Counted from the first letter of the stretch, positions 1 through 64,000 are shown. The stretch is 64,000 nt of DNA from Hyalangium minutum (GCF_000737315.1 NZ_JMCB01000026.1:48882-112881), one strand, 5' to 3'. The notes: generated by a model from the letters alone, not told the origin. Program-made: numbers and translations.

Positions 1-205
1 CCAGGCCCTTGGTCAACGTCTGTCCGAGCTGCAGCCGCGTCGGGGACTTGTTGGCCGCCAGGGCCTGGACGTCGGTGTTCGCGGCGATGAAGTCGACCCG
101 TTCCAGCTTGGCCAGGATCATCGTGTTGACCGCGTTGCACCCCGCCCCGCCCACGCCGACCACACGGATCTTCGCGGCCTGCTTGTTCTGCTCGAACTGG
201 TCCAT
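1..205 (-). CDS. ftsZ: Cell division protein FtsZ, 5' part (runs off window start)
   Basis: Not in the ORF track. Manual translation from ATG at 205 gives [68 protein letters not shown], with the FtsZ GVGGxG, NTD and QLG motifs. Confidence 0.97.
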
Positions 206-547
206 GGTGATCCTTTCAGCGGAAGTCGCGCACCTTTTGATCGCGAGCCTCCCAGGTCACCCATCATCAGCAAGTCCGGATCTTTGGCAAGTATTCAGCT
301 ACCGGCCTGTAGCGCGCTGTCACATCACCGAGTGGTGACAGGCACTTACGCGGCGCACTGAACATCCGCACCGTATGCAATTCCGATCGCGGGTGGATCT
401 TGACTCGCGATCAGGTCCGCGTCCCACGCGGCGGCCTGGCATGACCGCCCAGACGGTCGCGCTCCGGAGATCTACCCCGAAGCGCGGACCGTCGGACGGT
501 CACAGGCGGGAGTCTGCATCGGGGGTCTGACATGCCCCCCGGCAGGC

Positions 548-3500
548 TCAAGGCTGCTCGATCTCGATCACCTTGGGCTTCACCTTGACGATGGTGAAGT
601 CGACGCGGCGGTTCTGCTCGCGGCCCTTGTTGGTCTTGTTGGAGGCAATGGGCTTGGCCTCGCCGTAGCCCACGGCCTCGAGCCGGCTGGCCTCGACGCC
701 CTCCAGCACGAGCCGGTCCCGGACGGCTTCGGCGCGGTTGCGGGAGAGGACCAGGTTGGCGCCGTCCTCGCCCTTGTCATCGGTGTGGCCCTCCACGCGG
801 ACCAGCTCGATCTGCGGGTTGGCCTTGAGCACCTGAGACACCTGGCGCAGCAGGGGGAAGGACTTGGGGAGGATGGTGTTCTTGTTGTTGAGGAAGAAGA
901 TCTTATCGAGGATGACGACCTTCTCGCCCGCCACGAGCACCTTCACCTTGCCCTTGTCCGGGCAGCCGTCCTCGTCCTTCACGCCGTTGATGGTCTCCGG
1001 CTCCGTGGGGCACTTGTCGTCCGCGTCCGCGACGCCGTCGTGGTCATTGTCCGGGTCCGGGCAGCCGTCCTCGTCCTGGAACCCGTCCTTGTCCTCGGCG
1101 GCCTGAGGGCAGCGATCCTTGTCGTCCGTGATTCCATCGCCATCCGTGTCGGCGGGAGGCAGCACGTCCGGGCAGCCATCCTCGTCCTGGAAGCCGTTGA
1201 GCGTCTCCGGCTCGTTGGGGCACTTGTCGGCCGTGTCCAGGATGCCGTCGTTGTCGTTGTCCGGGTCCGCGCAGCCGTCCTCGTCCTGGAAGCCATCCAT
1301 GTCCTCGGGGCCGAGGGCGCAGACGGGCTTGGACGGGGGGATGACCTCTACCTTGGTCTTGATGTTGGGGTCAGCCACCACCTCGGGCGGGGGCACGGGC
1401 TTGGCCTCCACCTTCGGCGCGGGCTGCTCAGAGCGGGAGGTGGGAGCCACGTAGGCCAGGCCCGCGAACACGCGGATGCCCGGCGTGCCGTAGCCCTGCG
1501 AGAGGCCGGGGCCACCGCCCAGGTGCGCGGCGAGCGAGTCCGTGACGCGGTACTTCACCGTGGCCAACAGCTCCAGCGGCTTCTCCTCGCTGCCCTTCTG
1601 CCCCAGGCCCATCGCGCCCACCAGGGTGGCGCCCACGGAGAGCCCGCGGCCGCTCACCTGGAAGGGAACCTCGCCGCCCAGGCCGTAGGTCAGCTCGTTG
1701 CCGACGACCAGCCCGCGCAGTTCCTGCTCGGAGCGGAGGTTCATGCCCACGTTGGCCAGCACGCGAATGCCCGTGCTGCTGTTCCACTCGCCGAGCAGCT
1801 TCGGGCGGACGGAGAAGCCGCCGCCGAGGAAGTTCTCGCCCCCCGTGGGCAGGTGCAGAGGCAGTGCCGCACCCAGGGAGAGCCCGCCTGCGGAGAACAG
1901 GTTCGCCTTCGGCACCAGGCGCAGGTCGCCCAGGCCCGTCTTGCCCGCGCCCTCGCTGAAGTCCGGCACGCCTTCAGGGGCGGACTCGGAGCTCTGCGAG
2001 GTGATGGGGATGGCCAGGCCCAGCTCGAAGCGATCGAGGAAGGCGATGGCTGCCATCACGTCCACCGTGAGCTGGCTCGACACCAGCTTGTAGACGACGG
2101 CGTCCTTGCGCGGATCCAGAACGGACAGCGGATCCGTGGCGTAGTTCACTGACAGGCCCGCGTTCCAGCCCAGGTGCTTGTTCACCTTCGGGCTGTGCAG
2201 GCCCAGCACGTCGTAGGCGCCCGGCCCCGGCTTGAACTGCTGCACGTCGATCTTCGTGGACGCGGTGCTGGAGGTTGTCTGCGCGTGCGCAGGAGCCGTC
2301 AGGAAGACGGCCAGCACGCCCAGCAGCCCCCAGGCCCCCGCGGCCGAGGCCTTCACCGCCGCCCGGCGACGCCGCAGCAGCGGCAGGCCGAGCAGCAGCA
2401 GCAGCGGCACGAAGCTGGTGCCCGTCGAGGCGCAACCGCCGCCCACGAACAGGAAGTCGTCGGTGTCATCGAGCGGGTTGGTTTTGCCCTCAACCTCCTC
2501 ACCATCGGTCGCACCACCGCCGTCGGTGTCGGGGTTGCAAGGATCGGTCTCGTCCGCATCCCTGTGGCCGTCGTGGTTCTTATCCTCGTCGCCGTCCTTG
2601 AGGCCGTCGTCGTCGGAATCCTCGTCGAGCGGAGAAGTACAGGTCCCATTCTCGATCTCGTCGGGGATGCCGTCGCCGTCGGTGTCGTTACCCTGGACGA
2701 CCCGGACGGTCACCGTGGCGGTATCCGTGCCGCCATTGCCATCCGAGATCGTGTACTCGAAGGTCACGTCGCCCGTGAAACCCTCGGCCGGAGTGAACTG
2801 CACCGCCGAGCCATCCGTGGCCACCTTCACTGTGCCGCTCGGGGCCGACGAGGTCACCGCCGTCACCGTCAGCGTCTCGCCCGTATCCGGAGCGATCGAG
2901 TCGTTGGCCAGCACGTCCAGCCGGTTGCCCGTCGAGTTGAAGGGCACCGTGAACATGTCATCCAGGGCGACGGGATCATCGTTGACCGGGGTCACCGTGA
3001 CAGTGACCGTGGCCGTGTCCGTGCCGCCGTTGCCATCATCGATCGTGTACGTGAACGTCACGTCGCCGTTGAAGTTAGGCGTCGGCGTGAAGGTCACCAC
3101 GCCGTTGTCCAGCTTCACCGTGCCGCCCGAGGTCGGCTGCGTCACCGACGTCACCGTCAGCGTCTCGCCCGTGTCCGGCGCGAACGTGTCGTTGTCGAGC
3201 ACGGCCAGCACGTTGTCCACGCTGTCCTCGGCCACCGAGAACGTGTCGTCCGCCGCGTCCGGCGGGTTGTTGGGCGGCAGGCCCACGCGCACCCTCACCG
3301 AGGCCGTGTCCGTCCCGCCGTTGCCATCCGAGATGGTGTAGTCGAACGTCGTGATCCCGCTGAAGCCTGCGGCCGGCGTGAAGCTCACCACGCCGCCCGT
3401 CAGCGTCACCGTGCCGTTGGCCGGCTGGGTCACCGCCGTCACCGTCAGCGTCTCGCCCGTGTCCGGCGCGAACGTGTCGTTGGCCAGCACGTCCAGCACC

Positions 3501-6500
3501 GTGGCGCCACTGTCCGCGGCCACGTTGAAGACGTCATCCACCGCATCCGGGTTGTCGTTGACTGGCGTGACCGTGACCGCGACGGCGGCCGTGTCGTTGC
3601 CACCGTTGCCGTCCGAGATGGAGTAGTCGAACGTCACCGTGCCGTTGAAGTTGGCCGTCGGCGTGAAGGTCACCACGCCGCCCGTCAGCGTCACCGTGCC
3701 GCCCGTGGCCGGCTGGGTCACCGCCGTCACCGTCAGCGTCTCCCCCGCATCCGGGAACGCCGTGTCGTTGGCCAGCACGTCCAGCACGTTGTCCGTGCTG
3801 TCCTCGGCCACCGAGAACGTGTCGTTCACCGCATCCGGCGGGTTGTTGGGTGCCATGCCCACGCGCACCGCGACGGTGGCGGTGTCAGTGCCGCCATTGC
3901 CGTCCGAGAGGGTGTACGTGAACGTCGTGGTCCCCACGAAGCCCGCGGCCGGCGTGAAGCTCACCACTCCACCGGAGAGCGTCACCGTGCCGCTTGGGGC
4001 CGGCTGAGTCACCGCCGTCACCGTCAGCGTCTCGCCCACGTCCGGCGCGAACGTGTCGTTGGCCAGCACATCCAGCACCGTGGCACCACTGTCTTGCGCC
4101 ACGGAGAAGGAGTCGTTCACCGCGTCGGGCGGATCATTGACCGGGGTCACCGTGACAGTGACCGTGGCCGTGTCCGTGCCGTTGTTGCCGTCATTCACCG
4201 TGTACGTGAACGTCGTGGTGCCGTTGAAGTTGGCCGTCGGCGTGAAGAGCACCGTGCCGGTGTTGGTCAGCGTCACCGAGCCACCGGTGGCCGGCTGAGT
4301 CACCGCCGTCACCGCGAGCGTCTCCCCCACATCCGGCGTGGTCGTGTCGTTGGCCAACACGTCCAGCGGGTTGTCCGTGCTGTCCTCGGCCACCGAGAAC
4401 GTGTCGTTGCGAGCATCCGGCGGGTTGTTCGTCTCCGTGACGACGACCGTGACGGTGGCCGTGGCCGTACCGCCGTTGCCGTCCTCGATCGTGTACGAGA
4501 AGGACACCGTCCCGGCGAAGCCCGTCGTCGGCTGGAAGCGGACCAAGCCACCGCTCAGCGACACCGAGCCACCCGTGGCCGGCTGCGTCACCGCCGTCAC
4601 CGTCAGCGTCTCGCCCACGTCCGGCTCCGTGCTGTCGTTGGCCAGCACATTGAGCACCGTGGCCGGGCTGTTGCGGCTCACCGTGAAGCTGTCGTCCCGG
4701 GCCGTGGGCGGGTTGTTCGAACCGGCCACCCTCACCGTGACGGTCGCCGTGTCCGTGCCGCCGTTGCCGTCCGAGATGGTGTACGTGAACGTCGTGGTCC
4801 CGTTGAAGCCCGCGGCCGGCGTGAAGCTCACCACGCCGCCCGTCAGCGTCACCGTACCGTTGGCCGGCTGAGTCACCGCCGTCACCGTCAGCGTCTCGCC
4901 CACGTCCGGCGCAATCCGGTCGTTGGCGAGCACATCCAGCACGCGGGGCGGGCTGTTCACCACCACCTCGAAGCTGTCATCCACCGCATCCGGGTTGTCG
5001 TTGACCGGCGTGACGGTGACCGTGACCCGCGCGGAGTCCGTACCGTTGTTGCCATCCGAGAGGGTGTACGTGAACGTCGTGGTGCCGTTGAAGTTGGGCG
5101 CCGGCGTGAAGCTCACCACGCCGCCCGTCAGCGTCACCGTGCCGTGGGCCGGCTGGGACACCGCCGTCACCGTCAGCGTCTCGCCCGTGTCCGGCGCGAA
5201 CGTGTCGTTGGCCAGCACGTCGAACGTCGTGGCGCCGCTGTCCTCGTCCACCGTGAAGCTGTCCTCCACGGCATCCGGCGGGTTGTTCGTGCCGAACACC
5301 GACACGGTCACCGTGGCCGTGTCCGTGCCGCCGTTGCCATCCGAGAGGGTGTACGTGAACGTCGTGACGCCGCTGTAGCCAGGCGTCGGCGTGAAGCGCA
5401 CCACCCCGTCGATCAGCGTCACCGAGCCGTTGGCCGACTGGGTGATCTGCGTGATGGTCAGCGTCTCGGGCGCATCCGGCAGGTACGTGTCGTTGAGCAG
5501 CACGTCCAGCGGCGTGTTCGAGCTGTCCACCGCCACCATGAAGCTGTCGTTGACGGCATCCGGCGGATCGTTCGCCGGGTCTACGGTCATCGTCACCGTC
5601 GCCGAGTCCGTGCCACCGTGGCCATCGGAGATCGTATACGTGAACGTCGTGGTGCCGAAGAAGTTGGGCGCCGGAGCGAAGCGCACGAGCCCCCCGCTGA
5701 GCGTCACCGTGCCGTTGGCCGGCTGAGTCACCGCCGTCACCGTCAGCGTCTCACCCGTGTCGGGCAACGCCGTGTCGTTGCCCAGCACGTTCACCACCGT
5801 GAGCGGATAGTCCTCGGTCGTCGAGAAGCTGTCGTCGTTCGCGGTGGGCGGATCGTTGACCGGCGTCACCGTCACCGTGACGACCGCCGTGTCGCTGGCA
5901 GTGCCGCCGTCGGAGAGCGTGTACGTGAACGTCACCGTGCCGTCGAAGTTGGACAGCGGCGTGAACCGCACCACTCCGCCCGACAGCGTCACCGTGCCGC
6001 TGGACGGCTGTGTCACCGCGGTGATGACCGGCGTGTCGCACTGGTCGTTGGCCGTCACGTTCAGCGCTGTGGAGCCGCTGTCCTCGGCCACCGTGAAGGT
6101 GTCATCCACGGCGTCGCAGTCGGGCACCGCCGTCACGGTCACGGTCACGATGGCCGTGTCCGTGCCGCCGTTGCCATCCGAGATGGCGTAGCTGAACGTC
6201 ACCGTGCCGTTGTAGTTGGGCGCGGGCGTGAAGCTGACGTTGCTCGACGTGAACGTCACCGAGCCACCCGTGGCCGGCTGAGTCACCGCCGTGATGGTCA
6301 GCGTCTCGCCCGTGTCCGGAGCCGTCGTATCGTTGGCCAGCACGTCCAGCACCGTGGCGCCGCTGTCCTCGGCCACTGTGTAGTTGTCGTCGTTGGCCAC
6401 CGGCGGGCGGTTCGCCCCGGAGACCGTCACCGTCACCGTGGCCGTGTCCGTGCCGCCGTTGCCGTCGGAGATCGTGTACGTGAACGTCGTGGTGCCCGAG

Positions 6501-9500
6501 AAGCCTGCGGCCGGAGTGAAGCTCACGCCCGTGGCCGTGAAGGTCACCGTGCCATTGGCCGGCTGAGTCACCGCGGTGATGGTCAGCGTCTCATTCGTGT
6601 CCGGCGCGATCGTGTCGTTGAACAGCACGTCCAGCACGCGGGCGGAGCTGTTCACCGCCACCGTGAAGTTGTCGTCGCGGGCATCCGGGTTGTCGTTCAC
6701 CGGCGTCACCGTGACGGTCACCGTGGCCGTGTCCGTGCCGCCGTTGCCGTCCGAGATCGTATACGTGAACGTCGTGGTGCCGTTGAAGTTGGGTGCCGGC
6801 GTGAAGCTGACGCTGGTGGTCGTGTTGGCCACCGCCGTGCCGCCCACCGCCGGCTGGGTCACCGCCGTCACCGTCAGCGTCTCGCCCGTGTCCGGCGCGA
6901 ACGTGTCGTTGGCCAGCACGTTGACCGTCGTGGCCAGGCTGTCCTCGGCCACCGTGAGCACGTCATCCACGGCATCCGGAGGATCGTTGACCGGCGTCAC
7001 CGTCACCGTGACGGTGGCCGTATCCGTGCCGCCGTTGCCGTCGGACACCGTGTACGTGAACATCACCGTGCCATTGAAGTTGGGCGCCGGTGTGAAGCGA
7101 ACCACGCCGCCCGACAACGTCACCGCGCCGCCCGTGGCCGGCTGGGTCACCGCCGTCACCGTCAGCGTCTCACCCGTGTCCGGGCCAAGCGTGTCGTTGG
7201 CCAGCACGCTCAGCACCGCGGGTAGGCTGTCCTCGGCCACCGAGAAGGTGTCGTCGTTGGCCTCGGGCGGATCGTTCACCGGCGTCACCGTCACCGTGAC
7301 GGTCGCCGTGGCCGTACCGCCGTTGCCATCCGAGACGGTGTACGTGAACGAGACGGTGCCGTTGAAGTTGGCCGCAGGCGTGAACGTCACCCCGGTGGCC
7401 GTGAAGGTCACCGAGCCACTGGCCGGCGGAGTCACCGCCGTCACCGACAGGGTCTCTCCGATGTCCGGCGCCGTGGTGTCGTTGGCCAGCACGTTGAAGG
7501 TCGAGGGACCGCTGTCCTCGGCCACCGTGTAGCTGTCGTCGTTGGCCACCGGCGGGCGGTTGTTGCTGCCCACCAGGACCGTCACCGTGGCCGTTGCCGT
7601 GCCGCCGTTGCCATCCGAGATCCGGTACGTGAACGTCGTCACACCCACGAAGCCCGCAGACGGAGTGAAGGTGACGTTGGCTCCCGTAAAGCTCACCGTG
7701 CCGTTGGCCGGCTGAGTCACCGCGATGATGGTCAGCGTCTCGCCCACGTCCGGCACGATCGTGTCGTTGGCCAGCACGTTGATCACCGTGGGGCCGCTGT
7801 CCGCGGGCACCTGGGAGGTGTCGTTGTTGGCCGTGGGGTTGTCGTTCACCGGCGTCACGTTCACCGTCACCGTGGCCGTGTCGTTGCCCCCGTTGCCGTC
7901 GTTGATGCTGTAGGTGAACGAGGTGGTCCCGAAGAAGTTGGCCGCGGGCGTGAACGTCACCCCGGTGGCCGTGAAGGTCACCGAGCCGTTGGCCGGCTGC
8001 GTCACCGCCGTGATGGTCAGCGTCTCGTTGTCGTCCGGCAGCGACGAGTCGTTGAAGAGCACGTCCATCGCCGTGGCGCCGCTGTCCTCGGTCACCGTGA
8101 AGGTGTCGTCGCTGGCCGTCGGGTCGTCGTTCGACGGCGTCACCGTGACGGTGACCGTCGCAGAGTCCGTGCCGCCGTTGCCGTCCGAGATCCGGTACGT
8201 GAACGAGGTGGTGCCGTTGAAGTTCGCGTCCGGGGTGAAGTTCAGGGTCGCGCCCGAGAAGCTCACCGAGCCACCGGCCGGCTGCGTCGCCGAGCTGATG
8301 GTCAGCGTCTCACCCGTGTCTGGCGCGATCGTGTCGTTGGCCAGCACATTGAGCACCGTGGAGCCGCTGTCCTCGGCCACCGTGAAGCTGTCGTCGTTGG
8401 CGTCCGGCGGGTCGTTCACCGGCGTCACCGTCACCAGCACTTGGGCCGTGTCCGTGGAGGTGCCGTCGGACACCGTGTACGAGAACGTCGTGGTGCCGTT
8501 GAAGTTGGCCGTCGGTGTGAACTCGACCACGTTGCCCGTGAGGGTCACCGTGCCGTTGGCCGGCTGCGTCACCGCCGTGATGGTCAGCGTCTCGCCCACA
8601 TCCGGGGCCGTGGTGTCGTTGGCCAGCACGTCCAGGGTCGTGGCCACGATGTCCTCGGGCACCGTGAAGGTGTCGTCGCTGGCCGTGGGAGGATCGTTGA
8701 CCGGCGTCACCGTCACCGTGACGGTCGCCGTATCCGTGGTGGTGCCGTCGGACACCGTGTACGAGAACGTCGAGGTCCCGTTGAAGCCCGGCGTCGGCGT
8801 GAAGCTCACCACGCCGCCCGCCAGCGTCACCGTGCCACCCACCACCGGCTGGGTCACCGCCGTCACCGAGAGCGTCTCGCCCGTGTCCGGCGCCGTGGTG
8901 TCGTTGGCCAGCACGTCGAGCGGAGTGGCCGGGCTGCTCTCAGCCACCACGAAGGTGTCGTCCACCGCGTCCGGAGGATCGTTGACCGGCGTCACCGTCA
9001 CCGTGACGGTCGCCGTATCCGTGCCGCCGTTGCCGTCGGACACCGTGTACGTGAACGTCGTGGTGCCATTGAAGTTGGGCGCGGGCGTGAAGCTGACGTT
9101 GAACTGCGTCATCGTCACCGTGCCGCCCGTGGGCTGGGTGACGGCGGTGATGGTCAGCGTCTCGGTGGTCTCCGGCCCCGTCGAGTCGTTGGCCAGCACG
9201 TTGAACACCGTGGAGGCGCTGTCCTCGCCCACCGTGAAGCTGTCATCCACGGCATCCGGCGGATCGTTCACCGGCGTCACGTTCACCGTCACCGAGGCCG
9301 TGTCCGTGCCGCCCCGGCCGTCCGAGATGGTGTACGAGAACGTCACCACGCCGTTGAAGTTCGGGCCCGGCGTAAACGTCACGCCCGTGGCCGTGAAGGT
9401 CACCGTGCCGTTGGCCGGCTGGGTCACCGCTGTCACCGACAGGGTCTCGCCCACGTCCGGCGCGAACGTGTCGTTGGCCAGCACGTCCAACACCGTGGGA

Positions 9501-12500
9501 CCGCTGTCCTCGTCCACCGTGAAGCTGTCGTCCACCGCATCCGGCGGATCGTTCTCGTCGTTGACGATGACAGTCACCGTGGCCGTGGCCGTCCCGCCGT
9601 TGCCATCCGAGATGGTGTACGTGAACGTCGTGGTCCCCACGAAAGCGTTGTTCGGGGTGAAGGTCACGCTGGAGCCGGTAAAGGACACCGAGCCGCCCGT
9701 GGCGGGCTGAGTCACCGTGGTGATGGTGAGCGTCTCGCCCGTGTCGGGCACTGCCGTGTCGTTGGCCAGCACGTTCAGCGCCGTGGGGCCGCTGTTCTGG
9801 CCCACCGTGAAGCTGTCGTTGTTGGCCGTGGGCGGATCGTTCACCGGCGTCACCGTCACCGTCACCGTGGCCGTGTCGCTGCCACCGTTGCCGTCCGAGA
9901 GGGTGTACGTGAACGTCGTGGTGCCGTTGAAGTTGGCCGTCGGCGTGAAGCTGACGTTGGAGGCCGTGTGGGTCACCGTGCCGCCCGCGGGCTGGGTGAC
10001 GGAGGTGATGGTCAGCGTCTCGCCCACGTCCGGGGCGAACGTGTCGTTGGCCAGCACGTTGAACGTCGTGGCCGCGCTGTCCTCGGCCACCGTGTAGCTG
10101 TCGTTCACCGCGTCCGGCGGGTCATTGACCGGCGTCACCGTCACCGTGACGGTCGCCGTGGCCGTGCCGCCGTTGCCGTCCGAGATCCGATACGTGAACG
10201 AGGTGGTGCCGTTGAAGTTGGCCGCCGGCGTGAAGCTGACGTTGGAGGCCGTGAAGGTCACCGTGCCGTTGGCCGGCTGAGTCACCGAGGTGATGGTCAG
10301 CGTCTCGCCCGTGTCCGGCGCGATCGAGTCGTTGGCCAGCACGTTGAAGGCCGTGGCCGTGCTGTCCTCGGCCACCGTGAAGGTGTCGTCGGTGGCCGTC
10401 GGCGGGTCATTGACCGGCGTCACCGTCACCGTCACCGTGGCCGTGTCGTAGCTCCCGTTGCCATCCGTGATGGTGTACGTGAACGTCGTGGTACCGTTGA
10501 AGTTCGCGGCCGGCGTGAAACGAACGCCGGTGGCCGAGAAGGTCGTCGAGCCGTTGGCCGGCTGGGTCACCGCCGTCACCGTGAGCGTCTCGCCCACGTC
10601 CGGAGCAAACGTGTCGTTGGCGAGCACGTCGAACGTCGTGGCGCCGCTGTCCTCGAGCACGGTGTAGCTGTCGTTCACCGCGTCCGGCGGCTCGTTGACC
10701 GGCGTCACCGTCACCGTGACGGTCGCCGTGGCCGTGCCGCCATTGCCATCCGAAATGGTGTACGTGAACGTCGTGGTGCCGAAGTAATCGGGCGCTGGCG
10801 TGAAGGTGACGTTGCCGGCCGTGAAGGTCACCGTGCCGTTGGCCGGCTGAGTCACCGCCGTGATGGTCAGCGTCTCACCCAGGTCCCCGTTGGTCGTGTC
10901 GTTGGCGAGCACGTCGAACGTCGTGGCGCCGCTGTCCTCGGCCACCGTGAAGCTGTCGTTGGTGGCAAGCGGCGGGTCATTGACCGGCGTCACCGTCACC
11001 GTGACGGTCGCCGTCGCCGTGCCGCCGCTGCTGTCCCTCACCGTATAGGTGAACGTCGTGGTGCCGTTGAAGTTGGGCGCGGGCATGAAGCGCACCACCC
11101 CACCGATGAGCGTCACCGTGCCATTGGCCGGCTGGGTCACCGCCGTGACCGACAGGGTCTCGCCCGTGTCCGGCGCAATCGAGTCGTTGGCCAGTACATC
11201 CACCATCGTGGCGCCGCTGTCCTCGGCCACCGTCAGCGTGTCGTTGTTGGCCGTGGGCGGATCGTTCACCGGATCCACCGTCACCGTGACGGTCGCCGTG
11301 TCCGTGCCACCGTTGCCGTCGGACGCCGTGTACGTGAACGTCGTGATGCCAAAGAAGTTGGCCGCCGGGGTGAAGAAGACGGTGTTGGCGTTGAAGGTCA
11401 CCGTGCCGTTGGCCGGCTGGGTCACCGCCGTGATGGTCAGCGTCTCGCCGACGTCCGGCGCCGTGCTGTCGTTGACGAGCACGCTGAACGCATTGGCGGA
11501 GCTGTCCTCGAGCACCGCGTAGCTGTCGTCGTTGGCCGTGGGCGGATCGTTGACGGGCGTCACCGTCACCGTCACCACCGCCGTGTCGCTGCCGCCGTTG
11601 CCGTCGGACACCGTGTACGTGAACGTCATGGTGCCGTTGAAGCCCGTGGCCGGCGTGAAGCTCACCACCCCACCCGTCAGCGTCACCGTGCCGTTGGCCG
11701 GCTGGGTGACGGAGGTCACGGTGAGCGTCTCTCCGATGTCCGGCGCCGTGGTGTCGTTGGCCAGCACGTCGAACGTCGTGGGCCCGCTGCTCTCGGCCAC
11801 GGTGAAGCTGTCGTTCACCGCGTCCGGCGGATCGTTGACCGACGTGACGTTGACCGTCACGGTGGCCGTGTCGAAGAGGCCGTTGCCGTCCGTCACCGTG
11901 TACGTGAACGTCACCGTGCCGTTGAAGTTGGCCGTAGGCGTGAACCGGACATTCGAGGCGTTGAACGTCACCGAGCCGCCCGTGGCCGGCTGGGTCACTG
12001 CCGTCACCGACAGAGTCTCTCCGATGTCCGGCGCCGTGGTGTCGTTGGCCAGCACATCGAGCGTCGTGACCGGGCTGTCCTCGGGCACGGAGAAGACATC
12101 ATCCACCGCATCCGGCGGCGCGTTGCCCGGCGTCACCGTGACCGTCACCGCGGCCGTGTCCTGGCCACCATTGCCGTCCGAGATGGTGTACGTGAACGAG
12201 GTGGTGCCCACGAAGTTGGCCGCGGGCGTGAAGCTGACGTTGGCGGCGGTGAACATCACCGTGCCGTTGGCCGGCTGGGTCACCGTCGTGATGGTGAGCG
12301 ACTCGCCAAGGTCCGGCGCGAACGTATCGTTGGCCAGCACGTCAAACACCGTGGGCGGGCTGTTGCGAGCCACCGAGTAGCTGTCGTTGACGGCATCCGG
12401 CGGATCGTTCACCGGCGTCACCGTCACCGTCACGGTGGCCGTCGCCGTGCCACCGTTGCCATCCGAGATGGTGTACGTGAACGTCGTGGTGCCGAAGAAG

Positions 12501-15172
12501 TTGGCCGCAGGCCGGAACGACAGGCTGGTGCCCGTGTTGGTCACCGAGCCGTTGGCCGGCGTGGTCGTGGCGGTGATGGTCAGCGTCTCGCCCGTGTCCG
12601 GGGCCGTGGTGTCATTGGCCAGCACGTTGAAGGTCGTGGGGCCGCTGTCCTCAAGCACCGTATAGGTGTCCGCGTTGGCGACGGGCGGGTTGTTGCCCAC
12701 CGTCACCGTCACCGTGGCGGAGTCCGTGCCGCCGTGGCCGTCCGAGATCGTGTACGTGAACGTCGAGGTGCCCCGGAAGTTGGTCGTAGGCGTGAAGGTG
12801 ACGCCGCTCGGCGTGAAGGTCACCGTACCGCCCGTGGACGGCTGAGTGACCGCCGTGATGGTCAGCGTCTCGGGCGCGTCGGGCAGGTAGGTGTCGTTCG
12901 CGAGCACATCCAGCGCATTGGGGCCGGTGTTGGCGCCCACGCTGAAGGCATCGTTGACGGCATCCGGGTTGTCATTCACCGGCGTGACCGTGACCGTGAC
13001 CGTGGCCGTCGCCGTGCCGCCGTTGCCGTCGGAGATGGTGTACGTGAACGTCGTGGTGCCGAAGAAGTTGGCCGTCGGCGTGAAGCGCACCACTCCGCCG
13101 ATGAGCGTCACCGCGCCGCCCGTGGTGGGCTGAGTCACCGCCGTCACCGTCAGCGTCTCGCCCGTCTCGGGGCCCGAGTTGTCGTTGGCCAGCACGGGCA
13201 CCACCGTGGGGCCGCTGTCCTCAGCCACCGTGATGCTGTCCGCGTTGGCGACCGGCGGGTCATTCACCGCCGTCACGTTCACCGTCACCGTGGCCGTCGC
13301 CGTACCGCCGTTGCCGTCGGAGATCGTGTACGTGAACGTCGTGGTGCCGCTGTACTCGGCCGGCGGCGTGTACAGGACGTTCGTCCCCGTGACGGTCACC
13401 GTGCCGTTGGCCGGCTGAGTCACCGCCGTGATGGTCAGCGTCTCCGGACCATCCGGAGCGCTGGAGTCGTTGGCCAGCACATCCAGCGTGGTGGGCGTGT
13501 CCTCGAGCACCGCGAAGGTGTCGTTGGTGGCCGTGGGGTTGTCGTTCACCCCCGTCACCGTCACCGTCACCGTGGCCGTCGCCGTGCCGCCGTGTCCATC
13601 GGAGATGGTGTACGTGAACGTCGTGGTGCCGAAGAAGTTGGCCGTCGGCGTGAAGGTCACCACGCCCGAGGTAAAGGTCACCGTGCCGCCCGTGGGCTGC
13701 GTCACCGCGGTGATCGTCAGGCTCTCCCCGGTGTCCGGGGCCGTGCTGTCATTGGCCAGCACGAAGAAGGTCGTGGCCGCGCTGTCCTCCGCCACGGTGT
13801 ACGAGTCGTTGTTCGCCGTCGGCGGGTTGTTCGGCTGACCCACCACGCAGGTGACGGTGGCCGTGTCCGTGGCACCATCCGGATCCGAGATCGTGTACGT
13901 GAACGTCGTGGTGCCGCGGAAGCCAGGCGTCGGGGTGAAGCTCACGCCCGTAGCCGTGAAGGTCACCGTGCCGTTGGCCGGCTGAGTCACCGCCGTGACG
14001 GTCAGCGTCTCCACCGGGTCCGGCAGGTACGTGTCATTGGCCAGCACGTTGAGCGCGTAGTTCACCGAGTCGCCCGGCACCTGGAAGGTGTCATCCACCG
14101 CATCCGGCGGATCGTTCACCTGGGGCAGGACGCTGATCCGGATAATCTTGCTTGCTCCCTGAACACCATTCAGGCCGCTGTTGCCCAGGTCGACGACCGA
14201 GACGACCAAGCCCGCGGGCCCGTAATAGTTGGCCGAGGGGGTGAAGATCATCCCACTCAAGGCCGCATTGATGTTGGCCAGGGTCCCCTCGAACTGCATG
14301 GAGACATCCGCCGTACCGTCGCCCTGGATGAAGGTGAGGCCCGTCGTCTGGCTCAGGGTATAGTTACCACGCGGCGTCCCCTGGTGCGTCAGCGTCACCT
14401 GCAGCTTGCGGTTGAAGACGTCCGGATCCGCGATCGACACCCGGTTGCCATTGGCCGCCGAGAAAACGATGGGCGTATCCTCGGGTGCCGTCTGGACCGC
14501 CGTCGGCGAGGTGATGACCGGCGGGTCATTCACGCCGACGACTGTCTCCTCCGAGTCCGCGTTGTTACCCGGCGTGGGATCCGTCGTGGGAGAGGTGATG
14601 GTGGCGCTCGCCAGCAGCAGGAGGTTCTCCGCGCCCAGCGCGGGAATCGACACGGTGAAGCTCATCGGCGAGTTCACCGCCATCGGCGTGTAGTAGGTGC
14701 ATGTCCAGACCTTGCTCGCCGAGCTGGGGGCGCAGCCCCACCCCGGCGGCTGAGAGATAATGTTGGCCTGGAAGTCGGCGATCTGCGACGGCAGGGTGAT
14801 CACGACCTGGACGTTGGGTGCTGCCGGGTTGGGCCCCAGGTTCAGCACATCGACGATGTACTGGTAGCCCGACGTCGTGGCGATGGGATCCGCCGAGTCG
14901 CGGATGTCCACCTGCAGGTTCGCCATGTCGGCCAGCATCCACGACACGTTGCTGTCGGGCTCCAGCAGCCAGGCCTGCTCCAGCGCGTCGGCATGCGGGC
15001 CGACTCGCGGCTCGGCCGGTACGGAGGCCGTGGCCTCGACGGAGGCTGCAACTGAAGCCTCGGCGCTCACTGGATCGGGGCCACCGCACGCGGACAGCGC
15101 TCCCAGCAGGAGCAGCGGCGTCAGCAGAGAGGAAGTCACGGAGCGAAAGGAAGTCACAGAGGAACCCATCAT
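548..15172 (-). CDS. Giant surface adhesin (lipobox, DUF11-like, cadherin-like, about 40 Big_9/tandem-95 repeats, Asp-rich Ca-binding repeats, internal MYXO-CTERM) fused to a TraB-like OM beta-barrel/TSP3/OmpA protein
   Basis: 4874-aa ORF with G/C-biased third positions. Lipobox LSAC (Cys29). 40 hand-counted ~95-aa NDPPxAxDD...F-T-Y-T-I-S-D-G-N-G-G repeats. DTDGDG repeats. GGGC...hydrophobic...RRRR tag. Second signal peptide ending AHA. C-terminal OmpA motifs EGHTD, LSxxRA, GYGE, NRRV. Confidence 0.93.
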   Translation of the reverse strand: MMGSSVTSFRSVTSSLLTPLLLLGALSACGGPDPVSAEASVAASVEATASVPAEPRVGPHADALEQAWLLEPDSNVSWMLADMANLQVDIRDSADPIATTSGYQYIVDVLNLGPNPAAPNVQVVITLPSQIADFQANIISQPPGWGCAPSSASKVWTCTYYTPMAVNSPMSFTVSIPALGAENLLLLASATITSPTTDPTPGNNADSEETVVGVNDPPVITSPTAVQTAPEDTPIVFSAANGNRVSIADPDVFNRKLQVTLTHQGTPRGNYTLSQTTGLTFIQGDGTADVSMQFEGTLANINAALSGMIFTPSANYYGPAGLVVSVVDLGNSGLNGVQGASKIIRISVLPQVNDPPDAVDDTFQVPGDSVNYALNVLANDTYLPDPVETLTVTAVTQPANGTVTFTATGVSFTPTPGFRGTTTFTYTISDPDGATDTATVTCVVGQPNNPPTANNDSYTVAEDSAATTFFVLANDSTAPDTGESLTITAVTQPTGGTVTFTSGVVTFTPTANFFGTTTFTYTISDGHGGTATATVTVTVTGVNDNPTATNDTFAVLEDTPTTLDVLANDSSAPDGPETLTITAVTQPANGTVTVTGTNVLYTPPAEYSGTTTFTYTISDGNGGTATATVTVNVTAVNDPPVANADSITVAEDSGPTVVPVLANDNSGPETGETLTVTAVTQPTTGGAVTLIGGVVRFTPTANFFGTTTFTYTISDGNGGTATATVTVTVTPVNDNPDAVNDAFSVGANTGPNALDVLANDTYLPDAPETLTITAVTQPSTGGTVTFTPSGVTFTPTTNFRGTSTFTYTISDGHGGTDSATVTVTVGNNPPVANADTYTVLEDSGPTTFNVLANDTTAPDTGETLTITATTTPANGSVTNTGTSLSFRPAANFFGTTTFTYTISDGNGGTATATVTVTVTPVNDPPDAVNDSYSVARNSPPTVFDVLANDTFAPDLGESLTITTVTQPANGTVMFTAANVSFTPAANFVGTTSFTYTISDGNGGQDTAAVTVTVTPGNAPPDAVDDVFSVPEDSPVTTLDVLANDTTAPDIGETLSVTAVTQPATGGSVTFNASNVRFTPTANFNGTVTFTYTVTDGNGLFDTATVTVNVTSVNDPPDAVNDSFTVAESSGPTTFDVLANDTTAPDIGETLTVTSVTQPANGTVTLTGGVVSFTPATGFNGTMTFTYTVSDGNGGSDTAVVTVTVTPVNDPPTANDDSYAVLEDSSANAFSVLVNDSTAPDVGETLTITAVTQPANGTVTFNANTVFFTPAANFFGITTFTYTASDGNGGTDTATVTVTVDPVNDPPTANNDTLTVAEDSGATMVDVLANDSIAPDTGETLSVTAVTQPANGTVTLIGGVVRFMPAPNFNGTTTFTYTVRDSSGGTATATVTVTVTPVNDPPLATNDSFTVAEDSGATTFDVLANDTTNGDLGETLTITAVTQPANGTVTFTAGNVTFTPAPDYFGTTTFTYTISDGNGGTATATVTVTVTPVNEPPDAVNDSYTVLEDSGATTFDVLANDTFAPDVGETLTVTAVTQPANGSTTFSATGVRFTPAANFNGTTTFTYTITDGNGSYDTATVTVTVTPVNDPPTATDDTFTVAEDSTATAFNVLANDSIAPDTGETLTITSVTQPANGTVTFTASNVSFTPAANFNGTTSFTYRISDGNGGTATATVTVTVTPVNDPPDAVNDSYTVAEDSAATTFNVLANDTFAPDVGETLTITSVTQPAGGTVTHTASNVSFTPTANFNGTTTFTYTLSDGNGGSDTATVTVTVTPVNDPPTANNDSFTVGQNSGPTALNVLANDTAVPDTGETLTITTVTQPATGGSVSFTGSSVTFTPNNAFVGTTTFTYTISDGNGGTATATVTVIVNDENDPPDAVDDSFTVDEDSGPTVLDVLANDTFAPDVGETLSVTAVTQPANGTVTFTATGVTFTPGPNFNGVVTFSYTISDGRGGTDTASVTVNVTPVNDPPDAVDDSFTVGEDSASTVFNVLANDSTGPETTETLTITAVTQPTGGTVTMTQFNVSFTPAPNFNGTTTFTYTVSDGNGGTDTATVTVTVTPVNDPPDAVDDTFVVAESSPATPLDVLANDTTAPDTGETLSVTAVTQPVVGGTVTLAGGVVSFTPTPGFNGTSTFSYTVSDGTTTDTATVTVTVTPVNDPPTASDDTFTVPEDIVATTLDVLANDTTAPDVGETLTITAVTQPANGTVTLTGNVVEFTPTANFNGTTTFSYTVSDGTSTDTAQVLVTVTPVNDPPDANDDSFTVAEDSGSTVLNVLANDTIAPDTGETLTISSATQPAGGSVSFSGATLNFTPDANFNGTTSFTYRISDGNGGTDSATVTVTVTPSNDDPTASDDTFTVTEDSGATAMDVLFNDSSLPDDNETLTITAVTQPANGSVTFTATGVTFTPAANFFGTTSFTYSINDGNGGNDTATVTVNVTPVNDNPTANNDTSQVPADSGPTVINVLANDTIVPDVGETLTIIAVTQPANGTVSFTGANVTFTPSAGFVGVTTFTYRISDGNGGTATATVTVLVGSNNRPPVANDDSYTVAEDSGPSTFNVLANDTTAPDIGETLSVTAVTPPASGSVTFTATGVTFTPAANFNGTVSFTYTVSDGNGGTATATVTVTVTPVNDPPEANDDTFSVAEDSLPAVLSVLANDTLGPDTGETLTVTAVTQPATGGAVTLSGGVVRFTPAPNFNGTVMFTYTVSDGNGGTDTATVTVTVTPVNDPPDAVDDVLTVAEDSLATTVNVLANDTFAPDTGETLTVTAVTQPAVGGTAVANTTTSVSFTPAPNFNGTTTFTYTISDGNGGTDTATVTVTVTPVNDNPDARDDNFTVAVNSSARVLDVLFNDTIAPDTNETLTITAVTQPANGTVTFTATGVSFTPAAGFSGTTTFTYTISDGNGGTDTATVTVTVSGANRPPVANDDNYTVAEDSGATVLDVLANDTTAPDTGETLTITAVTQPATGGSVTFTSSNVSFTPAPNYNGTVTFSYAISDGNGGTDTAIVTVTVTAVPDCDAVDDTFTVAEDSGSTALNVTANDQCDTPVITAVTQPSSGTVTLSGGVVRFTPLSNFDGTVTFTYTLSDGGTASDTAVVTVTVTPVNDPPTANDDSFSTTEDYPLTVVNVLGNDTALPDTGETLTVTAVTQPANGTVTLSGGLVRFAPAPNFFGTTTFTYTISDGHGGTDSATVTMTVDPANDPPDAVNDSFMVAVDSSNTPLDVLLNDTYLPDAPETLTITQITQSANGSVTLIDGVVRFTPTPGYSGVTTFTYTLSDGNGGTDTATVTVSVFGTNNPPDAVEDSFTVDEDSGATTFDVLANDTFAPDTGETLTVTAVSQPAHGTVTLTGGVVSFTPAPNFNGTTTFTYTLSDGNNGTDSARVTVTVTPVNDNPDAVDDSFEVVVNSPPRVLDVLANDRIAPDVGETLTVTAVTQPANGTVTLTGGVVSFTPAAGFNGTTTFTYTISDGNGGTDTATVTVRVAGSNNPPTARDDSFTVSRNSPATVLNVLANDSTEPDVGETLTVTAVTQPATGGSVSLSGGLVRFQPTTGFAGTVSFSYTIEDGNGGTATATVTVVVTETNNPPDARNDTFSVAEDSTDNPLDVLANDTTTPDVGETLAVTAVTQPATGGSVTLTNTGTVLFTPTANFNGTTTFTYTVNDGNNGTDTATVTVTVTPVNDPPDAVNDSFSVAQDSGATVLDVLANDTFAPDVGETLTVTAVTQPAPSGTVTLSGGVVSFTPAAGFVGTTTFTYTLSDGNGGTDTATVAVRVGMAPNNPPDAVNDTFSVAEDSTDNVLDVLANDTAFPDAGETLTVTAVTQPATGGTVTLTGGVVTFTPTANFNGTVTFDYSISDGNGGNDTAAVAVTVTPVNDNPDAVDDVFNVAADSGATVLDVLANDTFAPDTGETLTVTAVTQPANGTVTLTGGVVSFTPAAGFSGITTFDYTISDGNGGTDTASVRVRVGLPPNNPPDAADDTFSVAEDSVDNVLAVLDNDTFAPDTGETLTVTSVTQPTSGGTVKLDNGVVTFTPTPNFNGDVTFTYTIDDGNGGTDTATVTVTVTPVNDDPVALDDMFTVPFNSTGNRLDVLANDSIAPDTGETLTVTAVTSSAPSGTVKVATDGSAVQFTPAEGFTGDVTFEYTISDGNGGTDTATVTVRVVQGNDTDGDGIPDEIENGTCTSPLDEDSDDDGLKDGDEDKNHDGHRDADETDPCNPDTDGGGATDGEEVEGKTNPLDDTDDFLFVGGGCASTGTSFVPLLLLLGLPLLRRRRAAVKASAAGAWGLLGVLAVFLTAPAHAQTTSSTASTKIDVQQFKPGPGAYDVLGLHSPKVNKHLGWNAGLSVNYATDPLSVLDPRKDAVVYKLVSSQLTVDVMAAIAFLDRFELGLAIPITSQSSESAPEGVPDFSEGAGKTGLGDLRLVPKANLFSAGGLSLGAALPLHLPTGGENFLGGGFSVRPKLLGEWNSSTGIRVLANVGMNLRSEQELRGLVVGNELTYGLGGEVPFQVSGRGLSVGATLVGAMGLGQKGSEEKPLELLATVKYRVTDSLAAHLGGGPGLSQGYGTPGIRVFAGLAYVAPTSRSEQPAPKVEAKPVPPPEVVADPNIKTKVEVIPPSKPVCALGPEDMDGFQDEDGCADPDNDNDGILDTADKCPNEPETLNGFQDEDGCPDVLPPADTDGDGITDDKDRCPQAAEDKDGFQDEDGCPDPDNDHDGVADADDKCPTEPETINGVKDEDGCPDKGKVKVLVAGEKVVILDKIFFLNNKNTILPKSFPLLRQVSQVLKANPQIELVRVEGHTDDKGEDGANLVLSRNRAEAVRDRLVLEGVEASRLEAVGYGEAKPIASNKTNKGREQNRRVDFTIVKVKPKVIEIEQP
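590..925 (-). other. OmpA-like C-terminal peptidoglycan-binding domain of the giant ORF
   Basis: IFF...VEGHTDDKG...LSRNRAEAV...GYGEAKPIASN...GREQNRRVDF. Boundaries approximate. Confidence 0.9.
2282..2356 (-). other. Internal second Sec-type signal peptide, (V/M)KASAAGAWGLLGVLAVFLTAPAHA|Q
   Basis: Basic residue, hydrophobic core, Pro, then A-H-A SPase I motif at 2290-2282. Begins at an in-frame GTG (2356). Confidence 0.75.
2363..2443 (-). other. Internal MYXO-CTERM sorting tag (GGGC-x-TM-RRRR)
   Basis: GGGCASTGTSFVPLLLLLGLPLLRRRR: Cys4247, hydrophobic helix, four Arg. Matches the MYXO-CTERM (TIGR03901) pattern as I recall it. Confidence 0.8.
2700..14130 (-). repeat. About 40 tandem ~285-bp intragenic repeats encoding Ig-like (Big_9/tandem-95) domains
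   Basis: Recurrent DNA blocks such as gtgtacgtgaacgtcgtggtgccgttgaag and gtcgttggccagcacg at ~285-bp period; 40 units counted in the translation. Confidence 0.95.
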
Positions 15173-15320
15173 GGTGGATGTTCCGGTGGGACTGGGCTGG
15201 GACCGCTCGGGAGCGGGCTCAGACTCCAGCCGTCGAGATGCAAGGGAAGACGTGAGACGTCGGTTTGAAGCGTCCTACCTGAAACGCAGCGCCAATGATT
15301 GTACCCGAGGAGTGTTGATC

Positions 15321-15355
15321 AAAAAAAAGAGGGAGTCCCTTTCGGGATCCCTCTT
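15321..15355 (-). terminator. Rho-independent terminator downstream of ftsA
   Basis: Minus strand AAGAGGGATCCC-GAAA-GGGACTCCCTCTT followed by a T run: 12-bp stem with one bulged C, GAAA tetraloop, U tail. Confidence 0.9.
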
Positions 15356-15387
15356 GGTGCTTTCCGGGTTTTGGGCGCGCAGCGTGG

Positions 15388-16620
15388 CTAGAAAATTTCC
15401 TCCAACCACTCGCGCATGCGGCCCTTCACCTTCTTGTACACGTTCTCCTCGCGAATCCGGAACATGCGGCGATCCAGGTTTCGCGCGCCGTAAACGACAA
15501 GGCCCACGCCCGTGGCGTACATGGGGCTCTTCACCACGTCCACCAGGCCGCCGATACCGCGAGGCATACCGCGCCGCACGGGCAGTCCGAGCACCTCTTC
15601 CGCGAGCTCAGGCATGCCGGCGAGCAGCGTGGAGCCACCCGTGATCACCACGCCCGAGGCGAGCAGGTCCTCGTAGCCGCACTTCTGAATTTCGCGATGG
15701 ACGAGCTGGAAGATCTCCTCCACGCGCGGCTCGAGGATCTCGCAGAGGATCTGCCGGCCGAGCACGCGAGGCTGGCGGCCGCCGACGCTCGGCACCTCGA
15801 TCGTCTCGTCCTTGTTGACCATGGAGGCAAGCGCGCAACCGAACTTCTGCTTGATGCGCTCGGCCTCGTGCGCCGGGGTGCGCAGGCCAATCGCAATGTC
15901 GCTCGTCAGGTTGTTGCCGCCCAGGGCGATGACGGCGGTGTGGACGATGGAGCCGCCGGAGAAGATGGCAATGTCCGTGGTGCCGCCGCCGATGTCCACC
16001 AGGCACACGCCCAGCTCCTTCTCATCCTCGCTGAGGACGGCCTCGGCGGAGGCCAGGGGCTGCAGGACGATGTCGGCCACGTTCAGGCCGGTGCGGTTGG
16101 CGCACTTGACGATGTTCTGCGCGCTGGAGACGGCGCCCGTGACGATGTGCACCTTGGCCTCCAGGCGCACGCCCGCCATGCCGAGCGGCTCCTTGATGCC
16201 GCCCTGGTCGTCGATGATGAACTCCTGCGGCAGCACGTGGATGACTTCCCGGTCCAGGGGGATGGCCACGGCCTTGGCGGCGTCGATGACGCGGGCGATG
16301 TCCGCCTCGCGGACCTCCTTGTCCTTCACCGCGACGATGCCCTGGGAGTTGAAGCCCTTGATGTGGCCCCCGGCGATGCCCGTGTAAACGTGGGAGATCT
16401 CCGCCCCCGCCATGAGCTCGGCCTCTTCCACCGCACGGCGGATGGAGGACACAGTCGCCTCGATGTTGACCACGACGCCCTTGCGCAACCCCTTGGAGGG
16501 GTGGGTGCCGATACCGATGATGTCGATCCCGCTGTCGGTGAGCTCACCGACGATCGCGCAGATCTTCGTCGTGCCGATGTCCAGCCCGACGATGATCTCC
16601 CCAGACTTCTGCTTCGCCAT
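15388..16620 (-). CDS. ftsA: Cell division protein FtsA
   Basis: VGLDIGTTKI, VDIGGGTT and ITGG actin-fold motifs; C-terminal amphipathic WLEEIF. Confidence 0.98.
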   Translation of the reverse strand: MAKQKSGEIIVGLDIGTTKICAIVGELTDSGIDIIGIGTHPSKGLRKGVVVNIEATVSSIRRAVEEAELMAGAEISHVYTGIAGGHIKGFNSQGIVAVKDKEVREADIARVIDAAKAVAIPLDREVIHVLPQEFIIDDQGGIKEPLGMAGVRLEAKVHIVTGAVSSAQNIVKCANRTGLNVADIVLQPLASAEAVLSEDEKELGVCLVDIGGGTTDIAIFSGGSIVHTAVIALGGNNLTSDIAIGLRTPAHEAERIKQKFGCALASMVNKDETIEVPSVGGRQPRVLGRQILCEILEPRVEEIFQLVHREIQKCGYEDLLASGVVITGGSTLLAGMPELAEEVLGLPVRRGMPRGIGGLVDVVKSPMYATGVGLVVYGARNLDRRMFRIREENVYKKVKGRMREWLEEIF

Positions 16621-16665
16621 GACAACTGCCTCCCCGGTGCCCCCACTCTCGTGAAAGGGCGTTCC

Positions 16666-17520
16666 CTACTGCGTCGAGGTCCCGTTCCTCTCGGAGACAG
16701 GACTCGAAAGCTTCACGGCCACCCAGCCGGGACGCGCCCGGTTCTCCAGGTGGATGACGTCGGCGGCCAGCCCCTTGGTGCTCAGCTCGCGCCGCACGCG
16801 CGTCAGCCTCGCCAGCTTGGCCTCGGTGTTCCCCTCGCCCATCAGCACCTCCTGCCCCGTCACCGTCACCAGCGTCAGCGACGTGCCGTTCACCCGGACT
16901 TCGGACAGCCGCTCGTGGCGGCCCGGCTTCAGATCGGCGTAGGCGTGCATCACCTCGATGGCCGCCTTCATGCGCTCGCGCGCGGCGGCGGGATCCTTCA
17001 CGTAAGCATCGCGCTCCACGCCCGTGACGAGCGGCAAGTCCAGCCCGTCCCCCGGCGTCACCCGCTTGAAGGGCTCGCCCTCCCCGTCCAGCACGTACAG
17101 GTCGCCCAGCACCACCAACGCCTCGGGCAGGTGCTCCACCACCTCCACGGAGACAGTGGCCGGGAAGTGCCGCGTCACCTCCACACCATGCACCCACGGG
17201 TGCTGGAGCATGGCCTTCTCCAGCGCGGCCACGTCCATGGCGAAGAGGTTCTGCCCCACCGCCAGGCCGGACAGCCGCACCAGCTCCGCGCGCGAGGCTC
17301 GGGTGAGCCCGGTGAAGTTCGCCTCCTGCAGCTGGAAGCGCGGCGAGGCCAGCGCCCAGGTGCGCAGCTCGATGCCGCCCCAGATGAGGCCCGCGGTGAT
17401 GACGGCGGCCAGCAGTCCCTTGGCCACGGACGGACCGTGATTCCGAACGGCGCCCTTCACCGCCTCCTTCTTCTGGGCGGTGTCGACGCGGCGACGGTTC
17501 TTGGACTTGCCGAAGGCCAT
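16666..17520 (-). CDS. ftsQ: Cell division protein FtsQ/DivIB
   Basis: Basic N-terminus, one TM helix, POTRA-like NLF...PWV...V.RHFP segment; lies upstream of ftsA. Start set at ATG 17520 (MAFGK). Confidence 0.92.
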   Translation of the reverse strand: MAFGKSKNRRRVDTAQKKEAVKGAVRNHGPSVAKGLLAAVITAGLIWGGIELRTWALASPRFQLQEANFTGLTRASRAELVRLSGLAVGQNLFAMDVAALEKAMLQHPWVHGVEVTRHFPATVSVEVVEHLPEALVVLGDLYVLDGEGEPFKRVTPGDGLDLPLVTGVERDAYVKDPAAARERMKAAIEVMHAYADLKPGRHERLSEVRVNGTSLTLVTVTGQEVLMGEGNTEAKLARLTRVRRELSTKGLAADVIHLENRARPGWVAVKLSSPVSERNGTSTQ

Positions 17521-17674
17521 GGAGAAAAAACAGGTCCGCATGCTGCGCCGGGTTGGATCGGCGCGCCAGTTTTTGGCTACAGGTATGTGGCTGTAGCGGC
17601 GACCTAGGGGAATTCCCGTAGGTTACCGCGAGGGTGCAGGAGGATACCGGAGCGCGCCGGAGGGCGGCGCAGGC

Positions 17675-18619
17675 TCAGGCCTTGAGTGACGCGCCGAGGA
17701 GGATCCGCTCACACAAGGTGGGGAAGTCGATGCCTCGGCCGTTGGCGATCTTCGGCAAGAGGCTCGTCTCGGTCATGCCCGGCAGCGTGTTGATTTCCAG
17801 CACGTAGACGTCTCCCGACTCGGTGGCAATGACGTCCGAGCGCGACGCGCCCTTGCAGCCGAGCGCCTTGTGGACGGCGAGGCACACCTCGTTCACGCGC
17901 GCATACTGATCTGCGGGCAGGGGCGCTGGGAAGAGGTACTGCGTACCACTGCCGGCCTTGTACTTGGCCTCCTGGTCGTAGAACTCGCGGGCCACCTTCA
18001 CTTCGATGACGCCGAGCGCCTCGTCATCCAGCACGGCGCCCTGCACCTCGCGGCCCTTGATGAACTGCTCCACCAGCAGGAAGCCGGCGTACTTGGAGGC
18101 GTCGTCCACGGCGGCCAGGTAGGCCTCCTTCGTCTTGCAGACGTGGACGCCGACGCTGCTGCCCTCGCGGCTGGGCTTCACGACGACGGGAAACGGGAAC
18201 GGCAGCGAGTCCACGGCGGCGCGGGCGGCGGTGGCCTCGGTGAACACCTTATAAGGAGGCGTGGGGATGCCGTGGGTGGTGAAGACCTGCTTGGCGTAGA
18301 CCTTCTCCATGCCCATGGCGGACGCGAGCACGCCGCTGCCGGTGTAGGGGATGAAGAGGGACTCGAGCAATCCCTGGACGCAGCCGTCCTCGCCGTAGCG
18401 GCCGTGGAGGGCAATCCAGGCCACCTCCACCTTCTCGGCCACGAGGCGCGCGGCGAGATCCTTGCCCACGTCGATGTCCACCACGTCATAGCCGAACGAG
18501 CGCAGCGCCTTGGACACGGCGGCCCCGGTGCGCAGGGACACATCGCGCTCGGCGGACAGGCCCCCCATGAGGACGGCGACGCGCTTGGACTTCAGCTCGG
18601 ACTTGGACAGAGCGCTCAC
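17675..18619 (-). CDS. ddl: D-alanine--D-alanine ligase
   Basis: GGLSAERDVSL, LHGRYGEDG, KPSREGSS and EINTLPGMT motifs; GTG start. Confidence 0.98.
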   Translation of the reverse strand: MSALSKSELKSKRVAVLMGGLSAERDVSLRTGAAVSKALRSFGYDVVDIDVGKDLAARLVAEKVEVAWIALHGRYGEDGCVQGLLESLFIPYTGSGVLASAMGMEKVYAKQVFTTHGIPTPPYKVFTEATAARAAVDSLPFPFPVVVKPSREGSSVGVHVCKTKEAYLAAVDDASKYAGFLLVEQFIKGREVQGAVLDDEALGVIEVKVAREFYDQEAKYKAGSGTQYLFPAPLPADQYARVNEVCLAVHKALGCKGASRSDVIATESGDVYVLEINTLPGMTETSLLPKIANGRGIDFPTLCERILLGASLKA

Positions 18620-19554
18620 GGAAGGAACTCCCCTACGCGTTTGACTTCGGGTTTGAGCTCGACGCCGGAATCAGCCTTCACCCGCTCCTGCATCAGGGTG
18701 ATGAGGCCGAGGACGTCGCGGGCGGTGGCACCGCCCAGATTGACGATCCAGTTGGCGTGCAGAGTCGAAATCTGCGCGCGACCCAGGATGTGGCCCTTGA
18801 GGGCCACCTTCTCGATGAGCCGCCCGGCGAAGTCGCCCGGCGGGTTGGTGAAGACGCTGCCAAAGTTCGGCTGGCTGAGCGGCTGGGTGCTCTTGCGGTA
18901 GGCCAGGTCCTTGTCCATGGCCTGCTTGGAGGCGGCCAGGTCTCCCCGAGGCAACCGGAAGCGCACCCGTGTCACCACGCCGCCCGGAGGCAGCTCCGAG
19001 TGCCGGTACGCATGCGGAATCCGCGCCTTCTCCAGCCACCCCACCCCGTCCGCCGTGGCCACCTCCACGGCTTCCACGACGCGGAAGCACTCGCCGTTCT
19101 TGGTGCCGGCGTTCATCGACACCGCGCCGCCCAGCGTGCCGGGGATGCCTGCGAGGAACTCCGCGCCGACCAGCCCGTGGTTGCGCATCTGATTGACGAG
19201 CCGGACGATCGCCGCGCCCGCGCCCAGCGTGATGCGGCCCTCGTCCTCGCCCACGTCAGCGGCTTCTGGGAACAGATCTCCCGGGAGGCGCAGTGTGATG
19301 CCCTTCACCCCGCCATCGCCCACGAGCGTGTTGGCACCTCCACCCAGAATGGTGACGGGCACGCCCTGGGCCTGGGCCAGCCGCAGCAGCGCCACGAGCG
19401 CATCGGGGCTGCGCGGGCGGACGAGTGCCTCCGCAAAGCCTCCCACCCGGACACTGGTGAGGGGCGCGAGCGGCTCGCCCGCCTTCACCTCACACCCATC
19501 CAGGTGCGAGAGCCACTCTGGGAGGGAGGATGCGATGCGCGCCGTCATGCTCAC
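18616..19554 (-). CDS. murB: UDP-N-acetylenolpyruvoylglucosamine reductase
   Basis: [37 protein letters not shown] and LKPEV motifs. Confidence 0.97.
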
Positions 19555-20978
19555 CCGCCCTTGGCGGCCCCGGCCTTCCCGAGCAGGGCCAGCAGATCCG
19601 GCCCCACCTGGGTGATGTCACCGGCGCCCAGCGTGAGGACGATGTCACCCTCGCGCAGCCGGGGAGCGATGGCGGCGGGCAGATCCACCCGCTTCTCCAC
19701 GTACGTCACGTCGCGGTGGCCGTGGTCCCGGATGGCCTCGGCCAAAGCGTCTCCCGTGGCGCCGGGGATGGGCTCCTCGCCAGCCGCGTAGACGCTGGAG
19801 ACGAAGAGCACGTCCGCATCATTAAAGGCGGTGGTGAACTCGCGCTTCAGATCATGGGTGCGCGTGTAGCGGTGGGGCTGGAAAGCCACCACGACCCGGC
19901 GCCCGAAGGCCCGCCGTGCACCGGCCAGCGTGGCCAGCACCTCGGTGGGGTGGTGCCCATAGTCGTCCACCACGGTGATGCCGTTCACCTCGCCGCGCAC
20001 GGTGAAGCGGCGCTGCACGCCGCCGAACTCGGCCAGGGCCCCGCGCACGATGTCGAGAGGAATCTCCATCTCCTCGGCCACGGCGATGACGGCCAGGGCG
20101 TTGAGGGCGTTGTGCGCGCCCACCATGCGGACGCGGAACTCGCCGAGCGGCTCATCGCGCCGGAAGGCGTTGAAGCGGGTGCTGAAGCCCTCGAGCGAGA
20201 TGCCCTCCACCCGGTAGTCCGCCATGTGCGAGCTGCCGTAGGTGACGACGCGCTTCTCCAGCCGGGGCAGCAGCTCCTGCACGTTGGGGTGGTCCAGGCA
20301 CAGGACGTTGAGCCCGTAGAACGGCACGCGGTTGCAGAACTCCACGAAGGCCGTCTTCAGCGCCTCGAGCGTCCCGTAGTGGTCCATGTGCTCGGGATCG
20401 ATGTTCGTCACCACGGTGATGGCGGGGTGCAGCTTGAGGAAGCTGCCATCGCTCTCGTCGGCCTCGACCACCATGAGCTCGCTCTTGCCGAGCTTGGCGT
20501 TGGAGTCGAGCACGTTCACCTTGCCGCCGACCACGGCGGTGGGGTCCAGCCCCGCGGCGGAGAGCACCGTGGCCACCATGGAGGTGGTGGTGGTCTTCCC
20601 GTGGCTGCCGGCCACGGCGACCGCGTACTTGAGGCGCATCAGCTCCGCGAGCATCTCCGCGCGGGCGATGACCGGGATCTTCCGCTGGCGCGCGGTGACG
20701 ACCTCCGGGTTGTCCTTCTTCACCGCGGAGGAGATGACGACCACGTCCGCATGCACGAGGTTCTGCGCCTTGTGGCCCTCGTAGATGGTGGCACCCATGC
20801 TGGCCAGACGCCGGGTGATGTCACTGCCCTTCAGGTCCGAGCCGGACACGCGGTAGCCCAGGTTGATGAGCACCTCGGCGATGCCGCTCATGCCGATGCC
20901 GCCGATGCCCACGAAGTGCACCTGGGCGGCGTGGCGCGTCTTGAAGAGACTCTGGGGCTTGTTGCCAGTCTTGTTCAC
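19551..20978 (-). CDS. murC: UDP-N-acetylmuramate--L-alanine ligase
   Basis: [41 protein letters not shown] and FQPHRYTRT motifs. Confidence 0.98.
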
Positions 20979-20981
20979 GGC

Positions 20982-22127
20982 TCACTCGCTCCTGGAGGGC
21001 TTGGCGGCCTCGGGCTTGGGGGGCCGGTCGCGGCCGTTGGGCCCGTACACCTTCACCATCAGATCCACCAACACGTCCGCCAGCTCCTTGGAGGCCTCGG
21101 GGCGGCCCAGCAGCCCGGCCTTCTTCTCCATCTGCTTGAGCCGCACCGGCTCCGTCTTCAGGAGGCGGATCTGCTCGGCCAGCTTCTGCCCGGTGAGCTC
21201 CGCCTCGCGGAACATGAGGGCCGCGCCCGCTTCCACCATCGCCCGGGCGTTCACCGCCTGGTGGTCATCCGTGGCGTACGGGAAGGGCACGAGGATGCTG
21301 GGCTTCTTGCACACGGTGAGCTCGGCCAGCGTGGTGGCGCCCGCGCGGCACACCACGAGGTCCGCCCTGGCGTAGGCATCGGACATGTCGTTGATGAACT
21401 CGACGACCTCGGCCTGGAAGCCCTTGTCCGCGTAGCCCTTGCGCACCATCTCCAGGTCGTTCTTCCCGGTCTGGTGCACGAAGGTCATCTGGTCCTTCAG
21501 GTCCTCGAGGAAGCCCAGCGCATCCACCACGCGCTGGTTGAGGCCCTTGGCGCCCAGGCTGCCGCCGAACACGAGGACGGAGAACCGCTCGTGCGCCACG
21601 TGCGAGCGCAGGTAGTTGTCCATCAGCTTGCGGCGGATGGGGTTGCCCACCAGCTGCACCTTGCCCTCGGGGAAGAAGCGCCGCGCATCCTCGAAGGCGG
21701 TGAAGACCACGCGCACGAACCTGCCGAGGATCTTGTTGGTGATGCCCGGCAGCGCGTTCTGCTCCTGGATCGCGGTGGGGATGCCCAGCAGCCACGCGGA
21801 CATCACCACGGGCCCGCTGGCATAGCCGCCCACGCCCACAACGACGTCCGGCTTGTGCCTCTGGAGGATGCGGATGGACTCGATGAAGGCCAGCGGCAGC
21901 GCCAGCAGCCCCAAGAGGAACTGGAGGAAGCCCTTGCCCTTGAGACCGCGGACGCTGATGAACTCGAGCGGGAAGCCGGCCTGCGGCACCACCTTCGCCT
22001 CCAGACCGCGCTCGGTGCCGACGAAGACCACCTCATTCTTGTGGTGGCGAGTGACGACCTCTTCGGCCAGGGCAATGCCCGGAAAGAGGTGACCGCCCGT
22101 TCCACCGCCAGCAATGAGGACCTTCAC
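20982..22127 (-). CDS. murG: Undecaprenyl-PP-MurNAc-pentapeptide N-acetylglucosaminyltransferase
   Basis: GGGTGGH, GGY, EQN, GGSLG, RAGA and HQxxNA motifs. GTG start at 22127 overlaps the ftsW stop. Confidence 0.97.
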   Translation of the reverse strand: MKVLIAGGGTGGHLFPGIALAEEVVTRHHKNEVVFVGTERGLEAKVVPQAGFPLEFISVRGLKGKGFLQFLLGLLALPLAFIESIRILQRHKPDVVVGVGGYASGPVVMSAWLLGIPTAIQEQNALPGITNKILGRFVRVVFTAFEDARRFFPEGKVQLVGNPIRRKLMDNYLRSHVAHERFSVLVFGGSLGAKGLNQRVVDALGFLEDLKDQMTFVHQTGKNDLEMVRKGYADKGFQAEVVEFINDMSDAYARADLVVCRAGATTLAELTVCKKPSILVPFPYATDDHQAVNARAMVEAGAALMFREAELTGQKLAEQIRLLKTEPVRLKQMEKKAGLLGRPEASKELADVLVDLMVKVYGPNGRDRPPKPEAAKPSRSE

Positions 22128-23281
22128 GCTGTCACCTCCCGCATCTCGCTGCCGACGCGAGAGGTGCGCGGGGCCCCTTGCGTGGCGGTACTCAATGACA
22201 GCAACACCCCTGCCGCCCCCATCAGCACCAGCAGCGACGTGCCACCGTACGAGACGAACGGCAGCGTCAGCCCCTTGGTCGGCAGCAGGCCCATGGCCAC
22301 GCACATGTTCACGGTGGCCTGGAAGGCGACGATGGAGGTGAGGCCCAGCCCGAGGTATGTGCCGAACGGCTCGGGCGACGCCAGGGCGATGCGCACCCCG
22401 CGCCAGATGACGATTGCGTAGAGCGCCACCAGCAGCGTGACGCCGATGAGCCCCAGCTCCTCGCCGATGATGGCGAAGATGAAGTCGGTGTGGGCCTCGG
22501 GAAGGAAGAACAGCTTCTGCCGCCCGTCACCCAGTCCCAGGCCTGTGAGCCCTCCTGAGCCGATGGACATGAGCGACTCGGCCACCTGGTAGCCCACGTC
22601 ATGGCGGTGGGCCCACGGATCCAGGAAGGCCAGCACGCGCTTCATGCGGTACGGGCTGGAGGCGATGGCCACGTACGCCATCGGCAGCGCCAGCAGCACG
22701 GAGCCCACGAGGTAGCTCAGCTTGGTGCCCGCGGTGAACAGCAGCACGAAGAGCAGGAACACGAGCAGCACGGAGCTGCCGAAGTCCGGCTGGCGCATGC
22801 ACAGCGCCACGAGGATGCCGCACAGGACCAGGTGGGGCAGGAAGCCCACGGAGAACGTGGCCACCTTCTCGCGCTTCTTGGCCAGCGAGTAGGACAGGTA
22901 GACGACCCAGGCGAACTTGGCGACCTCGGCGGGCTGTAGACCGAAGCCCGGGAAGCGAATCCACCGGCGCGCGCCGCCTGCCGTGGTGCCAACGCCCGGA
23001 ATCAGCACAGCTATCAGCAGCAAGATGGTGACGATGAGCAGCGGCCAGGCCAGGCGTGCCAGCCTCCGCCAGCCGACCTTCATGGCCACGGCCATGGCCA
23101 CCACGCCCATGCCGGCAGCCATGAGCTGGCGCTTGAGGAAGTAGAGGCTGTCGCCCAGCTTGTCCTGCGCGAGGATGGCGCTGGCCGAGTAGACCATCAC
23201 CAGCCCCAATGCCACGAGCGCCAGCACGGCACACAGGAGGATGGGATCGAACCGGACGGGCCCGGCGGCGGATGTCTTCAT
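22124..23281 (-). CDS. ftsW: SEDS peptidoglycan glycosyltransferase FtsW
   Basis: GARRWI, QPAEVAK, QPDFG, PEAHTDFIF and LPFVSYGGTS motifs. ATG 23281 has GAGG upstream. Confidence 0.97.
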   Translation of the reverse strand: MKTSAAGPVRFDPILLCAVLALVALGLVMVYSASAILAQDKLGDSLYFLKRQLMAAGMGVVAMAVAMKVGWRRLARLAWPLLIVTILLLIAVLIPGVGTTAGGARRWIRFPGFGLQPAEVAKFAWVVYLSYSLAKKREKVATFSVGFLPHLVLCGILVALCMRQPDFGSSVLLVFLLFVLLFTAGTKLSYLVGSVLLALPMAYVAIASSPYRMKRVLAFLDPWAHRHDVGYQVAESLMSIGSGGLTGLGLGDGRQKLFFLPEAHTDFIFAIIGEELGLIGVTLLVALYAIVIWRGVRIALASPEPFGTYLGLGLTSIVAFQATVNMCVAMGLLPTKGLTLPFVSYGGTSLLVLMGAAGVLLSLSTATQGAPRTSRVGSEMREVTA

Positions 23282-23291
23282 GGCCTGCACC

Positions 23292-24659
23292 TCAGAGCGC
23301 CTGCACGAGCCGCTTGAACGTCTCGCCCCGGTCCTCGAAGTTCTTGAACTGATCGTACGACGCGCACGCGGGAGACAGCAGCACGGTGTCGCCGGCCTTC
23401 GCCAGCTCGCGTGCTCTCCTCACGGCCTCGTCCAGCGTGCCGCAGGAGTGCACCGGAGCGTGCCCCTGGTACGCCGCAGCGATCGTCTCCGCGTCTTTAC
23501 CGATGGTGAGAACCACCTTCACCTTCCCGAGCCCCTCGTCCACCATCGGCTTGTACGGCGCGCCCTTCCCCTTCCCGCCCGCGATGAGCAGCAGGTCGCC
23601 CTTGAAGGCCCTCAGCGCCACCAGCACCGAGTCCACGTTGGTGGCCTTCGAGTCGTTCACCCACTCCACGCCGTCCAGCACCCGGACGCTCTCCATGCGG
23701 TGAGGCAAGCCCGGGTAGCTGTCGAGCCCGGCCTGCACCGCCTCGCGAGACACGCCCCCCAGCCGGGCGAGCAGAGCCGCCGCCATGGCGTTCTGCGCGT
23801 TGTGCGCACCGCGCAGGGCCCGGTTCGTCAACGTGTAGTCCTCGTTGAGGAAGTCGAGCCGGAAGCCACTGGGCTTCGCCACCGCCATCCCCGTGAGCTT
23901 CGGTCCGCCCGGCGCGAACTGCCCGGACACGCTGAAACCGTACACCGGCACGTTGGCCTGGAGCCCGAGCCGCATCACGTGCGCGTCCTCCGCGTTCACC
24001 ACCGCGAAGTCGCCGGGGCCCTGGTTCATGAAGATGCGGGCCTTGGCCTCGCCATAGGCCTCGTGGCTCGGGTACCGGTCGATGTGGTCCGGCGTCAGGT
24101 TGAGGATGGCCGCGCCCTTGGGACGCACCTGCTGGATGCCCTCGAGCTGGAAGCTGGAGAGCTCCACCACCTGCGCATCCCAGTCCTTCGGCGTGAGCGC
24201 GGCCTCGGCCAGCGGCAGCCCGAGGTTGCCGCCCACGAAGGTGCGGCGCCCGCCCTTCTTGAACAGCTCGCCGGTGAGCGCCGTGGTGGTGCTCTTGCCG
24301 TTGGTGCCAGTGATGCCGAACAGCGGCACCTCCGAGAGGAAGCGCCAGGCCAGCTCGATCTCGCCCCAAATGGGGACATCCGCGATGCGCGCGGCCTCCA
24401 GTTCGGGCAGGGACAGCGGGACACCGGGGCTCACCACGATGAACTGCTGGGCCTCGAGCAGCCCGGCCGGCGTGGCGCCCGTGACAAGCTTCACGCCCTG
24501 GGCCTTCAGCTCGCGAGCCACGTCGCCCAGCGCGTTCTCATCCCGGGCATCGAGCGCCGTCACCTGGGCGCCCTGCGCGAGCAGCAGCTTGATGGCCGCC
24601 ACCCCACTCTTCGCCAGCCCGAACACCAGCACCTTCTGACCGGACAGCGCGAGAGACAT
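23292..24659 (-). CDS. murD: UDP-N-acetylmuramoyl-L-alanine--D-glutamate ligase
   Basis: SPGV, ITGTNGKSTTT, ELSSFQL, NDSKATN and LLSPACASYDQF motifs. Confidence 0.98.
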   Translation of the reverse strand: MSLALSGQKVLVFGLAKSGVAAIKLLLAQGAQVTALDARDENALGDVARELKAQGVKLVTGATPAGLLEAQQFIVVSPGVPLSLPELEAARIADVPIWGEIELAWRFLSEVPLFGITGTNGKSTTTALTGELFKKGGRRTFVGGNLGLPLAEAALTPKDWDAQVVELSSFQLEGIQQVRPKGAAILNLTPDHIDRYPSHEAYGEAKARIFMNQGPGDFAVVNAEDAHVMRLGLQANVPVYGFSVSGQFAPGGPKLTGMAVAKPSGFRLDFLNEDYTLTNRALRGAHNAQNAMAAALLARLGGVSREAVQAGLDSYPGLPHRMESVRVLDGVEWVNDSKATNVDSVLVALRAFKGDLLLIAGGKGKGAPYKPMVDEGLGKVKVVLTIGKDAETIAAAYQGHAPVHSCGTLDEAVRRARELAKAGDTVLLSPACASYDQFKNFEDRGETFKRLVQAL

Positions 24660-24671
24660 GGGGCACGACTC

Positions 24672-25850
24672 CTAGCGAAGCTTGAGGGACAGCAGCGCCA
24701 CGCCGCCACACAAGATGGCGACGATCCAGAACCGGACGATGATCTTCGGCTCGGCCATGCCCTTGAGCTCGAAGTGGTGGTGGACGGGGGCCATCTTGAA
24801 GACGCGCTTGCCCGTCGTCTTGAAGGAGATGACCTGAATCATCACGCTGAGGATCTCCGCGAAGAAGACCCCGTGGATGACGGCGGAGACCACCTCGTTC
24901 TTGGAGAGCACGGCCAGTCCGCCCAGCGCGCCGCCGAGCGCCAGCGAGCCCACGTCGCCCATGAACACGGACGCCGGGTAGGTATTGAACCAGAGGAAGG
25001 CGATGCCCGCGCCCACGATGCTGGCGCAGAACACGGACAACTCCGCGCCGCCGGGCACCTGGAGGATGCCCAGGTACTGGTAGAGCGGCGTGGCCACGGT
25101 GCGCGTCACCCCGTCCACCACCTGCGAGTCCGCCAGGTGCAGCGTGGTGCCCGCCACGTAGCAGAGCACCGCGAACGTGGTGGCCGAGACGATGGTGGGC
25201 ACGATGGCGAGCCCGTCCAGGCCGTCCGTGAGGTTCACGGCGTTGGAGGTGCCCACCACGACGATCCAGCCGAACACCACGTAGAACCAGCCGAGGTCCG
25301 GGCTGAACCAGTGTGACGGGATGAAGGGCAACGTCAGCTTGGTGCTGATGAGCAGCGTGGGCCCGAAGGAGCCGTCCGCCTTCGTCCACGTGGTCATCAG
25401 CCCGAAGATGGCGACCAGGTAGAAGAAGGTCTGCAGCACCATCTTCTTGCGCCCGGCCAGGCCTTTCGAGTTGCGCTTGGACAGCTTGAGCCAATCATCC
25501 AGGAAGCCGATGAAGCCGTAGCCGAAGGTGAGCAGCAGCATCACCCAGACGCCGCGGCTCTTGAGGTCCGCGAACAGCAGCGTGCCCGCGCCGATGCACA
25601 GGAGGATGAGCTGACCACCCATGGTGGGCGTGCCCTTCTTCTTCTGGTGCGTGTCCGGCGTGTCCTCGCGGACGTTGGACTGGCCGTGCTGCTTGAACCG
25701 CAGCCGCGCGATGAGCTTGGGGCCGATCAGCATCCCCAACAGGAGCGCGAACACCCCCGCCGCGATGATGCGGAAAGTGGGGTAGCGCAGGAAGTTGAGG
25801 ACCCGGCCCGCGCCCGTGTCCTTGAGCCACTCGTAAAGCAAGAACAGCAC
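24672..25850 (-). CDS. mraY: Phospho-N-acetylmuramoyl-pentapeptide transferase
   Basis: KKGTPTMGG, GFLDD, NAVNLTDGLDG, FMGDVGS and MAPVHHHFE motifs. GTG start at 25850 abuts the murF stop. Confidence 0.97.
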   Translation of the reverse strand: MLFLLYEWLKDTGAGRVLNFLRYPTFRIIAAGVFALLLGMLIGPKLIARLRFKQHGQSNVREDTPDTHQKKKGTPTMGGQLILLCIGAGTLLFADLKSRGVWVMLLLTFGYGFIGFLDDWLKLSKRNSKGLAGRKKMVLQTFFYLVAIFGLMTTWTKADGSFGPTLLISTKLTLPFIPSHWFSPDLGWFYVVFGWIVVVGTSNAVNLTDGLDGLAIVPTIVSATTFAVLCYVAGTTLHLADSQVVDGVTRTVATPLYQYLGILQVPGGAELSVFCASIVGAGIAFLWFNTYPASVFMGDVGSLALGGALGGLAVLSKNEVVSAVIHGVFFAEILSVMIQVISFKTTGKRVFKMAPVHHHFELKGMAEPKIIVRFWIVAILCGGVALLSLKLR

Positions 25851-27253
25851 TAGTGAGCTCCTCCAGGCGCCGCGGCGCCCGTGAGGGCCGCCACCACCCG
25901 CTCCAGCCGCATGCCTCGGCTGCCCTTCACCAGGACCACATCCCCCGCCTTGAGCTGGGGTTGCAGCCACTTCACCAGCGGCTCCACCTCGGTGAAGTGC
26001 GCCGCCGCGTCACCCAGGCGGGAGGCCGCCCGGAAACCCTGCTCGGAGCGCGGGCCGAAAAAGGCCACCCGCTCCACCCTGCCCGCCGCCCGCTCGCCCA
26101 GAGCGCGGTGCTCCTCCAGTTCGCCGGGCCCCAGCTCCAGCATGTCCCCGAGCACCGCCACCGCTCGCGAGCCCGCCGGCACCAGCGTGCGCAGCGTATC
26201 GAGCGCCGCGTCCATGGAGGCCGGGTTGGCGTTGTAGCAGTCGTCAATCACGGTGATGCCGTGGAGCCCATCCACCACGTTGAGGCGCCGCGCGTACGGG
26301 CGCGCCGTCTCCAGGCCCCGCGTGCACTCCTCCGGCGAGTAGCCCAGCGCGAGCCCCGTGGCGAAGGCCCCAGTGGCGTTGAGCGCGTTGTGCTCGCCGA
26401 TGAAGTGCAGGCGAACGGGATACTCCTGGCCCTGGTAGCGCACCGTGGCGCGCAAGCCTTCGCGGCCCAGTGTCTCCACACGCACCAGCCGCACGTCCGC
26501 GGCCTCCGCGCGCCCGAAGGTCAGCTTGCGCGCATTCGTGCGCGCCGCCTGCGCCGGAATCAGCGCGTCATCCAGGTTCACCACCGCGACGGCGTCGGAG
26601 TTCAGCTCGCGGAACAGCTCGCCCTCGGCCTCGGCGACGCCCTCGATGCTGCCCAGCCCTTCGAGGTGCTCGGGCTGCACCACGGTGATGAGGCCCGCGC
26701 GCGGCCGGACGATGCGCGCCAGCCGGGTGATTTCGCCCGGGTGGTTCATGCCCACCTCGATGACGGCGGCCACGTGCGACGGCTCCAGGCGGAAGAGCGT
26801 GAGCGGGACGCCCACCTCGTTGTTGAGGTTGCCCTCCGTCTTCAGCGCCGGCCCGCGCACCGCGAGGATGGCGCCCACCATCTCCTTGGTCGTCGTCTTC
26901 CCGTTGGAGCCGCCCACGGCCGCCACGGGAAGCTGGAAGCGCTGGCGGTGAACGCGGGCCAACGCTCCCAGCGCCTCCTGCGTGTCAGGCACCGCATAGA
27001 GCGGGAACGTCCCTGGCAGAGGAGGCAGCGTCCGGTCATCCCTCACCACGGCGCCCGCCGCGCCACCCGCGCGCGCCTGGGCCAGGAAGGCGTGGGCATC
27101 GAAGCGCTCGCCATGGAGCGCCACGAAGAGGCAGCCCGGGGTCAGCGCCCGCGTGTCGGTGCAGACCTCGGTGAACTCCACGGGAGCCAGGCCGGTGCGC
27201 CGGCTGGCCCCGGTCGCCTTCACCACCTCTTCATCCGTGAATCGAGCGGCCAT
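25850..27253 (-). CDS. murF: UDP-MurNAc-tripeptide--D-Ala-D-Ala ligase
   Basis: DTRAL, GERFDAH, GSNGKTTTK, GNLNNEVG, DDCYNANP, DMLELG and VKGSRG motifs. Confidence 0.98.
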   Translation of the reverse strand: MAARFTDEEVVKATGASRRTGLAPVEFTEVCTDTRALTPGCLFVALHGERFDAHAFLAQARAGGAAGAVVRDDRTLPPLPGTFPLYAVPDTQEALGALARVHRQRFQLPVAAVGGSNGKTTTKEMVGAILAVRGPALKTEGNLNNEVGVPLTLFRLEPSHVAAVIEVGMNHPGEITRLARIVRPRAGLITVVQPEHLEGLGSIEGVAEAEGELFRELNSDAVAVVNLDDALIPAQAARTNARKLTFGRAEAADVRLVRVETLGREGLRATVRYQGQEYPVRLHFIGEHNALNATGAFATGLALGYSPEECTRGLETARPYARRLNVVDGLHGITVIDDCYNANPASMDAALDTLRTLVPAGSRAVAVLGDMLELGPGELEEHRALGERAAGRVERVAFFGPRSEQGFRAASRLGDAAAHFTEVEPLVKWLQPQLKAGDVVLVKGSRGMRLERVVAALTGAAAPGGAH

Positions 27254-27285
27254 AGGAGGGATGTCCGGCGTCGCGCGGTGCTGGC

Positions 27286-28809
27286 TCAGCCTTGAGGACG
27301 GCTCGCGAGCGCCTTGGCCGCGGCTTCCCGGTCATCGAACTGGCGCTTCTCGCCACCGATGATCTGGTACGTCTCGTGGCCCTTGCCGGCGATGAGCACC
27401 ACGTCATCCGGCCCCGCCAGGCCAATGGCCGTCTCGATGGCGGCGCGGCGATCCACGTCCACCAGATAGCCCTTCTCGCCGCTCTTGGCCTTGCCCGAGG
27501 AGATGCGGCGCAGGCCGCCCTTCTCCAGGCCCGGCGTCACCTGAGAGATGATCTCCTCGGGATCCTCCGTGCGCGGGTTGTCGCTGGTGACGACCACGAG
27601 GTCCGCGCCCTCGGCGGCCGCGGTGCCCATCAGCGGGCGCTTGCCCTTGTCGCGGTCACCGCCGCAGCCGAACACGACGATGACGCGGCCCTTGGCCAGG
27701 GTGCGCATGGCCTCCAGGGCGCGCTTGAGCGCGTCATCCGTGTGCGCGTAGTCCACCAGCACCGCGGGCGCGGGGCCGGGCATGTAGTTCTCTACGCGCT
27801 CCATGCGGCCGGAGACCTTCGTCATGCGCTCGATGCCCGTCTGCACATCGCGCCGAGCCATGCCCGCGCCGAGCGCCACGCCCGCCGCCGCCAGGATGTT
27901 CTCCAGGTTGTGGGGCCCGAGCAGCTTGCTCTTCACGGGGATGTCGCCCGCGGGCGTCTTCAGCGTGGCCTTGATGCCCTGCAGCGAGAAGGACACATCG
28001 GTGGCCGAAATCTCACCGGCGCCCGTGCGGCTGAACTTCCACGCCATGCGCTTCTGGCCGCGCAGCTCGTTGTAGATGCGCGAGGCGTAGGTGTCGTCCC
28101 CGTTCACCACGGCGACGCCGGTGGGCGACAGGTGCTCGCCGAAGAGCTTCCGCTTGGCCTGGAAGTAGTCCTCGATGTCCTTGTGGTAGTCGAGGTGGTC
28201 GCGCGTGAGGTTGGTGAACGCGGCGGCCTTGAAGGTGAGCCCGTGCACGCGCTCCTGAACCAGAGCGTGGCTGGACACCTCCATCACCACCGTCTCCACG
28301 CCCGAGTCCACCATCTCCCGGAGGATGCGGTGCAGCTCCAGCGCATCCGGAGTGGTGTTCGCCAGCTCCACGGTGCGCCCGGCGACCTTGTAGCCCAGCG
28401 TGCCGATGACGCCGGTGGAGGCGTAGGCGGCGGTGCTCATGGCCTCGAGCAGATAGGTGACCGTCGTCTTTCCGTTGGTGCCGGTGACACCGAGCAGCGT
28501 GAGCTGCTGTGCCGGGCGGCCATAGAAGTTCGCGGCGATGAGGGCCAGCGCCTTGCGCGCACTGCTCACCTTGAAGAAGGGCACCTGCGAGGAGCCCACG
28601 GGCTTCTCGGAGACCACGCCCACGGCACCGCGAGAGACCGCTTCGCCAATGTATTGGGCGCCATCTTCCTTCGTTCCTGGCACGGCCACGAACAGATCAC
28701 CGGCCTTCACCCGGCGCGAATCCTGCGTCACCCCCGTCACGTCCACCGAGGATCGACCGCCCGAGACCTGCTCCGCTCCACACCCTGCGAGGACATCCGT
28801 CAGCTTCAT
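27286..28809 (-). CDS. murE: UDP-MurNAc-dipeptide--diamino acid ligase
   Basis: GTNGKTT, TTPD, EVSSH, TNLTRDHLDYH, VDYAHT, DNPR and GKGHE motifs. Confidence 0.98.
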   Translation of the reverse strand: MKLTDVLAGCGAEQVSGGRSSVDVTGVTQDSRRVKAGDLFVAVPGTKEDGAQYIGEAVSRGAVGVVSEKPVGSSQVPFFKVSSARKALALIAANFYGRPAQQLTLLGVTGTNGKTTVTYLLEAMSTAAYASTGVIGTLGYKVAGRTVELANTTPDALELHRILREMVDSGVETVVMEVSSHALVQERVHGLTFKAAAFTNLTRDHLDYHKDIEDYFQAKRKLFGEHLSPTGVAVVNGDDTYASRIYNELRGQKRMAWKFSRTGAGEISATDVSFSLQGIKATLKTPAGDIPVKSKLLGPHNLENILAAAGVALGAGMARRDVQTGIERMTKVSGRMERVENYMPGPAPAVLVDYAHTDDALKRALEAMRTLAKGRVIVVFGCGGDRDKGKRPLMGTAAAEGADLVVVTSDNPRTEDPEEIISQVTPGLEKGGLRRISSGKAKSGEKGYLVDVDRRAAIETAIGLAGPDDVVLIAGKGHETYQIIGGEKRQFDDREAAAKALASRPQG

Positions 28810-28856
28810 CGTTTCCCCTTCAGCACTGCAAGCGCGGGGCCCGGCCTGGTGCGGCC

Positions 28857-30878
28857 TCAGGGCCGCGTCGCCAGCTCCAGCGTCACCCGTGCCCCCTTGT
28901 CCACCAGCGCACCGGCGGCGGGGGTCTGCGATACCACGCGTCCACTGCCCAACAGTTGTGGCTCCAGCGCCGCGGCGAGCAGTTTCACCACGGCCTCGCG
29001 CCCGACCTGCCCCTGCACGTCCGGAACACGGACGCTGCCAGTCCCCTCGTCCTCCTGGACGGCCACGGTGGGCCGCTCAGGGGCGGGCTTGGGGGTGACA
29101 GGGGTTTTTGCCGCCGCCGGGGGCGCGACCGGAGCTACCACCACCTCTGGCGCGACCGTGCGCGAAGGCGGCACGGCCAGATGAGCCATGGCGGCGGTAG
29201 CGATTTCTTTAAAGGCGGGGGCAGCCACAAGTCCCCCGTACACGTCTGTTTTCGGCTCGTCCACCACTACGAGTATGACGGCGCGCGGATTGTCGGCCGG
29301 TACTACGCCGACGAAGGAAGCGATCCGCTTGTCCGAGTACCCCCGGGCGACCGGATCCGCCTTTTGTGCGGTTCCCGTCTTTCCAGCCACCCGGTACTCC
29401 TGCATAGCCGCCTTGGGAGCGGTGCCCTCCTTGGTGACCACGCTCTCGAGCATGCTCACGACTTGACGGGCCACCTTGGATGACACGACGCGGCGAACTT
29501 CCACGGGGCGGTTTTCCAGGAGCACCACGCCGTCCGGGTCCACCACCTTGGAGACCAGATAGGGCCGCATGAGCATGCCGTCATTGGCCAGGGCGCCGTA
29601 GCCGGCGGCAATCTGCACGGCGGTGGCCGTCATGCCCTGCCCGAAGGACTGGGTGGCCAGCGAGACTTCCGCCTTGGGGAACGGGATGACGCCGCGGCCC
29701 TCGCCGGGCAGCGCCAGGCCCGTGCGCTCCGCGAAACCGAACGCGTGGTAGTAGGACACCAGCTTCTCGCGCCCCAGCGCCTGGCCAATCTTGGCGGAGC
29801 AGATGTTGGAGGAGAGCTGGAGGATGGCCTTCGGGGCCAGCCAGCCGTGCGGGTGGGTGTCGTTGATGGTGTAGCGGCCGATCCGCCACGCGCCGTTCTC
29901 GCAGAAGAAGACGTCGTCCGTTTTGATGGCCTTCTCCTCGAGCGCCGCGGCGACGACGAAGGCCTTCATCGTCGAGCCGGGCTCGAAGGCATCCAGGGCG
30001 GCGCGGTTGCGGATGGCGTCGTGCTGCGCCGCCTCGGGAGTGTTCGGGTTGAAGTTCGGGGCGTTGGCCAGCGCGAGCAGCTCGCCCGTCTTGGGGTCGA
30101 GCACCACCACAGTGCCGGCCACACCCTTGGACTCCTCCACCGCGCGCAGCAGCGCCTTCTCAGCCACGTACTGGAGGTGGCGATCGAGCGTCAGGGTGAC
30201 GGCGGCGCCCTCGCGCTCGATGGGGTCCGACGCGCCCTGCACCAGCAGCTTTCGGCCCTTGGCATCGCGGAAGCCGGACAGACGCGAATTCTGTCCCGAC
30301 AGCTCGTCATCGAAGGCGAGCTCCAGGCCCTCCAGGCCACGGCCCTCGGTGCCCACCACACCCACCACCTGTGCGGCCAGCTCACGCTGCGGGTAGAAGC
30401 GCTTGGGCTCCTTGGTGAAGCCGAGCCCGGCAAAGCCCAGCGCCTTCACCGCCTCTACCTCCTGAGGCTTGGCCTGACGCTTCACCCACGCGAAGCGCTT
30501 GCCGCGCTGCAGCCGGGCCTGCAGATCCTCGGTGGCCTGGGCGTCCAGCTTCAGTGCCTTGGCCATGGAGCGCGCGGCCTTGCGCACGTCCGTCAGCATG
30601 GAGGGATCCACCCAGATGGAGTCCACCTCCACGCTCTGGGCCAGCGGCGTGCCGCGCCGATCGAAGATGTCGCCGCGCCGCGCGGGGATCTCGATCTGGC
30701 GGACGTACTGGTCCTGCGCCATGCCGCGCAGCTTGTCCTGCTCGTAGGTCTGCAAGTAGGCGGCGCGGCCGAACGCCACCGCGAGCAGGCTCATGAAGAG
30801 CCCACCCAACAGCAGCACCCGGAGCCGAAGCCACCGGGTGTTGTTCTCGGGCACCCTCGCCGCCTTCAGATCCCTCAC
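28857..30878 (-). CDS. ftsI: Penicillin-binding protein 3 (FtsI) with C-terminal PASTA domain
   Basis: RGDIFDR, EPGSTMK (SxxK), SSN (SxN), KTG motifs; VPDVQG PASTA-like tail. Confidence 0.96.
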   Translation of the reverse strand: MRDLKAARVPENNTRWLRLRVLLLGGLFMSLLAVAFGRAAYLQTYEQDKLRGMAQDQYVRQIEIPARRGDIFDRRGTPLAQSVEVDSIWVDPSMLTDVRKAARSMAKALKLDAQATEDLQARLQRGKRFAWVKRQAKPQEVEAVKALGFAGLGFTKEPKRFYPQRELAAQVVGVVGTEGRGLEGLELAFDDELSGQNSRLSGFRDAKGRKLLVQGASDPIEREGAAVTLTLDRHLQYVAEKALLRAVEESKGVAGTVVVLDPKTGELLALANAPNFNPNTPEAAQHDAIRNRAALDAFEPGSTMKAFVVAAALEEKAIKTDDVFFCENGAWRIGRYTINDTHPHGWLAPKAILQLSSNICSAKIGQALGREKLVSYYHAFGFAERTGLALPGEGRGVIPFPKAEVSLATQSFGQGMTATAVQIAAGYGALANDGMLMRPYLVSKVVDPDGVVLLENRPVEVRRVVSSKVARQVVSMLESVVTKEGTAPKAAMQEYRVAGKTGTAQKADPVARGYSDKRIASFVGVVPADNPRAVILVVVDEPKTDVYGGLVAAPAFKEIATAAMAHLAVPPSRTVAPEVVVAPVAPPAAAKTPVTPKPAPERPTVAVQEDEGTGSVRVPDVQGQVGREAVVKLLAAALEPQLLGSGRVVSQTPAAGALVDKGARVTLELATRP

Positions 30879-31270
30879 CGGGCGTTCTCCCGCTCGGCGA
30901 CGCGCAGCCCCGCGGGCTTGCGAGTCTCACCCGGGTTCTGGCGGCGCGTGTTCGGCAGCTGCGGCTGCACGGACACCACGGCGGAGCCCGGGGGCATCAT
31001 CATCCCCAGCTGCTCCTTCGCCAGCTTCTCCAGGCGAGCCGGGGCCTTGAGGGTGGCCAGCTCCAGCTTGAGGCGATCATTCTCGCGGGTGAGCGAGTGG
31101 CCCTCGGACTCGGCCTTGGAGAGCCGGTAGCCCATGTCCACCACGAGCACGCGGCTGGTGACGTGGAGAATGCCCACCGCCGCGAACAGGGTGAAGAGCA
31201 GCACCGCGGGCAGCAGGTGCAGCAGCACCGTGGTCACCGACGCCGAGTTGCGAGCACTCACCTGGGTCAT
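30875..31270 (-). CDS. ftsL: Cell division protein FtsL
   Basis: One TM helix, coiled coil (ENDRLKLELATL), RLEKLAKEQLGM. Lies between rsmH and ftsI; ATG overlaps the rsmH stop. Confidence 0.9.
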   Translation of the reverse strand: MTQVSARNSASVTTVLLHLLPAVLLFTLFAAVGILHVTSRVLVVDMGYRLSKAESEGHSLTRENDRLKLELATLKAPARLEKLAKEQLGMMMPPGSAVVSVQPQLPNTRRQNPGETRKPAGLRVAERENAR

Positions 31271-32172
31271 CGAGTTTTCTCCACCACGCGCAGATGCGCG
31301 CTGCGAGAGCGGGGATTGGCTTCCACCTCGGCCTCCGAGGCGGCGACGGCCTTCTTCGTCACCAGGGCGAAGTCTCCCTGGCCACCACACACACAGATGG
31401 GCAGGCCCGAAGGGCACTTGCACGCGCCCACCAGCGCGCGGAACGCCTCCTTCACCTTCCGGTCCTCCAACGAATGGAAGGAGATGACCGCCGCCCTTCC
31501 CCCCACCTTCAGCAGCTGCGGCAGCGCCGTCAGCAGCGCGTCCAGCTGATCCAGCTCGCCGTTCACCGCCATGCGCAGCGCCTGGAACGTCTTGGTCGCC
31601 ACGTGGATCCTCTTCGGCCACGCCTTGCGAGGCACCGCGCGCTTCACCACCTCGGCGGCCTCCAGCGTGCGCGTGGGCTTGGCACGCTTGAGCTCCCGGG
31701 CGATGGGCCGCGAGAAGGACTCCTCGCCCAGCTCATAGATGATGCGGGCCAGCTCGCGCTCGTCCTCCTCGGCGATCAGCTCGGCGGCGGTGCGGCCCTC
31801 GGCACCCATCCGCATGTCCAGCGGCCCATCCTTCATGAAGGAGAAGCCGCGCTCGGCCTCGTCCAGCTGCGGCGAGGACACCCCCAGATCCACCAGCACG
31901 CCATCCACCGGAAGCACATCGGCCGCCACCCGAGGCAGCTCGCCGAAGGTGCCGGCGCGCGCCTGGAAGCGGGGATTGCTGCCCACACGGGCGGTGGCAG
32001 CGGCGAGCGCCACGGGGTCGCGGTCCACGCCCACCACAGTGGCGCCCCGTGCCAGGAGCGCCTCCGTGTGGCCACCGCCGCCCAGTGTCCCGTCGATGAT
32101 CACCTTGCCCGCTCCGGGTTGCAGCAACTCCACCGTCTCGTTGAGCAGGACGGTCTGATGGCTGAAGGCCAA
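31267..32172 (-). CDS. rsmH: 16S rRNA m4C1402 methyltransferase RsmH (MraW)
   Basis: HQTVLL, DGTLGGGGH, DLGVSSPQLD, RGFSF, PLDMRM, SFHSLEDR and NPRSRSA motifs. TTG start inferred. Confidence 0.96.
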   Translation of the reverse strand: MAFSHQTVLLNETVELLQPGAGKVIIDGTLGGGGHTEALLARGATVVGVDRDPVALAAATARVGSNPRFQARAGTFGELPRVAADVLPVDGVLVDLGVSSPQLDEAERGFSFMKDGPLDMRMGAEGRTAAELIAEEDERELARIIYELGEESFSRPIARELKRAKPTRTLEAAEVVKRAVPRKAWPKRIHVATKTFQALRMAVNGELDQLDALLTALPQLLKVGGRAAVISFHSLEDRKVKEAFRALVGACKCPSGLPICVCGGQGDFALVTKKAVAASEAEVEANPRSRSAHLRVVEKTR

Positions 32173-32183
32173 AGAAGGCAGCC

Positions 32184-32567
32184 CTAGACGAAAGGAGCCC
32201 GCATGAGCGCGAACGCCGCCCGGGCATCGTTCATATGCGGGTACATCTCGAACCGGTCGTGCGCGCCCGCCGCCCGGAAGATGGCAGCCAGGTACGGCGA
32301 CAGCCCGGACAGCTTCACGTCCCCACCCGCGCGGCGGAAGCCCTCGGCGCGAGCCATCAGCGGCCGCACACCGCGGTAGTCCAGGTGCGCCACCTCGGCA
32401 AAGTCGACCACCACCTGCCGCACGCCCCGGTGCAGCCGCCGCGAGAGCTCCTCGCACACCTGCAGCAGCTCCGCCTCGGCGAGCTCGCCCTCCAGCATCA
32501 GCGTCTCCACGCGATCGCTTCCCGCGTTCGCCGTCAGAGCCCGCCTCGCCTCCGAAACCTGATTCAT
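32184..32567 (-). CDS. STAS-domain protein (anti-sigma-factor antagonist-like)
   Basis: LEGEL...VVVDFAEVAHLDYRG...VKLSGLSPYLAAIF fits the STAS/SpoIIAA pattern; start set at ATG 32567. Confidence 0.85.
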   Translation of the reverse strand: MNQVSEARRALTANAGSDRVETLMLEGELAEAELLQVCEELSRRLHRGVRQVVVDFAEVAHLDYRGVRPLMARAEGFRRAGGDVKLSGLSPYLAAIFRAAGAHDRFEMYPHMNDARAAFALMRAPFV

Positions 32568-32614
32568 ACACGTCCCCACACTCACGGGTTTTCCACAGTC
32601 CGTCGAGAAATTGG

Positions 32615-33064
32615 CTACTGCCGAAGTTCAGAGAGCACCCGGGCCACATCGGCCGAGTCCGCCGCCGCACGCGCCTCTTCCTGGGCCTTGGCCCAGCCAG
32701 CGCGGCTCCACAGCTCCATCACCTTCACCATGCCCACCCACACCACGTCCTTCTCCAGCGAGGCATGCGCGCGCAGGTTCGGCGGCACGAGCACGCGGCC
32801 CATCTTGTCCAGCGGGCACTCCTGGGCGCTGGCCACGTAGAGGCGCATCAGCGTCTTCACCCCTGGCTCCATGGGGTTGCGCTTGCCCAGCGCGGCCTCG
32901 AGGGCCTCCCACTCGCGCACCGGGTACGCGTGGAGGCAGGGATCCAACGCGGTGGTGAGGATGAGGCGCTCGTCGTAGGCGCCCACCAGCGTCTCCCGCA
33001 GCCTGGCCGGGAGGCTGGTGCGCCCCTTCGCGTCGATCTGGTGCTCATACACGCCTCGGAACAC
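32615..33064 (-). CDS. mraZ: Transcriptional regulator MraZ
   Basis: [14 protein letters not shown] and [10 protein letters not shown] duplicated AbrB-like motifs; first gene of the dcw cluster. Confidence 0.97.
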
Positions 33065-33118
33065 GCGGAGCGCTTCCCCTCACGGGCGTGCCACCGCCCC
33101 ACCTCGGCACGGGATTTT

Positions 33119-33146
33119 CCACCACTTGTTGCCACTTCTTGCCACC
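33119..33146 (-). promoter_or_regulatory. MraZ-binding repeats (GTGG three times at 10-bp period)
   Basis: Plus-strand CCAC at 33122, 33132 and 33142 (minus GTGG-N6-GTGG-N6-GTGG), 60-80 bp upstream of mraZ. Matches the known MraZ operator architecture. Confidence 0.75.
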
Positions 33147-33392
33147 GCGCGGCGGAAAATACGCGCCGCTTCCCACCCGGTCAAGAAATGCAACAGGCCT
33201 GGAGCGGCCCGGAGCAGGCGGATCCGTGGGCGCGGGTGGCGCGGTGTGGGGAGGGTGCGTCGATTGCTGGAAAGTCAGGCCGTCTGCTAAGCCACCGAGG
33301 CATTCCCCAGAGGGGGGAAGTTGCCTGTCCTCGCCGGGAGGGCGGGCCACACGGGACGCAGCCCTCGGGCCGTCCCTCAGGAGGCACAGCAC

Positions 33393-34055
33393 ATGTCGCG
33401 CACGATTCGTCTTTCACTCCTCGCGCTCGCGACCACCGCCCTGGTGGCGTGTGGCGGTGGCGCCAAGCTCGGTGGTGGCAAGGAGGGCGCTGCCAAGGCC
33501 CTGTTCGCGGCCAGCCAGCCGGCGGGCCAGGGTGGCAACAAGAGCCAGCAGGGTCTGAATGTCTCGGGCCTGGGCCTGAACGTCTCCGGCCTGGTGGATC
33601 CCCGCACGCTGGCGAGCGCTGCGGACACCAGCCTCGAGGTGTCCGTGGACTGCCTGAAGGAAGGCTCGGTGAAACTCAAGCTGGACCTGACCAGCCTGGG
33701 CAGCCAGTCCGGCTCGTTCAAGTACAACGTCAAGTACGACGACTGCAGCCAGGACGGCGTCAACAAGTACAAGGGCGACCTGACGATGGAGTACAGCTTC
33801 GTCGGCACGGGGACTTCGCTCGATCTCGCCATGCGCCTGAAGGGCAAGGTCGAGATCAGCGGCGACATCGATGACTTCATCGACGCGGACGTGACCGAGA
33901 CGATCTCCCTGGCGGCCACCAGCGCCACCTCGGGCACGGTGACCGTGAAGCTCAACGGCAGCATCAAGACGTCCGAGGGCAGCTACACCTACGCCAACGA
34001 GTCCCTCACCATCACCGCGGGTGGCGAGCTCCCGATGGACGACGGGAACTCCTGA
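33393..34055 (+). CDS. Hypothetical lipoprotein, beta-rich
   Basis: MSRTIRLSLLALATTALVAC lipobox; GGAGG RBS upstream; followed by a terminator. Confidence 0.85.
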   Translation: MSRTIRLSLLALATTALVACGGGAKLGGGKEGAAKALFAASQPAGQGGNKSQQGLNVSGLGLNVSGLVDPRTLASAADTSLEVSVDCLKEGSVKLKLDLTSLGSQSGSFKYNVKYDDCSQDGVNKYKGDLTMEYSFVGTGTSLDLAMRLKGKVEISGDIDDFIDADVTETISLAATSATSGTVTVKLNGSIKTSEGSYTYANESLTITAGGELPMDDGNS

Positions 34056-34083
34056 GTATCCGGGCCTGACGGCTCAACAGGAA

Positions 34084-34125
34084 AAGGCCGGGCTACCTGT
34101 GAGGGTGGCCCGGCCTTGTGTTTTT
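34084..34125 (+). terminator. Rho-independent terminator
   Basis: AAGGCCGGGCTACC-TGTGAG-GGTGGCCCGGCCTT, a 14-bp stem with one G-U pair, then GTGTTTTT. Confidence 0.8.
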
Positions 34126-34160
34126 CGGTGTGACGCCTGAGCATAGGGGCGAGCCCGCAC

Positions 34161-34877
34161 ATGCAGATCTCCGAGCAAGATTCCAGCGTCCGCCTGAAGG
34201 TGACCTACAAGACGCCCGAGGCGCTGATCGACGAGTACACGCGGAGCGTCGGCCAGGGGAGTGTCACGCTGGAGACGCGGCGCAGCCTGACGCGGGGCAC
34301 GCGCTTCGTGTTCGAGATGCAGGCGGAGGGGCTGGCGCAGCCGGTGGAGGTGGTGGGCGAGGTGGTGAACATCACCCCGCGGCCCGGAGGGCGCTACCAC
34401 CTGACGGTGAAGTACGCGACAGACGTGGACCGGGTGGCGCTGGACGCGGTGCTGCAGCGCATCTTCGCGCAGGAGCACGAGAAGATGCGCAAGTACCCGC
34501 GCATCCCGCTGAACGTGCGCGCCATCGAGTCCACGCCGTTCTCGCCGGTGTTCTACGTGCGAGACATCTCTCGCGGAGGCGTGGGCATGGAGGTCGACGC
34601 GCCCGCGCTGCCGGCGATGGTGAAGGTGGGCACGCCGTTCCTGCTGGAGATGGAGTTGTCGCAGGGGCCGCTGCTGCTGCCGGGCGAGGTGATGTGGGCG
34701 TCCACGGCGTTCCGGGCGCACTCGCCAGTGACGCCCATCTTCGGCGTGGGCTTCAAGGATCTGCCGAAGGACACGGCCGAGCGGCTGGAGTCGCTGCTGT
34801 CGCTGGACTCGCTGCCCCCGGGCCCGTGGTGGGCGCGCGTGAGCTTCGGCAACGAAGCCCTGTCGCGCATGCCGTGA
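34161..34877 (+). CDS. Tandem PilZ-domain protein
   Basis: The N-terminal PilZ-like domain lacks the canonical motifs. The second domain has RKYPR (RxxxR) and DISRGG (DxSxxG). Confidence 0.85.
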   Translation: MQISEQDSSVRLKVTYKTPEALIDEYTRSVGQGSVTLETRRSLTRGTRFVFEMQAEGLAQPVEVVGEVVNITPRPGGRYHLTVKYATDVDRVALDAVLQRIFAQEHEKMRKYPRIPLNVRAIESTPFSPVFYVRDISRGGVGMEVDAPALPAMVKVGTPFLLEMELSQGPLLLPGEVMWASTAFRAHSPVTPIFGVGFKDLPKDTAERLESLLSLDSLPPGPWWARVSFGNEALSRMP

Positions 34878-34916
34878 GGCTGGATCCAGCCCAAGTGGGC
34901 CTCTCACGCGCTGCGC

Positions 34917-35645
34917 CTATTTCACGACGACGCCTTTTAACCCCGTTCGCGCCTCGAACTCGCGGACCAGCCGCTCCATTTCCGCTGGATCCTCGCAGCC
35001 CAGACTGAATGAGAAGGTCGGTTTTGTCGGATGCCGGTAGAGCAGCAGACCGGCGTCACCGCGCTCGTAAAGCGCGCAGTGTTCAGCGGGAGGAATGCGC
35101 TTGAAGCCCTTCTCCTCGGCCAGCGCGGACACGATGTCCGAGCGGTAGCGGCCATCGGCACCGGGATCCTCCGGTGACGAGAAATTCCGTCGATAGGGCA
35201 GCAACGGTAGGCGAAGCGCCTTGAAGGCCTCGTAGTAGAGGAATTCCTCCAGACCTACATGCTTGGGATGACTGCCCTCCGGGGGGTAGTTCTTCGACAG
35301 CAGCCGGCGTACGAGCATGCAGTCTTCAGCGCCATGAGGGCTTGAGCGATCGAGGAAGTAATCCCAGCCATCGGGCCCCTGATCTTGTGCCACACGGATA
35401 TAACGCCCGTGCTGTAGCCAATCCATGGCGATGTAGGCCCCGATTTTCCCGCTGATGGAGAAGTTAGCCTCAGCAAGTTCGAGGTCACCCATGCTCTCAC
35501 CCATCGTCCGTAGGAAACGACGGTAGGTGCCCGGCAGCGGACCCGCGAGTTCCTCCAGAACCGCAATCTCTGGCTCGCCTGCCGGCACGATCTCCTTGAT
35601 AAAACCGGGGCGGTACTGTTCGATGAACTCAACGAGTGCTCTCAT
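34917..35645 (-). CDS. SMI1/KNR4 (SUKH) family immunity-like protein
   Basis: EIAVLEELAGPLPGTYRRFLRTMG matches the SUKH helix/LPxxY..FL..xG pattern. Start set at ATG 35645. Confidence 0.7.
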   Translation of the reverse strand: MRALVEFIEQYRPGFIKEIVPAGEPEIAVLEELAGPLPGTYRRFLRTMGESMGDLELAEANFSISGKIGAYIAMDWLQHGRYIRVAQDQGPDGWDYFLDRSSPHGAEDCMLVRRLLSKNYPPEGSHPKHVGLEEFLYYEAFKALRLPLLPYRRNFSSPEDPGADGRYRSDIVSALAEEKGFKRIPPAEHCALYERGDAGLLLYRHPTKPTFSFSLGCEDPAEMERLVREFEARTGLKGVVVK

Positions 35646-35665
35646 GGCCGATCCTATTGATTCAA

Positions 35666-36130
35666 TCAACTGCAGTTCGTTCTGCAGTACATGCCGGGAA
35701 GATTTTCCTGGCACTTTGAACATGAAGGCACGTTCTCGCCGCTCTTGAATTCTTGTGTCCTCTCCTCTGGTTCAGACAACTGCTTCGTGACTGGATCCTC
35801 TATCCGAACCAGGAAAGTTATCTTGGGGCCTCTACTGGGCTTGAAACCCTCCACCATCGGATAGAACAGCCGCTCGATGAGTTGCTTGGGCTTGTGTCCG
35901 CCATGCCTCTGCATGATCTGCTTGGCAGCACACATCCACTCCTCCTGCGCAACCCCCGAATCAACATGCGGACTTGCGCACTCGAACCCTGCCGACAATA
36001 CGGCCTTCTCGAAGCCCTTCGGTGCGAGACCCGAGCAGGTCGCGAGCTTCTTGCCTTTGCAAACACAGACCATGACTCCGGTCATGTAACCCTTGGTGAA
36101 GGTGTCGGTACCGTCGTCAAATCTAAGCAC
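35666..36130 (-). CDS. Cys-rich hypothetical protein, possibly a truncated polymorphic-toxin C-terminal domain
   Basis: 154-aa ORF with CAAK and PSCSKC motifs, immediately upstream of the SUKH gene. Its GTG start abuts the tRNA-like repeat. Confidence 0.45.
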   Translation of the reverse strand: MLRFDDGTDTFTKGYMTGVMVCVCKGKKLATCSGLAPKGFEKAVLSAGFECASPHVDSGVAQEEWMCAAKQIMQRHGGHKPKQLIERLFYPMVEGFKPSRGPKITFLVRIEDPVTKQLSEPEERTQEFKSGENVPSCSKCQENLPGMYCRTNCS

Positions 36131-36131
36131 T

Positions 36132-36161
36132 GCTCAGTTGGATAGAGCGGCGGTTTCCTAA
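36132..36161 (+). repeat. tRNA-Arg(CCT) 5' fragment; left att-like direct repeat
   Basis: GCTC-AGTTGGATA-GAGC (D-arm), G, GCGGT, TTCCTAA (CCT anticodon loop). Similarity stops at the end of the loop; no T-arm or acceptor stem. Confidence 0.85.
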
Positions 36162-36198
36162 CCCTTGAAGGGCCGCTCGGTCCTCGGGTGAGAACAGC

Positions 36199-36276
36199 TA
36201 AGTCCTTGAGAGTACTGAACGCTGGAGTTCACCTGCGTTCACCCAGAACCGCTCGATTACGTACCAATTACGTACC
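36199..36276 (+). promoter_or_regulatory. att-arm-like sites: IHF-like motif and 10-bp direct repeat
   Basis: TAAGTCCTTGAGA at 36199-36211 has one mismatch to the IHF consensus YAANNNNTTGATW. ATTACGTACC occurs at 36256-36265 and 36267-36276. Confidence 0.5.
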
Positions 36277-36429
36277 GGACGGCCCATAAGTCTGTGTCCG
36301 GTCAGGTTCGTTGCCGCTGCTCGGCAGTGACGTGGACCATCGCGCAGGGATGGTTCCCGCCCGGCTTCCGAGAGAATCAGGTTCGGCCCTACGCGAGACG
36401 CCAGAACTTCCGGCCGCCGCGTGGGGAGC

Positions 36430-38583
36430 TTAGATCAACAAGGTCGGAGCTCCCCAGCTAGCGATGTTGCCAACGTCAATTCCCTCGTGAAGGCGCTCGG
36501 CGACCGGTGCAGCATTGGGTAGTAGAGCAAGTCGTTGCAACATCGATTCTCGCCCAGCCAGCACGACCTGCATGCTCTCCCCGTACGCGTCCAGGTGGTC
36601 CTTGAGACGGACGTGCGCGTCGGCAAGGAGGACACCGAATGCGCCTGCGAACTGAAATCCAACCGGCCACAGGTGACTGATTACAGTCTGTGATCGGCCG
36701 ACGAGCACCGGTCCAAGGCCCACGCCAAGCGGCCCTCCGAACGTCGCCGAATGGCCGCCGCTACAGACGTTGAGAACGAGCAAGCGCCGGTCGCCACTTG
36801 GCGCTGGGAGTGCTGCCAAGTCGTCGAGGGACAATTCCTCACTCTCACCGAGTACTAGTGCGGAGCGCTCCAACTGAAATGAGCGGTATTCGCCATGGGC
36901 GGCGACCCAGAGCGCATCGTACCGAGTGTCCGAGTAAGCGGACTTGAAGGCGTCTGCTGTGGGAGAAATTCGGTCGACAGCGACACCTGCCCGCTCAAGT
37001 ATCGAGGTGACCGCGTCGAGTTCGAACGCGGACGACATAGTGTTGTCACCCAGAAGGGCGACGTGCCTGAGTGGACGCACAGGGAGTGGCTCGCGCAGCG
37101 ACACGCTCAGCGCGGCATTGTGTCCTCTATGCCGGAGGAGCAGCGGCTGGACTGGGACGGTCAGCCCAGGCGCCAGCACAAGCCGATCCGGCAGTGGCGT
37201 GCCGAACTCGGAAAGGGCGTCGAGACGCAGCAACCTTATTGACTCGGCTTCGAAACGGCGACCGTACTCCGGATGGGGATGCATCCCCCCCCCTCTTTGT
37301 CTCGGGCGAAGCGAGGGCTGGTCTCCGAAAAGGATCGTGACATCGAGGAACGCATTCAGGGCCGCCAGAAAATCTCCGAAATTCTCCTTCGGCGTTGTGT
37401 CCATTGGCGCAACTGTTTCGCCGGACACCCAAAGAGTGCCCACCGGATGTCCTGGCACCGCTAGCAGTGGCACTTGCACGAGTGGCTGGGCCGAAACATC
37501 TCCGGACCACGCGGCGAGAATCTCCACAACTGACGCGGCGTCGCCGCTCTCGGCGTATGCGCGAAGGACAGGCTGCAGCATCCGAAACGACTGACCCGCG
37601 CGCAGCAGTGCCTCGGTCGGTGACGCCGCTTGCTGCGCGCGTTCAGTGCGAATTGAGGCGAGGTCTTCGAGCAACTGGGAGTGAATTTCGCGAAGCCTTG
37701 CAGAGTCACCCCAGCACGAGGCAATCCGCAGGAGCAGTCGGTTTGCTGCACTATATCTGTCGAAATAGGTTGCGAGCGCACGGCGCGCGCGTTCCGCCTG
37801 CGGCTCGCTAGCAAACGGATACGTGTTCGTCGCCAGGAAAAGTTCGATCCCTGCGCGATCTCCTTCCGAGAGAATACCGGAATCGAGAAGCTCCAGCAGT
37901 GGTGCCGCCGCTGCTTGCGCATCCTGTGATTGGTAGCGAGCCGCCCACTGAGCCCGCTGCATCAACATGTCCAGCACCAAGCTGGGGAATGATGCCCGGG
38001 AGAAGATCCCCGCAGAAATCATTTTGCCGGGCACAGGAAAGATTTCCTGAGCGTGACTGAGCAAGTCCCCGGAACGTGCGCTGTGGGCGAACAGCGTTCC
38101 GAGCCAGTCGAGAACGGCATCCGTGACAAGCGCTCCGACGAGCGCCTGTGGAGCCGAAAGCGCGCCAGCGAGAGGGCTGTAATCGAACGTGTACTCGCCG
38201 TCGCCGCAATACTCCTCCACAGCAACCGCTCGGATGAGCCATTCGTGCGTGCGCGCAAGGTCACCGGTATCTAAGGCGGCTCGTGCGACGAGCCTCGCGA
38301 TGGCCAGTTTGACCCAGTCGAAGAGGAGACGCGACTCGTCACCGAACAACGCTCGTGCTGCTTGGAGTTCGCGAAGCAAGCCAACGGAAACCGCTTCGAG
38401 CGCGGTCAGGCCTGCACGAGTCCACTCGTTTTGCTGCTTCAGCTCTGCCGCGAGGAGGAGTTCTTGGAGAAACTGGAGAGGGTGAAAGGGAAGGCTCCGG
38501 GCAAATTCAGGCAGCACGTCTTCGGCGACGTCTGCCAACCTTGGAAACACCTCCACGAACCGACGTTGCGCGGGTTGGCTCAT
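36430..38583 (-). CDS. CHAT-domain (caspase-like) protease with helical N-terminal region
   Basis: C-terminal ALWVAAHG (His, 36895-36897) and LVLNVCSG (Cys, 36763-36765) dyad; ISHLWPV and W-G-A-P-T-L-L tail typical of CHAT. Confidence 0.85.
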   Translation of the reverse strand: MSQPAQRRFVEVFPRLADVAEDVLPEFARSLPFHPLQFLQELLLAAELKQQNEWTRAGLTALEAVSVGLLRELQAARALFGDESRLLFDWVKLAIARLVARAALDTGDLARTHEWLIRAVAVEEYCGDGEYTFDYSPLAGALSAPQALVGALVTDAVLDWLGTLFAHSARSGDLLSHAQEIFPVPGKMISAGIFSRASFPSLVLDMLMQRAQWAARYQSQDAQAAAAPLLELLDSGILSEGDRAGIELFLATNTYPFASEPQAERARRALATYFDRYSAANRLLLRIASCWGDSARLREIHSQLLEDLASIRTERAQQAASPTEALLRAGQSFRMLQPVLRAYAESGDAASVVEILAAWSGDVSAQPLVQVPLLAVPGHPVGTLWVSGETVAPMDTTPKENFGDFLAALNAFLDVTILFGDQPSLRPRQRGGGMHPHPEYGRRFEAESIRLLRLDALSEFGTPLPDRLVLAPGLTVPVQPLLLRHRGHNAALSVSLREPLPVRPLRHVALLGDNTMSSAFELDAVTSILERAGVAVDRISPTADAFKSAYSDTRYDALWVAAHGEYRSFQLERSALVLGESEELSLDDLAALPAPSGDRRLLVLNVCSGGHSATFGGPLGVGLGPVLVGRSQTVISHLWPVGFQFAGAFGVLLADAHVRLKDHLDAYGESMQVVLAGRESMLQRLALLPNAAPVAERLHEGIDVGNIASWGAPTLLI

Positions 38584-38641
38584 TTGCCTCGTTCTTCTTG
38601 GATGAGAAGGCTAGAATGCTGAGTAACAGGCAACAGACCAG

Positions 38642-39856
38642 CTACTTGTCCTCGCCACCACCATCTGTGGACGCTTTCTCAAGCGCGGCTTCAGCCTCTG
38701 CACGCCTCAGGCGCGAAGCTTCGCGGATGGAAGGTTCCAGCTCTCGCACGACGGCAACTGTAATTGCGTTTGCAAGCTCCCAGTGCTCATCAGGAGTCAG
38801 CTCTCTCCTCGCCGTCAACTCGGCAGCTTTCTCCCAATAGGGAAGAATGATCCTTCGCAACCAGTGCTGCCTCTGAATACCAAAGACCTCAGGCAAAAGG
38901 CTGTTCAATTGCGCGAGAGCCGTTTCCCGGAACTCCTCGTAACTCAGTCGAGCACACGACTCAAAGCTTGGAATCACCATTTTGAGATCGGCTGAAGCGT
39001 TCTGTCGATCACTTCTGCCAAGCTGGTCGACCCGGTAACTGTAGCTGAAATTCTTGTCCAGCGTGCAGGTGGCCAAGTTGACGACGAATGAGAGCAGTCC
39101 GAAGTAGGTGACGAGACCGGTGACCTGCCCAGTAGCGGCAGTGCCATGCACAATGACGAGATGATCTAGACGGCCCATTGGAGCGCTCTCTGGTCGCCGA
39201 ATGTCTACAGGCGCGACTTGCACGGGCAACACTTCTGGCTGTGTACCATGCATTACAAACTGACGGATCGAGTTGAACTCGGGGCGAAGAAAGAGCGCTT
39301 GTTCGTGCATGCCTAGCTGATTGCAGGCAATCTTCGCGGTGGCCCTGTATGGATCTCGGTCCCAGATCTCCACGGGAAAGGTCAGTTTTGGCATCAACCC
39401 GATGTGCTTGGTGGCAAGCGACTCGACCTGCTTCATCACCTCATCTAGAGACAGGCCGAGTTGCTTTACCTTCTTTCTGAGAGCCTGACGTATCTCCGGC
39501 ATGCCTGGTGCCGAGCCATTAATGTGCAGCTCTCTTCCAATGACCTGTACGTCCAGTTTGGGCGTGGGGCGCACGACTCCACCGGCTCTGACCTCATAGG
39601 TTTCGCCATCGACGGACGTTGCCTGCATCGCAGGGGCAGGCTCGTTCGGTTTCCTATCTGAGCGGGCATCGAGTGGGACCGTAATGGGTCGAAGTGCCTG
39701 TGCCAGTGCGGCATCAATACTGCCGCCAAAGTAGTCGTTAGTGAATTTGTCGATGAGTTCGCACGAGATGAGCTGGCCTCCCAGGAAGTTTGGGATGATG
39801 TGCTCCTTGCTCGGTACTTGGATGGCTTTTTCTGTGTAGATATCGATACTCATCAT
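38642..39856 (-). CDS. HNH endonuclease-like protein (HNH_5 type) with long C-terminal region
   Basis: N-terminal SKEHIIPNFLGG...NDYFG motif. Start set at MMSIDIY (39856). Confidence 0.75.
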   Translation of the reverse strand: MMSIDIYTEKAIQVPSKEHIIPNFLGGQLISCELIDKFTNDYFGGSIDAALAQALRPITVPLDARSDRKPNEPAPAMQATSVDGETYEVRAGGVVRPTPKLDVQVIGRELHINGSAPGMPEIRQALRKKVKQLGLSLDEVMKQVESLATKHIGLMPKLTFPVEIWDRDPYRATAKIACNQLGMHEQALFLRPEFNSIRQFVMHGTQPEVLPVQVAPVDIRRPESAPMGRLDHLVIVHGTAATGQVTGLVTYFGLLSFVVNLATCTLDKNFSYSYRVDQLGRSDRQNASADLKMVIPSFESCARLSYEEFRETALAQLNSLLPEVFGIQRQHWLRRIILPYWEKAAELTARRELTPDEHWELANAITVAVVRELEPSIREASRLRRAEAEAALEKASTDGGGEDK

Positions 39857-39950
39857 AAAAGCCCATTTTCGATGAAAAGAGGGTGGTGGCCAGTGGTCTC
39901 CACCAATAGCGCACATTGTAGCTTGTGCCCACGGTGAGTGACCCGACGAA

Positions 39951-40520
39951 CTACACCTCCTTGAACTTCGTCCCCGTGGCTCCGATGTGCTCTAGGGCCT
40001 CCTTGACCTCCTCGGAGACGATGAGGGCGATGGTCCACCCCCAAGGGCGGAAGATCTTGGCATCCCCCACCTTCGAGGGATCAATTCGCATACCGGCCAC
40101 GGCTCGGTACTTGCCGGTCTTCTCCGGACGCCCATCCTCTGGAGTCCAATACTCCACCTCCTCGGACGCTTCATCGTCGATGCACCTCACCAGACGAGTG
40201 ACATTCACGAGGCAGAAGTGATCTGGCTGTCCGTCGATCTCGACAGGGAAGAGCTGGACATCCTCAGGGGCTAGCTCCTTCAGGAGCGAAGCGACCTTGG
40301 CGTGGACAACAGGAATGGCCCCAGCATCCGCGAGCGAAAAGTCGAGCGTCTTGCCAAGGCGATAGAGGGGAACTCGCAGCCGTCCCTGGACTTGAGCGGG
40401 ATCCCCCCTCATGAACAGCCACGCCCCATGATCCTGTCCTACCGCATTGATGGGCATGCCCAGATGCCATCGGCCGGCAATGTGAACGTCATCGGAGAGG
40501 TCGAAGTACCGCTTCGCCAT
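39951..40520 (-). CDS. Imm11/DUF1629-type immunity protein
   Basis: RYFDLSDD...RWHL...LDFS...IPVVH...VQLFPV...CIDDEASE...IFRPWGW..ALIVSEEVK resembles myxobacterial immunity proteins paired with AHH-type toxins (recognised from memory). Confidence 0.75.
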   Translation of the reverse strand: MAKRYFDLSDDVHIAGRWHLGMPINAVGQDHGAWLFMRGDPAQVQGRLRVPLYRLGKTLDFSLADAGAIPVVHAKVASLLKELAPEDVQLFPVEIDGQPDHFCLVNVTRLVRCIDDEASEEVEYWTPEDGRPEKTGKYRAVAGMRIDPSKVGDAKIFRPWGWTIALIVSEEVKEALEHIGATGTKFKEV

Positions 40521-40535
40521 CGTCGGTTCCTTGAG

Positions 40536-40893
40536 TCATGGGCTCCGCGTCACCAGCTTGTTGAGCCATGTACCCGGGGTGGAGATCTGTCGTCCCGGCC
40601 GTTGGAGTTCGCCCGTCAGTGCCGGTACCAGCCACTGCGCGGGGAGAGTTCAAGCAGTTCCCGCGCTACTTTCTCCGGGTTAACTGAGAGCCTCTTCTGC
40701 CAGACCTCCTTTGCGATGGCCGGTGGGTGAACTCCTCCTCCTCCAACTCCACGGGACGGGCATCGTTCGCGCGTGGGACATGGATGAAGGGCTCACCATG
40801 GCCCGTGTCGAGGTGCACCACGCGCGTGCTGCTGCAAACAGTGGACAGTGTCCAGACAAACCAAAACTGCCCACCGACAAACTGTGGCTGAAG
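40536..40893 (-). pseudogene. Collapsed lipoprotein-toxin gene (N-terminal and C-terminal remnants only)
   Basis: Frame A reads ...WFVWTLSTVC SSTRVVHLDTGHGEPFIHVPRANDARPVELEEEEF. After a frameshift: AIAKEV...NPEKVARELLELSPRSGWYR. This joins near 40622 to ALTGELQRPGRQISTPGTWLNKLVTRSP-stop, directly upstream of the immunity gene. Confidence 0.65.
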
Positions 40894-41013
40894 CCTGTCC
40901 AGGAATTCACAGCCTCGGCCCTGGCCGGCGCGCCCATCTTCCTATACTTCAGCCCTCACTCTCAGCATGGCCTCTATCCTGTCTATGCTCATGCTCAAGC
41001 GGGAGAACTTCCA

Positions 41014-41979
41014 TCAGCTACTGACGGAGATAGCGTTGATCTGGCCTGGGTATGTGAAGTTCCCGATCAGATCCAGCAAGTCGCCAGCAGACACCACAAT
41101 ATAATCCAGAACGATTAATGTCTCCGCCTCCGTCAACGCCTTATCGGAGATGATGTTAAGCGGCGTCGAGTGGAGGAGTTTGCTCGTATAAGGGTAGAGG
41201 AACCGATAGTGCTTTTCCATGCCAGCGTCCTTCGCGCGATCGGCCCAATTCCATTTATTGATCGCTATGCCGAACATTCGCGCATCGAGCAGGGATGGCA
41301 GCACAGTATCGAACTCCGCCTTGTGCTGAATTACCTTACTCAACTGCCCCTGGTACTTAGGGATGGTCTTCGTTCTCAGCAGATGGGCTTGGTAGCCGTA
41401 CCCGTTCGAAGTGGCCGGTTCCGAAAACAAGCTGAACTCGCGCCGAACCATGTCGTCCAGCATGTCGGTTTTTGACCTATGCTCGGCTTGCGCCTCTGCA
41501 ATCGCTTCCGGCGATGGATCGCTGGCAACTATTTCGCCAACTGTCGACATCAGAGCGTGGTCATCAAGTTCTTCGACAGACTCAAACAGATCTGCCTCAT
41601 CCGAGATCTTCGTGATCAGGCCCTGGAGGCTGTCGATTTGCCCTCGAAGGAGTTGGCTGTAGAAAACCAAGCCATATCGGTGGTCATTCGACATGAGCCG
41701 AAGCCAGGCTAAGTTCTCAAAAATGTTGCGAGCTATGGCTAGCAGCTCAAGGGTTTCATATGGCCCGTCCCGTCGAAGGAGGCCCTCTAATTTGTCGAGA
41801 GTGCCAAGGTGAGCGAGGTGAATCCACCAAATGGCGGAGTGGTTGCGTTCCCGCTCAGAGGAAAGCCTGAATTCGAGGAGCGTCCGCTGCCCAGCAGCGC
41901 GGGCTCGGATGAGCGGAGCACGGTTACGGACGGTATTTCTAAATTCGTCTATCAGCGACTGAGCTGTCCTAGCGCCCAT
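41014..41979 (-). CDS. DUF5677/HEPN-like helical protein
   Basis: ARNIFE (RxxxE) and WxxRA...GM..HY..LY..TSKLLH motifs. ATG 41979 has a purine-rich RBS. Confidence 0.55.
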   Translation of the reverse strand: MGARTAQSLIDEFRNTVRNRAPLIRARAAGQRTLLEFRLSSERERNHSAIWWIHLAHLGTLDKLEGLLRRDGPYETLELLAIARNIFENLAWLRLMSNDHRYGLVFYSQLLRGQIDSLQGLITKISDEADLFESVEELDDHALMSTVGEIVASDPSPEAIAEAQAEHRSKTDMLDDMVRREFSLFSEPATSNGYGYQAHLLRTKTIPKYQGQLSKVIQHKAEFDTVLPSLLDARMFGIAINKWNWADRAKDAGMEKHYRFLYPYTSKLLHSTPLNIISDKALTEAETLIVLDYIVVSAGDLLDLIGNFTYPGQINAISVSS

Positions 41980-42161
41980 CCTGCCCCCTTTTTGGTATAG
42001 GCCAGTGAAAAAGCCTAGCTTGGGTAGGTACAATATCCGGTTTGGCTCGCACACGCATGATTGTCAGATCAGAGGCGATGTGGTGCCAGAGGCCTTCTGC
42101 ATCCACCGGGCCCGACGCCGCACCGCTCTGGCCTTCCGCCACTGAAGCGACCGCATTGGGA

Positions 42162-42190
42162 GGATAGAGCGGCAGTTTCCTAAACCGCAG
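42162..42190 (+). repeat. tRNA-Arg(CCT)-like fragment; right att-like direct repeat overlapping the ACAD stop
   Basis: GGATAGAGC G GCAGT TTCCTAA ACCGC AG. CTA at 42180-42182 is the ACAD TAG, and ACCGCAG is ACAD coding sequence that completes the anticodon stem. Confidence 0.85.
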
Positions 42191-43985
42191 ACAGCGGATA
42201 GCCGCCAGCCTTCTCCACCGCCGCCACGATCTGCTCGCGCAACTCCGTGGGGTTATACGGAGTGAAGAGCTGAAGTGGCGCAATCCGGGCCAGGTGCTGC
42301 TGGAGCGCCTCGCCCTTCGCCGAAGCGCACAGCGCGCGCCGCGTCCGCTCGAACGAGCGGGCCATGGCCTCCATCCCGTACAGCCGCGCCATCGCCACCC
42401 GGGTCGCATCCAGCGCCCCATCGGAGGCGCTCTGCCGCGTGCGCGTCACCATCGAGTCCAGCGCGAACGCGTCCATCACCACGTCCGACAGCCCCGCCAG
42501 CACCTCCTGGTGCTGATCCAGCTCCGTGCCGAACGTCTCCGCCGCCACCTTGAGCCCGTAGAGCGCCATGCGCTTGAGGCACTCCGCCGCGCGCTCCTCC
42601 GCCGCCAGCGCGTCCTCCCGGCGCGCCCGCGGCACCCCACCCTGCTCCAGCTCGTCCTCCACCGACTGCGCCACCGCCATCAGCGGAAGCTGCCCCTTCA
42701 CCGCCCGCTTCAGCAGCAGCCCGGTGATGAGCATCCGGTTGATCTCGTTCGTGCCCTCGAAGATGCGGTTGATGCGCGCATCCCGGTACGCCCGCTCCAC
42801 CGGATACTCCTCGATGTAGCCCGCCCCGCCGTGGATCTGCACCGCGTCGTCCACCAGCTGCCCGATCGCCTCCGAGCCGAACACCTTCATGATCGACGAC
42901 TCGATCGCGTACTCCTCGATGGCCGCTATCACGTGCGCGTCGTAGTCCTTCGCCTGCCGCTCGTGCCCCGCCAGCTTCCCGTCCACCAGCCCCGCCGTCC
43001 GGTACGTCATGGACTCGTTCGCGTAGATCACCGTGGCCATGCGCGCGAACTTCTCGCGCGTCAGCGGGAAGCTCACCACCGGCGTGCCGAACTGCTTGCG
43101 CTCCTGGGCAAAGCCCAGCGCGTTCTCGAGCTGGATCTTCATCCCGCCCGTCACACCCGCCCCCAGCTTGAGCCGGCCGTAGTTGAGGATGTTGAACGCG
43201 ATCTTGTGCCCGCGGCCGATCTCCCCCAGCACGTTCTCCACCGGCACCCGCGCGTCCTCGAAGTACAGCGGGCATGTGGACGAGCCACGGATGCCCATCT
43301 TGTGCTCCTCGGGCCCCACCGTGAATCCCGGCGTGTCCTTCTCCACGATGAAGCCCGTGAACTTGTCCCCGTCCACCTTCGCGAACACCACGAACACATC
43401 CGCGAACGCCGCGTTCGTGATGTAGAGCTTCGAGCCGTTCAGCACGTAGTGCTTCCCGTCGGGCGACAGCACTGCCTTCGTCTTCGCCCCGAGCGCATCG
43501 CTCCCGCTGCCCTGCTCCGTCAGCGCGTACGCCGCCACCCACTCGCCCGTGGCCAGCTTCGGCAGGTACTTCGCCTTCTGCTCCTCGTTGCCGAACCAGA
43601 CGATCGGCAGCGTGCCAATGCCCGTGTGCGCGCTGAACGTCACCGACCAGGAGCCCATGACGCTCATGGCCTCGGTGATCAACATGGACGTCGTCTTGTC
43701 CAACCCCAGCCCGCCGTAGGCCTCGGGGATGTCGATCATCAGCAGGCCCAGCTCGCCCGCGCGCCGCAGCAGCTCTTTCAGCAGCGCGTTGTCCTTGGAC
43801 TCGATGCGCTCGGCCTGCGGCAGCACCTGCTCACGGCTGAACTGCATCGCTGTCTTCAGGTACAGGCGATGGTCTTCCGTGAACTGCTCCGGCGTCATGA
43901 TGCGCTGCGAGCCCACCTCCTCGAGGAGGAACGCGCCACCTGCGGGCAGCTCGGTGGACTGCGACGTCTCGGTACTTGCGGCCAT
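42180..43985 (-). CDS. Acyl-CoA dehydrogenase (long form)
   Basis: YALTEQGSGSDA, LNGSKLYITN, KMGIRGS, RKQFG, QIHGGAGY and RINRIFEGTNEI motifs. Confidence 0.97.
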   Translation of the reverse strand: MAASTETSQSTELPAGGAFLLEEVGSQRIMTPEQFTEDHRLYLKTAMQFSREQVLPQAERIESKDNALLKELLRRAGELGLLMIDIPEAYGGLGLDKTTSMLITEAMSVMGSWSVTFSAHTGIGTLPIVWFGNEEQKAKYLPKLATGEWVAAYALTEQGSGSDALGAKTKAVLSPDGKHYVLNGSKLYITNAAFADVFVVFAKVDGDKFTGFIVEKDTPGFTVGPEEHKMGIRGSSTCPLYFEDARVPVENVLGEIGRGHKIAFNILNYGRLKLGAGVTGGMKIQLENALGFAQERKQFGTPVVSFPLTREKFARMATVIYANESMTYRTAGLVDGKLAGHERQAKDYDAHVIAAIEEYAIESSIMKVFGSEAIGQLVDDAVQIHGGAGYIEEYPVERAYRDARINRIFEGTNEINRMLITGLLLKRAVKGQLPLMAVAQSVEDELEQGGVPRARREDALAAEERAAECLKRMALYGLKVAAETFGTELDQHQEVLAGLSDVVMDAFALDSMVTRTRQSASDGALDATRVAMARLYGMEAMARSFERTRRALCASAKGEALQQHLARIAPLQLFTPYNPTELREQIVAAVEKAGGYPLSAV

Positions 43986-44094
43986 CTGGCACCTCCCACG
44001 GGCGTGCCCTCTTGCTCAGCACGCATGGTGAAAACACCGCGTGGGCAAGGTATGGCGCACCGCAACACGGCGCCACTAAGGAAGCAGCGTTTTC

Positions 44095-44913
44095 CTACCC
44101 ACCGTCCCGAGGCCGGTGAGGGGTGGGATAAACCAAACAGAGCGTCTCGAAGAGCGGCTCTCCTGGCGCTGTGTATACAGCGCTCAGCGCCCGCACCGCC
44201 TGCGCCACCTCCGTCCCGAACGAAGGCACCAGGCAGATATCTTCGGCCGTCTTGAAGCGGCCCTTGAGCCGCTCCAGCCCCTTGCGCAGCGTGGCGATGT
44301 CCTGCTTGCCACCCCGCACCGGAACCGAGGGCCCGTTGGGGTCTCTCCCCGGCAGCTTCCCCACGCTCGTGGTCAGCTCGAAGCCGTCCGAGCGCTGGAT
44401 GATGCGCAGCTTCCCCGGCGCCACCTCCGCCAGCCACGCCCGGAAGCCCTCCTCGTCCCTCAGCACCAGCCGGTAGGCCACCGCCGTATCCGGATGCTTC
44501 AGCCACACCTCCGCCGCCGAGTCCCTCAGCATTTCCAGCAGCTCGGAGGTCTGCGCCAGGAACGTGTCCGCGTCCGGCACCACCAGCACCACCTTCCCCC
44601 GCACGCCCTCCGCCAACCGCTCCGCCTCTTCGGGACGGCGCGGCGAGAAGCGCTCCGCACCGAGCTGCACGGCCTCTCCCGCCAGCTCCAACTTCAGCGC
44701 CTTTGCTGGCACCTCCTCGCCGTACACCTCCGCGGGCGCGAGGCGGAACAGGGCCTCGGCGTCCTCCCCCATCCCCGCATCCACCGGGTCAGCAGCGAGC
44801 GGAGCCAGCGGTGGGGGCGCCAGCGACGTGAGCGGCTCGGCCGGCTTCTCCTCCCGGCACCCAGCTCCCAGCAGGAGCGCCGCCAGGAGCACCTCGGGCC
44901 CTGCCCTCCTCAT
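44095..44913 (-). CDS. Hypothetical lipoprotein
   Basis: MRRAGPEVLLAALLLGAGC lipobox; ATG overlaps the upstream stop (ATGA coupling). Confidence 0.8.
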   Translation of the reverse strand: MRRAGPEVLLAALLLGAGCREEKPAEPLTSLAPPPLAPLAADPVDAGMGEDAEALFRLAPAEVYGEEVPAKALKLELAGEAVQLGAERFSPRRPEEAERLAEGVRGKVVLVVPDADTFLAQTSELLEMLRDSAAEVWLKHPDTAVAYRLVLRDEEGFRAWLAEVAPGKLRIIQRSDGFELTTSVGKLPGRDPNGPSVPVRGGKQDIATLRKGLERLKGRFKTAEDICLVPSFGTEVAQAVRALSAVYTAPGEPLFETLCLVYPTPHRPRDGG

Positions 44914-45932
44914 GGAACCGTCTGTCCCGCCGTGGGCGCCGCCGCAGGGAACGCCGCCGCGACACACGCCGCATCGGCCAGCCCGCTCTTCACCGCGTGT
45001 GCGGCCGCCTCGCGCGCGTCCTTGAACAGGACCATGTCCGTGAAGCGCTCCGAGTCCTCGCTGTGGCCCGCGTCCCGGATGTAGATGGCCTTCACCCGCC
45101 CGGGGAACTCCTCGCGGATCTGCTCGTACACCTCGGGATCCTTCTCCCCCGAGTCCCCCACCAGCACCACTGGCTGCGAGAACTGGCTCAGCAGCTTGCG
45201 GATGGCGGGCTGCTTGTAGTTGGACAGCGTGTCCGGGCCCAGGTCCCTCAGGTACATCCCGAACGACGGGAACGCGTTGCGAGTCAGGAAGCTGTGGATG
45301 CGCGGCACGAACTGAACCGGAGAGCCGCTCACCAGCGCGAACGCGGGCACCCCCGGCGTCTTCAGGCACCCATAGAAGGCCGACATGCCGGGCACCACCG
45401 CCTGCGTGTCCGAGTCCTTCAGGAACGCCGACTCCATCAGCTTGGCCGGCTTGATGACCTGCGTGACGGCCAGCGTGTCATCGAAGTCCGAGATGACCAG
45501 GAACGGTGTGGTATCCGGAACGACCTCCACGCGCACCTGGGCGCTGGCGCCGGTCACCTTCGCCTCGGCCAAGGCAATCCCTGTGGGGAAACTGGAGCCC
45601 TCGCGCGGCTGGAGGTTCACCTCGAAGTTCCCATCGTGCCCGCTCGTCACCGTGGCGGTGATGCCCTGGAAGGACACCTCCACCTTGGCACCTTCCCAGT
45701 TGGGCGCCGTGAGCCGGCGCAGGTTGCGCGACAGCACGGAGCTGCCACGGCTGGGGGCCTCCTTCAGCACGCGGCCCTGGACGACCACCCCCGAGGGCCG
45801 TCCCAAAGATGGGAAGAGCAGGACGGCGGGACCGGCCAGCGCGGAAGAGGAGACGAGCAGGAGGGCAGAGGCGAGGAAGCGGGCAGGCGAAGGCAAGAGC
45901 GATCTCTCAGGACAGGACAGTCGGGTTCGCAT
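44910..45932 (-). CDS. App1/DUF2183-family HAD phosphatase, probably exported
   Basis: ISDFDDT (DxDDT), VSGSP, LRD and LVGDSGEKDPEVY...IYIRD motifs; N-terminal signal-like segment ending SSALA. Start uncertain. Confidence 0.85.
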   Translation of the reverse strand: MRTRLSCPERSLLPSPARFLASALLLVSSSALAGPAVLLFPSLGRPSGVVVQGRVLKEAPSRGSSVLSRNLRRLTAPNWEGAKVEVSFQGITATVTSGHDGNFEVNLQPREGSSFPTGIALAEAKVTGASAQVRVEVVPDTTPFLVISDFDDTLAVTQVIKPAKLMESAFLKDSDTQAVVPGMSAFYGCLKTPGVPAFALVSGSPVQFVPRIHSFLTRNAFPSFGMYLRDLGPDTLSNYKQPAIRKLLSQFSQPVVLVGDSGEKDPEVYEQIREEFPGRVKAIYIRDAGHSEDSERFTDMVLFKDAREAAAHAVKSGLADAACVAAAFPAAAPTAGQTVP

Positions 45933-46013
45933 GATAGCTTCTGGCGGCTCCGCGCGGAGACATGCAGTAAAGCGAGCGCTGCGCGGGGCTGCCGCCAGGA
46001 GACCAGATCCATC

Positions 46014-48221
46014 GTGCTGCTGCCCGCCGGGGGACAGGAGTTCGGTAAATACCTGCTGCTCGACCGCATCGCGGTGGGCGGGATGTCGGAGATCTATCGC
46101 GCGCGCATGACGGCGGCCGCCGGCGTCACCAAGCAGGTGGTCATCAAGAAGATCCTCCCCTCGTTCGCCGACAACCCCGCCTTCGTCTCCATGTTCGTCA
46201 ACGAGGCGCGCATCGCCGCGGGGCTGAGCCACGGCAACATCTCCCACGTCGTCGACTTCGGCGAGGTGGACGGCGAGTACTACCTGGCCCTGGAGTGGGT
46301 GCATGGCCAGCCCTTGTCCAAGGTGCTGCGCCGGGCCAAGGACAAGGACCTGGCGGTGCTGCCCGTGCCGCTGGCGCTGCGGGTGGCCACCGAGATGCTC
46401 CGGGGCCTGGAGTACGCGCACAACCAGCTGGACGAGAGCGGACGGCCGCTCAACATCATCCACCGGGACGTCAGCCCGCAGAACGTGGTGCTCGGGTACG
46501 AGGGCCAGGTGAAGCTGGTGGACTTCGGCATCGCCCGGGCGCGGCTGGCCAGCAGCGCCGATGCGGAGGCCAGCGCGGGCCAGGGCAAGTACCTGTACTT
46601 CTCCCCCGAGCAGGCGATGGGCCGCGAGCTGGACGCGCGCGCGGACATCTTCGCCGCGGGCGTGGTGCTCTATCAGATGCTCTGCGGCCGGCTGCCCTGG
46701 GAGGGGGAGCGGATGGAGGTGCTGCAGATCATCACCCAGGGGAACTTCCCTCCTCCGCGCTCCCTCAACCCGGACGTGGCCCCGGAGCTGGAGCGCATCC
46801 TGCTCACCGCGATGGCGGTGGAGCGCGAGCGCCGCTACCCCTCGGCGCAGGCGTTTGGCGAGGCGCTGGAGACGTACCTGCACACCTGCGTGCCGGACTT
46901 CCCCGCGAGCGCCCTGGCCCACTTCATGGGCTATCTCTTCGAGTCGGAGCTCGTGGCGGAGGGGCGCCCCGTGCGGCTGCCTCCGGACTTCCTGGCCCAG
47001 CTCCAGCAGTGGAGCCGAGAACTGCCGGATGAGCTTCCTCGCCTCCGCACCCCCTCCCGCTCCTCGCTGCCCGTCCCCACCCTGCCCCCTCCTCCGGAGC
47101 CCCCCGAGCCTCCGCGCAGACGGTGGTCGATTGCACCGTGGGTGCTGTTCGGCGCGCCCGTGGCCGCCGCGCTCCTCGCTGTCGCGTTCTTCCTGACGCG
47201 AGAGGACGGCAAGACGTTCTCGGTGGAGCTCACCTCCACGCCCCAGGGGGCCTCCGTCTGGGTGGACGGGCTGCTCCTCATGGAGCACACGCCCACGCTC
47301 ATTCCCCTCTCGGCGGATCGCGAACACCTCATTGAAGTGCACGCCATCGGCATGGAGTCCTGGAGCCAGCGCGTCCGGGCCGACGAGGGCGCCACCCTGG
47401 CCGTGCGCGCCAACCTGCGCCCCGCGAGTCCCCGGCTCGCCCGGCAGTCGATGACAGGCGCCTCGGTACTGCCTCCCGGCGCGCAGGTGCCCAATGAGGG
47501 GACCTTCCCCCTGCCGAGCTTCGAGCTGCGGCCCTCGCAGCATGCCTTCCTCGTGCCCCCGTCCTCGGCGGCGCGGCTGCGGCTGGATCCGTCTCGCACC
47601 TACTCCCTGCGCGCCGAGCGCGGCCCCAAGAAGGGCTCGGCCGCGGGGGCCTCGGCGGACACCCTCATCTATTACCTGGAAGGCGGCGCTTCGCTCCCCG
47701 CGCGGAAGTCCTTCGGGCTGCTGGGGGGACAGGAGCTCCAGGTGAGCAACGCCTTCGCGCTCTACCTCTTCGTGCCGGAGAGCCCCGGACAGGCGCCCTC
47801 CGGCAGCTTCCAGGTCGCCGTGCGAGAGACGGCCAGCGGCACCGGCGCCACGGTGATGGTGGACACGCACCAGCACGCGGTGACACCCCGCCCTGGGGAG
47901 AGCTACACGCTGCGCGGGCTCGATCCCGCCACCACCTATGAGGTGCGCCTGCGCGACACCGCCCGGCCAGCCCGGACGCGCGGCATCCAGGGAGAGGCCG
48001 TGGGCAAGGTGCTCGTGCTCCAGGACGGCGGCTGCGGCGCGGAGGTGGGCGGCCCCTGGACGTCGGGCCGGGCCCATGTGGTGGAGAGGGGCCACCCCAC
48101 CCGCTTCACCGGGATGAGCTGGCTGCGCTTCACCTTCCCGGACGAGGACCTGGAGGACAACGCCGGAGCGCTCTCCGTCGAGGTTGTCACCATCACCGGC
48201 CCTCACCCCCAGGGGTGCTGA
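46014..48221 (+). CDS. Membrane Ser/Thr protein kinase (Pkn type) with PEGA domain
   Basis: AVGGMSEIY, VIKK, HRDVSPQN, DFG and YFSPEQ motifs; TM helix; ELTSTPQGASVWVDG PEGA. GTG start inferred. Confidence 0.93.
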   Translation: MLLPAGGQEFGKYLLLDRIAVGGMSEIYRARMTAAAGVTKQVVIKKILPSFADNPAFVSMFVNEARIAAGLSHGNISHVVDFGEVDGEYYLALEWVHGQPLSKVLRRAKDKDLAVLPVPLALRVATEMLRGLEYAHNQLDESGRPLNIIHRDVSPQNVVLGYEGQVKLVDFGIARARLASSADAEASAGQGKYLYFSPEQAMGRELDARADIFAAGVVLYQMLCGRLPWEGERMEVLQIITQGNFPPPRSLNPDVAPELERILLTAMAVERERRYPSAQAFGEALETYLHTCVPDFPASALAHFMGYLFESELVAEGRPVRLPPDFLAQLQQWSRELPDELPRLRTPSRSSLPVPTLPPPPEPPEPPRRRWSIAPWVLFGAPVAAALLAVAFFLTREDGKTFSVELTSTPQGASVWVDGLLLMEHTPTLIPLSADREHLIEVHAIGMESWSQRVRADEGATLAVRANLRPASPRLARQSMTGASVLPPGAQVPNEGTFPLPSFELRPSQHAFLVPPSSAARLRLDPSRTYSLRAERGPKKGSAAGASADTLIYYLEGGASLPARKSFGLLGGQELQVSNAFALYLFVPESPGQAPSGSFQVAVRETASGTGATVMVDTHQHAVTPRPGESYTLRGLDPATTYEVRLRDTARPARTRGIQGEAVGKVLVLQDGGCGAEVGGPWTSGRAHVVERGHPTRFTGMSWLRFTFPDEDLEDNAGALSVEVVTITGPHPQGC

Positions 48222-48351
48222 GCCCTCTGGGGCGTGTGGCTCCCTGTAGCAATGTGGAGCATCCTGTAGCCGAAAAATTGATCAACCGCCCGCCTTCCCT
48301 ACCCTGTCGTGCATGAGGCCCGCCTGCTGCGGGCTCGGTGGGAGGCTGCAC

Positions 48352-48558
48352 ATGAAGAAGTGGCTCGTACTGGGAGTGCTGGGGACGGCGGTGGCGGCGG
48401 TGGCGGGACTGTCCTCTCGCGAGCAGATGGCACCGGTGACGCCCGAGCCCACGGACTCCGAGGTGGCCGCCCACGTGGACGCCCGGCTGCACCAGGTGAT
48501 GCACGGCATCCTGGCGAGCGAACATTCCGATGAACTCACGGCGGCAGTCCGCCGGTAA
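48352..48558 (+). CDS. Small hypothetical exported protein (68 aa)
   Basis: GGAGG RBS, ATG, MKKWLVLGVLGTAVAAVAG signal-like N-terminus. Confidence 0.65.
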   Translation: MKKWLVLGVLGTAVAAVAGLSSREQMAPVTPEPTDSEVAAHVDARLHQVMHGILASEHSDELTAAVRR

Positions 48559-48630
48559 TGTCGTAGCGTTGAGCGCCGCTCGGTGCTACGACCGGCGTCT
48601 GCGCTCGTTGCTCTCGCCCACGAGGGGGAC

Positions 48631-49569
48631 ATGCCAGAAGGACTTCAGCTCGCGGTCGGCGATCGGGTGGTCTACCCCAACCAAGGGGTGTGCCTCGTCA
48701 CGGCCATCGATGTGAAAGAAGTGGCTGGCCAGAAGCTGACCTTCGTCACGATGCGCCGGGAAGAAGACGGTGCGGTGGTGATGGTGCCTCAGGCCAAGGT
48801 CACCGCCATCGGCGTGCGCAAGGTCGCCACCGCCGAGGACGTAGAGCAGATCTACTCCTTCCTCCGTTCGGACAGCGACAAGGCGGACCTGGACTGGAAG
48901 CAGCGGGCCCGGACCAACCTGGACCGGATGACCCAGGGCGGCATTCTGGGGCTGGCCGAGGTGGTGAAGGGCCTGCAGGTGCTCAGCGAGCTGCGGCCGC
49001 TGCCCACCAAGGAGCGCGAGCTGTACGACAACGCGCGCCACCTGCTGGTGTCCGAGGTCGCCGCCGCGCTGAACATCCCCGAGGTCAACGCGGAGGACTC
49101 GATCGACATCGTCCTGTTCCCGCCGGGCCGCGAGCGGCCCAAGCGCACCGCGGAGGAGTTCAAGCCGCGCGGCGTGGGGGACGAGGACGACCTGGGGCTG
49201 GATGGGGCCCTGCTGGGGCTCGACGGCGACCTGGAGGACCTGCCTCCGGACGAGGAGGAGGCCCCACCCGAGGAGGAGTCTTCCGAGGAAGCGGGCGACG
49301 AGGAGGCGGGCGACGAGGAGGAGACTCCCAAGGCGGCCAAGAAGGCGGCGAAAGCAGCGCCGGCCGAGGGTGCCGAGGAAGAGGCTCCGAAGCGCAAGCG
49401 GGGCCGTCCGCCCAAGCCGAAGCCCGAGGGTGAGGCTGCGGCACCGGCGGCTCCGAAGAAGCGCGGCCGCCCGCCCAAGCCGAAGCCCGAGGGTGAGGCC
49501 GCGGCGCCGGCGGCTCCGAAGAAGCGCGGCCGTCCGCCGAAGAAGAAGCCCGAGGAAGGGACCGAGTAG
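48631..49569 (+). CDS. carD: CarD: RNAP-binding N-terminal domain, acidic region and HMGA-like AT-hooks
   Basis: GDRVVYPNQGV and DWKQR CarD/TRCF motifs; acidic tract; three RGRP AT-hooks; followed by carG. Confidence 0.93.
   Translation: MPEGLQLAVGDRVVYPNQGVCLVTAIDVKEVAGQKLTFVTMRREEDGAVVMVPQAKVTAIGVRKVATAEDVEQIYSFLRSDSDKADLDWKQRARTNLDRMTQGGILGLAEVVKGLQVLSELRPLPTKERELYDNARHLLVSEVAAALNIPEVNAEDSIDIVLFPPGRERPKRTAEEFKPRGVGDEDDLGLDGALLGLDGDLEDLPPDEEEAPPEEESSEEAGDEEAGDEEETPKAAKKAAKAAPAEGAEEEAPKRKRGRPPKPKPEGEAAAPAAPKKRGRPPKPKPEGEAAAPAAPKKRGRPPKKKPEEGTE
49384..49554 (+). repeat. 63-66-bp tandem repeat encoding the CarD AT-hooks
   Basis: gctccgaag at 49384, 49450 and 49513; unit APK(R)KRGRPPKPKPEGEAAAPA. 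Confidence 0.9.
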
Positions 49570-49635
49570 GACGCACGGGATGGCGGCGGGTGGCGAGCCC
49601 GCCGAGTGAGAACCTTGTCTCCGAGGTGATGCTCC

Positions 49636-50148
49636 GTGATTCGCGTGGTGACGCTGGACTCGTACGATGACAAGCAGCTGGCCAAGTTCAGCCGCACGCT
49701 CTACACGGCGTTCGGCGTGGGCAGCGAGCACACGGGGCAGTTCGAGCTGCCCTCGGGGATGCCCGAGCCGCTGGACGCCGAGAAGGTGCTGGACGCGGTG
49801 AAGGGCGTGCGGGCCTACAAGGACGACAAGGTCCTGTATCTGACGAGCCGGAAGCTGAAGGAGCGGGAGCTGCCGAGCGGCACGGCGCCGACGAACGGCT
49901 TCTCGCGGTTTGGCAAGGACAAGGCGATCATCACGAGCGCCGGGTACAAGGATCTCGAGGTGGGGTACAAGCCAGTGGCGCGGCACGCGCTGCACCAGCT
50001 GGGGCACCTGTGGGAGCTGCACCACTGCCTGGATCCGCGCTGCTCGATGTACCCACCGTGGACGCCCTCTTTCGCCCAGGGTGAGCCCACCTTCTGCACC
50101 TTCTGCCGCGAGAAGAGCGAGCAGAAGATCCGCCTTGCGAAGTCCTAA
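49636..50148 (+). CDS. carG: CarG, zinc-binding archaemetzincin-like adaptor
   Basis: 170 aa; HQLGHLWELHHCLDPRCSM (HExxH with E replaced by Q, plus Cys cluster); immediately after carD. Confidence 0.93.
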   Translation: MIRVVTLDSYDDKQLAKFSRTLYTAFGVGSEHTGQFELPSGMPEPLDAEKVLDAVKGVRAYKDDKVLYLTSRKLKERELPSGTAPTNGFSRFGKDKAIITSAGYKDLEVGYKPVARHALHQLGHLWELHHCLDPRCSMYPPWTPSFAQGEPTFCTFCREKSEQKIRLAKS

Positions 50149-51082
50149 GTCCCTCCTCGCAGCCCTCCCCCTGGTGCAGTTGGGGGGATTCGTCCTCGTC
50201 GCGCTGCTGTGCCTGGTGTTCTATGCGCGGCTGCCCGGGCGGCTCCCCTCGGAGACGGACTACCTCGCCGTCAGTGAGCGGCTGAAGGCCGAGCTCCGTC
50301 CGGGAGACACGGTGCTGCTCTTCCCCTGGTGGACCGAGCGCGCGCGCCTGTACCTGCCGCCGCAGGTCCCCGTGGTCGGCTACTTCGGCTCGGACAAGGA
50401 CAACCTCCTCGCGCACCCACGCATCTGGGTGCTGGGCCAGCCACAGCTGCCCAAGGCCGATGAGGAAGCCTTCCTCCACGACTTCCTCCCCGGCCGCACA
50501 GCGGTGGGCCAGCCCTTCCAGGCCGGGAACCTCACGCTCACGCTCTACACGAATGGGCGCTACCGTCCGCACCGCTTCGTGGCCTCCGAGCAATACGCCC
50601 ACGCCCGTGTCTACCTGGAGTCCCCGGATGGCACGCGCCGTCCCTGCCCTTTCGACGGCCAGGCGCACCGCTGCCCCGGGCCTCCTCACCTCTATGTGGC
50701 TCCAGAGTGGCACGAGATCCTCTACGAGCCGCGTCACTGTCTGTGGATGCACCCACCCGGCGGGGCGGACCGGCTCGTCGCGGAGTTCGACGGTGTGCCT
50801 GGAGGAACGGGACTTCGCCTCGAGGGAGGCCTCATCTTCGAGTTCCCCTTCGGAGCGCCCCATCGGAGCAACGTCATCATCGGCGTGGATGACGCGCGTA
50901 CCGGCGAGCGGCTGCTGGACGTGGTCGTGCCGCAGGGCGTGCCCGGCCTCCAGAAGGCGGAGCGAGCACTGCCCCCCGGAGAGCCTCGCACCGTGAAGAT
51001 CTGGTCCCAGGCCACCAACCCCGAGGCGCGCCAACTGTGCCTGGACGTGTTCGCCCTCGGGGCTCCAGGGGAGGGCGCGTGA
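50135..51082 (+). CDS. Hypothetical membrane-anchored protein
   Basis: N-terminal TM helix then a soluble domain; overlaps the carG end and is coupled to the next gene. Start uncertain (TTG). Confidence 0.7.
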   Translation: MRSPKSLLAALPLVQLGGFVLVALLCLVFYARLPGRLPSETDYLAVSERLKAELRPGDTVLLFPWWTERARLYLPPQVPVVGYFGSDKDNLLAHPRIWVLGQPQLPKADEEAFLHDFLPGRTAVGQPFQAGNLTLTLYTNGRYRPHRFVASEQYAHARVYLESPDGTRRPCPFDGQAHRCPGPPHLYVAPEWHEILYEPRHCLWMHPPGGADRLVAEFDGVPGGTGLRLEGGLIFEFPFGAPHRSNVIIGVDDARTGERLLDVVVPQGVPGLQKAERALPPGEPRTVKIWSQATNPEARQLCLDVFALGAPGEGA

Positions 51083-52914
51083 TGCTGGGGCGGCCGGCCA
51101 CACGTCAGGAGAAGTGGATCGCCGTAGGGCTCTGGGTGGGGGCTTTCCTCGTCCTGCTCATCACCGAGCGCGCCGTGGGCTTCGTGCGCGACGAGGGCAT
51201 CTACTTCGTCTCCTCCGAGAGCTACGCCCATTGGTTCCAGCAGTTGTTCCAGCATCCCTCGTTGGCGATGAAGGACTCGGCCATCGTCAGCGCGTGGGAC
51301 GTGAACCACGAGCACCCCGTGCTGATGAAAGAGCTCTTCGGGCTCTCTCACCTGCTGTTCCACGAGACGCTCGGGTGGCTGCGCCCCGCGACGGCCCTCC
51401 GCCTCCCCGCCCTGGCCATGGCGGCCCTGGTGCCTGCGCTCACCTTCCTCTTCGGCAGCGCCCTTTACGGCCGGGCCGTGGGACTCTTCGCCGCCCTCTC
51501 CTTCCTGCTCGTTCCTCGCCACTACTTCAACGCGGAGCTGGCCGCCTTCGACATGCCCGTGGCGGCCATGTGGCTGCTCGTCGTCTACGCCTTCTGGCGC
51601 GCCATGGAGTCCCGGCGCTGGGGGCTCCTCTGCGGCGTAGCGTTCGGGCTCGCCCTCTGCACCAAGCACAACGCGCTCTTCCTGCCCTTCGTGCTCGTCC
51701 CGTTCGCCCTGTGGCGGGCATGGAAGGAGAGCCAGGACGTGCCTGCGGCGCGGGACGGAGCGTGGCGCTTCGTCGGCCTGTTCGCCGCCGTGGCCGCGCT
51801 TTACCTGCTGCTCTTCATCGCGCTGGGCCCAGGTGGCTTCGAGCGGAAGTTCATCCCCCTCAGCCCGCACATGATCCTCTTCGTGGGGCTGGCGGTGGGC
51901 GCCTTCTGGGTGCTGAGCGAGCTCCACCGCGTGCACGAACCCACGGCTCGCGCGCTCATCCCCGTGGCGGCGATGGCCGTGTTCGGGCCGATCCTCTTCT
52001 ACCTGCACTGGCCCTACCTCTGGCACCACCCTGTGGCGCGCGTGGCCTGGTACCTGAGCTTCCACGCCAAGCACGAGCACTACGCCTGGTTCTACCTGGG
52101 CAACCTCATGCGCGCCCCGCCGTTCCCCCTGAGCTACGTGCTGGTGAAGACCGCGCTCACCGTGCCTACCAGCCTCTTCGTCCCCATGGCCGTGGGCTGG
52201 CTCACCGTGGTGGGGCGCGCGCTGCTCAGCCTCCCAACCCGCACACGCGAGTGGGTCCGCCGTCCCTCCCTCACGGAAGCGCTCGTGGCCGTGAACGCGG
52301 TGGCCTCCATCGCCATCATCAGCCACCCGCAGGTGCCGCACTTCGGCGGAGTGAAGCACTGGCTGCCGTCCATGCCCTTCCTGGGAATCCTCGCGGGAGC
52401 CGCAGTCGTGGGGGGCTGCACCGCGCTCGTGGAGCGGCTGCGGACCCGCCGCCCCACCCTGCCCTTCGCCACAGTCGCAGTCCCCGTGTTCGCGCTGCTC
52501 ATGGCCCCAGCGCTGGCCGGGCTGGTGCGCGTGTTCCCCTATGGCACGGCTTTCTACTCGGAGCTTGCGGGAGGACTGCCCGGCGCGGCCTCCCTGGGCA
52601 TGCAGCGCCAGTTCTGGTCCAGCCACGTGACGGGCGTGCTGCCGTGGATCAACGAGCACGCCAAGCCCGGCGCCCGCGTCTACCTGCACGAGGTGACGGG
52701 CTACTCCGTCCAGCACTACCAGGAGAACGGAATGCTGCGGAGAGACTTGCAGCTGGCCTGGAGCCCCTCGGACGCGGACATCGCCGTGTACCAGTACCAC
52801 CAGGAGTTCCGCGAGCATGAGTTCAACATCTGGCAGGCCTTCGGTACCCGGACGCCCGTCACAGGGCTCTACCTGGACGAGACGCCGCAGATTGTCGTCT
52901 ATCAGCGTCCCTGA
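51082..52914 (+). CDS. GT-C fold glycosyltransferase (ArnT/PMT family 39-like)
   Basis: RDEGIY, EHPVL, FDMP and KHN motifs; many TM helices; C-terminal soluble domain. Confidence 0.85.
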   Translation: MLGRPATRQEKWIAVGLWVGAFLVLLITERAVGFVRDEGIYFVSSESYAHWFQQLFQHPSLAMKDSAIVSAWDVNHEHPVLMKELFGLSHLLFHETLGWLRPATALRLPALAMAALVPALTFLFGSALYGRAVGLFAALSFLLVPRHYFNAELAAFDMPVAAMWLLVVYAFWRAMESRRWGLLCGVAFGLALCTKHNALFLPFVLVPFALWRAWKESQDVPAARDGAWRFVGLFAAVAALYLLLFIALGPGGFERKFIPLSPHMILFVGLAVGAFWVLSELHRVHEPTARALIPVAAMAVFGPILFYLHWPYLWHHPVARVAWYLSFHAKHEHYAWFYLGNLMRAPPFPLSYVLVKTALTVPTSLFVPMAVGWLTVVGRALLSLPTRTREWVRRPSLTEALVAVNAVASIAIISHPQVPHFGGVKHWLPSMPFLGILAGAAVVGGCTALVERLRTRRPTLPFATVAVPVFALLMAPALAGLVRVFPYGTAFYSELAGGLPGAASLGMQRQFWSSHVTGVLPWINEHAKPGARVYLHEVTGYSVQHYQENGMLRRDLQLAWSPSDADIAVYQYHQEFREHEFNIWQAFGTRTPVTGLYLDETPQIVVYQRP

Positions 52915-53025
52915 GCCCCGCGGCCTGTTCAACCTCCTGCAGGCGACACAGTCTTCTCCCTTGGGGGCAACGTCCAAGGTAGGCTGCCCAGGCAGACAGC
53001 AGTTCGAAGCGGGAGGGAGGAACAT

Positions 53026-53613
53026 ATGACGCGGTGGCCATGGGCCGTGGCCGTTTTGGCGCTGACGGCAGGCTGTACCCAGGACAACAAGCAAGCTCCG
53101 CCGACTCGGGCGCAGCTCCGCAAGGTGAGCGGCTCGACGATGGAGATCGTCCCCAGCGAGGGCCAGCTGCCCTACTGCCTCGTCTACACGGTGTCCCAGA
53201 AGGGCGTCATCCGGCAGCTGACGATGACGCGCGAGAACCGCTCCATCAAATGCGATTCGGGCCGCCCCGTCGCCAACGCGAGCTTCCGCGTCCCCGCGCA
53301 GGAAGGCCCCGTGAAGGTCTACGTCTTCTTCTCGGACCAGCGCGTGCAGGCGGGCTCGGTGGCGCAGCAGCTCTTCGAGCTCCAGGGCCGGCCCCGCGTG
53401 ACGGCCATGGACTTCCGCCTGCCAGGCCAGGCCTTCGTGGAGATGCTGGAGTTCATCCCCGAGGAGGGCGAGCAACCCGTCACCGGAGGCGTCGTCTCGC
53501 CCGCCGGAGAGGTGGAGCCCGGCACGGGCGACCAAGGCCTCACCGAGGAGATGACGGGCAGCCCCCCCGAGGCCACTGACGGCGGCACAGCTCCCACGGA
53601 CGCGGGGACCTGA
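53026..53613 (+). CDS. Hypothetical lipoprotein
   Basis: MTRWPWAVAVLALTAGC lipobox; GGAGG RBS. Confidence 0.85.
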   Translation: MTRWPWAVAVLALTAGCTQDNKQAPPTRAQLRKVSGSTMEIVPSEGQLPYCLVYTVSQKGVIRQLTMTRENRSIKCDSGRPVANASFRVPAQEGPVKVYVFFSDQRVQAGSVAQQLFELQGRPRVTAMDFRLPGQAFVEMLEFIPEEGEQPVTGGVVSPAGEVEPGTGDQGLTEEMTGSPPEATDGGTAPTDAGT

Positions 53614-53712
53614 CGTCCCAAGCCAGTCCTCCGGAACAGGGGTGTCTGTGGGAGCCCCTGCCGGGACTCACCGCTTGTTGTCCTCCGAGGCGTCATCTTG
53701 TCAGATGGCCCC

Positions 53713-54912
53713 ATGCACGCCTCTGCACCGCTCTCGCCCGACGTGCTCGGCTCCGCTGAGGGGATCGTCAACCCCTACCCAGTCTACCGAGCCTTCCGCG
53801 GCCCCAACCCGGTCCGGTTGATGAGGCTCCCCGCAGGCGCCACCCCGGGCCAGACAGCGCCTCTCTACTCCTGGGCCCTGCTGCGCCACGAGAGCGTGGT
53901 GGCCGCCCTCCGCGACCCGGCGACGTTCTCCGCGTACTCGCCGCAGGTGCTGAGGAACATGCCCAAGCTCCCGATGGTGCATGATGACCCGCCGCAACAC
54001 ACCCGCCTGCGGCGGCTCGTGAACAAGGCCTTCAGCCCGCAGCGTGTCGCTTCGCTCGCGGAGCCGGTGGGCCGCATCGCCCAGGACCTGCTCGACGCCT
54101 CGGGCCGAGGCCCCTTGGAGTTCATGGCGGCCTATGCGGTCCCTCTGCCCATCCAAGTCATTGCCCAGCTGCTCGGCCTCCCGCCCCAGGACTACCCCTC
54201 CCTCAAGCTCTGGTCGGACGCCATGATCTCCTACGTGGGAATCCCCCCGGAGGAGCGGGCCCGCAAGCTCCAGGCGTTGAACGACTACCTGCGCCAGAGC
54301 ATCGCCGAGCGCAGGGCTCATCCTCGGGAGGATCTGATCTCGGCGCTCTTGGAGGCCAAGGTCGAGGGAGAGTCGCTCTCCGCTGAGGGGATCCTGAACT
54401 TCACCATGGTGCTCCTCATCGCGGGCAACGAGACGACCACGAACCTGATCGGCAACATGATGGCCCTGCTCGCGGATCGCCCGGAGCTCTGGCGCCGCGC
54501 CCGTGAGGACCGCTCCCTGGTCGACCCCATCATCGAAGAGGTGCTGCGCTACGAGAGCCCGATCCAGCGGCGTCCCCGAGTGACAGCCCGTCCAGTGCGG
54601 ATCGGCGAGGTGGAGCTGCAGGCGGGCGAGCTGGTGGACCTCTACTTTGGCGCTGCGAACCGGGATCCCGACGTCTTCGCGGAGCCGGAGGAGTTCCGGC
54701 CCGGCCGTCCGGAGAACACCGAGCACGTGGCGTTTGGGTTCGGCCCCCACTTCTGCCTGGGGGCCATGCTGGCCCGGCTCGAGGGTCGAATCTCACTGAA
54801 CGCGCTGCTCGATCGCTTCCCCGTCTTGGAGCGGGGACAGGAGCCCGCGGTGCGGCAGAACTCCGCTCCGCTGAGCCTGGGGTATCGATCATTGCCGCTG
54901 GTGCTCGGCTGA
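53713..54912 (+). CDS. Cytochrome P450
   Basis: DDPPQHTRLR, AGNETT, EVLR (ExxR) and FGFGPHFCLG heme motifs. Confidence 0.97.
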   Translation: MHASAPLSPDVLGSAEGIVNPYPVYRAFRGPNPVRLMRLPAGATPGQTAPLYSWALLRHESVVAALRDPATFSAYSPQVLRNMPKLPMVHDDPPQHTRLRRLVNKAFSPQRVASLAEPVGRIAQDLLDASGRGPLEFMAAYAVPLPIQVIAQLLGLPPQDYPSLKLWSDAMISYVGIPPEERARKLQALNDYLRQSIAERRAHPREDLISALLEAKVEGESLSAEGILNFTMVLLIAGNETTTNLIGNMMALLADRPELWRRAREDRSLVDPIIEEVLRYESPIQRRPRVTARPVRIGEVELQAGELVDLYFGAANRDPDVFAEPEEFRPGRPENTEHVAFGFGPHFCLGAMLARLEGRISLNALLDRFPVLERGQEPAVRQNSAPLSLGYRSLPLVLG

Positions 54913-54931
54913 GCGGGGAGGTGGAGAGGAC

Positions 54932-55801
54932 ATGAATCGAGTTCTGGAGGATCTGCTCGCGCTGCTCGAGCTGGAGCCCATCGAGGAGAACCTGTTCCGA
55001 GGCCGCAGCCAGGACCTCGGCTTCCGTCAGCTCTTTGGAGGCCAGGTGCTGGGGCAAGCGCTGTCGGCCGCCAGCAAGACAGTAGAGGCCCAGCGGCATG
55101 CGCACTCGCTGCACGGCTACTTCCTGCGCCCCGGGGACGCCAGCCTGCCCGTGGTCTACACCGTGGACCGCGTGCGCGACGGCGGCAGCTTCACCACCCG
55201 GCGCGTGGTGGCCATCCAGAAGGGCCAGCCCATCTTCACGATGATGGCGTCCTTCCAGAGCGAGGAGCCGGGCGCCTCGCACCAGGCGCCCATGCCCCAG
55301 GTCCCCGGCCCCGAGGGCCTGTCCACGGACATTGAGCTGCTGCGCCGCCACGCCCACCGCATCCCCGAAAAGGTGCGCGACAAGTTCCTCGGCGACAAGC
55401 CCATCGAGATCCGCCCCGTGGCGGAGCGGGATCCCTTCGCGCCTCAGCCGACGGATCCGGTCCGCTACGTGTGGTTCCGGGCCAACGGCGAGCTGCCGAA
55501 GGATCCGCAGGTCCACCAGTACCTGCTGACCTATGCCTCGGACTTCAACCTCATCACCACGGCGATGCTGCCGCACGGCATGAGCGTCCTGCAGCCCGGA
55601 CTGCAGCTCGCCAGCCTGGACCATGCCCTCTGGTTCCACGGCCACCTGCGCATGAACGACTGGCTGCTGTACGCCATGGAGAGCCCCTGGGCGGGCAATG
55701 CCCGAGGGCTGGCCCACGGGCGCATCTTCACGCGCGAGGGCCGCCTGGTGGCCTCGACGGCTCAGGAAGGGCTGATGCGCCAGCGCCCCCCGGAGAAGTG
55801 A
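54932..55801 (+). CDS. tesB: Acyl-CoA thioesterase II
   Basis: FGGQVLGQAL, HSLHGYFL, YASD, SLDHALWFH and QEGLMR motifs. Confidence 0.96.
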   Translation: MNRVLEDLLALLELEPIEENLFRGRSQDLGFRQLFGGQVLGQALSAASKTVEAQRHAHSLHGYFLRPGDASLPVVYTVDRVRDGGSFTTRRVVAIQKGQPIFTMMASFQSEEPGASHQAPMPQVPGPEGLSTDIELLRRHAHRIPEKVRDKFLGDKPIEIRPVAERDPFAPQPTDPVRYVWFRANGELPKDPQVHQYLLTYASDFNLITTAMLPHGMSVLQPGLQLASLDHALWFHGHLRMNDWLLYAMESPWAGNARGLAHGRIFTREGRLVASTAQEGLMRQRPPEK

Positions 55802-55819
55802 GCCCCTGTCCCTCCAGAC

Positions 55820-57550
55820 TCAGCGGATCCGGAAGGGCTCCTCGATGAGGATGGGCTCGGTGGCTTTGGGATCATCTGACTCGTACGCGGGCGCATAGGG
55901 CCCAGCGTGGGTCTTCTTCCACTTGCGAGGCACGCGCTCGACGCCCACGGGGAAGACGGTGAGGCTGCCGTCCGGGTCGATGCGCAGGCGCAGGAAGTTC
56001 TTCCAGTCCGGTATCGCCAGCGCGCCAAACGCCTCGTTGTAGTGGGCCAGGAAGCCGTTGACGCTGACCCACAGATAGAAGCCCGTCACGAAGGGCCCCA
56101 CGAAAAAGCCGAACGCGAAGGTCAGCACCGTGTCCATCAGGAACTTGCCAGCCTGGTGCAGCCAACCTGCCGTGCACGTCATCCCATCCGCAGCCATCTC
56201 CGGACAGATGCCCAGGACGCTGACGGTGACGTAGGTGGCCCCCCAGGCACAGAGGAAGGCAGCGGTGAGGTGGGCCGTCGCGTGGAGCGCGCCCGCCAGC
56301 GTCCGCCACCGGCCGAACGCCACGTCCGCGAAGGCGGTAAAGGCGGCCAGGGTGGCCACACCCAACACCAGCGACAGCGGCCGGAGCACCATGGAGTACC
56401 CTACCTTGGAGATCACCTCCAGGAAGCGGGACAACCCTAAGTGGCCCACCTCCGCGTAGGCCGCCAGCGCCAGCAGCAGGTACATGGTGCCGCTCATCAG
56501 CCCAAACAGCGGACTGTGGCGCATCAGCAGGAGGTTCCCGCGCGCCAGCCGCCGCGAGGTCTTCTCATCCGGGAAGCTCTTCTTCTCCTTGTAGTCATCC
56601 AGCAGAACTCGGGCCGGAGGCGCATGGGTGGGGTGCAGGAAAGCGCCTCCCCCGCCCGCGGTGATCTTCTGCCGGCCCTCGGGATCCTCGTGCCGGCGGT
56701 AGTGGTGGAGATCTCCCGCGATGAAGACGCTGATGCGCTTGCCCAGCACCTTCTCCTGCAAATAATCGAGGTTGTTCTCCAGGTAGCCTCGCCGCTTCTT
56801 GGTGGCGGTGGCGTGGATCCACGCGGGCTCCGCGTTGCACAGGATGACGCGATCCTTCGGCCCCATGAGCGCCGCCACCGAGCGGAAGTACTCCACCTGG
56901 GGCACATCGATGTCGCTGTTGAGCTGGACGTCCGTCCCCAGCAACCACCAGTCCTGCGGCAGCTTCAGGGCGAAGTAGCTCCGGCTCTGGCGCGTGCGCC
57001 GGCCCGCCACCCAGCGGTGCGCGCAGAACAGGCGCATGAAGGCCGCCAGCCCGTCGTACCAGTCGTGGTTGCCCGGAATGACGAACAGGTCCGGGCTCGG
57101 CGGGTGTGAGCGGCGCATGGCCGCCTCATAGGGTTGGATCAGCCGCTCTTCGTACGTCTCCCGGCTGGCGCCCGGGTAGACCTCGTCTCCTCCGAAGATG
57201 AGGACCCGTCCCCGCTGGGTGACGTGCTGGGCTCCCCCGGGAACCGCGGTCTCCAGCGTCGGCAGCGCCAGCAGCCGGGCGATGCAATACGTCGGGTCCC
57301 AGCCGTCTCCCGTGTCCGCCACGTAGTCCAGCCAGAAGCTGCCGCCCCCGTCCTCGATCTGCGAGTAGTCGAAGTAGGGCTCCTGGGGCCGTACCACGGA
57401 CTCGATGAGACGCTGGTCGGCCCGCGAGCCGAACACGGCCGCGACGATGGCGTCCATGCTCGTGCGAATGAACTGCGCGGGGTGTAGCCAGCGCACCATG
57501 CCCATATGGCGCTGGGGTTTCGTCGCGGTACCGCTCTCCGGAGTCGTCAC
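55820..57550 (-). CDS. Membrane-associated calcineurin-like metallophosphoesterase
   Basis: ADTGDG, GGDEVYP, GNHDWYDG and GDLHHY motifs; C-terminal TM helices. Confidence 0.9.
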   Translation of the reverse strand: MTTPESGTATKPQRHMGMVRWLHPAQFIRTSMDAIVAAVFGSRADQRLIESVVRPQEPYFDYSQIEDGGGSFWLDYVADTGDGWDPTYCIARLLALPTLETAVPGGAQHVTQRGRVLIFGGDEVYPGASRETYEERLIQPYEAAMRRSHPPSPDLFVIPGNHDWYDGLAAFMRLFCAHRWVAGRRTRQSRSYFALKLPQDWWLLGTDVQLNSDIDVPQVEYFRSVAALMGPKDRVILCNAEPAWIHATATKKRRGYLENNLDYLQEKVLGKRISVFIAGDLHHYRRHEDPEGRQKITAGGGGAFLHPTHAPPARVLLDDYKEKKSFPDEKTSRRLARGNLLLMRHSPLFGLMSGTMYLLLALAAYAEVGHLGLSRFLEVISKVGYSMVLRPLSLVLGVATLAAFTAFADVAFGRWRTLAGALHATAHLTAAFLCAWGATYVTVSVLGICPEMAADGMTCTAGWLHQAGKFLMDTVLTFAFGFFVGPFVTGFYLWVSVNGFLAHYNEAFGALAIPDWKNFLRLRIDPDGSLTVFPVGVERVPRKWKKTHAGPYAPAYESDDPKATEPILIEEPFRIR

Positions 57551-57701
57551 AGGAGAGTCACCGTCACCCAGCCCTGCGTAACGGTCAATTCCCTGACAGG
57601 TCGCCTGTGCATCGGCCGAGCCCTACTCCGAAAGTCACTGTCAAAACCTGATATTCTTGGAAACTCAACACTCCGCCCTGAGGCCCCCTCTCCGGAAGAC
57701 A

Positions 57702-57761
57702 GGACCCAGACGCGTGATGGGCCGCGGCGGCATGGGCGTCATCGACCTGGCCCAGGAGCGG
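57702..57761 (+). pseudogene. Relic of a Ser/Thr kinase N-terminus
   Basis: Intergenic frame reads GPRRVMGRGGMGVIDLAQE, resembling the Pkn glycine-rich loop LGxGGMGxVYLA; no other kinase motifs follow. Confidence 0.45.
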
Positions 57762-57802
57762 CGCTCCGACGCGCACGCCGCCGCAGCTGGCGGGCGGATG
57801 CC

Positions 57803-58297
57803 TTACGAGCGCTCTTTCGCGACCAGCGCGGCCGCGAGCTCCTCGAGCTGATCGAGGCCGGAGTTGACGCCCTCCTCCATGCCCCCGCCCACGTGCAGCT
57901 TCTTCATCGCCACCGAGGCGAACACCGTGTGCATGGTGAGCTTCGTCTTCCCGCCCTTCTCGTCGAAGGTGACGGTGACGATCATCTTCTCGGAGCCCGG
58001 CTCCTCGAAGCCGTTGTCGTAGACGATCTTCTGGTTCGGGAGGATCTCCAGGTACTCGCCGCCAAAGGGCGGGCCCTTCTCCCCGTCCGGCCCTGTCATC
58101 TGGAAGCGAAAGTGGCCCCCCTTGCGGAAGTCCATCTCGCACAGGGTGACGGGCCAGCCTCTCGGGCCAAACCACTTCTTGATGTGCTCGGGCTTGCTGT
58201 GCGCCTCGAACAAGATGCGCGCGGGGGCCTCGAACTCGCGGGTGATGACGAGCTCTCGGTCGGCAATCGGCTCACTTACGCTGGCTGCTGCTGTCAT
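57803..58297 (-). CDS. SRPBCC/AHSA1-domain protein
   Basis: ELVITREFEAP...WFGP...EMDFRKGG.FRF...GEYLEI motifs. Confidence 0.93.
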   Translation of the reverse strand: MTAAASVSEPIADRELVITREFEAPARILFEAHSKPEHIKKWFGPRGWPVTLCEMDFRKGGHFRFQMTGPDGEKGPPFGGEYLEILPNQKIVYDNGFEEPGSEKMIVTVTFDEKGGKTKLTMHTVFASVAMKKLHVGGGMEEGVNSGLDQLEELAAALVAKERS

Positions 58298-58640
58298 GGT
58301 CCTTCTCCTTTTGCATCAGGTCCTTCACGTACTCATCCAGTTGGTCGAAGCTCTCCTCCCAGAAGCGGCGGTAGTCGCCGAGCCACTGGGCAGCTCCCGC
58401 CAGCGGCGCCGCGTTGAGGCGCACCGGACGGAACTGGGCATCCCGGCCTCGTGAGACGAGCCCGGCGCGCTCCAGCACCTTGAGATGCTTCGAGATGGTC
58501 GGCTGGCTGAGCCCGAACGGCGCCACGAGCTCGTTCACCGTGGCCTCGCCCTGAGCGAGCCTCTCCAGGATCGCTCGCCGTGTGGGATCGGCGAGCGCGG
58601 AGAAGACGAGATCGAGGTGTCCTACGTTCTGAGCGACCAT
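58272..58640 (-). CDS. ArsR/SmtB family transcriptional regulator
   Basis: FSALADPTRR.IL...SQPTISKHLKVL..AGLV; standard ArsR-SRPBCC pair. Confidence 0.95.
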   Translation of the reverse strand: MVAQNVGHLDLVFSALADPTRRAILERLAQGEATVNELVAPFGLSQPTISKHLKVLERAGLVSRGRDAQFRPVRLNAAPLAGAAQWLGDYRRFWEESFDQLDEYVKDLMQKEKDHDSSSQRK

Positions 58641-58655
58641 TCATTGCCTCTTAGC

Positions 58656-58677
58656 TATATAGCCCAATAGCTATATA
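58656..58677. promoter_or_regulatory. Inverted repeat, likely ArsR autoregulatory operator
   Basis: TATATAGC-CCAATA-GCTATATA (8-6-8) in an AT-rich patch 15 bp upstream of the ArsR start. Confidence 0.7.
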
Positions 58678-58811
58678 TATACGCTCGGCTCACGCGTCAA
58701 GCCAGGCGGGGAGATGGAGGCAGCAAAAAAAGGTGCCGCAGCACGAAACCTACATGCGACCACTTTCGATAACTCCTACATACACACCCTCACACCGGGG
58801 AGTTACCCACC

Positions 58812-60560
58812 ATGGCCGCGCGTATTTCCGAGAAGTTTCAGGGTGTTAGCCTTCCCCGCGAGGTGCTGACGGCTTCCCGCAGCAGCGGAGCCCAAGCCGA
58901 GACGCCGCAGCCGGCCGCCAGCACCCGGGCCTCCCAGGGGGGCAGCGACCGCTTCGAGAGCACCCCGGCGGCGCGTCAGCGCGTGGCTCTGGGTGAGACG
59001 CCTCGGCCCCAGCTTCCCCGCGCCGCGACCCCGGCGGCGGGCGCCCCCATCACCGCGAGCGTCACTCCGAACGCGCCCATCCCCGACAACCAGACGATGA
59101 CGTCCACCTTGTCCCTCACGGGCGACGCCACGGTGGACTCGCTGAAGCTGGACCTGGATCTCCAGCACACCTACCGCGGGGACCTCGTCGTCTCGCTGAC
59201 GAGCCCCTCGGGCAAGACGGCCGTCGTCTCCAACAAGCAGGGCGGCAGCGCGGACGACCTCAAGGGCTCCTTTGATCTGTCCGCCTTCGCGGGCGAGAAG
59301 GCCGCTGGCACTTGGACGCTCACCGTGCAGGACACGGCGCGCCAGGACACCGGCACCCTGAAGAGCTGGGGCCTCAGCATCACCCCCAAGGGCGAGCAGC
59401 CGCCTCCTCCGCCTCCGGCCTCGGAGGACTCGGATCCGATGAAGCACATCGAGTACCTGGCCTCGGACGCGCTGCAGGGCCGCGACAGTCCCTCGGACGG
59501 GCTGAGCGCTGCGTCAGAGTACGTGAAGCAGCTGGCCCAGAAGTACGGCCTCACCGGCCCCAACACCCACAACCCGAGCGATCCGTTCCAGCAGAAGTTC
59601 CAAGTGTTCTCCTTCGCCAACGAGAACGCGGCGCGCGGCCAAGCGGTCTGGGGCGAGCACGGGGCCCACAAGGAGTTCGGGCACGAGATGTTCCAGGAGG
59701 GCTTCTACCTGGACGAGAACATGCCCGCGGAGACCCGCGAGGTGCTCACCCGCAAGTACGAGGAGACGATGAAGGCGTCCGGCCAGACGCTGGCGCCGCG
59801 CTCCGGCCCGATGACGGTGGATCAGCTGCGACAGGTCTCCGAGGCGGGTCCCATGGCGCAGAACACCATGGCCATGCTCCAGGGCACCGGTCCCCACAAG
59901 GACGAGGTCATCGTGGTGATGGCCCACCTGGACCACATCGGCACGGGCCGCGACGGCAAGGTGAACAACGGCGCGGACGACAACGCGTCTGGCAGCGCGG
60001 TGCTGATGGCCTCCATCCCGGAGCTCGTCGAGGCGCAGAAGCGCGGCGAGCTGGACCGCTCGGTGCTGTTCGTGTGGACGGGCGCCGAGGAGAAGGGGCT
60101 CGTGGGCTCGCAGTACTTCGTAGACCACCCCATCCCGGGCCTGGGGCTCGACAAGATCTCCGGCGTGGTCAACATGGACATGGTGGGCCGGTGGGATGAT
60201 CAGCGGCTGTCCATCGTCGACACCAACTCGCGCGGCCAGGCCAACTACTTCCGCGACGTCGTCAACCAGGCCAACCAGAAGCTCGCGGATCCGTTCGACC
60301 GGCTCAACCAGGACATCAACCAGTACCGCGACCGGCAGGATGGCGCCGTCTTCACGCGCAAGGGCGAGGACGTGCTCTTCATGTTCGAGGGGCTCTCCAA
60401 CCCCAACGGCGGCGGCAGCCTGAACCCGGACTACCACCAGCCCACGGACGACATCGACAAGATCATCCGCGACAACGGCGGCAACAAGCCGCGCCGGGTG
60501 AAGGACCTGATGGTCAACGTCATCCAGCTCGCCGCCAACCGCCAGGCCCCCGCCGCTTGA
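58812..60560 (+). CDS. M28 family metallopeptidase with N-terminal proprotein-convertase P-domain
   Basis: P-domain (HTYRGDL.VSLTSPSG...AGTWTLTVQD...GTLKSW). M28 motifs AHLD, GADDNASG, AEEKG, NMDM and YHQPTDD. Confidence 0.92.
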   Translation: MAARISEKFQGVSLPREVLTASRSSGAQAETPQPAASTRASQGGSDRFESTPAARQRVALGETPRPQLPRAATPAAGAPITASVTPNAPIPDNQTMTSTLSLTGDATVDSLKLDLDLQHTYRGDLVVSLTSPSGKTAVVSNKQGGSADDLKGSFDLSAFAGEKAAGTWTLTVQDTARQDTGTLKSWGLSITPKGEQPPPPPPASEDSDPMKHIEYLASDALQGRDSPSDGLSAASEYVKQLAQKYGLTGPNTHNPSDPFQQKFQVFSFANENAARGQAVWGEHGAHKEFGHEMFQEGFYLDENMPAETREVLTRKYEETMKASGQTLAPRSGPMTVDQLRQVSEAGPMAQNTMAMLQGTGPHKDEVIVVMAHLDHIGTGRDGKVNNGADDNASGSAVLMASIPELVEAQKRGELDRSVLFVWTGAEEKGLVGSQYFVDHPIPGLGLDKISGVVNMDMVGRWDDQRLSIVDTNSRGQANYFRDVVNQANQKLADPFDRLNQDINQYRDRQDGAVFTRKGEDVLFMFEGLSNPNGGGSLNPDYHQPTDDIDKIIRDNGGNKPRRVKDLMVNVIQLAANRQAPAA

Positions 60561-60581
60561 CGCCCCACACGGCCGGAGTGC

Positions 60582-61745
60582 TCACCGGATCGGAGCCAGC
60601 CCCTCGCGGGGCGGCTCCTCCACCTCACGCGAGCGCTGCGCGGGCGGGGTGCTTCCGATGCTCCAGTGGAACAGGGGGACTCCCTTGAGCAGCTGTCCGA
60701 TCACCCAGGGCCCCACGTAACCCGCGAGGATGCCCACGCCCACGTGCAGCGCGACGATGGGCTGCGCGTGCCACCGATCCAGCGCCACGCGCGCGCCCAC
60801 CACGAAGTAGAGGTGGAACAGGTAGATGACCATGCTGAGGGAGCCCACGCCCAGCAGCCGGCTCCAGCTCTCCTTCCACAGGCCGCCCCGCGCCGCGCCG
60901 CGCTGGCGCAGGAAGACGACGAGTGAGAACAGCATGCAGAAGCCCAGCGGCCCGTTGATGGTGCGGGTCCACTCGTACTGCTCGAGGGGCAGCACCACAT
61001 AGACGAGCGAGAGGAGCGCGAAGAAGCCCGCCGGAACCAGCGCCTGGAGCGACACGGACTGCCGCGAGAGCCAGCGGCTGGTGGGGGCCAGCCACGGGTA
61101 GACGCACAGCCCCAGGCCGAAGAAGCGGTTCCAGTACAGGATCAGATCCACGTACTCCGCCACGGCCCCGTGAGTGGTCTCCACCCAGAGGGTCGCCAGC
61201 TCATACAGGACGATGGAGGCGCCCACGTAGACCGCCCCGCTCCAGCGGCCGAGCTGGGGCTCGGCGTACTTGCGGAACAGCCAGGAGATCAGCGTGCAGC
61301 CGATCAGCGCGTGCACGAACCAGAAGATGGAGTACGGCGGGAACCACGTGCCCGGCACCTGGCTCAGCAGCCCGAGCCACCCCTGCAGGCCCTGGGGCTT
61401 GGCGCGCAGCAGCTCCTGCGTCACGAACAGGATCGGCGCCCACACCAGCATCGGCACCAGCAGCTTGTTCAGCTTCTTGCGCAGGAAGAGACCCAGCGAG
61501 GTGTCCGCGCGCCCGAAGGCCGCTACCGCCACCCCCGAGCCCATCAACATCACCGCCATGTTGAAGCTGTGGATGATGTCGTTGACCACCCGCAGATCCA
61601 TCCGGTCCGCGGCGAACAGCTTGCGCACTCCGTGCACCGCGTCGACACCCAGCACGTGGACCACCACCACGAACAGGATGCCAATACCCCGCATGCAGAA
61701 CAGGTCGGTGGAGAGCGTCTGATTGTCTTGGCGGCTAGAGGGCAT
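60582..61745 (-). CDS. Acyltransferase 3 family membrane protein
   Basis: D..RGIGILFVVVVH, FNM, YSIFWFV and SMVIYLFH motifs; about 10 TM helices. Start set at ATG 61745. Confidence 0.88.
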   Translation of the reverse strand: MPSSRQDNQTLSTDLFCMRGIGILFVVVVHVLGVDAVHGVRKLFAADRMDLRVVNDIIHSFNMAVMLMGSGVAVAAFGRADTSLGLFLRKKLNKLLVPMLVWAPILFVTQELLRAKPQGLQGWLGLLSQVPGTWFPPYSIFWFVHALIGCTLISWLFRKYAEPQLGRWSGAVYVGASIVLYELATLWVETTHGAVAEYVDLILYWNRFFGLGLCVYPWLAPTSRWLSRQSVSLQALVPAGFFALLSLVYVVLPLEQYEWTRTINGPLGFCMLFSLVVFLRQRGAARGGLWKESWSRLLGVGSLSMVIYLFHLYFVVGARVALDRWHAQPIVALHVGVGILAGYVGPWVIGQLLKGVPLFHWSIGSTPPAQRSREVEEPPREGLAPIR

Positions 61746-61919
61746 GCCGATCCCCTGCGAACTCGAATCCAGGAAAAATTGTAACCCCAATCATTCTGAA
61801 AAACAGGGAAGAATGCGAGCATCTGACTGATCACGGCTTCCCGGAAACACCTCACCTGTAAGGTCAGGTGAGGAGCCCTGCGCAGCTTGGAGCGGTGGAA
61901 TCCGCTAGGCTTGGATTCC

Positions 61920-63179
61920 ATGGCGCCTCCCCTCTTCGCCCTGCGGTACATGACGCGGTTCAAGTGCATCGCCCAGGCGTGCGAGGACTCCTGCTGTACG
62001 GGGATGAAGGTCCTGCTCACGCAGCAAGACCGCGAGCGGCTCACGGCGGCAATGGCCTCCCCAGGAGATCGGCAGGAGTTGGAGGCCAAGGTGCTCCCCT
62101 TGGTAGGGCGGACAGACGGCTTCGAGTCCGAGATCACCCTGCGGCCGGATCGCACGTGCGGCTTCCTGGAGGAGGATCGGCTCTGCTCGGTGTGGAAGCG
62201 GCACGGCGAGTCGGTGCTGCCAGACGTGTGCTCACTGTTTCCCCGGGTGCTCTCGTACCTGGATGAGCGCGTGGAGGTGGCGGGGACGCTGGCGTGCCCC
62301 GAGGCCGCCCGGCTGTGCCTGCTGGCCGAGGACTCATTGGAGCTCGTCGAAGCCCCCTCCTCCGTCACCGAGCGCGTGCCGCCCGTCACCCGGGGAACTC
62401 CCGAGCCGTACGCGGCGCACCTCGAGGAGGTGCGGGCCTGCGGGGCGGAGCTGCTCGGGAACCCGCGGTACCCGGTGCAGACGCGGATCATGATGATCGC
62501 GGAGCTGGGCGTCCGGACGGCGGCGTTCTTCCACCGAGGGGCTCCGGCGTTCGAGCCCGCGCTCCTGCACGAGGAGCTGGCCCGGGCGCGCCGCCCCGAG
62601 GTCCAGGAGGAGATCCACCAAGGCCTCGCCTCGGTGACGGTGCCGGGCGAGGCGACGCTCCAGGTGATCATCCAGCTGCTCACATCGCTGCAGCCGGCGG
62701 GGACAGCGCGGTACAACCAGATGGTCAACGTCATCCTGAATGGCTACATGCAGGCGGCCATGCAGTTGGAGCCGACGGCGGGCGAGCCAGGCGGGCCGGA
62801 GCTCTTCCCGGTGCTCCAGCGGGTGTACGAGGCGCGGCGGGCGCGGCTGGACGCGGTGCTGGGCGAGAAGATCAGCCAGTACTGCGCGCGCTACTGCCTG
62901 AACGAGTGGTACCGGGAATGGTACACGAAGTCGCCGGACCTGGTGTCGCACGCGTTCAAGCTGCTGCTGCGGCTGGCGGCGCTGCGGTTCCTGCTGGCGG
63001 GGCACCCGTACATCGAGCAGGCGCCCGAGCCGTGCGCGGTGGAGATCTTCCAGATCTTCACCAAGCAGGTGGAGCGGGACTTCCAGTTGATGCCGCTACT
63101 GGATCAGACGCTCACGCCCGAGTCCCTGGGCGTGGACGCGCTGGGCCGTACGGTGCTGTTCGCCAAGGCCTGCGGATAA
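61920..63179 (+). CDS. FliB-like (flagellin lysine-N-methylase / YkgJ-type Cys-cluster) protein
   Basis: FKCIAQACEDSCC, CGFL...LCSV, PDVCSLFPR and TLACPEAARL motifs match the FliB N-terminal cluster. Confidence 0.85.
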   Translation: MAPPLFALRYMTRFKCIAQACEDSCCTGMKVLLTQQDRERLTAAMASPGDRQELEAKVLPLVGRTDGFESEITLRPDRTCGFLEEDRLCSVWKRHGESVLPDVCSLFPRVLSYLDERVEVAGTLACPEAARLCLLAEDSLELVEAPSSVTERVPPVTRGTPEPYAAHLEEVRACGAELLGNPRYPVQTRIMMIAELGVRTAAFFHRGAPAFEPALLHEELARARRPEVQEEIHQGLASVTVPGEATLQVIIQLLTSLQPAGTARYNQMVNVILNGYMQAAMQLEPTAGEPGGPELFPVLQRVYEARRARLDAVLGEKISQYCARYCLNEWYREWYTKSPDLVSHAFKLLLRLAALRFLLAGHPYIEQAPEPCAVEIFQIFTKQVERDFQLMPLLDQTLTPESLGVDALGRTVLFAKACG

Positions 63180-63272
63180 GCCGCTGGCGGCGCTATTGAA
63201 TTCACGAAACGTGGGTATTGCCGCACACGACAAGGAGCCGTTTCACGGTACCAACCGGTTGGCAGCAGCCGC

Positions 63273-64000
63273 TTACGGGACGTAACCCGGATACAACCGC
63301 TCCGGCCAGCGGTCCACAACCATTCCTGTCGTCACGCTTGGGGCAAGCGCGGTGTCGCCTTTGAACTCCTCAATAGGCGCAAAAGTGCCGTCGCCACCCG
63401 AGACGAAACAGACGGGTAGTTCTTCTCGATTGGGCAGTTTCACCCGGTCATACACGGCGATGATCTCGCCGGGTTTGCCACTCGGTGTCTTCTCAGGCAC
63501 CACGTACACCTTGCCGAAGAAACGGGTACCCGGGGGCGCCTTGCGCATTTGCACCTCGTCGCTCAGCACCCGGTTCGTTACGACGCCGACGACGGGCCCA
63601 GGGCGGTAGGCGTGGACACCCTTATTCGGCCCTCTGTCATCCAGTTTGAGGCTGAATGTCTCCCCCATGCGCCAACCGAGTTCCTTCTCCATGGCTTCCT
63701 GGGCTCCCGGCGGGCACTCGAAAGGCTCCGGCCTGAGTTGAACCCCCGTGCATCCAGCAGCCATCGCCGCTGTCAACGTGACGGCTCGACACCACGCTGG
63801 GAATGCCGGATCTGTCGCGGCGGGGGCTGACGACAATCCGCGTACGTTGCGTGCTGGCTTGAGTGCATCCGGCGGCTTGCTCTTCACGGTGGATCCTTCC
63901 TTCTGGGGGGTGGCAGGAGCGGCGAGGAGGGGGGCTGCCGCTTGTGGAGGTGCAGGCGCGGATACAGCAGGGACGTTCACGGGAGGCTGCACTGGGAGCG
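63273..64000 (-). CDS. C-terminal part of a myxobacterial protein, probably the extracytoplasmic tail of a Ser/Thr kinase (5' end outside window)
   Basis: Frame is open to the window end. Pro/Ala linker, TM-like AVTLTAAMAAGC, then CPPGA...PPGT.F.G...LPVC, which I associate with myxobacterial kinase tails. Confidence 0.6.
   Translation of the reverse strand, partial: LPVQPPVNVPAVSAPAPPQAAAPLLAAPATPQKEGSTVKSKPPDALKPARNVRGLSSAPAATDPAFPAWCRAVTLTAAMAAGCTGVQLRPEPFECPPGAQEAMEKELGWRMGETFSLKLDDRGPNKGVHAYRPGPVVGVVTNRVLSDEVQMRKAPPGTRFFGKVYVVPEKTPSGKPGEIIAVYDRVKLPNREELPVCFVSGGDGTFAPIEEFKGDTALAPSVTTGMVVDRWPERLYPGYVP

Follow-up and report, generated by a model that had tools for sequence, protein, structure and literature searches.

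A probable secondary-site origin for tandem, decayed tRNA-Arg(CCT) islands at the stop codon of an acyl-CoA dehydrogenase gene in Hyalangium minutum

Introduction

How does an island come to be bounded by pieces of a tRNA gene at a place where the right-hand piece runs into the stop codon of a protein-coding gene? This question is raised by the interval between a PilZ-domain gene and a gene for an acyl-CoA dehydrogenase (ACAD) of Hyalangium minutum, both of which lie in the 64-kb stretch of DNA analysed here (the window). The segment from 34878 to 42161 has a GC content of 0.58, compared to 0.69 in its 10-kb flanks, confirming its status as an island of foreign DNA, and a partial tRNA-Arg(CCT) copy separates it into islands A and B (Table 1).

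Table 1. Features of the PilZ-ACAD interval, with positions in the window.
Feature	Position	Strand	Remarks
PilZ-domain gene, conserved left flank	34161..34877	+	PF07238; convergent with ACAD; syntenic in all relatives
Island A, ~1.25 kb, GC 0.58	34878..36131	.	Decayed, probably older element; two minus-strand ORFs; missing from empty-site relatives
Island A ORF, 242 aa	34917-35645	-	
Island A ORF, Cys-rich, without N-terminal region	35666-36130	-	Abuts left tRNA fragment
Left tRNA-Arg(CCT) 5'-half fragment	36132..36161	+	Covers D-arm, 5' strand of the anticodon stem and loop TTCCTAA (tRNA positions 10-38); serves island A as attR and island B as attL
Conserved left arm of island B, putative P' arm	36162..36279	+	Window-L163 BLAST alignment ends at 36279
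BovA-like CHAT protein, Borvo anti-phage defence candidate	36430..38583	-	PADLOC PDLC03832 E=5e-186, residues 13-716/717; Pfam CHAT 1e-09
404-aa protein, weak HNH_5 match	38642..39856	-	Called gene; cargo of island B
Imm11 immunity gene, now an orphan	39951..40520	-	PF07791 1.2e-09
Lipoprotein AHH-nuclease toxin-gene remnants, cognate to Imm11	40548..40836	-	tblastn; blastn to L163, L164, L165
ORF with short DUF5677 match	41014..42054	-	PF18928 1.6e-06; called as 226 aa, 41014-41694
Second toxin-gene remnant, aa 409-438	42068..42157	-	tblastn; pairwise alignments to L165, L164, L163
Right tRNA-Arg(CCT) fragment	42162..42190	+	Positions 18-46, G30A; attR of island B; 42180-42190 are also ACAD stop and last codons
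ACAD gene, 601 aa, intact, conserved right flank	42180..43985	-	Pfam; orthologue length and C-termini

Results

A pattern search of the window located GGATAGAGCGGCGGTTTCCTAA at 36140-36161 without mismatch and at 42162-42183 with one mismatch, in direct orientation, and no further copy anywhere in the 64 kb even with up to three mismatches allowed; none of 100 dinucleotide shuffles gave a match. The sequence corresponds to the D-loop and D-stem, the 5' strand of the anticodon stem and the anticodon loop of tRNA-Arg(CCT). It matched at least 120 genome loci across phyla, and ARAGORN, run on nine of the loci with an uncut match, called a tRNA-Arg(cct) at the 22-mer in every one; in the window it detected no tRNA. 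Both copies extend beyond the 22 bp recognised in the earlier note: the left copy, GCTCAGTTGGATAGAGCGGCGGTTTCCTAA, is identical at 30 of 30 nucleotides to the tRNA of the related myxobacterium Archangium lansingense (L028), and the right copy matches tRNA-Arg(CCT) at 28 of 29. Local-alignment scores against the tRNA were 32 for the left copy and 27 for the right, with a shuffle maximum of 15 obtained for the right-hand segment only. Two half-copies in a window devoid of a complete tRNA, as originally described, are confirmed.

Identity of the left copy to the tRNA ends precisely at the end of the loop, TTCCTAA. This anticodon-loop (class A) boundary is also present in L051, in L160-L163 and in several other loci, and its recurrence where real tRNA-Arg(CCT) genes of many genomes have a displaced 5' half bears out the boundary claimed before; such halves occur in about 10 of the 120 genome loci among the matches listed, and in several viral contigs. 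The last 11 nucleotides of the right-hand copy, when read from the other strand, spell the ACAD codons (T)CT GCG GTT TAG. Each half is truncated at its 5' side: on the right it is fused to the truncated remnant of a toxin gene, and on the left a truncated ORF abuts it. Displaced pieces of one tDNA thus stand in direct orientation at the two ends of the island, neither of which has an intact tRNA or tmRNA gene, the right end being the ACAD stop codon.

Island A gave no match in Pfam, NCBIfam, PADLOC or the PDB, its AlphaFold model was unusable (pLDDT 39.8), and its PilZ-side junction contains no recognisable loop or arm sequence. Island B begins with a left arm whose conservation reaches ~36296 in a multiple alignment, and which contains the palindrome CCCTTGAAGGG (36162-36172), two copies of GTTCACC at 36227 and 36237 (spacing 10 bp) and two copies of TTACGTAC at 36257 and 36268 (spacing 11 bp). 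A group I intron in the anticodon loop of tRNA-Arg(CCU) was considered for this arm and rejected, as there was no Rfam match at E<=1 across 34800-42400, the arm lacks covariation and kilobases of coding cargo follow.

Within the cargo, the product of 36430..38583 matches the full-length BovA profile and has a CHAT domain, making it a candidate defence protein. The HNH_5 match of its neighbour (E=0.0017; 18.7 bits, below the Pfam cutoff of 27.5) was obtained on a longer, 424-aa ORF at 38642-39916. Imm11 shares 67% amino-acid identity with the Imm11 domain of L163, and 91.5% nucleotide identity with an AHH-Imm11 locus of H. gracile. The adjacent toxin-gene remnants correspond to residues 509-533 and 104-175 of the L163 toxin, with an internal deletion and a frameshift, and a deletion at a TTGG...AGAGCG microhomology has joined the second remnant to the right tRNA fragment. 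The right end does carry the tRNA half that the earlier note took to be incoming; this half is, however, not pristine, since it is 5'-truncated and deletion-fused to the truncated toxin gene.

The arm of island B recurs in four metagenome loci (L160-L163), where it follows full tRNA 5' halves ending in TTCCTAA and precedes varied, unrelated cargo. Arm and tRNA fragment together are 81-90% identical to these loci over ~148 nt, the arm itself accounting for ~135 nt. The island in L163, which contains SIR2, ParA, Imm11-SUFU and AHH toxin genes, ends at an intact tRNA-Arg(CCT) gene followed by the gene for the CCA-adding enzyme (cca), the usual neighbour of the real tRNA-Arg(CCT) gene in Myxococcota. 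Homology to L163 is seen at both ends of island B, on the left in the 5' half and the 135-nt arm, and on the right in Imm11, the lipoprotein AHH-toxin remnants and a 5' half; in L161, members of the same family form a tandem array at the real tRNA locus. To judge from this homology, island B belongs to a family of elements whose primary site is the real tRNA-Arg(CCT) gene.

The ACAD gene was left undisrupted, as had been claimed: it encodes 601 residues, and its ...YPLSAV end recurs among orthologues. Its TAG stop sits within the 'anticodon loop', and the GTT and TCT codons are each the sole instance of their kind in the gene, GTT being one of 40 Val codons. Empty-site relatives have GTG, GTC or GCC and TGA, TAA or TAG at the same positions, and agree with the loop and 3' stem at 4-5 of the 5 positions of ACCGC and at 7-9 of 12 positions overall; L154 reads CACCGCGG at its native site, where ACCGC is native. 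By our estimate, a match of this quality is expected at thousands of genomic sites, and a native mimic of 7-9 out of 12 cannot alone explain the choice of site. The 7-nt loop encloses both the TAG stop and the rare GTT codon, which appear to have been introduced by a crossover at that point. The rare TCT codon, which matches A44 of the tRNA, lies outside the loop and is not accounted for by such a crossover. Of the proposal that the ACAD end itself supplies a tRNA-like loop and stem, the native ACCGC part stands, but the mimic was weaker than supposed, with TAG and GTT apparently brought in.

A comparison of the PilZ-ACAD junction in related strains, proposed in the earlier note, revealed both empty sites and variable cargo. 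The two stop codons are 9 bp apart in H. rubrum (L127) and 15 bp apart in L154/155. Four Hyalangium lineages have differing cargo set against a tRNA-like remnant at the same ACAD stop, three of the remnants being clearly significant and one borderline: L122 carries TPR-PAAR-VgrG-Rhs cargo (remnant score 28, shuffle maximum 12), L123/124 carry a 99-aa protein, DUF2165 and M74 (22, shuffle maximum 14) and the borderline L153 carries PIN cargo (12, shuffle maximum 12), the fourth lineage being that of the window itself (27, shuffle maximum 15). Upstream of the remnants the flanks are unrelated between lineages, and ACAD is 92-96% identical at the nucleotide level. Other relatives have an acetyltransferase gene at the junction without a significant tRNA remnant, indicating that the junction also varies by other routes.

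In agreement with what had been stated before, no integrase or recombinase was present in the island ORFs or among the genes called across 32180-53986, and the same holds for a tblastn search of the window with the integrase of L051. In that locus a tyrosine integrase adjoins a restored tRNA-Arg(CCT) gene, and a perfect 5'-half repeat of 40 nt ends at the loop. No integrase was found in L163, a complete related island at a real tRNA gene, or in the visible parts of L122, L123 and L153, and a search for an integrase-bearing element with the island B arm returned nothing.

Discussion

Given the anatomy observed in the segment, its homologues in real tRNA genes, and relatives whose sites are empty or hold other cargo, we consider that the 7.3-kb low-GC segment between PilZ and ACAD is probably (roughly 65%) a tandem pair of decayed integrative islands, of a family that normally targets the anticodon loop of tRNA-Arg(CCT), which originated at a secondary site. 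We infer that a tyrosine integrase encoded elsewhere catalysed the insertions, that island A entered before island B, and that any present-day mobility would be in trans.

A less likely, though still credible, reading does without a hotspot. Part of a tRNA-Arg(CCT) array, already assembled and comprising a 5' fragment, the arm, island B, a 5' half and possibly island A, would have landed once at the ACAD end, either by composite excision or through import by homologous or microhomology-mediated recombination, and the differences between lineages would reflect homologous exchange via the ACAD and PilZ flanks together with internal decay, rather than repeated site-specific integration. Composite excision of tandem elements is a known accretion route, and the end structure would be alike in either order; moreover, the PilZ-side junction has no att-like sequence, microhomology deletions were clearly at work in the island, an integrase was found neither among the genes called in and around the island nor in L163, and the identity of the L122 ACAD gene falls to 0.87 in the last 150-nt bin compared to 0.956 overall, as expected if recombination tracts end there. 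Against a single capture, the remnants and their upstream flanks diverge far more than ACAD does (4 differences in 22 and unrelated flanks, at 95.6% ACAD identity), and every remnant abuts the ACAD stop at exactly the same nucleotide, for which a site-specific enzyme is a simpler explanation than repeated illegitimate events.

Two direct tRNA copies, oriented as in tDNA islands, might also be relics of a genuine tRNA-Arg(CCT) gene that once stood between PilZ and ACAD and was destroyed by insertions. This is very improbable, as the 9-15 bp between the stops of empty-site relatives hold no tRNA, the conserved 601-aa frame fills the space of the 3' half and places its stop inside the 'anticodon loop', and the real gene of Myxococcota sits beside that for the CCA-adding enzyme. 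More improbable still is chance or convergence, for example an ACAD 3' hairpin with a terminator or regulatory function and no connection to tRNA or mobile DNA: read from the sequence, the end of the ACAD mRNA can form a 7-bp stem around the stop codon, but no terminator-like site was predicted there, shuffled sequences did not yield the match, the identity extends to the D-arm, which would play no part in a hairpin of this kind, the left copy does not coincide with the end of a gene, and the same arm follows true tRNA halves elsewhere.

Secondary-site insertion, tandem arrangement and residence in tDNA are all of a kind already known, of which the H. minutum case is a variant. Anticodon-centred attP sites and tandem arrays have been described for tDNA islands, among which those with 5' fragments are themselves a minority, at 159 of 3919 (PMC4383910; Islander classes from Williams 2002, as cited there). 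With Islander-type islands our case shares direct repeats of a tRNA segment that bound the island, identity ending at the anticodon loop, tandem arrays parted by partial tRNAs, absence from relatives, foreign composition, and occurrence of the same element family at real tRNA-Arg(CCT) genes (L160-L163); it differs in having no intact tRNA at either end, no integrase, and the end of a protein gene as its 3' partner. Elements that prefer one primary site can also be found where the sequence is partly similar to it, as is known for ICEBs1, which shows impaired excision outside trnS-leu2 (PMC3715440), and for SGI1, in which secondary-site and tandem integration both occur (PMC2297512). Poor excision from secondary sites would account for the stranding and decay of the H. 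minutum islands. Those cases were demonstrated experimentally with a known integrase, the present one being read from sequence; here, moreover, the first insertion apparently 'improved' the secondary site, which several lineages seem to have used again.

Accretion is the route by which integrase-less cis-mobilisable elements form. In common with these and with tycheposons, the island has adaptive or defensive cargo flanked by att-type repeats, without a recombinase of its own; the left arm of island B is conserved, the right tRNA half is truncated, and a search for a helper element found none. In the tycheposon islands of Prochlorococcus, successive integrations are separated by partial tRNAs (10.1101/2020.12.28.424599) and, as would be the case here, push older elements inward. 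Identification as a tycheposon was rejected, the hallmark tRNA-specific tyrosine recombinase and the replication and packaging genes being absent from the island. The toxin cargo of the element family resembles the SitA/SitI-type polymorphic lipoprotein toxin/immunity cassettes of myxobacteria (PMC5562445) in the lipobox signal of the L163, L160 and L161 toxins, the C-terminal nuclease domain of the L163 toxin, the immunity gene that follows the toxin gene, and the association with mobile DNA. The orphan Imm11 kept in the window fits the same pattern, but the toxin gene there is fragmentary.

Under the secondary-site reading, the native element would have comprised, in addition to the ~135-nt arm, defence cargo of variable content, genes for Imm11 and for a lipoprotein AHH toxin, and tRNA positions 1-38 with a tRNA promoter, and would have inserted by recombination within the 7-nt TTCCTAA, replacing the 5' half of the tRNA gene and displacing the former 5' half upstream. 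An element of this kind may, in the H. minutum lineage, have recombined with a pseudo-attB formed by the ACAD stop and Ala-Val codons, which natively offered ACCGC (the 3' anticodon stem) on the opposite strand, in an exchange that would have kept ACAD intact while rewriting its stop and one wobble base to the loop sequence (TAG and GTT). The junction, now equipped with a real tRNA 5' arm and loop, would have become a much better target, so that later elements could enter there as well: in this genome island B, and in sister lineages different cargo. Because a poor site would have left them stranded, the islands would then have lost toxins, promoters and the first 9-17 nt of the tRNA halves to deletions, while keeping immunity and defence genes, namely the orphan Imm11 and BovA.

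A probably reused tRNA-Arg(CCT) half-site at the ACAD stop codon

Hyalangium minutum contig JMCB01000026.1 (DSM 14724 assembly GCA_000737315.1) encodes an acyl-CoA dehydrogenase (ACAD) identical to that of the window, and the 7.3-kb segment between the PilZ and ACAD genes, which holds two tandem islands (A, 34878-36131; B, from 36162 to the right-hand repeat), has a GC content of 0.58 vs 0.69 in the 10-kb flanks on both sides. The 22-mer GGATAGAGCGGCGGTTTCCTAA occurs exactly at 36140-36161 and with one mismatch at 42162-42183, with no further site in the window and no match in shuffled sequences. A scan of species-representative genomes identified the 22-mer as a highly conserved stretch of tRNA-Arg(CCT), present at at least 120 loci from many phyla, and ARAGORN called tRNA-Arg(cct) at the match in 9/9 uncut loci examined; at a tenth, L050, the match runs off the contig end. 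With the Archangium lansingense tRNA gene (L028, GGTCCCGTAGCTCAGTTGGATAGAGCGGCGGTTTCCTAAACCGCAGG...) as reference for both copies, the left copy (36132-36161) shows 30-nt identity to tRNA positions 10-38, stopping exactly at the last base of the anticodon loop TTCCTAA. The right copy (42162-42190) matches tRNA positions 18-46 at 28/29, its final 11 nt being the ACAD codons (T)CT GCG GTT TAG on the opposite strand. The repeats described in an earlier note are real, highly non-random and somewhat larger than first described; its observations that the left-hand similarity ends at the loop and that there is no complete tRNA also hold, since ARAGORN found no tRNA in the whole window.

The tRNA-Arg(CCT) gene of H. 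minutum itself is not among the at least 120 listed loci matching the 22-mer, and the best 120 proteins matched to the CCA-adding enzyme, all metagenomic and closer, include no Hyalangium entry. The copies were therefore aligned to related tRNAs (L028 and two further loci, L004 and L037), which they match beyond chance. The mismatch in the right copy, at window position 42173, is G30A and gives a GGCAG variant that is normal tRNA-Arg(CCT) sequence in other taxa (e.g. L013, L079, L080 and L104), where it pairs with ACTGC/ACTGT; the change could reflect a different donor instead of decay.

Features of the PilZ-ACAD segment, junctions in relatives and displaced tRNA-Arg(CCT) 5' halves
Feature	Location	Strand	Remarks
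PilZ-domain gene	34161-34877	+	converges with ACAD on the 7.3-kb segment
Island A Cys-rich ORF lacking N-terminal region	35666-36130		abuts left fragment
BovA (Borvo) homologue, full-length, CHAT domain	36430-38583	-	PADLOC E=5e-186
404-aa protein	island B, middle		sub-threshold HNH_5 match
ORF containing DUF5677	island B, middle
Orphan Imm11 and toxin fragments	39951-40836 and 42068-42157	-
AHH toxin remnants, aa 509-533 and 104-175	40548-40836	-	homology to toxin of metagenome locus L163
AHH toxin remnant, aa 409-438	42068-42157	-	homology to L163 toxin
ACAD, 601 aa	42180-43985	-	converges with PilZ gene on the 7.3-kb segment
H. rubrum junction	L127		9 bp between stop codons
Junction	L154/155		15 bp between stop codons
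Junction	L156		98-bp spacer
Junction	L125/126 and L157-159		acetyltransferase gene
Junction	L123/124		three genes: 99 aa, DUF2165, peptidase M74
Junction	L153		PIN-domain gene
Junction	L122		TPR-PAAR-VgrG-Rhs; ACAD 98% protein, 95.6% DNA identity to window's
Displaced 5' halves, genomes	L003, L019, L020, L043, L089, L100, L103, L109, L121
Displaced 5' halves, viral contigs	L131, L136, L137, L143, L147, L148

Variable cargo at one position in relatives

The closest ACAD orthologues are almost all 600-602 aa long and the C-terminus ...GGYPLSAV recurs among them, so the ACAD frame has been neither shortened nor extended, in agreement with the proposal that the gene was left undisrupted. Across the neighbourhoods of nine ACAD orthologue groups, the contents of the PilZ-ACAD junction vary, with empty sites in some relatives and different cargo in others. 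In the orientation of the window, the cargo-bearing junctions read ...TAGCTCTGTTGTATAGAAAGGCGGTTTCCTA / AACCGTGG in L122, ...GTTGGAGTACCTGAGCGGCGGTTTGCTA / GACCGCAG in L123 and ...GGCTAGAAAAGCGCTTCCTA / AACCAAGG in L153, and the right junction of H. minutum reads ...GGATAGAGCGGCAGTTTCCTA / AACCGCAG. Local-alignment scores to the tRNA exceeded the shuffle maximum for L122 (28 vs 12), L123 (22 vs 14) and the window (27 vs 15); the L153 remnant is borderline, its score being equal to that maximum (12 vs 12), and the empty-site and acetyltransferase junctions scored within the shuffle range. The stretches upstream of the tRNA-like remnants are mutually unrelated while the ACAD genes are 92-96% identical, as expected from separate arrivals at one nucleotide position. 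The two outcomes that the earlier note took to speak against an inserted island, a region syntenic in relatives without an empty site and a tRNA match no better than chance, were thus not what we found.

Other differences were seen at these junctions. The L122 island (7463-14244), in a near-conspecific relative, carries T6SS-type cargo (TPR, PAAR, VgrG and an Rhs/YD-shell toxin); its right arm is low in GC, and it has a decayed tRNA-Arg half of its own. The L156 spacer (9807-9904) holds a long GC-rich palindrome (CCCCCTCTCCCTCCGGGAGAGGGAGGGGG) absent at other junctions. The acetyltransferase variants indicate that the junction changes by other means too. Just after the ACAD stop in L125 (~11807-11825) and L157 (~9807-9825), the acetyltransferase end reads GTCC(T/C)GTAGCTC, which resembles tRNA positions 2-13 and would fit an internally deleted tRNA half; its score lies within the shuffle range, and the resemblance is probably due to chance. 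A terminator was considered for the hairpin at the ACAD end, and none is predicted there.

The native gene end and its probable rewriting

The earlier note had described the ACAD end as a tRNA mimic. The 3' anticodon stem ACCGC is indeed native there (5/5 in L154), because the Ala-Val codons spell it with their first two positions, but the empty sites as a whole (TCACACCGCGGA in L154, CTAGGCCGCCGA in L127 and TTAGACCACGGA in L156) agree with the tRNA counterpart CTAAACCGCAGG at only 7-8/12 positions. We estimate that a genome as large as this one holds thousands of matches as good, and the resemblance therefore permits a first event without explaining the choice of site.

The near-perfect match now seen on the right depends on positions that are synonymous and unusual: GTT accounts for 1/40 Val codons in ACAD and 9/344 in neighbouring core genes, and TCT for 1/30 and 11/236 Ser codons, respectively. 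A TAG stop, with GTT or GTC, is found in 4/4 remnant-bearing lineages, and outgroup ACAD genes end in TGA, TAA or TAG with GTG, GTC, GGT or GCC. Most simply, TAG and the T of GTT would be derived from the element, as both lie inside the 7-nt loop, the expected strand-exchange segment; TCT (tRNA A44) falls outside the loop and is left unaccounted for by loop exchange.

An arm family at genuine tRNA genes

Querying metagenome contigs with the left junction of island B (GTTTCCTAACCCTTGAAGGGCC) recovered that junction at four loci, L160-L163. Each contains a full tRNA-Arg(CCT) 5' half with acceptor stem and an upstream promoter-like CCTGCTaTAA box, and in each the half stops at TTCCTAA and passes into sequence homologous to window 36162-36279. 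Identity to the window is 81-90% over ~148 nt, tRNA part included, beyond which the sequences and genes of the four loci are unrelated. The conserved stretch, or arm, includes GRTTACGTACMRATTACGTAC, the palindrome CCCTTGAAGGG and two tandem motif pairs at helical spacing (GTTCACC x2 and TTACGTAC x2), and we read it as a putative protein-binding recombination arm; a group I intron or other RNA was rejected, with no Rfam match and no covariation. Its conservation next to unrelated cargo suggests that it is still used, perhaps in trans.

Locus L163, from a 548-kb contig, retains a whole element in place, in the order displaced 5' half, arm, SIR2_2, ParA-like ATPase, Imm11-SUFU and lipoprotein toxin with a C-terminal AHH nuclease, followed by a second promoter-like region, an intact tRNA-Arg(CCT) and the CCA-adding enzyme gene, the neighbour of this tRNA in at least eight other Myxococcota loci. 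In L161, a homologous lipoprotein toxin gene and promoter region precede the full 5' half, which in turn precedes the arm and then Vsr, a C5 methylase and an Eco29kI-type endonuclease; this order indicates that a genuine tRNA locus holds a tandem array, built like the one in the window. The tRNA lies directly upstream of the CCA-adding enzyme gene in L004 (2284-3598), L037, L163 (3254-4622) and other Myxococcota, often ~0.9 kb from tRNA-Val(CAC); in A. lansingense its context is another, adjoining a P450 gene.

The L163 element and island B share homology at either end: on the left the arm, on the right Imm11 (67% aa identity) and fragments of the AHH toxin gene. The AHH-Imm11 pairs of H. gracile (L165, 7938-9878) and C. 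fuscus (L164, 8630-10570) are intact, with an AHH protein of 451 aa; they are 91.5% and 89.6% identical to the window in nucleotide sequence over the Imm11 region and confirm that the toxin in the window is fragmentary. Both pairs occupy ordinary, unrelated chromosomal sites that lack the arm and any tRNA fragment; these contexts identified the toxin remnants and were uninformative as to a mobility mechanism. Toxin homology reaches ~42161 and switches to tRNA sequence at a short microhomology, TTGG...AGAGCG, so a single deletion removed the first ~17 nt of the right copy together with the promoter and the toxin N-terminus. Borvo is a candidate anti-phage system, and a homologue of its CHAT-domain protein, BovA, is here island cargo in a myxobacterium. 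Island A looks similar: its Cys-rich ORF abuts the left fragment, which begins at tRNA position 10, and a 242-aa ORF comes after the Cys-rich one. Its ORFs have no match in Pfam, NCBIfam, PADLOC or PDB, and a single-sequence AlphaFold model has a pLDDT of 39.8; as neither ORF has a family or structure match, reading them as the relic of a toxin C-terminus and an immunity protein is a guess.

Recombinase and wider occurrence

As the earlier note had it, no integrase is present among the genes called across 32180-53986 of the window, and no recombinase was found in the complete L163 island or the visible parts of the sister islands; the arm has no match in viral-contig scans and no linked recombinase there. 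The ORFs beside nine other displaced 5' halves are not integrases. In the Polyangia locus L051, a 3.6-kb island lies between the copies of a 40-nt perfect direct repeat (tRNA positions 1-38 plus the upstream base) that ends at TTCCTAA; the last gene in this island encodes a tyrosine integrase and stops 22 nt short of the restored tRNA. This integrase (2756-3694, +) retrieved by tblastn only L051 itself and one weak match in L082; judged by eye, it reads ...LGHASVTTTERCAHL at the expected catalytic Tyr motif, and a Tyr-to-Cys change may have left the enzyme inactive.

Displaced 5' halves with a TTCCTAA boundary occur at ~10 of the at least 120 genome loci listed, in Planctomycetota, Acidobacteriota, Verrucomicrobiota and Myxococcota, and several viral contigs have them too; the halves stop right at TTCCTAA or, for some of the viral contigs, 4-8 nt beyond it. 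Elements of this class, which displace the 5' half at a loop boundary, are real, and across four phyla and viral contigs such replacement at tRNA-Arg(CCT) seems widespread. Islander lists a 5' fragment for 159/3919 islands and an anticodon-centred attP for 2083, with tandem arrays too (PMC4383910).

A model for founding and reuse of the site

The repeats are genuine att remnants of the tRNA-Arg(CCT) 5' half, left by two islands that have decayed and lack an integrase and whose family normally resides in that tRNA gene. That they lie at the ACAD stop codon is best accounted for by a pseudo-attachment site that was used and later reused. If an attP (promoter, 5' half and arm) recombined site-specifically with the ACAD end inside the loop, the product would be exactly the right-hand junction seen, with the ACAD protein unchanged. 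The first insertion would create a true 5' arm and loop beside ACCGC, a far better target for the next element. The secondary-attB hotspot proposed earlier gains from the empty sites and from remnants with differing cargo at one nucleotide, although the native mimic does not explain the site.

The order of arrival is less constrained, as the structure alone is compatible with A first, with B first and A later inserted into the attL of B, and with a single composite insertion of both. No att sequence is recognisable where island A meets the PilZ flank. If newcomers enter beside the 3' partner and push older elements upstream, as in L161, island A would by analogy be the older and island B the younger. 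In this model of successive entry, excision of island B would release a 6,022-bp circle with the junction ...GGATAGAGCGGCAGTTTCCTAA / CCCTTGAAGGGCC... and leave the repaired site GCTCAGTTGGATAGAGCGGCGGTTTCCTAAACCGCAGAC, and the decay of the islands would follow from their being stranded at a poor site. Secondary-site integration with impaired excision has been described for ICEBs1 (PMC3715440), a secondary site together with tandem integration for SGI1 (PMC2297512), and a series of integrations with partial tRNAs in between, and with decayed remnants, for Prochlorococcus islands (10.1101/2020.12.28.424599). Islands in tRNA genes, secondary sites and tandem accretion are already known, and the ACAD-stop case is a variation on these.

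Two points are of wider interest: a gene end rewritten synonymously into a better att site, and a conserved-arm family of toxin-immunity and defence cassettes. In its full form, which we put forward tentatively at a probability of about 0.3, the proposal is that myxobacteria harbour integrase-less cassettes, each with a conserved ~135-bp arm and a promoter-bearing tRNA-Arg(CCT) 5' half, that an unlinked recombinase mobilises in trans and that shuttle both anti-phage systems (Borvo, SIR2/ParA, R-M) and toxin-immunity pairs, form arrays at the tRNA gene and can colonise and progressively 'tRNA-ise' the stop codon of a protein gene. If so, such a stop codon would be a new heritable integration hotspot in an undamaged gene, showing how a site-specific element may found a hotspot away from its tRNA target: the last ACAD codons happen to supply half of the recombination core, the other half would come with the first insertion, and later elements would follow, so that close strains come to carry different cargo (defence, T6SS-toxin or PIN) at a single nucleotide position. 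Synonymous rewriting of the stop codon and wobble base by crossover would be a testable molecular footprint of this process. The conserved-arm family itself, lacking an integrase, carries kin-discrimination toxins and phage-defence genes, and, if mobilised in trans, would let myxobacteria exchange social and immune genes by a cassette-like route.
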